DNA of 30,063 nt from an uncultured archaeon (GTDB taxonomy: Archaea > Iainarchaeota > Iainarchaeia > Iainarchaeales > CSSED10-239). Under the pieces are notes generated by a model that did no database searches, was not told where the DNA came from, and saw only the letters and a list, made by a program, of their open reading frames with translations. The translations under genes were made by a program, and so were the position numbers. Positions 1-30,063 of this stretch are shown here, one piece after another. Where the stretch lies: NCBI GenBank assembly GCA_964468895.1, contig CAYXWT010000006.1, positions 1 to 30,063 on the forward strand, written 5' to 3'. Position 1 is the stretch's first letter, and every line of letters starts with the position of its first letter.

Positions 1-72
1 TTCGCCAACACCAGATCCACCTCTTGAACAAGAGCGTGGATAAAATATAATACTTTTTTTTTTCTTAAACAT
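1..72 (-). CDS. N-terminal fragment of a CDS that runs off the left window edge; function unknown
   Basis: ATG at 72..70. The reverse-strand translation MFKKKKSIIFYPRSCSRGGSGVGE... stays open to position 1. This stretch is locally GC-richer than the flanking spacer. Only 24 codons are visible. Confidence 0.3.
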   Translation of the reverse strand, partial: MFKKKKSIIFYPRSCSRGGSGVGE

Positions 73-112
73 AAAAAAATCTCCTTGCAAATGTAAAATC
101 TAAAAACCAAAC

Positions 113-1288
113 CTAGTTTATCTTGTCTAAATCTTCTAAAAATAAACTATAACTCTCCCAAGAGTTGTTTTTATATATTAGAAAATCATTTTCTAAAATT
201 ATACTAAAAATATTATTTTGCCCTTCTTGTTCTTTGTCTATTAAATATATAGAATATTCTTGATCTTCTATTAATAAACTATTATTTACTTCTCCTATAA
301 ACATACCATTTTGTGGTTCTATAGCAATAGCATCTATATTATTAATATCTAAAATTGTATTAATTTTATTTTTAGATAAAATTATAAAACAATGACCACC
401 AACTTTATTTGTTTGTAAATCATAAGCTTTTCCACAAGCAACATATGGATAATTATAATCATTATACTCTATACCTTCTATACCTTTATCATAATACCAC
501 TCTTCATCTTCATCAATATAATAATTTTTACTTGTATTACTACTTATTATTGGTTCTATAACTATTCTTTTATCTTTAGTTAAATTAGAAGTAATATATC
601 TAAGTTCTGAAGCAAAAAGAAGAGAAAAGTCTTCACAATCTCCTTTTTTAATATCTAAAAAAGATTGTAAACTTTGAAGTTTATCTTCTTTGTTAGTTAT
701 AATTTTGTCTTCTGAGTATTTAAGTTTAAATGTCTTATTGTTTTTTAAATTAATACAAGCTAATTTAATTTTACAAGAAGTACTATTACAAATAATACAA
801 TCTTTTAGCGAAACATCCATTCTATGTTTAATATTATCATCTAGATAATCTATATTTGAATTTAATTTAAACCAATCCATAGATTCTCTAATATCTTTTC
901 TAAAATTATTAAGATCTTGGGAAAGATAATTGTAATTATTTAAAATCACATTATAATCACTTGAAAGATTGTTATAATCTAATATAACTTCTTTTTTAGA
1001 ATTTTGACTAATTTTGTATTCTTCTTTAAGTATATTGTATTCTTTTTCTTTATTATTTAAATTTATTTCTAAAGCTTGTTTTTCAAAATTAGTTTGGTTA
1101 TAATCTTCTTTAATATTATTATAATTATTTAAAACATCTATATATTGTTGATTTTTTAAATTATATTTTGAATCTAAATCATTATATTTAGAAACAGATT
1201 GAATACAAAAAATAGTTAATATTAATATAAGTAAAATTAAAATAACAAATTTATAAGAATGATTTCTTTTTAAGTTCATAAAAAACAA
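113..1288 (-). CDS. Membrane-anchored coiled-coil protein with a C-terminal transglutaminase-like (papain-fold) cysteine protease core
   Basis: N-terminal TM helix (YKFVILILLILILTIFCIQSV). A long Asn/Tyr/Lys-rich heptad-like stalk follows (EYNILKEEYK, DYNNLSSDYNVILNNYNYL). The C-terminal domain has the ordered motifs KKGDCEDFSLLFASELRY (Cys), VGGHCFIIL (His) and AIAIEPQNG (acidic), as in the Transglut_core Cys-His-Asp triad. Stop codon is TAG. Confidence 0.6.
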   Translation of the reverse strand: MFFMNLKRNHSYKFVILILLILILTIFCIQSVSKYNDLDSKYNLKNQQYIDVLNNYNNIKEDYNQTNFEKQALEINLNNKEKEYNILKEEYKISQNSKKEVILDYNNLSSDYNVILNNYNYLSQDLNNFRKDIRESMDWFKLNSNIDYLDDNIKHRMDVSLKDCIICNSTSCKIKLACINLKNNKTFKLKYSEDKIITNKEDKLQSLQSFLDIKKGDCEDFSLLFASELRYITSNLTKDKRIVIEPIISSNTSKNYYIDEDEEWYYDKGIEGIEYNDYNYPYVACGKAYDLQTNKVGGHCFIILSKNKINTILDINNIDAIAIEPQNGMFIGEVNNSLLIEDQEYSIYLIDKEQEGQNNIFSIILENDFLIYKNNSWESYSLFLEDLDKIN

Positions 1289-1519
1289 TAAGAATTTATT
1301 TATTTATTTAATATATATTAAACCAATTATAGCATAATATTTTAGATAATTTAATTATAATATATAACTAAGTAACAATTTATATTATTTTCTAATAAAA
1401 CAAATTAATTTTATGTAGAATACAAAACAAATATATACTTAAAACTAGAAAACTAATTTTATAATTTAAAAAATAGAAATTTATAAATTTAATATCTTTA
1501 AAAAAAAAGATATTAAAAT

Positions 1520-2293
1520 TTATTGTGGATATATAATTTCAAGAGCATAACCTGTAGAATCATTATAACTAACATTTTCAAACTCAGAATTTATAAAACC
1601 GTCTTCCCAATACTTTGTTTTATTATAAACAGTACTATCAGGATAAACTTCTTTTGATAATTCTTCACCTAAAACTCCATTCTCATAATAGTATTGATTT
1701 GATTGATAATAATTACCATCTTTTTTTTCAAAATAAGTTTTCAAAACTAAATCTCCATCTGTATCAATTGTAGTATCTGAATATCTAAAATCCTCATTAT
1801 TATTTTGAAAAACTTTTTCTTGGTAAAAATCAGCATCATTTAAAACAAAGTTAAATTGATCATAATTTTGAACAATACTATCAGGATTTGTTTTTTCTGT
1901 ATAATTATTATAAACTTTGCCATCGTAATACATTTCTCTATTATAATAAGTACTATCTGACCATTCTTCTTTATATATTATAACTTCAGGATTATTATCT
2001 TTATCAAATCTTTGATAATTTGAAATTTTCACATTACCTAAATCATCTACAGTGTATATTTCATTAATAGTGGTTATATCATTACTACTGTAAGTTGTAA
2101 CATATCCATTTCCTTTACCTAAAGGCTGTGCTGGAATCACAACAACATCATAAGTTTCATAGTCTAAATCATTATAGGTTGGGTAATATGATGTATCTTC
2201 TACATCTTCTGCAAAAACAATATTTATATTTAAAAGTAATATAAATACAAAAAAGATATTAATTCCTAATATTAATTTTTTATTTAAATTCAT
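1520..2293 (-). CDS. Secreted Y/N/D-rich repeat protein, paralog 1 of a five-member tandem family
   Basis: Signal peptide MNLNKKLILGINIFFVFILLLNINIVFA|ED. The mature part is Tyr/Asn/Asp/Glu-rich with recurring x-D-S-T motifs (WSDSTYYN, YPDSTVYN, YNDSTGYA) and Y-x-(D/N)-G hairpin-like repeats. GGAGGG lies 8 nt upstream of the ATG. Confidence 0.75.
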   Translation of the reverse strand: MNLNKKLILGINIFFVFILLLNINIVFAEDVEDTSYYPTYNDLDYETYDVVVIPAQPLGKGNGYVTTYSSNDITTINEIYTVDDLGNVKISNYQRFDKDNNPEVIIYKEEWSDSTYYNREMYYDGKVYNNYTEKTNPDSIVQNYDQFNFVLNDADFYQEKVFQNNNEDFRYSDTTIDTDGDLVLKTYFEKKDGNYYQSNQYYYENGVLGEELSKEVYPDSTVYNKTKYWEDGFINSEFENVSYNDSTGYALEIIYPQ

Positions 2294-2301
2294 ATTTTAA
2301 T

Positions 2302-2307
2302 CCCTCC
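2302..2307 (-). promoter_or_regulatory. Shine-Dalgarno-like GGAGGG, 8 nt upstream of the ATG at 2293
   Basis: The plus strand reads ccctcc at 2302-2307. The same GGAG-type element with 5-9 nt spacing recurs before several other genes in the window. Confidence 0.5.
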
Positions 2308-2460
2308 AATAAATAATATATTATAAGATTTTTAAAATTGGTTTCGGTGTAATTTTATAACTTGTTTTAGTTAATAATATTAGGTAGCGTTAACTATATA
2401 AATATAAGTTTTATAATATATTAAATGAAATTTACATTAAAAACACTAAACAAAAACATA

Positions 2461-3006
2461 TTATTCCAAAAAACCAGAATATTCATCTATAAAACCATAA
2501 TCTAAATACTTATTATAATATTCATAACCTTTATTAAATTCATTATTAGGAAATTCTACTCTTTTATATTCATACCTATCAAAATTAGATTCAGGTCTTG
2601 AATCATATATTTCTATAGAAGTTATAGTACTATCACTATTTACGTTTTCTAAATAGTTTCTAGAATAATCTAACTTTGAATAATTTACTTCTACGTTATA
2701 AGTTCCATCTCTATAATCAGTTTCATAATAACTTATAGTGGGGTATCTAGTATCATCAAAAACTTTAAAATCAGTTATTGTACTATCGTTATATACTTTT
2801 TGTTCTAAATTATAATTATATTCTTTATTTTTATAAATTGTATGTGGATTATTAGTTCCATCTCCAACATTTCGTAACGTTTCTTGATCTGATGAAGACC
2901 AATTAACCATGTCAAACCAACCTAAATCTTGCGCAAATATTACATTTACATATAAACATAATATTAGTAAAATAAATATATAAAAAAAACTTTTTTTAAA
3001 CTTCAT
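2461..3006 (-). CDS. Secreted Y/N/D-rich repeat protein, paralog 2 (short member)
   Basis: Signal peptide MKFKKSFFYIFILLILCLYVNVIFA|QD. The mature N-terminus (W..MVNWSS..GDG..P.T.Y...YNDSTITDF) aligns by eye with paralog 4 (W..IDWSN..GDG..PNTLY...YNDSTVTEI). It also carries NSDSTITSIEIYD. Confidence 0.7.
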   Translation of the reverse strand: MKFKKSFFYIFILLILCLYVNVIFAQDLGWFDMVNWSSSDQETLRNVGDGTNNPHTIYKNKEYNYNLEQKVYNDSTITDFKVFDDTRYPTISYYETDYRDGTYNVEVNYSKLDYSRNYLENVNSDSTITSIEIYDSRPESNFDRYEYKRVEFPNNEFNKGYEYYNKYLDYGFIDEYSGFLE

Positions 3007-3045
3007 TATAATTTTATTCTACAAAATTTATTTAAATATATTGAA

Positions 3046-3978
3046 TTATTTTTTAGTATATTTATTTAAAGTACCATCTTCATTATATTCTTTATAAAAA
3101 TTATAATTTCTAGAATTATCTTCTGTAAACTCTACAGTACCCATTTCAATGTAAAGATCTTCATCATTAAAATAATCTATATCTGTATCATCAAAATATT
3201 TTCTATTTGAATTAATAGTACTATCAGAATTAACAAACTGGTATTCTACACCTTCTCCAAAATTTTCTATATACTTCTTTTCTAATTGATATTTTTCATC
3301 ATCAGTTTTCTCTTTATAGAAAATTATCTCTTTATCATTTTCAGTATTAATATGTTTTTTAACATTGTAATCATCATTTTCATAAATTACAAAATTATGA
3401 GAGATTTTATTTCCTTTGTAATCAGAACGAATATTATCTTCACAAACAAAACTATCTGGATTTGCATATTCATATACAAGTAATTCTTTTTCACCTTTAT
3501 CAGTATAATTATATATTTCTTTATGATAATCATTTTTTGTTTTGGTAATAGAATAAGTTTTATCTAAAGTTCTATCATCATTAAATTCAAATGCTCTTAT
3601 GTTTTCATTATTTTTATATTTTTCATAGTAATAATTATAACTTGGAACAACATCTGTATTATAACTAGTATTATAGCCTACAATTTCAATGAATTCGCCT
3701 TTTTTAGGTGTATAAATATTTTGAATAGAATCATCTTTATCATCGTAATTTACATTTTGTGTTAATTGTACTGAACCACGATAATTTTCATATTCAATTT
3801 CATCTTGACTATTAAAAAAACTAACATCTAAATCCCTAGCATTATCATAAACAACATCAAATTGAGAATCTCGATAAAAATAGTTTTCAGATTCTGCAAA
3901 AACTAAATTTATATTTAATATTAATATAAATATTAAAATAATACTACTTAAAATTGTAAATCTTTTATTTAGATTCAT
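3046..3978 (-). CDS. Secreted Y/N/D-rich repeat protein, paralog 3
   Basis: The ORF track begins at 3984 (MYMNLNK). The second ATG at 3978 gives MNLNKRFTILSSIILIFILILNINLVFA|ES, which matches the family signal peptide and sits at proper spacing from AGGTGA. Contains NSDSTINSN and NPDSFV motifs. Confidence 0.7.
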   Translation of the reverse strand: MNLNKRFTILSSIILIFILILNINLVFAESENYFYRDSQFDVVYDNARDLDVSFFNSQDEIEYENYRGSVQLTQNVNYDDKDDSIQNIYTPKKGEFIEIVGYNTSYNTDVVPSYNYYYEKYKNNENIRAFEFNDDRTLDKTYSITKTKNDYHKEIYNYTDKGEKELLVYEYANPDSFVCEDNIRSDYKGNKISHNFVIYENDDYNVKKHINTENDKEIIFYKEKTDDEKYQLEKKYIENFGEGVEYQFVNSDSTINSNRKYFDDTDIDYFNDEDLYIEMGTVEFTEDNSRNYNFYKEYNEDGTLNKYTKK

Positions 3979-4142
3979 ATACATTCACCTTTTTTATTTT
4001 TTTACAAAATAAAACTCATAACCACTAATTCGATAATTATACTAGGTTACATTATAAACAATATAAGTTTAATTAGATTTATAAAGATATTGAAAAAATA
4101 AGAAAAAAAGAAAATTAAATATATAATAATTATATATTTAAA

Positions 4143-5231
4143 TTATCTTGGTAAATTATACTCAACATTTATTAAACTATTTTCATAGTCAGGATGATTA
4201 ACTTTAAGATTATAAAGATTATCACTCCCGTCATATTGACTTTCTATATTAATATAAAAGTCAGTATTTGGATTTAAATTTTGAGTGTCAGTACCAACAT
4301 GACTATAATCTATATTATAGATATTTTCATAGTCATAAATAACTGTTTGATCAGAATCAACAATATTTTGTCTATTAATTAAAAATTCTATACCATCTGA
4401 AGAAGTTGAATCTTTTTGAACAGCATTATAAGTTAAACCTTCTTGATTATCATGAAAGGTATAATTAGAATTATGAAAATCAGATTCTTCAAATTCACTC
4501 TTTAAACTTCCATCAGGATAATATGTTTTATTAAATTTAGAATAAGGAGAAACATGAGAGTTAGTACCTTCTCTTTCTAAAGTTCCATCAGGATAATAAT
4601 ATTGATATTCAATAAGTGTATCGTCATCAAAATTCTTATATTCTTTTTCTAAAGTACCATCTGGATGATATTCTCTTCCACTTTTTAAACCAGGTGTAAA
4701 AATCATATCAGTTACAGATCCATCATCATAAGTATGTTTAAGATGATTTTTATAATCTCCATTAGAATATTCTACATTATCATTTTCAAGTTTACCTAAA
4801 TAAATATCTTCATTATAAGATTGAATTCTTGTACTGTCAGCATTTGAAGTCACATAGTTAGATTTATACATATAACCATCATCTAAATATTCTTTATCTT
4901 CAAATTTATAGTTTCCATTTGGATAATCTACTTCAGATCTATAGTAACCAAGATCTCCATTTTCGTTAAATTCAGTAATTTCAGTTACAGTACTATCATT
5001 ATATGTACTTTGTAATAATTCATAATCATCTGTTACATCATAATATAATGTGTTTGGAGCTGAATACCCATCACCTGCATGGTAATTTGTTGTACCACTC
5101 TCATTTGACCAATCTATTTTATCCCAATATTGTCCATGTATATAATCTGCAGAAACTATACTTATATTTAAAAGTAATATAAATACAAAAAATATACTAC
5201 TGACAATTGTTAATTTTTTATTTAATGTCAT
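4143..5231 (-). CDS. Secreted Y/N/D-rich repeat protein, paralog 4 (longest; MORN-variant/YD-like hairpin repeats)
   Basis: Signal peptide MTLNKKLTIVSSIFFVFILLLNISIVSA|DY. Repeats include EYHPDGTLEKEYKNF, YYYPDGTLEREG, TYYPDGSLKSEFEE and VDYPNGNYKFEDKEY. Also has YNDSTVTE and NADSTRIQ. GGGG lies 9 nt upstream of the ATG. Confidence 0.75.
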   Translation of the reverse strand: MTLNKKLTIVSSIFFVFILLLNISIVSADYIHGQYWDKIDWSNESGTTNYHAGDGYSAPNTLYYDVTDDYELLQSTYNDSTVTEITEFNENGDLGYYRSEVDYPNGNYKFEDKEYLDDGYMYKSNYVTSNADSTRIQSYNEDIYLGKLENDNVEYSNGDYKNHLKHTYDDGSVTDMIFTPGLKSGREYHPDGTLEKEYKNFDDDTLIEYQYYYPDGTLEREGTNSHVSPYSKFNKTYYPDGSLKSEFEESDFHNSNYTFHDNQEGLTYNAVQKDSTSSDGIEFLINRQNIVDSDQTVIYDYENIYNIDYSHVGTDTQNLNPNTDFYINIESQYDGSDNLYNLKVNHPDYENSLINVEYNLPR

Positions 5232-5284
5232 ATTTTATTTCCCCTTTAACTTTTTATTTATTTTTTATTTAATTTAAAATATTA

Positions 5285-6085
5285 TTATTTATTTTCTAAA
5301 TATTTATTTATTTCATAAGATCTATCCCAAAAAAATGTTTTATCAGGATCTTGATTTATTTCTGGTAAATCATTAGATAACAAACTTTCTTTTTTATCAA
5401 AATCAACATAATATATTCTATCATTAGAATAAAAAGTATCATTTGGTAAATCACTTGCTCTTTTATAAGAACCTTTATAAACAGCAATATTATCTAAGTC
5501 ACCATTACTATAAGTTTCTGTATAAAATGTAGAATTCTGATTCTCTGTATTTAAATTATCTAAAATAAATTTATCTCTTTTGTACATTTCATCATTAACA
5601 TAATAATATTCTTTATTAGTTAATATGGAATTTTGATTATGTATAGAATCTTCCATTTCATATTTACCATCCAAATATCTCTTAGTAAATTCAGATTTAC
5701 TAGTACCATCAGGATATGCAACTTCATAAATATTTGAAAAAGACTCATCATTATATTCTTCTTCTATATTATATAAAGTACTATCAGAATATACTTCAAC
5801 AGATGTATTTGAACTTTTCTCAAAAGTACCATCTTGTAAATATTGAGATTTAGTAGAATAACTAGATTCTAACAAAGTATCATTTTCAGGATAGTAAATA
5901 ATATTTTCATAAGATTTAAAGATAGGACCATTTTCAGTATCATACCATGTTGTAATATAATCTTGATTTCCACAACTTATAGTATCACAGAATGTATCCT
6001 CTGCAAAAACTATATTTACATTTAAAAGTAATATAAACACAAAAAATATACTACTTCCTAATATTAATTTTTTATTTAATTTCAT
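5285..6085 (-). CDS. Secreted Y/N/D-rich repeat protein, paralog 5
   Basis: The ORF track starts at 6133. The internal ATG at 6085 gives MKLNKKLILGSSIFFVFILLLNVNIVFA|ED, nearly identical to the paralog 1 leader, and is preceded by GGAG with an 8-nt spacer. Contains VAYPDGTSKSEFTKRYLDGKYEMED and YSDSTLYN. Confidence 0.75.
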   Translation of the reverse strand: MKLNKKLILGSSIFFVFILLLNVNIVFAEDTFCDTISCGNQDYITTWYDTENGPIFKSYENIIYYPENDTLLESSYSTKSQYLQDGTFEKSSNTSVEVYSDSTLYNIEEEYNDESFSNIYEVAYPDGTSKSEFTKRYLDGKYEMEDSIHNQNSILTNKEYYYVNDEMYKRDKFILDNLNTENQNSTFYTETYSNGDLDNIAVYKGSYKRASDLPNDTFYSNDRIYYVDFDKKESLLSNDLPEINQDPDKTFFWDRSYEINKYLENK

Positions 6086-6093
6086 ATTTATTT

Positions 6094-6097
6094 CTCC
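6094..6097 (-). promoter_or_regulatory. Shine-Dalgarno-like GGAG, 8 nt upstream of the ATG at 6085
   Basis: The plus strand reads ctcc at 6094-6097. This supports the internal start over the ORF-track start at 6133. Confidence 0.45.
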
Positions 6098-6316
6098 ATA
6101 AAATTTTAAATCTATACAAATGTAATTATACAATGTTAATTAGTAATATATTTGTGGTTGAGTAAAGTTTATATATCTATTTAATTTAAAATTAAATATA
6201 AGTCTTTATATTTACTATTAAAATCTTTTCTAAATTTGTAATTATATTCTATATAATAGTTATAAATACTAAATTATATTATTTAAAAAACAGATCTAAA
6301 ATCATAAAATTTTAAA

Positions 6317-6991
6317 TTAAATTTTTTTAGCAGAAATTATTAAACTTCTTGCTAAAAACCTTCTTTCTTTTGTAATAAAAGGTGGTATAAAATTTACAAA
6401 GCAATGAGAATTAATTTTAAATTTTAAATTTTTTAACATTTTAGATAGTTGCAACCATTTAAAATTATGTAAATGTGGGTTTTCAAATTTAAATTGTAAC
6501 CAAAAAAGTAATGTTTGAACTGGATTAATATCCCCTCTAATTCTTTCTTGAGGAACAACCAAAACAAGTTTACCATTCTTTTTTAATAAATTAAATAACT
6601 TATTTAAAACTAAATCTGGTTTTTTAGTATGTTCTAAAACATGAGAACAAAGTACAATATCTATTTTAGAATTATATTTTTTAAAAAAAGCTTTATTAAT
6701 AAGTTCAGTTTTAAGATTTTTTTCTTTACAAATTAATAAAGCATCTTTATTAATATCTGCAGAAATAACTTTTGAATGATACTTATCTAATATCATTTCA
6801 CTAAGATAACCAGTATTACAACCATAATCAACAACAACATCTTTTTTAGAAGAATTAATTAACTCTAAAATCTTATTATGTTCATAAATTCCAAATCTTA
6901 AAATTTTTCTATTAAATAAATTAACTGTTTTGTCAGTAATTTGTGCATAAAGTAAATTATATTTGCTTTTACTAGTTTTTTTAGAATTCAC
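6317..6991 (-). CDS. Class I SAM-dependent methyltransferase (Methyltransf_11-like)
   Basis: Motif I is VVVDYGCNTGYL. The post-I acidic residue is in VISADIN. IDIVLCSHVLEHTKKPDLVLNKLFNLLKKNGKLVLVVP is typical of small-molecule or lipid methyltransferases. The apparent start is GTG, so the start is uncertain. Confidence 0.8.
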   Translation of the reverse strand: MNSKKTSKSKYNLLYAQITDKTVNLFNRKILRFGIYEHNKILELINSSKKDVVVDYGCNTGYLSEMILDKYHSKVISADINKDALLICKEKNLKTELINKAFFKKYNSKIDIVLCSHVLEHTKKPDLVLNKLFNLLKKNGKLVLVVPQERIRGDINPVQTLLFWLQFKFENPHLHNFKWLQLSKMLKNLKFKINSHCFVNFIPPFITKERRFLARSLIISAKKI

Positions 6992-7193
6992 ATTTCATCA
7001 GATTTTATTTTTAACAATAATATCATAGTTTCACAAAATCATTTTTATTGAAAAAGTTTTTAAATTTAATAATAATAATACTTAAAAGAAAACATAACAT
7101 ATAATTAATTAAATTAACAAGTAATTATAAAGTTATTTAAAAAAAGATTATATTTATAATATAATTCTGTAATAATATTTATAGAGATTTGTT

Positions 7194-8399
7194 ATGTTTA
7201 AGCTTGTATTTAAAAAAGATGAACTTAAATTCCTATTACCTTTTTATTTATATATTTTTATTAACAGAGCATTTAAACTTATATCTTTGTTTTCTGTATT
7301 ATATTTTTTAGAAATTGGTTTAGGAATATTACAAATTAGCTTTATAATGTCTATAAACTATGTTGCACAGTTAATATTTGAAATACCAACTGGTGCTATT
7401 TCTGATATATTTGGAAGAAAATTTTCTGTACTATTAAGTTTTACTGGGATAAGTATTTGTTTGATTTTGGTTCCTTTCACATCAAATTATTATGTAATAT
7501 AATTATTATATTTTGGATATGGCTTTTTTAGAACATTTAAATCTGGTTCTAACCAATCTTGGGTAATAGACAATTTAAAATATCATAATAAAGGCAATCT
7601 AATTAAAGAATTTTATACTAAAAGACATAGTATAATAAATTTAGGACTTTGTTTAACTGGTATTATAGGATCTATTTTTAGAGCATTATTTGGATTAAAA
7701 TGTATTTGGTTTATTGGAGCTTTAGGAAATATATTTAGTTTTGTAATTTTATATTTTACTAAAGAATATAAAACAGATAATAAAATTGAAAAAACTAATA
7801 AAAACAATATCTTGAATAAGATAAAAGAATCTTTCATATATATTCAAAAAAATAAAATTGTATTTATTTTACTTTTAAGTTCATTTTTATTAAGTGTTTC
7901 TACATGTCTTAGAGGCTTTAAATTGGTTTGGGTAATTTTATTTACAGATTTAGGATTAAGTGCGGTTATTATTGGTCTAATAAATAGTGTTTCAGCAATA
8001 GGAGGAATATTTTTACCATATACTTCAAAATATTTTTCAAAATTAATAAAATCAGAAAGCAAGTTAATAGCCACTATGTTTTTTATTCAAATACTAGCAC
8101 TATTTAGTATATTTTTTGTAAATGACTACATTTCAGCAATAATACTATTTTTAATAATTTACATTATAATAGATATTATAAGTCCTATTAGAAATTATTT
8201 CTTCCAAAAACAAGTTAATAGTAAAATAAGAGCAACACTTACATCTACAGAAAATATGTTTAAATCTATAGCTTATATTATTGGTGTACCTCTTGCAGCA
8301 TATTTTATAGAAACAGTAGGAGTCAATTTAACTTTTGTGTTTAGTGGTGTTATACTAATTCCCTTTGTTATATTACTTTATAAATTAAAAAACAATTGA
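7194..8399 (+). pseudogene. MFS transporter: a 402-codon frame interrupted by one in-frame TAA at 7500-7502
   Basis: ORFs 7194..7502 and 7812..8399 are in the same frame. I translated 7503-7811 by hand and found no stop (LLYFGYGFFRTFKSGSNQSWVIDNLKYHNKGNLIKEFYTKRHSIINLGLCLTGIIGSIFRALFGLKCIWFIGALGNIFSFVILYF...). MFS motif A is PTGAISDIFGRKFSVLL. The total length of about 400 aa with about 12 hydrophobic segments fits a complete MFS protein. Confidence 0.6.
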
Positions 8400-8475
8400 T
8401 AATATAAATAGTTTTAGGATTATATTTAATATAAATATTTTAAATTATTAAAATAAATTAAAACAATATGATTAT

Positions 8476-9345
8476 ATGTTAGGATACGTTTACGCATTTT
8501 TATGCTTTATATTTTTTTCTTTTTATGTACTTGCTTCTAAGCATTCATTAAAGAAAATTAATGAATACTTATTAGGATTTTTTTTACAAAGTATGTTTAT
8601 AATTACTATACCTTTAGTTATCATTTTTGGGATACCATCAATTGGACCTCATTTTGTTTTAGCTTTAATTATTGGTTCTATATTAAATTTTATAGCAACT
8701 ATTTTCTATCTTAAAGCTATTAAAAATGCAGAAGTATCTAGTACAATTCCATTTATTACACTAACTCCATTGTTTTTATTAATTACTTCTCCTTTTATTG
8801 TTGGAGAATATGCTGGGCTTTATGATATGATTGGTATTGTTTTAATAGTTATTGGAACTTATGTACTAGAAATTAAAAAAAATAAAAAAGGATTTCTAAG
8901 TCCATTTAAAGAACTAGTTAAAAATAAAAGTGCAATATACATGTTAATTGTAGCTTTTATATATAGTATTACATCAAATATAGATAAAATAGGTGTTCAA
9001 AATTCATCACCTTTATTTTGGGTGTTTTCATTAAATTTAATAATGGCTTTATTATTTGCTTGTGTTTTACTTAAAAAATCTAATTTTAATTTAAATTATT
9101 TTAAAAAAGATTTAAAAAATATTAAATTTGCAATTCCTGCAGGTATATTTAAGATTTTAACTTGTATTTTTCAAATGCTTGCTTTAAATTTAATATATGT
9201 TTCACATGTAATAGCCATAAAAAGAAGTAGTGTTATTTTAACTGTTTTATTAGGAGCAATATTATTTAAAGAAAAAAATCTTAAACAAAGAATATTTGCA
9301 ACATTAATTATTGTTGCAGGTGTATTAATAATGATTTTAACCTGA
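8476..9345 (+). CDS. EamA/DMT-superfamily transporter
   Basis: 289 aa with about 10 hydrophobic helices in a two-fold arrangement. Each half ends in a typical EamA-like segment (YLKAIKNAEVSSTIPFITLTPLF; SHVIAIKRSSVILTVLLGAILFKEK). Stop codon is TGA. Confidence 0.7.
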   Translation: MLGYVYAFLCFIFFSFYVLASKHSLKKINEYLLGFFLQSMFIITIPLVIIFGIPSIGPHFVLALIIGSILNFIATIFYLKAIKNAEVSSTIPFITLTPLFLLITSPFIVGEYAGLYDMIGIVLIVIGTYVLEIKKNKKGFLSPFKELVKNKSAIYMLIVAFIYSITSNIDKIGVQNSSPLFWVFSLNLIMALLFACVLLKKSNFNLNYFKKDLKNIKFAIPAGIFKILTCIFQMLALNLIYVSHVIAIKRSSVILTVLLGAILFKEKNLKQRIFATLIIVAGVLIMILT

Positions 9346-9600
9346 ATATAATTAATCAATATACATTTCTAAACCGTTTTCAAAATCATAATTAAAAACA
9401 CATTCGTTTAAATCACTAATAATTATATTCTCACAATTATTATCAATACTAAAATAAGAATTTTTCAAATAATAATATAAATGAAATAAATAGCTTTTAA
9501 ATTAAAAAAAATAACTATTTAAAAATTTAAATATATCTTAAATTATCTAAAACCAAAATTATTTTATATCATCTATATTTTGTAAAATAACAAAATATTA

Positions 9601-11265
9601 TTATTTTTTGGGCTTTTTAACTTTTGTTTTCTTACTTTTTATTTTTGGTTTTTTTCTTATTTTGTTTGACTTTTGTTTTTTATTTAAGGAAAAGATAATT
9701 ACTGCTGCAATTATAACTATTATCAATATGATTATTAGAATATTTGCATCAAAACCTGAAGATTTTACACATACACAGTTCTTTGTATCAAGAAGTGTAC
9801 CTTCTGGACATGAAATATCACATAAAAGTTTTGAACCTCTTTCACCACCTTGGTTCAAGTCCTTTTCTTGTAAATCACTATCATTAACATCTTTTGAAGT
9901 TAAATTTTGGTCATCATCTACACTAACATTTGCATCTTCACATACACAAGTATCTTCATTTAAAGTATAACCATCATCACAAACCAATTCACATACTTCT
10001 TCAGCTACTATTTCTTCACATGTGCAAGTGTCTCCATTTAAAGTGTAACCATCATCACAAACCAACTCACATACTTCTTCAGCTACTATTTCTTCACATG
10101 TGCAAGTGTCTTCATTTAAAGTGTAACCATCGTCACAAACCAACTCACATACTTCTTCAGCTACTATTTCTTCACAAGCACAAGTATCTATATTTAAATC
10201 ATAACCTGTATTACAATCTAAAGAACAAACACAAACATTATCTACACAAGAAAAGTTTTCATCACAATCACTATCAATTAAACAACTTGCTGGCTCTCCA
10301 GATATTGCAAATTCAGAAAAAGAAGTTGTTTTTGCAGAATATAAATTTGTTTCTGAATTTTCTAAAGTAGTATCTAATAATTCATAAGTACTACCATTAT
10401 AGTGATATAAATTTATATTTTGAGAAGGAATACTATTAATAGTCATCCACGCTTCAGGAACTGTAAAATAAATAGAAGCATCTACAAAACTATTATTATA
10501 ATTTAATGGTAAATCAATATCATAACAAGAATATATTTCTTTATTATTTATAGTAGAAGAACATGTTTTTGGAGTAACTGGATAAGAATTAAAAGTATAA
10601 TCTACAATTCCATTATTTATTTTCATTTCATAAATATTTTCTGGAAATTCTAGTCCTAAAGAAATATCAAATTCATTATTTTGAATAGTTTCTAAATTTA
10701 TTTGACCACTTGTTTGTACATATCTGTCTTTAGAAACAATATAATCATAATTATGAAAAACTTCCATATCTCCAAAACCTAAGTTATATATACTTTTTTG
10801 ATAAATAAGTTTAACTAAACCAGTAGTTTCTAATGGTATAAAATCTATTTGAATATTATTATCAGGATCTGTTAAATCTATAGATATTAATTCTATTTTA
10901 TCAGGAACTATTGCTTGGTTTCCTTCATCATAAAAATTTAAGCTAGTATTATATTTTTCTATAATTCTTCCTTCATTATCTGCTGACAAATACATTTTTT
11001 CATTAGATATTAAACTATCAATAAGATCTACAAAAGAATTATCAGCATTAACTTGTTTTGAAGAACAATTAGATAAATCTGAATTAGATAAAATTAAATT
11101 AGAATCATGAACTTCATAACAAATATCTACTAAAAAGTCAGAACTAAAATTACTAATATTAGCTTGTGTACTACCATTTATATAAAATGGAAGTAATTCT
11201 TCAGAACCTTCATATGTTGTATTATTAATATTAAGAATACTACTAGTTGTAGCATACAAACCCAT
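9601..11265 (-). CDS. C-terminal part of a large surface protein: beta-sandwich domains, Cys-rich EGF-like repeats, TM anchor and poly-Lys tail
   Basis: It has no signal peptide of its own although the content is clearly extracellular. A domain ends NLYHYNGSTYELLDTT...YSAKTTSFSEFAISG (PGF-pre-PGF-like). Three near-identical 26-aa modules read CEEIVAEEVCELVCDDGYTLNEDTCT. The C-terminus has the TM helix ILIIILIIVIIAAVIIF followed by KKQKSNKIRKKPKIKSKKTKVKKPKK. It is in frame with 11386..12309. Confidence 0.75.
   Translation of the reverse strand: MGLYATTSSILNINNTTYEGSEELLPFYINGSTQANISNFSSDFLVDICYEVHDSNLILSNSDLSNCSSKQVNADNSFVDLIDSLISNEKMYLSADNEGRIIEKYNTSLNFYDEGNQAIVPDKIELISIDLTDPDNNIQIDFIPLETTGLVKLIYQKSIYNLGFGDMEVFHNYDYIVSKDRYVQTSGQINLETIQNNEFDISLGLEFPENIYEMKINNGIVDYTFNSYPVTPKTCSSTINNKEIYSCYDIDLPLNYNNSFVDASIYFTVPEAWMTINSIPSQNINLYHYNGSTYELLDTTLENSETNLYSAKTTSFSEFAISGEPASCLIDSDCDENFSCVDNVCVCSLDCNTGYDLNIDTCACEEIVAEEVCELVCDDGYTLNEDTCTCEEIVAEEVCELVCDDGYTLNGDTCTCEEIVAEEVCELVCDDGYTLNEDTCVCEDANVSVDDDQNLTSKDVNDSDLQEKDLNQGGERGSKLLCDISCPEGTLLDTKNCVCVKSSGFDANILIIILIIVIIAAVIIFSLNKKQKSNKIRKKPKIKSKKTKVKKPKK
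9950..10183. repeat. Three tandem copies of a 78-bp unit (9950-10027, 10028-10105, 10106-10183), with degenerate copies on both flanks
   Basis: Read directly from the sequence. The units (gt[a/g]tct[t/c]catttaaagt[a/g]taaccatc[a/g]tcacaaaccaa[t/c]tcacatacttcttcagctactatttcttcaca...) differ at only a handful of positions. Each encodes one 26-aa Cys-rich module on the minus strand. Confidence 0.9.
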
Positions 11266-11385
11266 AGAACCTTCTGGTAATGTATAAAATTTATAATCAT
11301 TTATACTAAGATCAGAACCAACTAACCAAACACCTGTGATATTACTACCATTTGTTAAATGACTAATATCTAAAATATCTAAAAA

Positions 11386-12309
11386 TTAAACATCTGAATC
11401 AGAAGATATTTCTACACCCATGTTTACACTAGAAGTACACATTAATGTAGTAATACTAACAGGTCCAGTAAAATTAACTTCAGAAGAACTAATTTTTATA
11501 GACTTAATCTTAGGTGACATAATAATACCTATATTTAAATCTGAATTAAAATTAACATTTGAATTTTGTTCTATATAAATACCATGTACTAAAGAATTAT
11601 TACTTAACAAAGACCATATTTTTAAACCGGAATTTATTTCTAAATCAGAATCATTTACATATAAACCAGATGTAAATCCTTCAAATTTTGTACTAGCACC
11701 AGATATATTTCTTATTTCAAAACTATCTGTATTAATTGTTGCAGAAGATTGACTAAATCCAACACCTTTAACATCATAATTAGTATTAGTTGATTCTACA
11801 CCATCTATTAAAATATTTCCTTTAAATTCTAAATTATTACTACCATACACATAAATACCTGTAGCATAACTATTATTGGACATAGATAACTCTATATTTT
11901 CTATAACAACATCATCAGACAGATTAACTCCTATTCCATAATTTTTTGTAGAATTTAAAACTAAATTTTTTAAATAAATATCTTCTGTATTATGCATATT
12001 TACAACTGAACTATTAGAAATACCATTTATAGTTACTTCTCCTTCAGCTTCTCCTTCTAATATTAAAGAAGAATTAGAAATACCTAAACTTACATCTTCA
12101 TTGTAAGTACCATCACAGATAAATATTCTTGCACAACTAGGATGTGCTAAAATAGCATTGTTTATAGTAGAATAATTATATCCAGGACAACCAGTACTAC
12201 CATTATCATTTACATAATAAGTATCAATAATAGTTTCACAAGTTGCAGAAACTACTGGTAAAATAAAGAAAGAAAGCATTATCAAAATTAACAAATATTT
12301 TTTAAACAT
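11386..12309 (-). CDS. N-terminal part of the same surface protein: signal peptide plus right-handed parallel beta-helix (pectate-lyase/NosD-like) domain
   Basis: Signal peptide MFKKYLLILIMLSFFILPVVSA|T. The entry motif is STINNAILAHPSCARIFICDGTYNEDVSL. About 22-residue beta-helix rungs follow (VVIENIELSMSNNSYATGIYVYGSNNLEFKGNILIDG...). The frame ends at a TAA (11388..11386) that is in frame with the ORF at 9601..11265. Confidence 0.75.
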   Translation of the reverse strand: MFKKYLLILIMLSFFILPVVSATCETIIDTYYVNDNGSTGCPGYNYSTINNAILAHPSCARIFICDGTYNEDVSLGISNSSLILEGEAEGEVTINGISNSSVVNMHNTEDIYLKNLVLNSTKNYGIGVNLSDDVVIENIELSMSNNSYATGIYVYGSNNLEFKGNILIDGVESTNTNYDVKGVGFSQSSATINTDSFEIRNISGASTKFEGFTSGLYVNDSDLEINSGLKIWSLLSNNSLVHGIYIEQNSNVNFNSDLNIGIIMSPKIKSIKISSSEVNFTGPVSITTLMCTSSVNMGVEISSDSDV

Positions 12310-12568
12310 ACCAACATCAGCCTCAAAAAAGTTTTTTATTTTTTAAATATAATAAATATAAACCTTAAAAAAATAAAGATCTACAAAACAACAATATATA
12401 TTAGAGTTATGTTTAAAAAGGTTTGTAAATAATAAAATTGTAAGTTATATAATTATATAAAAAGCGTAAACAATTATATTAATATTTATTTCTAAAGAAG
12501 TAGTGGTCAAAGTAAATCATCTAAAAAAGAATTTTATTTAGAAAATATTTAAATTTATCTTAAAACTA

Positions 12569-13714
12569 TTATTCTAATAATTTCTTTCTACTTTCTATTT
12601 TTTTCATATCTTTATTTAGATTTTTTATTTGTATTATTTTCTCTCTTTTATCCATCGGAGGATTTAATTTTGCAGATTTTTCAAAAGTTTTACTTTTTTC
12701 TTTAATTTCAGAAGGTAAACTCTCACAATTTATTAAAATATTTAAAGTTTCATTATTTAAATAATTATCAATATCTACTCTTCTTTTAGCAGAATGTGCA
12801 AACTTACCAATTACATCACAGATTTGATCTCTATCTTGTGGGCTTAGTTTCTCTGCAAATTCATAATCTTCTATTTTCTTTAAAGATAAAATTATAGATT
12901 CTAATGAATCAGGAGTTATAATAAAAACTTTATAACTTCCAATTTGTACTACTAATTCTTTTAACTTATCTTGTAATACTTTAATAGTATCAAATGGAAC
13001 AACTAAATAAGCTATTTTTTTAACATTATCTTGATTAATATATTTTTTTAATCTTTCAGCTTGATCTTTAATATATTTAGGAAAATTATTTAATTTTTCA
13101 ATATTTCCAGGTGATTTAGCATCAAAAACTATATATTGATCAGCAATCTTAATTGTATTATCTGGTTTTTTATCAAAAGGAACTTTTTCTTTACTAAAAT
13201 AATCAATAGCATTTCTTTTACAAATATTGATTATAATTTGTTCTACATTTTGTTCATGTTCTTTCCAAGTATTCACCATATTTTGATATTTTTGTTCAAT
13301 TTCTAGTTTTTCTTTGTTTTTAATATTTTGAATTTCTTCTTTATACCAATTAATACTACTACTTAATTCTTGACTTTTTTGTTCATAATTACTTTTATAT
13401 CTTTCAAGTTCATTACTATATTGTTTATTTGTATGTATAAGTTCTTTATTTTCTTGTTCAATTTTTATATTCTTATTATTAGTTTTATTATAATTCTCAG
13501 TAATATGATTTACATCTAGACTTAATTTTTCTGAATTTCTAAATATTTCTTCTTTTCTTTTTATTTCCTTTTCCAAATTATTTTCTAAGTTTTCTAGTTC
13601 AACTCTACTTTTACCAATTAAATAAGTAATTTTAGACCAAGAAAATAATCTTTCCCACCAATTAATAACTTCTAATTTACCTAGTAATTTTTCAAAATCT
13701 TTTTTTGCATTCAT
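12569..13714 (-). CDS. rmuC: RmuC-family DNA recombination/nuclease-like protein
   Basis: The N-terminal half is a long coiled coil. The C-terminal half has RmuC-type motifs in order: KKPDNTIKIADQYIVFDAKSP (compare PD..i.lP....vvIDAK.P), AYLVVPFDT (compare MFIP.E) and VFIITPDSLESIILSL (compare lvSPttL.alL). No N-terminal TM helix is evident. Confidence 0.65.
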   Translation of the reverse strand: MNAKKDFEKLLGKLEVINWWERLFSWSKITYLIGKSRVELENLENNLEKEIKRKEEIFRNSEKLSLDVNHITENYNKTNNKNIKIEQENKELIHTNKQYSNELERYKSNYEQKSQELSSSINWYKEEIQNIKNKEKLEIEQKYQNMVNTWKEHEQNVEQIIINICKRNAIDYFSKEKVPFDKKPDNTIKIADQYIVFDAKSPGNIEKLNNFPKYIKDQAERLKKYINQDNVKKIAYLVVPFDTIKVLQDKLKELVVQIGSYKVFIITPDSLESIILSLKKIEDYEFAEKLSPQDRDQICDVIGKFAHSAKRRVDIDNYLNNETLNILINCESLPSEIKEKSKTFEKSAKLNPPMDKREKIIQIKNLNKDMKKIESRKKLLE

Positions 13715-13750
13715 AAATCTTCACTTAATATAAATCTTAGATATATAATT

Positions 13751-14482
13751 TTATAAAACTCTATGTCTTTTATAGTTTTTAGGTTTAACTTTAGGACTTT
13801 TAATAACTTTTAATTTTGGTTTAAATATTTTTTCACGTATTTTTTTTGCAACTTCAATTGCTTTCTTAACTCTAATTTTATTAGTATTTAAATAACCATT
13901 TTTATTAAAATAACGATCTCTTATAGTTCCAAAAAAAGACATTGCTTGATTATATTTCTTCAAATTATTATTTAATCTTTTAGATAAATTCTCATATTGA
14001 GATTTGTCCATTGCTTTTCTTTTATAATCAAAATCTAATCTCTCTAAATCTCTTTTAATACTTTGAATTTGTGATTTTAGATGATTAATATTAGCTTTAT
14101 TACAACTATCATATACAATATAAATATTAGGACTAATGATATGTGCTGCAGCAATTAAAGGATAAAGTAATTGAGAATACCACTCTTTAGGGTATTTAAA
14201 GGATTTATCTTTATTTTTTACACCTTGTATAAAATTCACATCTATAATTAAGTTATTAGCAAATGAGATTTCTTTAAATTTTGGAAGCATTATACCAACT
14301 TCTTTATTGTTATATGATAAAGAAACAATCATTGCATCCTCTTTAAAACTATGGATAGTATATCCATCATTAAAAGTATGTGCAAATTTAAAACCAATTT
14401 TAAAACCTTTAGATAATTCTATATTTTGCATTAATTTATATAGTCTATTATTATGTTCCACAATATCTAATATGTCTGACAT
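13751..14482 (-). CDS. Hypothetical protein: about 130-aa globular N-domain, coiled-coil segment and strongly basic C-terminal tail
   Basis: I recognise no family motif. The tail is KIRVKKAIEVAKKIREKIFKPKLKVIKSPKVKPKNYKRHRVL. It starts 15 nt after the exonuclease stop and ends 36 nt before rmuC, so it is embedded in the operon. Confidence 0.5.
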   Translation of the reverse strand: MSDILDIVEHNNRLYKLMQNIELSKGFKIGFKFAHTFNDGYTIHSFKEDAMIVSLSYNNKEVGIMLPKFKEISFANNLIIDVNFIQGVKNKDKSFKYPKEWYSQLLYPLIAAAHIISPNIYIVYDSCNKANINHLKSQIQSIKRDLERLDFDYKRKAMDKSQYENLSKRLNNNLKKYNQAMSFFGTIRDRYFNKNGYLNTNKIRVKKAIEVAKKIREKIFKPKLKVIKSPKVKPKNYKRHRVL

Positions 14483-14497
14483 ATAAATCTATCAAAA

Positions 14498-15064
14498 TTA
14501 TTTTAAAAATTCTTTTAACTTTCTCTCCAACACCATAGTTGCTTCAATATCACTAAGTGCATCGTGAGCATCTATTTTTATATCAAAATGCCTTGCAAGA
14601 GTTTCTAATTTATTATTTTCTAGCCCAGTTAATTTTTGATTGTATTCAAGCCATCTTACTATTGCTAATGGATCTATTAATTTATAATTAAAATAAGAAC
14701 CATAATATTTATGATTATGTTTTTTAAAAAAGTTTTGAAGAAAATCACAATCAAATTTACCATTATAAGCACCAATACTAAATTTATCAGATCTGTCAAA
14801 TTTATCTATATATTTATCTAAAAATTTAATAAATTCAAGAAATACAAACTTAGATTCTGGAAATAATTTTAATTGTTCTATAGTAAACCCAGTTACTTGA
14901 AGAGCCTCTGGATTTATATTATTAAAATCATTAGGTCTTACTTTCCATTCTTTTCTTTCTTTAACTATTCCATCTACTTCAATAATACAAGCTAACTGTA
15001 TTATTTCATTAATACTAGAATCTAAACCAGTAGTTTCCACATCAAACCAAAATATTTTATTCAT
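14498..15064 (-). CDS. DEDDh-family 3'-5' exonuclease (DnaQ/RNase T-like)
   Basis: Exo I is IFWFDVETTGLD. Exo II is GAYNGKFDCDFL. Exo III is AHDALSDIEAT (H-x4-D). The protein is 188 aa, a single-domain size. GGAG (plus-strand ctcc, 15070-15073) lies 5 nt upstream of the ATG. Confidence 0.8.
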   Translation of the reverse strand: MNKIFWFDVETTGLDSSINEIIQLACIIEVDGIVKERKEWKVRPNDFNNINPEALQVTGFTIEQLKLFPESKFVFLEFIKFLDKYIDKFDRSDKFSIGAYNGKFDCDFLQNFFKKHNHKYYGSYFNYKLIDPLAIVRWLEYNQKLTGLENNKLETLARHFDIKIDAHDALSDIEATMVLERKLKEFLK

Positions 15065-15181
15065 AATCTCTCCAAATTACAATTTTTGTTTTAGAAGCAT
15101 ATTAAAAATTTATTTCAACAATTTATTTTCAATTTTATTACCATTACAGTTTGATTATTACTGTATTAAACAACATAAATA

Positions 15182-18064
15182 CTATACATTTAATATTAAT
15201 TCTTTTATTTTATTTATAGACAAAGGTTTTATAATATCTATTTTATTTTGAGTTATGTAGTAGATTTTACACATGATATTTGCCTTAGGATAATTACCTT
15301 TTAAACAATGATAATAAACAGATAATTGTTTAATATACTCATTATGATTAATTTTACTAGTATCTGTTTTATAATCCACTATTTGATAAATATTACTTCC
15401 AAAGTCACAAATTAAATCTATGTTACCTCTTATTAAATTATCATTTATAGGAATTGTACAATCCACTTCTGTTAAAAAATTTGCATTTAAGTTAGTAATA
15501 AATTTTCTCAAATTATTTACTTCAGGAGTTTTATAATCATCTACTTCTATTCCTAAAGCTATTTTTTGAGCACATTCATGTATATAATTTCCAAATTTTA
15601 TACCCTTACCAATTGTTTTTTCATCATTAGTATAATTCATAATATCATGAACAGAAAGAACTAGACCTCTCTTATGATATTTAGAAATATGTATATCTAC
15701 ACTATTAGTAATTTTATTTTCTTTAGTATAATTTAAATTAAATTGTTCCAAATATTCTTCTGAATTTTTAGTTTTTTCTAAAAGTTCACTATAAAATAAA
15801 GAGGGATTATAAGAACTTAAAAACAAATATTGTTTAGCTCTAGTAATAGCAACATAATATAGTCTTCTTTCTTCATCATAATCAGGTTTATTTATAATAT
15901 TTACAAAATCACTACTTGGATTATAATAATCAGAATAATAATTATTACTTAAACAAACTTTTTTATTTAATCTAAGTCCTGTTAAATCATTATAATTTAT
16001 AATATTTTTATCACTATTAGAAGAAGGAAATTGCTTTTTATTTATATTAGAGATAAATACAACTGGATATTCAAGTCCTTTTGAACCATGTATTGTTTGT
16101 ATATTTATAGAATTGTTATATTCTACATTTTCTAACACATAAGTTCCATTGTTTTTTATATTTTCTTCTATAAAATAAACAAGATCAGAAACACTCATTA
16201 AATTATTATTAAACAAATCAGAAATTATAGTAATAATCTTATTTGAATATTTATTTTTAAGATTATTAAATTTAAATACATTATTTACAATTTTAGTTAT
16301 AGTTTTTAAAGTTTTTATTTTATAAACAAAATTTATAATTTCAATAGGATAAACTCTATTTTCTAGTTTTGTACTTAATAGACTTTTTTTAAATTTAAAA
16401 GGATAATTGTTATAATCAAGAATAGTACTCCACGATTCTTTGTTATGTATATTTGAAATTAATTTTAAATATGCCAAAAGAATAATACCACATTCTTTAT
16501 TAAATAAATTAATACCTCCTTCATAACTGGCAGGAATATTTAGTTTAGAAGCTTCTTTTTGAAAATCTTGTGCAAATTTTCTATCTCTACAAAGAACAAC
16601 TACATCACTATAATTAATATTTCTATATTTTGTATGCTCATTAATATCTACATCTTTAATTTTATAATTATCATCTTTATTATTAATTATTTTTAAGATA
16701 TTATGTAAAATTAAATTAAATTCATTATCTCTAGAATTTGTTCTTAAAAATTTAATTTCAGAATAATCATTAAGTTCAAAATTAGCTTTTAATTGTACAA
16801 TATTGTTTTCTAATTCAGTATAATTAAGTTCTTCATCTTTACTTGCTTTTACTAAAAGAGAATTTTTAGAAAAATCTAATATTTTTTGAGAACTTCTAAA
16901 ATTAAGATCAAATTCCTTCTTTTCTACATTTACTTTAAAACCAATTCTAATTTCATCTTTATTTAATATTTCTTTATAATATTTTATTTTTTCTTCAAAT
17001 TCAAGTATATTATTAATAGTTGCATTTCTAAATCCATAGATACCTTGTTTCCAATCACCAACAACTAACAAATTATTATTTTTCATCAAAAGAAGAGTCA
17101 ACATAAATTGTAATTCATTAGTATCTTGAAATTCATCTATCATCACATATTCAAAACTATTATTATTTCTTATTTCCTTATTATAATACAATAAAATTAA
17201 ACTAAACATAGAAAGAAAACCAAAAGTTAATTTATTTTCTTTTACTGAATTTTCAATATATTGAATATAAATATCATGTATAAAATTAATAAGTAAAGTT
17301 CGATCTTCTAAATAATAAATTTGTTTTGCATCTTCAACATCAACTTGTTTTTCACTTTTCCAAGTCTCCAAATTAAAAATATTTTTATAATAATTATGAT
17401 TTTTAGAATTTAATTTTTTTAAAAATTTAGATTGAACTATTTTGTTTTTATTATTTTTGTTTTTATTTAAAAAATTAAATTCTCCAATAAATAAATCTAA
17501 ATTACCAACAAGTTTATTTTTGCCATCTAAAAACCAATCATTTTTAGTTGGAAATATACCTCTAGATTGTAATTTAAATATTAGTTTTAAAAGATCTTCA
17601 TAGTTATTATTAATTACATCAAATATTTCTTTATATTTTAGATAATTTTGTTTCTGAAAAGAATAATATGTTTTTTTAAAAAATTTATTATTTAAGATAA
17701 TATTATCCATTAATTTAAAATTCGAAGATAACTTTAAATTCAACCCCAAATAACTAGGAGTATCTTCTCCAAAAAGAGAAAGTAATTTATTACAAAAAGA
17801 ATCAAAAGTAGAGATATTTGTATTCAATAAATTAATATCCGGTTTAGTTTTTATAATTTCACATATTATTTTATCTTTCATATTACTTGCAGCATTATTT
17901 GTAAAAGTTAAAAGTAATATATTTTCTATATTTATACTTGGTTGGTTTAATATATTCACAAATCTATTTGTTATACAATATGTCTTTCCAGTTCCTGCAC
18001 CAGCATCTACAACATACATCCCATCAATAGTGTTAGTAATATAATCTTGTTTTTCATTTTTCAT
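15182..18064 (-). CDS. addA: AddA/PcrA-like SF1 (UvrD-family) helicase fused to a C-terminal RecB-type PD-(D/E)xK nuclease
   Basis: Helicase motifs: I VVDAGAGTGKT; Ia LLLTFTNNAASNM; II VMIDEFQDTNELQ; III VVGDWKQGIYGFRNA; IV FRSSQKIL; V IQTIHGSKGLEYPVVF; VI ERRLYYVAITRAKQYLFL. Nuclease motifs: GNIDLICDF...IVDYKTD and YIKQLSVYY. The ORF-track start at 18085 is TTG. The first ATG (18064) overlaps the upstream TGA as ATGA and follows GAGGGTG (18070-18076). Confidence 0.85.
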   Translation of the reverse strand: MKNEKQDYITNTIDGMYVVDAGAGTGKTYCITNRFVNILNQPSINIENILLLTFTNNAASNMKDKIICEIIKTKPDINLLNTNISTFDSFCNKLLSLFGEDTPSYLGLNLKLSSNFKLMDNIILNNKFFKKTYYSFQKQNYLKYKEIFDVINNNYEDLLKLIFKLQSRGIFPTKNDWFLDGKNKLVGNLDLFIGEFNFLNKNKNNKNKIVQSKFLKKLNSKNHNYYKNIFNLETWKSEKQVDVEDAKQIYYLEDRTLLINFIHDIYIQYIENSVKENKLTFGFLSMFSLILLYYNKEIRNNNSFEYVMIDEFQDTNELQFMLTLLLMKNNNLLVVGDWKQGIYGFRNATINNILEFEEKIKYYKEILNKDEIRIGFKVNVEKKEFDLNFRSSQKILDFSKNSLLVKASKDEELNYTELENNIVQLKANFELNDYSEIKFLRTNSRDNEFNLILHNILKIINNKDDNYKIKDVDINEHTKYRNINYSDVVVLCRDRKFAQDFQKEASKLNIPASYEGGINLFNKECGIILLAYLKLISNIHNKESWSTILDYNNYPFKFKKSLLSTKLENRVYPIEIINFVYKIKTLKTITKIVNNVFKFNNLKNKYSNKIITIISDLFNNNLMSVSDLVYFIEENIKNNGTYVLENVEYNNSINIQTIHGSKGLEYPVVFISNINKKQFPSSNSDKNIINYNDLTGLRLNKKVCLSNNYYSDYYNPSSDFVNIINKPDYDEERRLYYVAITRAKQYLFLSSYNPSLFYSELLEKTKNSEEYLEQFNLNYTKENKITNSVDIHISKYHKRGLVLSVHDIMNYTNDEKTIGKGIKFGNYIHECAQKIALGIEVDDYKTPEVNNLRKFITNLNANFLTEVDCTIPINDNLIRGNIDLICDFGSNIYQIVDYKTDTSKINHNEYIKQLSVYYHCLKGNYPKANIMCKIYYITQNKIDIIKPLSINKIKELILNV

Positions 18065-20910
18065 TCTAACACCCTCTTTAAACAAATAGTATTATATTGA
18101 CAATCCTTACAAACATTATCTTTAAGTGGTTTATATTCAAAACTATTTTCTAAATAATTGTTTATTAATTTATATTGTTCTTTTAGAAATTTAATAAAAT
18201 TATCTAAATCTTCTTTAAAAAAAAGAACTTTTGAACAATTCTTATAAGAGCAAAATCTAATTTTATAAATTTGATTAGGGATATTAAGTATAAGCTTTTT
18301 TGATTTTGTAAATTCACCTATATATTTACATAAATCATCATACCACTTTAATTTTTGATAATCTTTTAAATTATAATTTAAAATATTAATTTCTAAGTCA
18401 TGATTATTAAGATAATTTAAAAGATTAGACTCTCCAATTTTATTAATTAAATTAATTCTTTCTTGAGATGTTTTCAATATCTCAATAAATTCATTTGTTT
18501 TTATAAATTCTGAATAATATAAATCCACATATTTTACTTTTATAATATTACTATCATATAATTGATTACCTTTTTCATCTATTTCTTCTAATTCTTTAAA
18601 GTCAACTATATTTTTTTTAATAATAGTATTTTTGTTACTAAAAGGAAAATAATAATGAAATTCAATATTTTTATTTTTATTAAATTCAAGAGAATTTAAA
18701 TTAAGAATGTACAATAATGCTTGAAAATCTATATTTACTGCATTACCATTATTTTCATAAGTATTAGCATTATCAATATTAACACCATTTTGATAATCAG
18801 ATTTATTTTCATTCTTACTACTACTAACTACTAATTCTTTATTTGAATTTTTAAAAATGCTAGTTGTACTTTTTTTCAATTTAGAACTTTTATAATCTAT
18901 TATTAGATTATTATTTACTATTAAGTCAATAACACCTTTTATACTAAAAGTTTTATTTTCAAAATAAAATTCATTATTATTGGATTTTAATTTTACATTT
19001 AGTTTTTTCGCAAATATATTACACGTTTTATTTTTTACAGGCTTTTCTAAACTATTTTCTAAATTATGTACAATAATATTAAGATTATTTAAAAAAGCAA
19101 TACAATTCAATAGTGCAATTTTAAAATTGGTTCTTTCTAATTCATAATCTATTTCATTTATAAAAAAACTAAAATCTTGCATAATAATATCTAAAAAATA
19201 ATCAATTCCTTTTTGTAAAACAAGTTCTTTATTTTCTATATAAAATTCACAAAAATAATGTAAAAGAGTTCCTTTTCTTAAATAAATATTATCTTCTTGA
19301 TCTAATAATTTATAAAAATCTAACTTTTTAGGACAAAGAACAAAGTTATTTAAAGTTGTTTTTGAAAAAACAAATTCACACTTTTTTTCTAAAATATCAT
19401 CATCAACAACATTATTCTTAATTAAACTGATGTCTTTATTTTCTTTATCTTTAATATTTGAAATTATTTTTTTAGTATTAAATATAGAATCATTAAAAGA
19501 AATAATAGATTTATTAAAAATCTTTAAAAAATAAAAACAAGGGTTTGTTTTTTGACCATTTAAATATTCAGTTACAAAATAGTAATTATATTCTCCTTGT
19601 TGAACTAATATTTTAAATTTATCTTGAGCTTTTTGATCTTGTATTTTACTATCTTTATAAGATTTACTTTTAATATTACTAATCCAATTATTATCTAAAC
19701 CAACATAGAAACAAACAGGTTTATCAACATACATTGAATTTTTACAATCTACAATTAATACACCTTTTTTGGTTTTTTCTAAAACTAAATCTAAATTAAT
19801 AATACCATATTTAAGATCTTTTAAGTTATTTAAATTTATATAGTTATTAAATATATGTAAATTATATAACACATCTTTAAATTGAAAAGGTAGTAATAAT
19901 TTGTTATTTTCAAAGAAATAATAGAGCTTATTATAAGTAATATTTTCTTTTTTTAGATTTAATAAAATATCATATAAATCATCTAAAATTTGATTTTGGT
20001 TAATTTTATTAATATATTGTTTTAAATAATAATTATAATATTTATTATTTATTTCTATATTTAATAAATTTAAAAAAAAGGCAACATCTTTTATTTTCAA
20101 ATCATCTGTATTATAACTTAATTCTATCAAATTAATAAAATCTCTAATAATTATATTTTCATATAAATAAGATTTTATATTTAAATCTATTTCTTTATTA
20201 TCTAATTTAGATTTTATTATAGGCAAGATTTCAGAATTAGTATTAAGAATTATTGCAACATCATTTTGATTATCTTTAGTTATCAAATTTATTAAATTAT
20301 CAACAAGTTCTTTATTATTATCAAAATTAAAAAAAGAATTAAATTCAGTAATAAATTTATCTTCTTTAAATATACTAATTACATCATAATTATAATTTAA
20401 AGGTAATATATTTTTATCAAGTTCAGTAAAGAAATCAACTCCAATTATTGCTAATTTTTTATTTGGAAATATTTCTTGAAAATTAAACTTTTCTATAGCA
20501 AATTCACAAGTATTTAAATTCTTATAAATATTAAAAACAGTTAATTCATCTTTATTTAAAAAACTTGGAATTTGATTTATTGATCCTTTATTTTTATAAA
20601 TGTCAATTATTTTTAAATAGGTGTTATGTATAAATCCTAAATCAATATTATTTAATTTTAAATTTTTAGTATTATTAATTAAATTATAAATTCTTATAAT
20701 AACTTCAGTAGTATCTAAGACTTTATTATTTAGAAATAAAATTGAATTTTTAGATGCAATTTCTTTAGGAGTATAAGCAAATCCTCCAACAATTGGTTTA
20801 TTTATAGATTTATTTAAAGCAGTTACTAATGCTGGATCTATACTTATAACTAAATCATAATCTTTTACTTCATTATATAATTCAGATATAGATTTTATTT
20901 TATTTAACAT
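18061..20910 (-). CDS. addB: AddB-like subunit: degenerate (Walker A-less) helicase-like scaffold plus a C-terminal Fe-S 'iron-staple' PD-(D/E)xK nuclease domain
   Basis: No GxGK[ST] motif anywhere. Helicase-relic segments are KLAIIGVDFFTELDKNIL and VLIVDCKNSMYVDKPVCFYVGLDNNW. The nuclease has FVLCPKKLDFY (first Cys, codon 19335..19333), GVIDLIVNNNLIIDYKSSK, DFQALLYIL and a terminal CKDCQYNTIC (C-x2-C-x5-C). This is the AddB/Cas4/Dna2 four-Cys arrangement. The gene is translationally coupled (ATGA) to the AddA-like gene. Confidence 0.75.
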   Translation of the reverse strand: MLNKIKSISELYNEVKDYDLVISIDPALVTALNKSINKPIVGGFAYTPKEIASKNSILFLNNKVLDTTEVIIRIYNLINNTKNLKLNNIDLGFIHNTYLKIIDIYKNKGSINQIPSFLNKDELTVFNIYKNLNTCEFAIEKFNFQEIFPNKKLAIIGVDFFTELDKNILPLNYNYDVISIFKEDKFITEFNSFFNFDNNKELVDNLINLITKDNQNDVAIILNTNSEILPIIKSKLDNKEIDLNIKSYLYENIIIRDFINLIELSYNTDDLKIKDVAFFLNLLNIEINNKYYNYYLKQYINKINQNQILDDLYDILLNLKKENITYNKLYYFFENNKLLLPFQFKDVLYNLHIFNNYINLNNLKDLKYGIINLDLVLEKTKKGVLIVDCKNSMYVDKPVCFYVGLDNNWISNIKSKSYKDSKIQDQKAQDKFKILVQQGEYNYYFVTEYLNGQKTNPCFYFLKIFNKSIISFNDSIFNTKKIISNIKDKENKDISLIKNNVVDDDILEKKCEFVFSKTTLNNFVLCPKKLDFYKLLDQEDNIYLRKGTLLHYFCEFYIENKELVLQKGIDYFLDIIMQDFSFFINEIDYELERTNFKIALLNCIAFLNNLNIIVHNLENSLEKPVKNKTCNIFAKKLNVKLKSNNNEFYFENKTFSIKGVIDLIVNNNLIIDYKSSKLKKSTTSIFKNSNKELVVSSSKNENKSDYQNGVNIDNANTYENNGNAVNIDFQALLYILNLNSLEFNKNKNIEFHYYFPFSNKNTIIKKNIVDFKELEEIDEKGNQLYDSNIIKVKYVDLYYSEFIKTNEFIEILKTSQERINLINKIGESNLLNYLNNHDLEINILNYNLKDYQKLKWYDDLCKYIGEFTKSKKLILNIPNQIYKIRFCSYKNCSKVLFFKEDLDNFIKFLKEQYKLINNYLENSFEYKPLKDNVCKDCQYNTICLKRVLE

Positions 20911-21062
20911 CTATTAAAATTAGAACAAAAATAAATAAAAATACATCTAAAATAAAATATCTAAAGAATATGAAAATACTTTAAAATAAATTAATTATAA
21001 CTTATAGATTAATTAAATAATAAAATTAATTTTTATAGATATTAATTTTGTTATTTAGAAAA

Positions 21063-21479
21063 TTAATCTAATTCATTAGTAGCAACACCAATATTTAGCC
21101 ATCTTAAATTAAAAGTATCTTTACTTTTATTACCTGCAATATCATTTATAGCTAATTGAATTATATAATCTCCAGGTTTACTTGCTGAAATTCTAACTTT
21201 CAATAAAGAATTATTTTCAAAAGCTATTTCTTCTAAATTATCAGAAGTAATATTTTCCCACAAATAAACAAAACCATTAGATGTTGCTGATTTGATTATA
21301 GTTCTATTAGTATCAATATCATCACCCACATCTACTGTTAGATTTAATATATCTATATCAAATTGATTTTTAAAAATTGTTTCTACAATACTATTTCCAA
21401 AGATATTTTCTCCAGAATCAATCAGTGTATCAATATCATTTACTTCTTTACTATTATCAACAAAAGTAAATGTCTCACA
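21063..21479 (-). pseudogene. Start-less C-terminal remnant of an Ig-like/beta-sandwich surface protein
   Basis: The frame is open from 21479 to the stop at 21063 (139 codons). The first candidate start is a GTG at 21329. There is no signal peptide. Content such as VRISASKPGDYIIQLAINDIAGNKSKDTFNLRW is typical of a terminal Ig-like domain. Upstream in frame there are TGA stops at 21480-82 and 21501-03. Confidence 0.35.
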
Positions 21480-21603
21480 TCAACTATTATTAATTATACT
21501 TCAACAGAATTCCAAAATCCACCATTAATAAAAATATTAAATTTATTTTTTTATTTTTAAAAAACAATTTTTAACACTATCCTAAATTTATTTTAACAAA
21601 ATT

Positions 21604-22227
21604 TTATATTTTTAAATCTAAATTAATTAAATCTTTTTTAAGTTTATTAGAATCACCAGTGAAATGAATTGCATTAAGACCTAATATTTTACAAGGAATA
21701 ATATCATTATTTAGATTATCTCCAATCATTAATGCTTCTTCTGGTTTAACGTTTGCTTTTTCAAGCATTTTTAGAAAAATATTTAAATCAGGTTTTAATA
21801 AACCTACTTGAAATGACAAAATTTCATAATCTATATAATCAAAAATAGAAGTTTCTTTTTTCATAATTTCAGCAGAATAATATGTACAATTAGAAATTAA
21901 TCCTAATTTATAATTCTGAGATAACTTTTTTAATAAAGGTATTACATAATCATAAGTTAAAAATTTAGAATCTTTAGATTTTCTTAATTCAAACCACCTT
22001 TTGGCAATTTCTTTAGGTTTATCTAATTGTGATTGCCTAGCTAATTCTTCATAAGCTTCTAATTTGCTATTCCATTTTTTAGTTTGAATTACTGTAGTAG
22101 ATATTTTTGAAAATTCAGACAAACTTATTTTTTGAGGACACATACTATACATTAATTCTCTTGTATTTGTACTCTGTTTTTTATATATAAGTGTATACCA
22201 CAAATCAAAAATTATTAATTTAATCAT
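21604..22227 (-). CDS. HAD-superfamily hydrolase (subfamily IA, dehalogenase/REG-2-like motif I)
   Basis: Motif I is LIIFDLWYTL, that is D-x-W-x-T rather than D-x-D-x-T. Motif II is GLISNCT. Motif III is LLKPD. Motif IV is MIGDNLNNDI. A helical cap lies between motifs I and II. Confidence 0.8.
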   Translation of the reverse strand: MIKLIIFDLWYTLIYKKQSTNTRELMYSMCPQKISLSEFSKISTTVIQTKKWNSKLEAYEELARQSQLDKPKEIAKRWFELRKSKDSKFLTYDYVIPLLKKLSQNYKLGLISNCTYYSAEIMKKETSIFDYIDYEILSFQVGLLKPDLNIFLKMLEKANVKPEEALMIGDNLNNDIIPCKILGLNAIHFTGDSNKLKKDLINLDLKI

Positions 22228-22240
22228 ATTTAAAATAATT

Positions 22241-23233
22241 TTAATTATTTATCATATTACAAATATAACCATCACCAGTTATAGTACTAGAACCTAAACT
22301 ATAACTTTCAGAAGTATGCCAAGAACCACTATTTTTAAAACTAATAAAATTATTTCTTAATTTACTAATATCATGATAATAACATTTTCTAGAATTATTT
22401 GCTTCTTCTATAGATTTATTCATAAGTTCAAGAGATTCTAAAACTCTTTCTTCATTAGTATCTCCAGATTCTAATCTTGCACTCATTTGTTCTTCTGTCA
22501 AATAATAATAAGCACTTAAAATATCTGTTAAAATAACACAATTATTATTACTATCTAAACCTTCAGTAGAATAAGTAGTTGAAGAATAAACAGATATATT
22601 CAAATCAAACAAATTAAATTCTTGATCTATTATAAATAAAAATTTAGACTTAGAACAACTCTCTAAAGTACTTACATAACAATCTATGTCCTCACAAATA
22701 ATAAATTCATTATTATCTACAACATCATTAGTAGAATCATTAGCATCATTAACATTATAACCTAAATTTTGATTAATAAGGTCAGCAATACTAGTATTAT
22801 CGTCAAAATAACTTGAATGTAAACTTCCTACAGGTACTCTTGAATCATTATCAACATTAGAATTACTATCAATTATAAATTCTTCTATAAAACCATTCAA
22901 AGTAAAAACTAAATAGATTCCTATACCTAAAACAACAAATAATACAATTAATAAATATAAAGTTTTATGTTCACTTTTATCTTCTTTATATTCTAGAATT
23001 TTAGGAATTATTTTTTCATTTTTAGATTTTTTTTTAGTAGTAGATAATTTTTTCTTAGAAATAGAAATTTTATTTTTAGGCTGCTTTTTAAAAGTATTAT
23101 CCTTATAACTGTTATCAATACTCAAAGGTATTTCATCTAAGTCTTTCAACTCTCCAAATTCCAAATCGTCTTCAGATTTTTTAAATAAATCTTTTTTTAA
23201 TTTGTCTAAAATTTCATCTTTTTTATTAACCAT
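22241..23233 (-). CDS. Hypothetical single-pass membrane protein (charged N-terminal cytoplasmic region, Cys-containing extracellular C-domain)
   Basis: The N-terminus is Lys/Asp/Glu-rich. The TM helix is TLYLLIVLFVVLGIGIYLVFTL, around residues 91-112. The C-terminal roughly 200 aa contain 6 Cys. I recognise no family motif. Confidence 0.5.
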   Translation of the reverse strand: MVNKKDEILDKLKKDLFKKSEDDLEFGELKDLDEIPLSIDNSYKDNTFKKQPKNKISISKKKLSTTKKKSKNEKIIPKILEYKEDKSEHKTLYLLIVLFVVLGIGIYLVFTLNGFIEEFIIDSNSNVDNDSRVPVGSLHSSYFDDNTSIADLINQNLGYNVNDANDSTNDVVDNNEFIICEDIDCYVSTLESCSKSKFLFIIDQEFNLFDLNISVYSSTTYSTEGLDSNNNCVILTDILSAYYYLTEEQMSARLESGDTNEERVLESLELMNKSIEEANNSRKCYYHDISKLRNNFISFKNSGSWHTSESYSLGSSTITGDGYICNMINN

Positions 23234-23352
23234 ACAATATCAACATAACAATATTACAAACCACATAAAAGTTAATAATATTTTTATAAAAAAGAATTTA
23301 TAAATAGATTGTAAAACTAAATTTTAAAGAAAATCATAAAATTTAATTAAAG

Positions 23353-24141
23353 TTATTTATTAGCACTAGAAATAATTAATTTATCATCATTTAGACGGTC
23401 TAAATATTTGATTTTTTTTTTAACAAAAGTACCAATAAGCTCTACACACTCACTATCTTTAATGTAATATTCTTTTACTCTGATAGTACTTAATTTTAAA
23501 ACTTGAAAAGAACTAAAATTAGTTAATTTTAATGTTGAATTTTTAGAAGAAATAGATTTTAAAGTATAATCCATATTACAACCTAAATTATAATATTGTT
23601 CTTTAGTAATTTCTATTACATTATAATTGCAGAATTTAGATTTAGATTTTATAAATTCATTAAAATTTAAAAAAGAAAAATCATTTTGAGTTTTTATATC
23701 TTTTGATTTTTTTGGATCCTTTAAAACAATTAAGTAATAAGCTTTAGGTTCTAAATAAAAATCTGAAAAATCTTTGTTTAAAATCTTAATAGTTCCAGAA
23801 CCATCAGATATACTTAAATCATTATGTTTTTGAAATACACCAATCTTATGAAAGTCATATCTCATAACATTCTGTAATAAAAAAATACAAGATGCCAAAT
23901 CTTTAGCATATCCAAAAGATTCTAAATCATAAAAATAAGCAACACATTTTTTATTAGAAAGAACAGTTTTAATTTCTTTAGTACTTTTTAAATCACCCTT
24001 AATTTTACATAATTGGTTTTTAAAAACAAGATCTTTTATGTTTTCTACTTTAAAATTTTCTAATTTTGAAGATTTACTTAAAAAATATAATACAAAAACA
24101 CCAATTATAATAATAACTAATACAATTATTAATCCAATCAT
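23353..24141 (-). CDS. Hypothetical N-terminally anchored membrane protein
   Basis: The N-terminal TM helix is MIGLIIVLVIIIIGVFVLYFL. A roughly 240-aa soluble domain follows with no recognisable motif. Confidence 0.5.
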   Translation of the reverse strand: MIGLIIVLVIIIIGVFVLYFLSKSSKLENFKVENIKDLVFKNQLCKIKGDLKSTKEIKTVLSNKKCVAYFYDLESFGYAKDLASCIFLLQNVMRYDFHKIGVFQKHNDLSISDGSGTIKILNKDFSDFYLEPKAYYLIVLKDPKKSKDIKTQNDFSFLNFNEFIKSKSKFCNYNVIEITKEQYYNLGCNMDYTLKSISSKNSTLKLTNFSSFQVLKLSTIRVKEYYIKDSECVELIGTFVKKKIKYLDRLNDDKLIISSANK

Positions 24142-24220
24142 AATTTACTTAAATAGGGATATATTTAAAAAATTAATGTGATCTATTAATAATATATCAA
24201 TTTAAAAAAAAAAATCCTAC

Positions 24221-24224
24221 GGAG
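24221..24224 (+). promoter_or_regulatory. Shine-Dalgarno-like GGAG, 9 nt upstream of the ATG at 24234
   Basis: The sequence reads cctacGGAGatgatcttaATGaca. The spacing favours the second ATG over the ORF-track start at 24225. Confidence 0.4.
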
Positions 24225-24233
24225 ATGATCTTA

Positions 24234-24503
24234 ATGACAGAAATATTCACTGCTTGTGACCAAAGAGTTTGTAATTGTCCAGAAGTTGTATACAAAGGGA
24301 AATTTATATACATCATAGATGATTATGGAAATATGGCTAAATTCTATGACATTGTATTTAATCAAATTGTAAAAGCAACATCTTTAGAAGGTGATGAAGA
24401 ATATATTACTTTACAAGATGATTATGAAAATGAAGTATGTATGCTTAAAGAACAATGGAAAAAAATAGTTTCAAATCATAACTCTAAAGAAGGTAAATTA
24501 TAA
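24234..24503 (+). CDS. Small acidic hypothetical protein (89 aa) with an N-terminal C-x5-C-x-C motif
   Basis: Translation is MTEIFTACDQRVCNCPEVVYKGKFIYIIDDYGN.... It is the only plus-strand gene in a minus-strand block. I recognise no family. Confidence 0.45.
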   Translation: MTEIFTACDQRVCNCPEVVYKGKFIYIIDDYGNMAKFYDIVFNQIVKATSLEGDEEYITLQDDYENEVCMLKEQWKKIVSNHNSKEGKL

Positions 24504-24543
24504 TATTAATAATTTAACTTTATTTTCTTTATAATTTACATTA

Positions 24544-25044
24544 TCATTTAATAGTAACAAAAGAATATTCTCTACAACCATCTATATTAAGTTTTATATC
24601 TAGTGGTTTAGTTAGATTTTTATATCTATAACTATTAGAAAGTAAACTGGTATTTAAATTAGAGTTTTTATTTTCAAAAATTAGAGGTGTTTTATCAGTG
24701 ATTTCAATACCTTTAGAATCTGCTATGTTAATTACTAAAGTTGCAGTTTCATTTTCAAAATCTGTATTTAAACTTAAAATAAGACCTTTTTTAGAATCAT
24801 AAGAACTAGATTTTACAGTCACACTCATACAACTAAGAGTTTTTCTTCTTCTTACATTATTAGATACAGATGGAAGCCCATCTTTTTTATCTCCTAATAA
24901 AAAGTTAAATATATCTGTTAATTTTTTGTTGAATGCAGAATCTTCTCCACCAGATTCTAATGAAGAATTTGAAAAATTCATAAACATAAAATATAGTATA
25001 CCACCTATAAGAACTACAAATATAAATATTGCAAAAGTAGTCAT
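24544..25044 (-). CDS. Hypothetical N-terminally anchored membrane/secreted protein
   Basis: The ORF track starts at 25092. The ATG at 25044 (MTTFAIFIFVVLIGGILYFMFMNF...) is preceded by AGGA with a 6-nt spacer, whereas 25092 has no SD-like element. The soluble C-domain looks beta-rich. Confidence 0.45.
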   Translation of the reverse strand: MTTFAIFIFVVLIGGILYFMFMNFSNSSLESGGEDSAFNKKLTDIFNFLLGDKKDGLPSVSNNVRRRKTLSCMSVTVKSSSYDSKKGLILSLNTDFENETATLVINIADSKGIEITDKTPLIFENKNSNLNTSLLSNSYRYKNLTKPLDIKLNIDGCREYSFVTIK

Positions 25045-25314
25045 TATACTTCCTTTTTGGGTTAATAAAAAATATTTTTTTATTGAAAACATAAAATATC
25101 AATTTATTTTAAAGTAAAATATTAAAAAAATGTAATTTTACATTTATAATATTCTAATATATATTTACTAAAATCTTTTTATATAAAGATTGTTTTAATA
25201 CTTTAATATAATAAATTTAAAAAAAAATCGAAATATATAAAAATAAATGTATATATTAATATTTTTGAACAATTAAAAATTAAATATAAACTTTTTGTTA
25301 AATTATGATGATTT

Positions 25315-25995
25315 ATGAATAAACTACAATCAATTGGATTTATATTAGATGGAAATAGAACCTATGGTAAAAAAAACAATCTGAAATATTCTGTTGCTTA
25401 TCAAAAAGGAGCTGATAAAGCTATACAAACAATAAATCATATTTATAATAATTATAAAGAAATTAAACAAATTCAATTATATGCTTTATCTAAAGAAAAT
25501 ATTGAAAATAGAAGTAAATTTGAACTAAAAGAATTATATAATTTATTTTTAAATAATTTTGATATTATAAATAATTTTAAAAATAAAGATGTTAATTTTA
25601 AGTTTATTGGAAAATTAGATTATTTTTCTAAAACTATTAAAAATTATATTTTTAAAATACAAAATAAAAATAAAAATGCTAGATTAACTGTTTACTTATG
25701 TATAGGTTATGGTGGAAGAAAAGAAATAGTTGATGCAGTAAATTTAATTATTAGTAAAAAAATTAAAAAAGTAAATGAATCTAATTTTAGAAATTATTTA
25801 TATGATTCAAAATTAATTGATCCAGATATAATTGTAAGAACTTCTAATAAAAAAAGATTATCTGGATTTTTATTATATTATTCAGCTTATTCAGAACTTG
25901 TTTTTCTTAAAAAATTATGGCCAGAAATAACTACTAAAGATATAGATAAAATAATAAGCAATTATAAACTAATAAATAGAAATTTTGGAAAATAA
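25315..25995 (+). CDS. uppS: cis-Prenyltransferase (undecaprenyl-diphosphate synthase family)
   Basis: Motifs: IGFILDGNRTYGKK (DGNRRwA motif); LYALSKENIENRS (fS.EN..R); IGYGGRKEIVDA; PDIIVRTSNKKRLSGFLLYYSAYSELVFLKKLWPE (RTSGE.RlSnFLlWq.aYsEl.F....WPdf). Confidence 0.85.
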   Translation: MNKLQSIGFILDGNRTYGKKNNLKYSVAYQKGADKAIQTINHIYNNYKEIKQIQLYALSKENIENRSKFELKELYNLFLNNFDIINNFKNKDVNFKFIGKLDYFSKTIKNYIFKIQNKNKNARLTVYLCIGYGGRKEIVDAVNLIISKKIKKVNESNFRNYLYDSKLIDPDIIVRTSNKKRLSGFLLYYSAYSELVFLKKLWPEITTKDIDKIISNYKLINRNFGK

Positions 25996-25999
25996 ATTT

Positions 26000-26914
26000 T
26001 TATTTAATAGATCTTTTTGTTAAATAAAGTAAATCATCATATGCTTTTTGTTTAGTAATTCTAGCAGTAGATCTTTCAAATAATTCATCAGTGTATATAC
26101 CTGGTGGACCTACAGCTTTTATTTTTTTATTATAGATTCTAGATAATATTTCTTTATTTTTTAAAAGAGTATTTTCTTCATCAATAATAAACTTAGGAAG
26201 TTCAATTACTAATATACCACTTCCAATTTGAAATAAAGAATCTGTACCTGAACCAGCAGTTACAAATTTTGCTTTTTTACCTAATTTTATAGCAGCTTCA
26301 AATTTATAAACCATATCATAAGAAGTTTGATCTAATTTTCTAGAAAACCTTCTAAAAAACCAATCTAGACCTAAATATTTAAATATTTCATTAAATTCTA
26401 AAAAATCTAATAATTCTCTAAGTTTTCTTAAAAAGAAAGAATCATACATATAATAAGATAAATATCCAATCATACCATTATAAATTTCAACACCAATTTT
26501 ATTTTTAGATATAAATTTTTCAAGTTTATTTAAACCCATTAAATAAGTAGAAGATTTTGATATTAATCCAAAAGGATGTGCAATAGAAACTAAAAACTGC
26601 CTTTTTTTACAAAAGTCACAGATTCTTTTTAGTGAAACTTTTTCTTCAAAAAAAATGTTATAATCATAAAGATCTACATTTGGAGCATAAACAATTACTT
26701 CACCATATTCAGTATTAACTGCAAGTCCTGGTATTAATATTTTATTTTTAGGTTTATATTTTAATAATTCTAAATAAGTACTTTTTGGGTCTTTATTAAC
26801 ATTCATAGTTATAGCTGTACCTAAAAGTTCTCTTTTAAGAACTGCTTGCCAATATTTTTTTGCATCTTTTTTTTTTCTTAAAGATGTATTTAAGTCTAAA
26901 TTATATAAACTCAT
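26000..26914 (-). CDS. PHP-domain-like protein with degenerate metal-binding residues (probable pseudoenzyme)
   Basis: The order of PHP-like blocks is kept, but most ligands are substituted. LDLNTSL stands for DLH.H. AITMN stands for iTDH. ILIPGLAVNTEYGEVIVYAP stands for iPGiE....HiL. SIAHPFG is retained as AHP. IGVEIYNG matches giEvyN. TAGSGTDSLFQIG stands for GSDAH..iG. The start overlaps the upstream stop by 4 nt. Confidence 0.45.
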   Translation of the reverse strand: MSLYNLDLNTSLRKKKDAKKYWQAVLKRELLGTAITMNVNKDPKSTYLELLKYKPKNKILIPGLAVNTEYGEVIVYAPNVDLYDYNIFFEEKVSLKRICDFCKKRQFLVSIAHPFGLISKSSTYLMGLNKLEKFISKNKIGVEIYNGMIGYLSYYMYDSFFLRKLRELLDFLEFNEIFKYLGLDWFFRRFSRKLDQTSYDMVYKFEAAIKLGKKAKFVTAGSGTDSLFQIGSGILVIELPKFIIDEENTLLKNKEILSRIYNKKIKAVGPPGIYTDELFERSTARITKQKAYDDLLYLTKRSIK

Positions 26915-27537
26915 AAACCAATCCTTGCATCAACTATGTACACATCTTTTTCATTAATAATAACAGGGTTTAGATCTAAATCTTTTATATCTTTTTCAAT
27001 ACTTAATTTTGAAATTTTTAAAATTAAATTTTTTAAAGAATCTAAATTATATTTTTTACCTCTAGCTCCTTTTAGTATACTATAAATATTAGTAGACTTT
27101 ATTAATTTTATTGTATCTTTTTTAGTTAATGGTAACAATTTAAGTTTAGCATCATTTACTTGTTCAGTGAATATACCACCAGTTCCAAAAAGTATTGTTT
27201 TTCCAAATTGTTTATCATCATTAATTCCAATAATTAATTCAACACCTTCTACTTGATTTTGCAAAATTATTTTTCCAGAAATTTTATTTTTTTTAAGTAT
27301 ATTTTTTAAATATCTAAATGAACTTAATAATTTAGAAAAAGTAAATATATCTGTAATAACTGCTTTTTCATCACTTTTATGTAATATAGAAGAACTCAAT
27401 TTTAAACAATAAGGAAAATTCTTATGTTTTTTTAATTCAGAAATTGAATTGATTTCATTTATTTTTAAACAATTAATATTATTTTCTTTAAGAAAGTTAA
27501 TAGATTCTTCAAAATTTAAATATTTCACATCATTCAC
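26911..27537 (-). CDS. ATP-grasp domain protein of the ADP-forming acetyl-CoA synthetase beta-subunit type (ATP-grasp_5-like)
   Basis: Motifs: FPYCLKLSSSILHKSDEKAV (vvlK..s..ilHKsD.gGV); QNQVEGVELIIGINDDKQFGKTILFGTGGIFTEQVNDAKLKLLPL; LKGARGKKYNLDSL; IKDLDLNPVIINEKDVYIVDARI. The apparent start is GTG. No alpha (CoA-binding) subunit is adjacent. Confidence 0.7.
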   Translation of the reverse strand: MNDVKYLNFEESINFLKENNINCLKINEINSISELKKHKNFPYCLKLSSSILHKSDEKAVITDIFTFSKLLSSFRYLKNILKKNKISGKIILQNQVEGVELIIGINDDKQFGKTILFGTGGIFTEQVNDAKLKLLPLTKKDTIKLIKSTNIYSILKGARGKKYNLDSLKNLILKISKLSIEKDIKDLDLNPVIINEKDVYIVDARIGL

Positions 27538-27819
27538 ATTATTTTTTATTTAATAATATATATTAATACATATTATTTATTAAATATATATAAAAACAAA
27601 CATTTATAATAAATATCACTCATATATATATTTATACAAAACAACATATTTATATATTTCTAATTCCTATTTATTTAGAATATTATTTTAGATATTAAAA
27701 ATAAATTATATTTTTTATATTGGCAACTAATAAATAATAATAGACATTATGAGATTATATTAATAAATTAGTTTATTTAAAAAAAACTAATTTTTTATTT
27801 TTTAAAAATACAAAAAAAA

Positions 27820-27824
27820 GGTGA
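27820..27824 (+). promoter_or_regulatory. Shine-Dalgarno-like GGTGA, 6 nt upstream of the ATG at 27831
   Basis: The sequence reads aaaaaaaaGGTGAaaacaaATG. Confidence 0.5.
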
Positions 27825-27830
27825 AAACAA

Positions 27831-29123
27831 ATGAAATTACATTGTTTAGGCGCTAGCCAAGAAGTTGGAAGAAGTGCCTTTCTATTAAAGGATAAAGATA
27901 ATATCCTTTTTGATTATGGATTAAAATTAAATCCAAGGACTAAAATGATTGAAGATCAAGATGCAGGAGATACTGCAGAGCTACCTCTAAAAGTTAATGA
28001 GTATTTAGATGGTGTCATTTTAAGTCATGCACATCTTGATCATTCAGGAGCAATACCTTATTTATACAAAACAGGTAATTGTCCCCTATTCGTAACACCT
28101 GCAACTCAAGATCTTTCAAATTTATTATGGAAAGATACTATTAAAATTGCAAAATATGAAAAAAAAGACCCAATTTTTGAAAAACCAGAAATTGATGAAG
28201 CTAATAATTCTGCTTTTCATTTAAATTTAAGAAAACCTACAGAAATCACTAAAAATTCAATTTTAACTTTTTATGATGCTGGACATATTGTAGGAAGTAC
28301 TATAAGTGTTTTAGAAACAAACAATACAAAAGTTATGTATACTGGTGATTTTAGAAGTAGTCCTTCAGAAATGTTTTCAGGTTATGATAAAAACTTACCA
28401 GAAGTAGATTACTTAATTACAGAAACTACTTATGGTAGAGATACACATAAAGATAGAAAACAAATAGAAATTAAATTTATTGAAGAAGTAAAAACAACTC
28501 TTGAAAATGGTGGTATTGTTATACTTCCTGCTTTTGCAATAGAAAGAAGTCAAGAAATTATAAGTGTTTTATATAAATATAAAGTTGATTTCCCAATATT
28601 TTTAGATGGTATGTCTAAAAAAGCAACAAATATATTTTTAGAATATCCAGACTATTTTACAGATCCTATTTTTTTTAAAAAAGCTTGTCGAAAGGTTCAA
28701 TATATTAAAAAACAAGCTCAAAGAAAAATTATTACTAAAAAACCATGTGTTATAATAACTACAGCAGGAATGCTTGAAGGTGGACCAGTATTAGGATATA
28801 TTAAAGAACTGGGATTAAATCCAGGTAATAAAATTATTATTTCTGGTTATCAAGTTCAAGGAACTAATGGTAAAAGATTATTGGATACTGGTAAATTATT
28901 AATAGATGGTAAAGAATTTGCGCCAATTTGTGAATTACTTAGATTTAGTTTTTCAGCACATGCTGATAAAAATGAAATTCATAAATTAATTAAAAAAGTA
29001 AATCCTAAAAAAATTATATGTGTACATGGAGATAAAGATACAACTTTAAGTTTTAAAAATGAATTAATTGAAAAAGGTTACAATGCTTTAAATCCAAAAT
29101 TAGGAGATATAGTAGATTTATAA
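27831..29123 (+). CDS. Metallo-beta-lactamase/beta-CASP family ribonuclease (archaeal aCPSF2-like size)
   Basis: MBL motif 2 is ILSHAHLDHSGAIPYL (HxHxDH). Also DAGHIVGS and YTGDF. Beta-CASP motifs are ITETTYG, FSFSAHADKNEI and ICVHGD. At 430 aa it has no KH domains. Confidence 0.85.
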   Translation: MKLHCLGASQEVGRSAFLLKDKDNILFDYGLKLNPRTKMIEDQDAGDTAELPLKVNEYLDGVILSHAHLDHSGAIPYLYKTGNCPLFVTPATQDLSNLLWKDTIKIAKYEKKDPIFEKPEIDEANNSAFHLNLRKPTEITKNSILTFYDAGHIVGSTISVLETNNTKVMYTGDFRSSPSEMFSGYDKNLPEVDYLITETTYGRDTHKDRKQIEIKFIEEVKTTLENGGIVILPAFAIERSQEIISVLYKYKVDFPIFLDGMSKKATNIFLEYPDYFTDPIFFKKACRKVQYIKKQAQRKIITKKPCVIITTAGMLEGGPVLGYIKELGLNPGNKIIISGYQVQGTNGKRLLDTGKLLIDGKEFAPICELLRFSFSAHADKNEIHKLIKKVNPKKIICVHGDKDTTLSFKNELIEKGYNALNPKLGDIVDL

Positions 29124-29174
29124 TTTTTATTATAAATCTTTTAATATTTTTTAAAAATAAATATACGATTGATT

Positions 29175-29921
29175 ATGAAAAGATTTTGCCCAAAATGTGG
29201 TTCTGAAATTACAGAAGATAATAGTATTAATAATTTTTGTGTAGATTGTTATCTTGAAGATAATGATATTTTAAAAGTACCTATATTTGAAATTACCATT
29301 TGTCCAAGATGTAGAGTTTTAAAATATGCTAAAAGATATTTTAAAGAATTTTCTAGTTTAGAAAAAGAATTAGTTAAACATGTAAAAGTAAATTTATCTG
29401 CACAAACAAATGTTAGTTTAAAATTATATATTGATACTGAAGATAATGTATATTATGCTTTAATTAATATTAAAGCCTTAATAGGAAATAAATTAAAAAA
29501 CATAGAAAAAAGATGTGAAATATCTTTAAGAAAAGATATTTGTCAAAACTGTTCACGAGCTGTAGGTGGATATTACACAACAATAGTACAACTAAGATTT
29601 GATAGTCAAAGAGATCTTAGTAAAAACATAGACATTAAAAACACAGAAGTTAATAAAATTATGAAAGAAATAAACTCCTATAAAGAAAATATAGGTGATC
29701 CTATCATAATCACTAAAGAAATTAAAGTGAAAACTGGTGTTGATCTTTACATTAATAATGTAAAACATGCTCAAAAAGTAATATCTGAATTAGATCAAAG
29801 TAAAAAAGCATATGGTGTTAAACATACCAAAACATTAGTTGGTATGGAAAAAAATGGTCAAAGAAGATATAGATTTACTATTTGTATTCATTTTGAAGAT
29901 GATTTAAAACAATCTACTTAA
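29175..29921 (+). CDS. NMD3-family (60S export adaptor-like) zinc-ribbon protein, archaeal type
   Basis: Cys pairs are in NMD3 order: FCPKCGS...FCVDCY, ICPRCR and CQNCSR. A roughly 100-aa beta-rich C-region follows. The ORF-track start at 29169 is TTG. The first ATG is at 29175 (MKRFCPKCG). Confidence 0.65.
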   Translation: MKRFCPKCGSEITEDNSINNFCVDCYLEDNDILKVPIFEITICPRCRVLKYAKRYFKEFSSLEKELVKHVKVNLSAQTNVSLKLYIDTEDNVYYALINIKALIGNKLKNIEKRCEISLRKDICQNCSRAVGGYYTTIVQLRFDSQRDLSKNIDIKNTEVNKIMKEINSYKENIGDPIIITKEIKVKTGVDLYINNVKHAQKVISELDQSKKAYGVKHTKTLVGMEKNGQRRYRFTICIHFEDDLKQST

Positions 29922-29950
29922 TACTTTTTCTTAAAATACACACCATTTTT

Positions 29951-30063
29951 TTATTTTAATTTTCTTATTTTTGAAATTTGCTCTTTTTTAGAAACAATTA
30001 ATATTCTGTCTCCTTCTTTAAAAATAACTTTCTTTGAAGTATTAAATTTAGAATCTCTAAAAA
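29951..30063 (-). CDS. C-terminal fragment of a CDS entering from the right edge; the tail resembles a TrkA-C/RCK_C domain end
   Basis: The reverse translation is ...FRDSKFNTSKKVIFKEGDRILIVSKKEQISKIRKLK*, with TAA at 29953..29951. The 'l.eGD.l.v.g..e.i.kl' pattern is typical of RCK_C termini. Only 37 codons are visible. Confidence 0.3.
   Translation of the reverse strand, partial: FRDSKFNTSKKVIFKEGDRILIVSKKEQISKIRKLK

Follow-up and report, generated by a model that had tools for sequence, protein, structure and literature searches.

A tandem array of five diverged, probably exported paralogs with recurrent hairpin-type units in an archaeal genome

What is encoded by a run of five neighbouring minus-strand genes in an AT-rich archaeal genome, and are their products related by more than composition? 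The window, which is the whole stretch of 30,063 nucleotides that was analysed, was found to contain five consecutive, co-oriented ORFs (A to E) on the minus strand. Their positions and product lengths, together with the repeat block of gene D, are as follows.

1520-2293, minus strand: gene A, 257 aa; its YYYENG / YWEDG region is marginally MORN_2-like
2461-3006, minus strand: gene B, 181 aa, with four units in register
3046-3978, minus strand: gene C, 310 aa, the most divergent paralog
4143-5231, minus strand: gene D, 362 aa, the longest and the sole paralog with significant MORN_2 similarity
4494-4676, minus strand: repeat block of D (aa 186-246), three tandem MORN_2-like units spaced by 21-25 aa, YHPDGTLEKEY, YYPDGTLEREG and YYPDGSLKSEF
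5285-6085, minus strand: gene E, 266 aa, with D[GS]T units at aa 85, 101 and 126

All five ORFs were found to be preceded by an RBS-like GGAG/GGAGG. The most likely start of gene E is the ATG at 6085 (MKLNKK...), with GGAG located 7-8 nt upstream and in agreement with the leader alignment; the TTG at 6133, taken as the start in the earlier note, is probably too far upstream. The most likely start of gene C is the ATG at 3978. The public gene calls (266 aa for E and 310 aa for C) match these starts, and the succession of five minus-strand genes was borne out by the ORF listing with the starts of E and C corrected.

The products of A, C, D and E were found to share a leader of 28 residues, M-x-LNKK...FILLLNINIVFA|E, whereas the leader of B was of the same type and more divergent. 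The near-identical signal peptide described earlier for all five proteins was confirmed, with this divergence of B. The leader modules were located as follows.

6002-6085, minus strand: leader module of E, 28 codons
5148-5231, minus strand: leader module of D, equivalent to that of E
3895-3978, minus strand: leader module of C, equivalent to that of E
2210-2293, minus strand: leader module of A, equivalent to that of E
2932-3006, minus strand: leader module of B, divergent, 25 codons

At the DNA level the leaders of A, C, D and E were 78-91% identical and formed a DNA repeat family of 121 nt (D1). A core of 38 nt was found in four copies at ≤3 mismatches, against none in 100 shuffles, and the codon identity exceeded the expectation from codon usage (for example 19/20 against 12.2 between D and E). 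By eye, the leader contained an n-region with MxLNKK, an h-region of about 15 hydrophobic residues and a c-region with NINIVFA, in which V occupied position -3 and A position -1. It ended in VFA|E(D) with no Cys at +1, and neither a lipobox Cys nor a hydrophobic C-terminus was found in the five proteins. From these sequence features, the leader is probably a family-specific one of the Sec/signal-peptidase-I type, so the products are probably exported and cleaved; because of its long hydrophobic stretch, it could alternatively act as an uncleaved membrane anchor.

Tyr made up 11-14% of the mature regions, about twice the background, whereas eight other window proteins had 3-7%. Asp was moderately enriched, Lys, Ile and Leu were depleted, and Cys was present in 0-2 copies. 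Asn stood at the background level of a genome of about 20% GC and was as high in the other proteins of the window as in these five. The five proteins were acidic (pI about 4.0-4.42); other predicted exported proteins of the window were similarly acidic and the cytoplasmic ones had a pI of 8-10. The mature regions differed strongly between the copies, as had been noted, yet they were related beyond composition in nine of the ten pairs (Smith-Waterman z 2.2-10), the pair C-E giving no signal above composition. The N-terminal 78 mature residues of B were 36% identical to D.

All the motifs quoted in the earlier note were found in the sequences. D[GS]T was observed 17 times in the five proteins against 1.22 expected (14-fold; 0/2000 shuffles), and [YFWN]xD[GS]T[ILVFY] 10 times against 0.11 expected, with two occurrences of the motif across all other window ORFs of at least 60 aa. 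The units were spaced by 21-26 aa, often by about 25, and the flanks of the motif were conserved across the paralogs. A leave-one-protein-out profile of the 23-aa unit scored above anchor-preserving shuffles in 5/5 proteins (0-4/200). In B the units were found in register (DGT 49, DST 74, DGT 100 and DST 125), and in D they were located at aa 191, 215 and 240 with a spacing of 24-25, corresponding to direct DNA repeats of 72-75 nt (families D5/D8, 73-87% identical). The equivalence of D-S-T and D-G-T units is suggested by the register and by a weak similarity of the flanks (p about 0.04). A C-terminal homology of B and C suggested by MAFFT was confined to VNSDSTI and was discarded. Taken together, the leader, motif and pairwise statistics bear out tandem paralogs with a common export signal and a true recurrent hairpin-type repeat, and the array arose by tandem duplication followed by very fast divergence.

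The family PF07661 (MORN_2) includes the YwqK antitoxin of B. subtilis and many secreted proteins of Bacteroidota. D matched the Pfam MORN_2 model with 25.2 bits (E 1.4e-5) in one stretch at aa 208-223, the gathering score of 29.6 bits not being reached, and A, B, C and E gave no match to it at E≤1. An exhaustive phmmer search of D against 1.84e9 representatives retrieved five bacterial MORN_2-type proteins (E 1.5e-5 to 5.5e-4), all through aa 146-265 of D, which correspond to three or four units of 24-25 residues. D was also found to match the PF07661-annotated proteins P0002-5; the bona fide MORN_2 proteins matched by D are P0002-5 and P0013-17. An in-house MORN_2 profile gave 29.3 bits on D against a shuffle maximum of 5.8, a marginal 9.6 bits on A (1/200 shuffles), and scores not above shuffles on B, C and E. 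The four non-D paralogs show the unit spacing of D with a D-S-T / D-G-T core. In hhalign, their units could be aligned to bacterial MORN_2 units with the register preserved (P 1.9e-4), and the DST-only units gave no such alignment. The suggested MORN-variant (YwqK-like) repeats were thus significant in D and marginal in A, but were not detectable as MORN_2 in B, C and E.

The other suggestion, YD-type repeats, found no support in the HMM search: the five proteins had no match to YD-repeat/RHS families (PF05593 and relatives) in Pfam at E≤1 and none in NCBIfam. Beta-propeller families (Kelch, WD40, PQQ, SBBP etc.) likewise gave no Pfam match, and the low-confidence structure models showed open meanders, not closed propellers. 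Across Pfam, NCBIfam, PHROGs, PADLOC and PDB sequence searches with the five proteins, the sub-threshold MORN_2 match of D was the sole one. The AlphaFold2 model of D (D alone) had a pLDDT of 43 and contained hairpin meanders at aa 71-249; that of B (8-row alignment) had a pLDDT of 58.8 and contained nine strands in a hairpin series at aa 41-151. A beta-hairpin fold of the units is thus predicted at low confidence. Foldseek of the B model against the PDB gave nothing at E≤0.001 (best E 0.069, TM 0.22).

Homologs were sought by word-indexed searches that used D, C or a five-paralog profile as the query, and by the exhaustive phmmer search with D; the profile search was clearly insensitive, because C itself was missed. 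Among the 5.8 billion and 1.84 billion proteins searched, only the same locus in Antarctic marine-basin metagenomes, one variant of B (84% identical) and one homolog of C were found. The C homolog (P0019) belongs to a related population and is 59% identical to C, and its leader showed 79-81% DNA identity to the paralog leaders. Over the 15.6 kb of its contig that were seen, no other family member was present, and the gene neighbourhood was a different one, with no array and no transglutaminase (TG) neighbour. DNA-pattern and back-translated scans retrieved nothing in GTDB species representatives or IMG/VR, and a scan of JGI metagenome contigs, a collection that evidently lacks some of the samples carrying the locus, retrieved the same locus only. 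By sequence, the family is nearly orphan and lineage-restricted.

The genome is archaeal by its NMD3 and beta-CASP RNase, the organism is probably tiny-celled, and the GC content of about 20% fits a reduced-genome episymbiont, so the episymbiont-type genome proposed earlier agrees with the data in its archaeal origin and composition, the lifestyle itself being presumed. The reading that we prefer, at a probability of roughly 55%, is that the exported, diverged tandem paralogs of hairpin units serve a host-dependent archaeon as binding or coat proteins. Tandem duplication produced five paralogs that diverged very fast, and the leader would export each product and then be cleaved. The mature proteins would be made up largely of short beta-hairpins whose turn, aromatic-x-D-(G/S)-T, returns at intervals of ~12 and ~25 residues; the units of D are recognisably MORN_2, and the other paralogs would carry a degenerate or derived version. 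Flat beta-sheet surfaces rich in Tyr and Asp may offer contact to a ligand or partner, and the proteins would serve as extracellular or cell-surface binding proteins or as coat components of a small-genome, host-dependent archaeon. The host-contact role of the earlier note would follow by analogy and from the presumed lifestyle.

The constant leader followed by very divergent mature parts could also suggest a surface family under diversifying selection or antigenic/phase variation, with a constant 5′ module and variable mature parts like those of the Vlp/Vsa families of Mycoplasma. The dN/dS values of B (0.44) and C (0.61) exceed that of the TG-like neighbour (0.10), and C and D contained 8 nonsynonymous to 3 synonymous SNPs among near-identical strains, against 19 to 28 in the neighbour. 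However, these dN/dS values are below 1 and the SNP excess in C and D is not significant (Fisher p = 0.09). A and B contained no SNPs on any near-identical contig covering them, and the array was nearly invariant across near-identical contigs from six metagenome samples. The gene order was unchanged wherever it was seen among the strain contigs, with no variation in copy number or arrangement. The lipobox is missing, no homopolymer or invertible switch was seen, and neither a recombinase nor a reverse transcriptase was evident among the window ORFs, part of which were scanned against Pfam. The diversifying selection of the earlier note is not demonstrated by these data, and the variation reading is judged unlikely. 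A candidate phase-variation tract upstream of C was rejected, as the two intergenic strain indels there were both located outside homopolymers. Since the L011 methyltransferase is not orthologous to that of the window, no divergence baseline could be taken from L011. We propose, from the sequences compared, that the mature parts are under relaxed purifying rather than demonstrable positive selection, the leader being nearly constant with the distant homolog included.

Downstream of the array, one further gene was found.

113-1288, minus strand: neighbour, 391 aa, with an N-terminal membrane anchor, a coiled-coil-like region and the Cys motif GDCEDFSLLFA

In the four strain contigs extending beyond gene A (L003/L005, L004, L006 and L007), this gene came after A. 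Its Cys motif weakly resembles a transglutaminase core, and it matched Pfam PF01841 with E 0.032 and 15 bits against a cut-off of 23; PADLOC, NCBIfam and PDB searches gave nothing. Of the transglutaminase-like membrane protein described earlier, the membrane anchor is present, but the transglutaminase part is a sub-threshold match. The YwqK antitoxin family has MORN_2 as its repeat, YwqK provides immunity for LXG toxins, and YwqK-type proteins are cytoplasmic. The YwqJ/YwqK pair is discussed in PMC8321402 and PMC6562991. By analogy with tandem orphan-immunity arrays, the MORN_2 similarity of D and the position of divergent tandem paralogs immediately upstream of a membrane-anchored protein that carries a TG-core Cys motif might indicate an immunity-type array, in which secreted MORN_2-like proteins would guard against an exported, envelope-attacking TG/papain-fold-like neighbour. 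This is improbable, as the TG assignment is below threshold without PDB or NCBIfam support, the examined ORFs included no recognised toxin or secretion-system genes, MORN_2 was not detectable in four of the five proteins, the array proteins carry leaders unlike the cytoplasmic YwqK type, and the C homolog of the relative has no TG neighbour. Equally doubtful is a single extracellular module of a DPANN-type episymbiont that joins the five proteins and the neighbour. In this reading, the nearly constant leader would direct the Tyr/Asp-rich, MORN-like beta-sheet proteins to the cell surface, where the neighbour would cross-link or process them into an attachment matrix, or where they would shield the cell from it; if true, archaea would have a novel system of host attachment or self-protection that uses a derived D-S-T form of the MORN_2 hairpin.

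That the similarity is a by-product of extreme AT-rich codon composition (rich in Y, N, D, K and I) with no true family behind it accords with the low GC content and the uniformly high Asn, but it is refuted by Tyr at twice the background, motif counts above all 2000 composition-preserving shuffles, flank conservation and pairwise scores above their shuffles, the near absence of the motif from other window ORFs and the leader repeated in DNA, and is given hardly any weight.

To our knowledge, very little is known experimentally of how such uncultivated archaea attach to or sense their hosts. If the five are surface or contact proteins, they are candidates for host attachment or sensing in a small-genome archaeon of Antarctic stratified marine basins. 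Within one tandem array, a MORN_2 repeat known from bacteria can, by decay or divergence, become a D-S-T variant that is no longer recognisable, and this is of use in making profiles of DPANN/CPR-type orphan proteins more sensitive. At present, the array is a real yet fairly ordinary orphan surface-protein family, one more lineage-restricted family of secreted paralogs that opens no long-standing question.

Three known systems were compared with the array. The top Foldseek matches of the B model were variants of Borrelia OspA, all non-significant (E ≥ 0.069, TM about 0.2). The likeness lies in the antiparallel hairpin series of the predicted B topology and is a structural analogy only; there is no sequence similarity, and the match reflects generic beta-meanders and is no evidence of relationship. 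Like the variable surface (lipo)protein families Vlp/Vsa/Vsp of Mollicutes, the array is a set of related genes in tandem within an AT-rich reduced genome, and its 5′ ends, signal peptide included, are strongly conserved while the mature regions that follow are divergent and internally repetitive. Unlike them, the array contains no lipobox Cys, and no phase-variable homopolymer tract, site-specific inversion system or variation in copy number or arrangement among strains was seen. The search for literature on DPANN and MORN gave nothing relevant. The array proteins differ from the MORN_2 family in that the turn Gly is often Ser (D-S-T), the canonical G-x-W strand is lacking and the genome is archaeal; they also have a family-specific leader and a much higher acidity and Tyr content. 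They resemble it through D, whose three or four tandem units are about 24 residues long, have the core YY-P-D-G-[TS]-L-x-x-E and are predicted to form beta-hairpins throughout, and many of the bacterial members are secreted too.

The five consecutive minus-strand open reading frames placed by the earlier note at 1520-6133 were recovered. Gene E, the last of them, probably does not begin at TTG 6133. The aligned 5′ regions were found to contain a purine-rich RBS-like element (GGAGG, AGGGG, GGAG or GGTGA) 4-8 nt before an ATG, which was the opening codon of a common leader in all five genes. The likely starts were therefore settled on these two features, and the public gene calls for the locus concur (266, 362, 310, 181 and 257 aa for E, D, C, B and A).

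Genes of the array, with starts taken from the RBS-like element and the leader alignment
1520-2293, minus strand: gene A, 257 aa
2461-3006, minus strand: gene B, 181 aa
3046-3978, minus strand: gene C, 310 aa
4143-5231, minus strand: gene D, 362 aa
5285-6085, minus strand: gene E, 266 aa

The reading preferred here, at a probability of about 0.55, is one of tandem duplication, with the five genes encoding acidic, Tyr-rich beta-hairpin-repeat proteins, one of which keeps recognisable MORN_2 (Pfam PF07661) units. All five would be exported through a family-specific Sec leader, and their probable role would be extracellular, in binding or as parts of a coat.

The near-identical signal peptide ascribed earlier to all five was present in A, C, D and E (M-x-LNK(K/R), a hydrophobic stretch to LLLNINIVFA, then E/D), whereas B was found to contain a more divergent version, MKFKKSFFYIFILLILCLYVNVIFA followed by QD. 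A 38-nt core of the leader occurred four times at three or fewer mismatches against zero in 100 shuffles, and no direct repeat in the region was longer than a module of 121 nt (family D1) that runs from about -30 to +90. DNA identity between paralog leaders was 78-91%. Codon sharing at identical leader residues was above the codon-usage prediction (19/20 against 12.2 for D-E), and the leader of P0019, a homolog 59% identical to C, was 79-81% identical to those of A, C, D and E and no nearer to C than to A/E. On these comparisons, strong constraint on the leader itself accounts for most of the pattern, and some additional homogenisation of the A, D and E leaders is possible. By eye, the leader follows an n-h-c layout of signal peptidase I type, with V at -3 and A at -1; no lipobox Cys or prepilin-type [KR]-G cleavage site was found in the leaders, and a hydrophobic C-terminus was absent from all five proteins. 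As judged from the leader, the products are probably cleaved and exported; alternatively, it may serve as an uncleaved signal anchor.

The mature regions, described earlier as Y/N/D-rich, were enriched in Tyr (11-14% against 3-7% in eight other window proteins) and Asp (10-12% against 4-9%), with Lys, Ile and Leu reduced, whereas Asn was at the genomic background. With a pI of 4.05-4.42 and a net charge of -14 to -43, they were strongly acidic. The pI values in the window were bimodal, lying at 4.0-4.9 for predicted exported or membrane-exposed proteins with a leader or anchor and at 8-10, with one exception at 5.9, for the remaining proteins with 180 aa or more; the acidic pI of A to E thus independently fits an extracytoplasmic location.

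The whole window was about 20% GC, without tRNA or Rfam matches, and was found to encode a beta-CASP/RMMBL RNase and an NMD3-family protein (E 5.9e-32). NMD3 is not known outside archaea and eukaryotes, so the source organism is an archaeon, for which a small-genome DPANN-type lifestyle is plausible. Elsewhere in the window, an acidic 554-aa protein (9601-11265, minus strand) contained three near-identical Cys-rich repeats (CEEIVAEEVCELVCDDGYTLNEDTCT), had a transmembrane segment at its C-terminus as well as a Lys-rich tail, and gave no Pfam match. Two hydrophobic ORFs of 102 and 195 aa (plus strand, 7194-7502 and 7812-8399) are separated by about 300 nt and resemble the two parts of a single membrane transporter, which gene disruption or a sequencing frameshift may have split. 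Two large overlapping genes at 15182-20910 (minus strand; 967 and 949 aa) resemble, by eye, a UvrD-type helicase and a PD-(D/E)XK/Cys-cluster nuclease partner (an AddAB-like pair).

Every recurrent motif quoted in the earlier note was found in A to E. The counts of D[GS]T (17 against 1.22 expected), DST (10 against 0.75), DGT (7 against 0.42) and the extended motif [YFWN]xD[GS]T[ILVFY] (10 against 0.11) were reached in none of 2000 shuffles, and in the window's other ORFs D[GS]T was found just twice and the unit profile had no match. Neighbouring motifs were often spaced by 21-26 residues, with a regular series in B (DGT 49, DST 74, DGT 100, DST 125). The unit was found to prefer an aromatic residue at -2/-6, Val/Tyr at -3, an aliphatic at +3 and an aromatic at +9, preferences which indicate a predicted strand-turn-strand, followed about 10-12 residues further on by a weaker second turn, [YF]-x-D-[DGS]. 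When a 23-residue unit profile was built on four proteins and the fifth was scored, the left-out protein beat shuffles that kept the D[GS]T anchors fixed in all five cases (0, 2, 0, 4 and 0 of 200 reaching its score); conservation of the unit therefore extends past its D[GS]T core. Mature-region kinship beyond composition was found in 9 of 10 paralog pairs, including B-D (z = 10, 36% identity over 78 N-terminal residues), A-D (z = 5.3) and A-C (z = 5.0), the exception being C-E. The three clearest units of D were 72-75-nt direct DNA repeats, 73-87% identical, which indicates a fairly recent internal amplification.

AlphaFold2 models were of low confidence and consistent with a hairpin-repeat fold, which would extend to all five proteins. 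The model of D, made without an alignment (pLDDT 43), contained an N-terminal helix and, over residues 71-249, a succession of 15 short strands, and that of B, for which paralogs and variants were aligned in eight rows (pLDDT 58.8, pTM 0.46), contained nine strands forming a hairpin series at 41-151. A Foldseek search of the B model against the PDB gave nothing at E<=0.001; the best matches, OspA single-layer-sheet variants (E 0.069-0.5, TM about 0.2), are generic beta-meanders.

The suggested MORN-variant likeness held for D, was weak for A and was not detected in B, C and E, and the YD-type/RHS and propeller alternatives found no Pfam match at E<=1. In Pfam, D had one sub-threshold MORN_2 match (25.2 bits, E 1.4e-5; gathering score 29.6) and A, B, C and E had none. 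Against 5.8 billion word-indexed proteins, D matched four PF07661-annotated proteins (E 7.7e-4 to 6.8e-3), each with a C-terminal non-repeat region. Exhaustive phmmer against 1.84 billion cluster representatives gave seven proteins at E<=1e-3, of which one was the 99% copy of D itself and one a variant of B. The other five were bacterial proteins of canonical MORN_2 units (E 1.5e-5 to 5.5e-4), all of them aligning at D residues 146-265. With a profile from bacterial MORN_2 units, D reached 29.3 bits where its shuffles peaked at 5.8, A reached 9.6 bits (1/200 shuffles), and B, C and E were no better than shuffles. D thus carries a short MORN_2-like array, and four of the five proteins are outside any described family. 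In hhalign, an in-register alignment with the bacterial MORN_2 units was obtained for the units of the four non-D paralogs (P 1.9e-4, probability 48%) but not for D-S-T units taken by themselves; D-S-T and D-G-T flanks were weakly alike (79/2000 shuffles). The D-S-T unit is probably a relative of the MORN_2-like unit, either derived or degenerate.

The locus was found at 98.0-99.7% nt identity in IMG metagenomes 3300039186 (Taynaya Bay, Vestfold Hills, Antarctica; PMC8620254), 3300039187, 3300031601 and 3300031645 and in ENA assemblies ERZ27316756 and ERZ27317826. Wherever visible, the order E-D-C-B-A followed by the transglutaminase-like (TG-like) gene was unchanged, the longest piece (strain contig L004) containing the 3′ end of E, then D-C-B-A-TG. 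An 836-bp contig (ERZ27316756 k141_1064611) joins window 9082..8935 (99%) directly to 3119..2430 (90%). This contig is either chimeric through assembly or comes from a second strain that has lost 5.8 kb, a deletion which, if real, takes out E, D, most of C, the methyltransferase and the transporter genes. No relative was found in scans of 185,579 GTDB species representatives or IMG/VR; P0019 (313 aa) was found in IMG 3300077567 and 3300077319.

A diversifying or phase-variable surface family would be an unlikely alternative. Across the near-identical copies, A and B contained no SNPs, C contained 3 nonsynonymous and 1 synonymous, and D contained 5 and 2; the pooled 8:3 of C and D did not differ significantly from 19:28 in the TG-like gene (Fisher p = 0.09). 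B and its 84%-identical variant P0008 gave dN/dS 0.44 (dS 0.18, dN 0.079) against 0.10 for the TG-like gene, and C and P0019 gave about 0.61, a comparison in which AT bias has probably compressed dS. The diversifying selection proposed earlier is thus left without demonstrable positive selection; the family is under relaxed purifying selection and stable within the population. Together, the scans, the two homologs and the dN/dS values place it in a narrow lineage as a fast-evolving family.

An immunity-type array partnered with the TG-like neighbour (113-1288, minus strand, 391 aa) is less likely still, and just as doubtful is a joint extracellular module of A to E and this enzyme for attachment or self-protection. 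The neighbour's transglutaminase-like label comes from a 15-bit sub-threshold match around its GDCEDFSLLFA motif and gained no PDB or NCBIfam support. P0019 is on a 27-kb contig, and in the 15.6 kb of it that were seen there was no other family member, hence no array, and no TG-like neighbour; its flanking genes were one of the AbiEii family and one that is Asn-synthase/diphthamide-synthase-like. On that related-population contig (L011, 3418-5595), the single C-like gene lies immediately downstream of the AbiEii-family (nucleotidyltransferase toxin) gene. In strain contigs L003 and L004, codons ~260-391 of the TG-like gene, its final third, contained about 30 SNPs (dS 0.37, dN/dS 0.09) and the 4 kb upstream two only, which looks like a recombination-tract edge inside the gene.

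A compositional artefact was refuted, since the motifs, the unit profile and the pairwise kinship all exceed shuffles. Exported hairpin-repeat paralogs with a probable extracellular binding or coat role stay the preferred reading, and the locus gives no pointer to an unusual mechanism. Orphan secreted paralog arrays are common in reduced genomes. Secreted proteins of short beta-hairpin (MORN_2-like) repeats are already known; what is new here is a lineage-specific variant, tandem-expanded in a reduced genome.

Follow-up and report, generated by a model that had tools for sequence, protein, structure and literature searches.

Within the window, that is, the whole 30,063-nt stretch of DNA analysed here, five neighbouring genes lie on the minus strand in the following order of transcription:

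AddB-like gene, 18061..20910, minus strand: 949 aa; PD-(D/E)xK nuclease of the RecB/Cas4 family predicted in the C-terminal part, together with a four-cysteine module of Fe-S type.
AddA-like gene, 15182..18064, minus strand: 960 aa from its ATG; UvrD-type helicase of the SF1A group carrying a RecB-family nuclease in its C-terminal part.
DEDDh gene, 14498..15064, minus strand: 188 aa; predicted stand-alone DnaQ-like 3'-5' exonuclease.
Orphan gene, 13751..14482, minus strand: 243 aa; fast-evolving protein with a basic C-terminal tail, member of a small unannotated family.
381-aa gene, 12569..13714, minus strand: predicted RmuC-superfamily coiled-coil PD-DxK nuclease.

The original prediction had described a co-directional array with one ATGA overlap and three defined gaps, all of which is borne out by the coordinates of the open reading frames (ORFs) and the sequence. 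As read directly from the sequence, the overlap at 18064-18061 places the ATG of the AddA-like gene on the stop codon of the AddB-like gene; downstream, the coordinates yield gaps of 117 nt (AddA-DEDDh), 15 nt (DEDDh-orphan) and 36 nt (orphan-381). The 117-nt spacer could provide room for a promoter or terminator. Most genes of the window share the same strand. The window encodes NMD3, ATP-grasp_5 and a nuclease of the beta-CASP/RMMBL type, which agrees with assignment of the host to the archaea. The proposal of a recently acquired accessory island fared less well: the GC content is about 20% throughout the window with no shift in composition at the five-gene cluster, no tRNA was found in the window, the Pfam matches of its ORFs include no integrase domain, and no meaningful repeats flank the cluster. 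PADLOC, applied to 17 window proteins, recognised nothing specific to a system, its matches being confined to generic models (GajB/UvrD, Cas4, DEDDh, methyltransferase), and the 12 proteins scanned outside the cluster contained neither a PADLOC system nor a defence gene.

The AddA-like protein harbours a complete SF1A UvrD-type helicase core. It matches the Pfam domains UvrD-helicase (7.7e-48) and UvrD_C (1.5e-31), displays a Walker A motif (GAGTGKT) as well as DEFQD and VAITRAK, and retrieves PcrA (2.7e-29), AddA (3U44_A, 2.8e-21), AdnB (2.8e-14) and UvrD from the PDB; in PADLOC, many GajB models are matched. The match to PDDEXK_1 is weak (20.4 bits, just below the cut-off of 22), but the C-terminal RecB-family nuclease domain is evident from the motifs H..IDL..DYK..QLSVYY and from an hhalign comparison with the AddB-like protein (probability 91%, E 9e-7). 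Since its scores remain far under the NCBIfam equivalog cut-offs for AddA (addA_Gpos, 149 bits with a cut-off of 708; addA_alphas, 110 with a cut-off of 861), and likewise under those for RecB and PcrA, the protein does not count as orthologous to characterised AddA. An unsupported neighbour-joining tree shows a mostly archaeal family that is set apart from canonical AddA and lies closer to UvrD-Cas4-like fusions; the bacterial origin suggested originally is, at least in its simple version, not evident.

The AddB-like protein exceeds the PDDEXK_1 cut-off (27 bits, cut-off 22) and has additional Cas4-type matches at its C-terminus. Across 21 homologues, little or no variation is seen at C526 (at least 90%), H551, D662, D672-x-K674 and Q730..Y734, and the consensus contains CxxCx5C at the C-terminus. 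These matches and residues identify a RecB-family nuclease with a four-cysteine module, the Fe-S nature of which is predicted from sequence. The N-terminal ~500 aa lack a Walker A motif and match neither PDB profiles nor the AddA profile; alignment to canonical AddB by hhalign is confined to a single 66-column stretch (probability 7%), and the AlphaFold2 (AF2) model (pLDDT 46.7) is too low in quality for use. Judged by these profiles, the AddB-like label holds for the putative nuclease and four-cysteine module only.

The predicted exonuclease matches RNase_T (2.9e-19, profile positions 2-161 of 164) and the generic DEDDh model of PADLOC (3.9e-26), and its motifs DVETTG (DxE), NGKFD and HDALSD (H-x4-D) represent Exo I, II and III. 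It is kept, at 77% identity, solely in a close relative (L001/L002); a DEDDh query detected it neither at other loci of the AddB family nor at the 381-family loci scanned. The 243-aa orphan had been characterized as a protein with a basic tail and no recognisable motif. Its tail indeed contains 18 Lys or Arg among the last 45 residues, and Pfam, NCBIfam and PADLOC gave zero matches. Whereas a word-indexed search found one homologue, exhaustive phmmer retrieved 16 remote ones (28-40% identity), among which the conserved motifs HTFPDGY, FIQG(I/V)K, PKxW and IRDRYFDKxGxLN emerge. The orphan is missing from L001/L002. Its dN/dS is 0.51 compared with 0 in the flanks, where all changes are synonymous; the value is below 1 and is also compatible with relaxed constraint.

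The 381-aa protein gave no match to Pfam RmuC (PF02646) at E ≤ 0.01, the domain appears in 0/120 of the homologues listed with precomputed Pfam domains, and the family is without a model in Pfam, NCBIfam and PADLOC. Its homologues in bacteria and DPANN, at ~40% identity, fall into over 1,488 clusters; the family is thus large, and it is unnamed and apparently undescribed. Residues P184-D185 and D198-x-K200 are invariant. The AF2 model (pLDDT 82) comprises a continuous helix from residue 26 to 151 (pLDDT 80-95) and an alpha/beta core, for which the fold matches are weak with PD-(D/E)xK nucleases on top; profile matches to SMC and tropomyosin coiled coils agree with a helical N-terminus. An hhalign comparison of the family profile with the RmuC of locus L009, itself verified by Pfam RmuC (1e-21), gave a probability of 60% (E 8.7e-5) over 83 columns including DxK, K-Y and VVP, and BLASTP of the same RmuC reached the 381-family member of L090 with an E of 2e-7. 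With E. coli RmuC, the DAK motif alone was aligned (probability 0.3%). We thus assign the protein, with moderate confidence, as a predicted remote PD-DxK nuclease of the RmuC superfamily mounted on a helix of ~125 residues. Transmembrane-like segments are absent (maximum Kyte-Doolittle 19-residue mean 1.13). Of the family assignments made initially, those of the AddA-like and DEDDh proteins are firm, that of the AddB-like protein is restricted to its C-terminal part, and that of RmuC persists as remote homology only, not as Pfam membership.

AddB-like and AddA-like genes are adjacent and co-directional, in this order, in all ~40 loci of this AddB family that have both ends present. The loci stem from Ignavibacteria, Bacteroidota, Methanomassiliicoccales, Thermoplasmata and low-GC archaeal contigs, and are largely archaeal. 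Within 10 kb of the pair in these loci, no DEDDh, orphan or 381-family gene was found except in L001/L002, where the order is AddB-AddA-methyltransferase-DEDDh-381, with a methyltransferase inserted and the orphan lacking. The idea of a fixed five-gene unit is contradicted by these data; the original prediction had itself named AddAB pairs devoid of the extra neighbours in related genomes as the observation that would speak against it, and this is what the ~40 loci display. Conservation as a unit is confined to the pair and does not extend to all five genes. The context of the pair is conserved or of housekeeping type in Ignavibacteria, in one Methanomicrobia MAG and in Methanomassiliicoccales, where ExoVII and a P-type ATPase are the neighbours, and L050 places it by a shikimate operon. 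In L007 a relative of the pair adjoins McrBC, and in L009 another resides in an island that carries an integrase along with type III R-M, RmuC plus SNF2, and EVE; overall, the defence-island contexts encompass McrBC, type III R-M, DrmD, Cas12a and HEPN. This mixture fits a dual role in repair and defence.

The 381-aa family is linked to helicases beyond the window. In 22 of 87 loci, which represent 9 of the 17 clusters obtained at 60% identity, a member is co-directional with and no more than 6 kb from a UvrD-type helicase or helicase-nuclease, a count in which kinship is handled by coarse clustering only and many contigs are short. The linkage takes three gene orders, one being the window's own. 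A bacterial clade (GC 48-58%) has the order 381-AddB-AddA with gaps of ~40 nt, and low-GC contigs carry a single-chain UvrD-PDDEXK_1 gene followed by a small ORF and the 381-family gene. Furthermore, an SNF2 helicase has as its neighbour the Pfam-verified RmuC in L009 and a 381-family gene in L003, at equivalent positions. As 65 of the 87 loci have no helicase nearby and a large subclade sits in plain metabolic synteny, the partnership cannot be obligatory. Other neighbours include AbiEii, type I R-M, Mrr, RhuM/Bro-N, Cas12a, and DrmD with type III R-M. Linkage of the family to AddAB or UvrD-nuclease genes in bacteria and tiny archaea is non-random.

AddAB binds linear double-stranded DNA ends, unwinds them and cuts both strands in recombinational repair; both RecBCD and AddAB also destroy unprotected linear foreign DNA. 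On the basis of our results, we propose, with a probability of roughly 0.55, that the locus consists of a two-gene AddAB-type core and lineage-specific accessory nucleases, of which the RmuC-like one alone is recurrently linked, rather than a fixed system. The core would combine an SF1A UvrD-like motor bearing a RecB-family nuclease with a partner that contributes a second RecB/Cas4-family nuclease and a four-cysteine cluster. If it works like AddAB, the pair would bind and unwind linear dsDNA ends and cleave both strands, and might, as RecBCD and AddAB do, serve recombinational repair as well as the destruction of unprotected linear foreign DNA. The low-GC archaeal lineage would have added the DEDDh enzyme, the fast-evolving basic protein and the coiled-coil PD-DxK nuclease downstream of the pair. 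The DEDDh enzyme may trim 3' tails, and the RmuC-like nuclease may be an extra endonuclease whose substrate is DNA that the helicase-nuclease has opened or threaded.

Two other explanations appear unlikely to us. According to one, the genes constitute a dedicated anti-virus or anti-plasmid system, in which AddAB-like resection and the DEDDh enzyme would cooperate with the orphan as a hypervariable sensor or specificity protein and the RmuC-like protein as the effector nuclease. The proximity of pair relatives to McrBC and their presence in an integrase-bearing island are as expected for such a system, but in three further lineages the pair has a conserved neighbourhood of housekeeping genes, and the five genes occur together in one species-level lineage only. 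Similarly, the defence genes beside the 381-aa family have to be set against its large subclade in metabolic synteny, and the elevated dN/dS of the orphan between invariant flanks against a value that is below 1 and also compatible with relaxed constraint. RmuC domains are proven effectors in Shield (PMC10270631) and UvrD-Cas4-like helicase-nucleases are predicted defence parts (PMC5704561); the remainder of the 30-kb window, however, holds no PADLOC system or defence gene.

The other explanation, chance juxtaposition of a putative AddBA operon with uncoupled DEDDh, orphan and 381-aa genes in a compact genome, is likewise improbable. It would account for the gene content between AddA and 381, which varies between close relatives by gain of a methyltransferase and absence of the orphan, for the spacer of 117 nt after AddA, for a DEDDh gene seen at no further AddAB-like or 381-family locus once L001/L002 is set aside, and for a shared orientation that most window genes have anyway. 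It does not readily accommodate the 381-aa family, whose members lie co-directionally beside helicase-nucleases of the UvrD type in three gene orders and no fewer than nine divergent clusters, when ~1% of loci would be expected by chance on a rough estimate rather than a computed null; moreover, each of the five products is a nucleic-acid enzyme or resembles a DNA-binding protein.

Among known systems, Gabija resembles the locus in pairing a UvrD-like helicase with a nuclease, but the window helicase bears its own RecB nuclease. It was rejected, as the GajB matches reflect generic UvrD similarity and no GajA OLD/TOPRIM ATPase-nuclease occurs among the five and the 12 other window proteins. A DISARM-like or type III R-M module was also dismissed: the window lacks DrmD/SNF2, methylase and Res, which its relatives L009 and L138 do have. 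Macdonald et al. (2023, PMC10270631) describe RmuC domains both as proven effectors of the Shield defence system and as components of DISARM-like operons. The 381-aa protein shares with RmuC and ShdA a long helical N-terminus followed by a PD-(D/E)xK core, the order of elements PD ... (I/V)D(A/S)K ... K-Y ... hydrophobic strand-VVP and, as for DISARM-associated RmuC homologues (PMC10270631), defence islands with SNF2/DrmD neighbours. In contrast, it matches no Pfam RmuC or PADLOC nuclease model and its similarity is that of remote profiles only; ShdA, whose partners in Shield are ShdB-E, is membrane-anchored, whereas the 381-aa protein has no hydrophobic segment, and Shield is known from Pseudomonas only. 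For Shield, PADLOC gave nothing beyond coiled-coil noise with the 381-aa protein, although the ShdA model may be absent from PADLOC 2.0.0.

UvrD-Cas4-like helicase-nuclease fusions are patchily distributed over bacteria and mesophilic archaea and predicted as defence components, and unfused helicase and nuclease gene pairs are noted in repair-like contexts (Hudaiberdiev et al. 2017, PMC5704561). Common to these fusions and the window are a UvrD-type helicase with a pfam12705 nuclease and a patchy occurrence across bacteria and archaea; type III R-M neighbours, which are frequent for the fusions, are found here in L009, L059 and L138. The window, however, distributes two nuclease domains over two polypeptides, following AddAB logic, and the passages of PMC5704561 consulted mention neither the RmuC-like 381-aa family nor a 523-aa family as companions.

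With AddAB of the B. subtilis / B. fragilis type, the locus has in common the gene order addB-addA in two adjacent genes, the UvrD-like motor (SF1A) that bears a RecB-family nuclease in its C-terminal part, and a partner with a predicted second nuclease and a Cas4/AddB-type four-cysteine module. A single motor, as in the window pair, is also described for B. fragilis AddAB (PMC2887965). In contrast to AddAB, the AddA-like protein remains under the NCBIfam thresholds and lies nearer to single-chain UvrD-Cas4-like fusions in the neighbour-joining tree, the N-terminal half of the AddB-like protein has no detectable helicase-like similarity and no Walker A, and the host range is largely archaeal with Ignavibacteria and Bacteroidota. 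In B. subtilis, addB-addA is followed by the further nuclease genes sbcD and sbcC, and extension of an AddAB operon by accessory nucleases therefore has a precedent.

All five genes of the cluster are co-directional on the minus strand and closely packed, as the original prediction had it: the AddB-like and AddA-like genes share an ATGA stop/start overlap, read directly in the sequence, and the ORF coordinates yield intergenic gaps of 117, 15 and 36 nt. The archaeal look of the genome is borne out by the presence in the window of NMD3, a beta-CASP/RMMBL nuclease and an ATP-grasp_5 protein.

20910..18061, minus strand: AddB-like gene, 949 aa
18064..15182, minus strand: AddA-like gene, 960 aa
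15064..14498, minus strand: DEDDh exonuclease gene, 188 aa
14482..13751, minus strand: orphan gene, 243 aa
13714..12569, minus strand: RmuC-like gene, 381 aa
27831-29123: beta-CASP/RMMBL nuclease gene, archaeal marker
29169-29921: NMD3 gene, archaeal marker

Several metagenome assemblies contain the window contig again, ENA ERZ27316756 k141_259899 being one example, and the gene calls on these copies are identical. The proposed accessory-island context was not recovered: G+C content is ~20% over the whole window and does not shift at the cluster, the window holds no tRNA, Rfam element or boundary repeat (the repeats found are AT-rich chance matches only), and neither PADLOC on 17 proteins nor Pfam on all ORFs recognised a defence gene in it. 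Within a minus-strand ORF of 554 aa without Pfam match (9601-11265), positions 9935-10230 form a sliding repeat with a period of 78 nt, in which three overlapping 140-nt copies are in register and 81-100% identical; the period corresponds to 26-aa repeats in the protein, and the ORF varies in length among otherwise identical contigs (554 aa in L141, 528 in L143, 502 in L142). Two short plus-strand ORFs (7194-7502 and 7812-8399), each matching the Major Facilitator Superfamily model, resemble the two pieces of a broken transporter gene, and the other assemblies of the contig show this split too. An 88-aa minus-strand ORF with a weak PKD-like match (21063-21329) separates a HAD hydrolase gene from the AddB-like gene; at the corresponding position the related locus L001 lacks this ORF, the HAD gene and a 262-aa ORF (window 23353-24141).

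The AddA-like protein is, as predicted, a complete UvrD-type SF1 helicase (Pfam UvrD-helicase 7.7e-48, UvrD_C 1.5e-31) with a C-terminal RecB-type nuclease that scores slightly below the Pfam cut-off and whose motifs are plain in the sequence. Its PDB matches are PcrA, Rep, UvrD, AddA (3U44_A, 2.8e-21) and AdnB; since it scores far under the NCBIfam equivalog cut-offs for AddA, RecB and PcrA, it is AddA-like by architecture and not an orthologue. The Fe-S PD-(D/E)xK scaffold expected of the AddB-like protein stands for its nuclease and its four conserved cysteines, but not for the N-terminal ~500 residues, which were matched to no fold in PDB sequence/profile searches or by hhalign and contain no Walker A motif. 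The nuclease passes the PDDEXK_1 threshold (27 bits versus 22), also matches the C-terminal end of Cas4 models, and aligns with the AddA-like nuclease domain at an hhalign probability of 91%. Alignments of 5 and 21 homologues show C526, H551, D662, D672-x-K674 and Q730..Y734 to be invariant or nearly so, with C526 as the first cysteine; a C-terminal CxxCx5C belongs to the consensus. An AF2 model from the 5-sequence alignment reached a pLDDT of 46.7.

Searching GTDB species genomes with an AddB-like profile returned 44 loci, supplemented by a few metagenome contigs. The bacterial loci fall in Ignavibacteria and Bacteroidota, the archaeal ones in Methanomassiliicoccales, Thermoplasmata, Methanosarcinales, Hadarchaeota, Nanohaloarchaea and Aenigmatarchaeota. 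AddB is followed directly by AddA in all loci with both ends present. The five genes had been taken for a fixed combination, and this did not hold: apart from the window and L001/L002, no locus has a DEDDh, orphan or 381-family gene (a relative of the RmuC-like gene) closer than 10 kb to the pair. This sole close relative (identity 63% for AddB, 69% for AddA, 77% for DEDDh and 75% for the 381-aa protein) has the order AddB-AddA-methyltransferase-DEDDh-381 and lacks the orphan, even as a remnant. The AddAB-like core is conserved, and the five-gene operon built around it is specific to the lineage.

Conserved synteny, which in all relatives would have counted against the original prediction, is seen in part of them. 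In Methanomassiliicoccales the pair lies between ExoVII xseA/xseB, upstream, and a P-type ATPase, downstream, a synteny conserved across the lineage, and in Ignavibacteria its synteny is also conserved but differs from the former; by contrast, the pair comes after McrBC in L007, and in L009 it is surrounded by an island that carries an integrase, type III R-M, EVE and RmuC plus SNF2. In a Methanomicrobia MAG it comes after a shikimate-pathway operon. The invariant order in varied contexts indicates a stable two-gene module whose neighbourhoods range from housekeeping to defence island. At L031 the exonuclease VII large-subunit gene (7365-8926) is divergent and ~1 kb upstream of the pair; this synteny is conserved, with equivalents in 12 other Methanomassiliicoccales loci, and a conserved ORF of ~77 aa, presumed to be the small subunit, adjoins the gene.

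Horizontal acquisition, also proposed, found no backing in a neighbour-joining tree without support values, which does not indicate a simple recent uptake of bacterial AddAB. In this tree the window groups with other low-GC archaeal sequences, whose sister is an Ignavibacteria/Bacteroidota clade; Thermoplasmata branch outside the two and Methanomassiliicoccales outside these again. Single-chain UvrD-nuclease fusions are nearer this family than canonical AddA is. Three contigs (L026, L029 and L033), assigned to Eggerthellaceae, Anaerovoracaceae and Bacteroides salyersiae in public genomes, share their gene order with Methanomethylophilaceae loci and group inside these archaea in the AddA tree; they are probably mis-binned.

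The 381-aa protein has no Pfam RmuC match; Pfam, NCBIfam and PADLOC give nothing meaningful for it, PDB sequence/profile searches with its family return nothing or coiled-coil noise, and it carries no hydrophobic anchor. Its family is very large: of just 8,000 candidates scored, more than 1,488 clusters belong to it, from bacteria and DPANN and at ~40% identity, with P184-D185 and D198-x-K200 invariant. In the AF2 model (pLDDT 82), an alpha/beta core comes after a helix of 125 residues. Foldseek against PDB and BFVD gave weak matches, mostly and foremost to PD-(D/E)xK nucleases and none below E 1e-3, so the model is only consistent with that fold. Alignment of the family profile with E. coli RmuC alone was uninformative (hhalign probability 0.3%). 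A Pfam-verified archaeal RmuC (L009:744-1844, RmuC 1e-21), however, aligns with the profile over the catalytic core (probability 60%, E 8.7e-5) and matches one family member by BLASTP at 2e-7. The RmuC assignment therefore survives as remote homology of the superfamily core: the protein is a divergent RmuC-superfamily nuclease, not a Pfam RmuC. In addition, both the 381-family gene of L003 and the true RmuC of L009 have an SNF2 helicase gene directly after them, which independently supports functional equivalence of the two nucleases.

The association of the 381-aa family with helicase-nucleases recurs. Among 87 non-redundant loci (80 from one metagenome scan, six look-ups and the window), many on short contigs, there are 22 in which a UvrD-family gene runs in the same direction within 6 kb; by chance, roughly estimated and with no computed null, a same-strand UvrD neighbour is expected at ~1% of loci. 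The 22 are spread over 9 of 17 clusters at 60% identity, clustering being the only correction for phylogeny. Three architectures occur. In a bacterial clade of 48-58% GC, a family member of ~500 aa comes first, then, ~40 nt on, a canonical AddB (PDDEXK_1 7.7e-36), and finally AddA. On low-GC contigs, a single-chain UvrD-PDDEXK_1 protein precedes a small ORF and the 381-family gene, often with a 523-aa protein next, and the neighbours include type III R-M, DrmD, a Cas3-like HD protein, HEPN or Cas12a. The third is the gene order of the window itself. Some of the other family members occur by themselves in defence islands (with AbiEii, type I R-M or Mrr) and some in ordinary metabolic synteny, so the partnership is frequent but not obligatory.

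The 523-aa family, without Pfam match when scanned in L059 and L009 and with none on record for L138, follows the 381-family gene in the low-GC loci L059 (5293-6864) and L138 (11209-12780); a homologue of its N-terminal half also lies downstream of AddA in L009 (16154-16906), and the family may likewise accompany these helicase-nucleases recurrently. At L056, in the stretch 5586-10526, a Cas12a (Cpf1) gene stands 19 nt downstream of a 381-family gene, just ahead of which are a UvrD/Dna2-like helicase and a 151-aa ORF. HFX_2341_N genes, encoding a CARF-like N-terminal domain and a wHTH, recur beside RmuC/381-family and AddAB-like islands on low-GC archaeal contigs (L003 4971-5573, L007 319-1245, L009 143-742, L138 5242-5895).

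The stand-alone DEDDh exonuclease is firmly assigned (RNase_T 2.9e-19, motifs visible in the sequence). For the orphan, Pfam, NCBIfam and PADLOC gave no meaningful match and sequence/profile searches no PDB relative; a word-indexed search found one homologue and an exhaustive search 16 more, of similar length and 28-40% identity, sharing HTFPDGY, FIQG(I/V)K, PKxW and IRDRYFDKxGxLN ahead of a basic tail. Judged by these motifs, the family is real and small. No remnant or homologue was present in any other AddAB or 381-family locus examined. Between the window and L140, the flanking DEDDh and 381-aa fragments are 100% identical in protein, with 8 and 1 synonymous changes, whereas the orphan (window 13751-14482, minus strand; L140 281-1021) is 71.5% identical; dN/dS is 0.51 for the orphan and 0 for the flanks, and the changes cluster at codons 61-90 and 121-180. 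This divergence fits diversifying selection or relaxed constraint, between which the comparison does not discriminate. A phage origin of the orphan and 381-aa families was rejected, as the IMG/VR viral contigs scanned hold no relatives of either.

Around the observed domain content, the conserved AddB-AddA pairing and the recurrent RmuC-like association, a mechanism can be sketched by analogy with AddAB and RecBCD. The pair would load onto linear duplex ends, the single AddA-like motor would unwind the duplex and the two nucleases would cut both strands, serving recombinational repair as well as degradation of unprotected foreign DNA. More speculatively, the RmuC-like nuclease might cut DNA opened by the helicase-nuclease, DEDDh might remove 3' tails and so tilt the outcome to destruction over recombination, and the orphan might modulate or target the activity. 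Classification as Gabija was rejected, GajA being absent. Tentatively, with a probability of about 0.3, we propose that the RmuC-like family of ~380-500 aa supplies AddAB-type and UvrD-Cas4-type helicase-nucleases with a partner nuclease dedicated to them and that the two together, joined in low-GC lineages by the small ORF and the 523-aa protein, form a hitherto undescribed system that degrades DNA or limits recombination and is widespread among bacteria and DPANN archaea; in this reading the window holds a two-subunit variant with DEDDh and a rapidly diversifying small protein that may act as specificity factor or inhibitor.

Archaeal end resection is usually credited to Mre11-Rad50-HerA-NurA. 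Methanomassiliicoccales, Thermoplasmata and low-GC archaeal lineages stably carry a distinct two-gene family of AddAB-like type, so DNA-end resection may proceed differently there; the literature searched describes no such pairs in DPANN or Methanomassiliicoccales, although descriptions may exist in other publications. To our knowledge, few defence systems are recognised in DPANN and possibly other small-genome lineages, for which the RmuC-like family with the helicase-nucleases near it is a candidate new defence or recombination-control module. We likewise know of no established cellular role for RmuC-type nucleases, on which the association with helicase-nucleases offers a concrete handle. 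The RmuC-like family, its repeated helicase-nuclease coupling and the fast-evolving orphan are worth following.

The literature searched links no RmuC-like family to AddAB or UvrD-nuclease genes, although other publications may describe such a link. Hudaiberdiev et al. (PMC5704561) describe UvrD-Cas4-like helicase-nucleases of bacteria and mesophilic archaea, often accompanied by type III R-M, and predict them to be defence-linked. According to Macdonald et al. (PMC10270631), RmuC domains serve as defence effectors, and homologues of RmuC occur within DISARM-like operons. Beside these systems stands a family of more than 1,000 clusters without a database model, a divergent RmuC-like nuclease that accompanies helicase-nucleases and defence genes.
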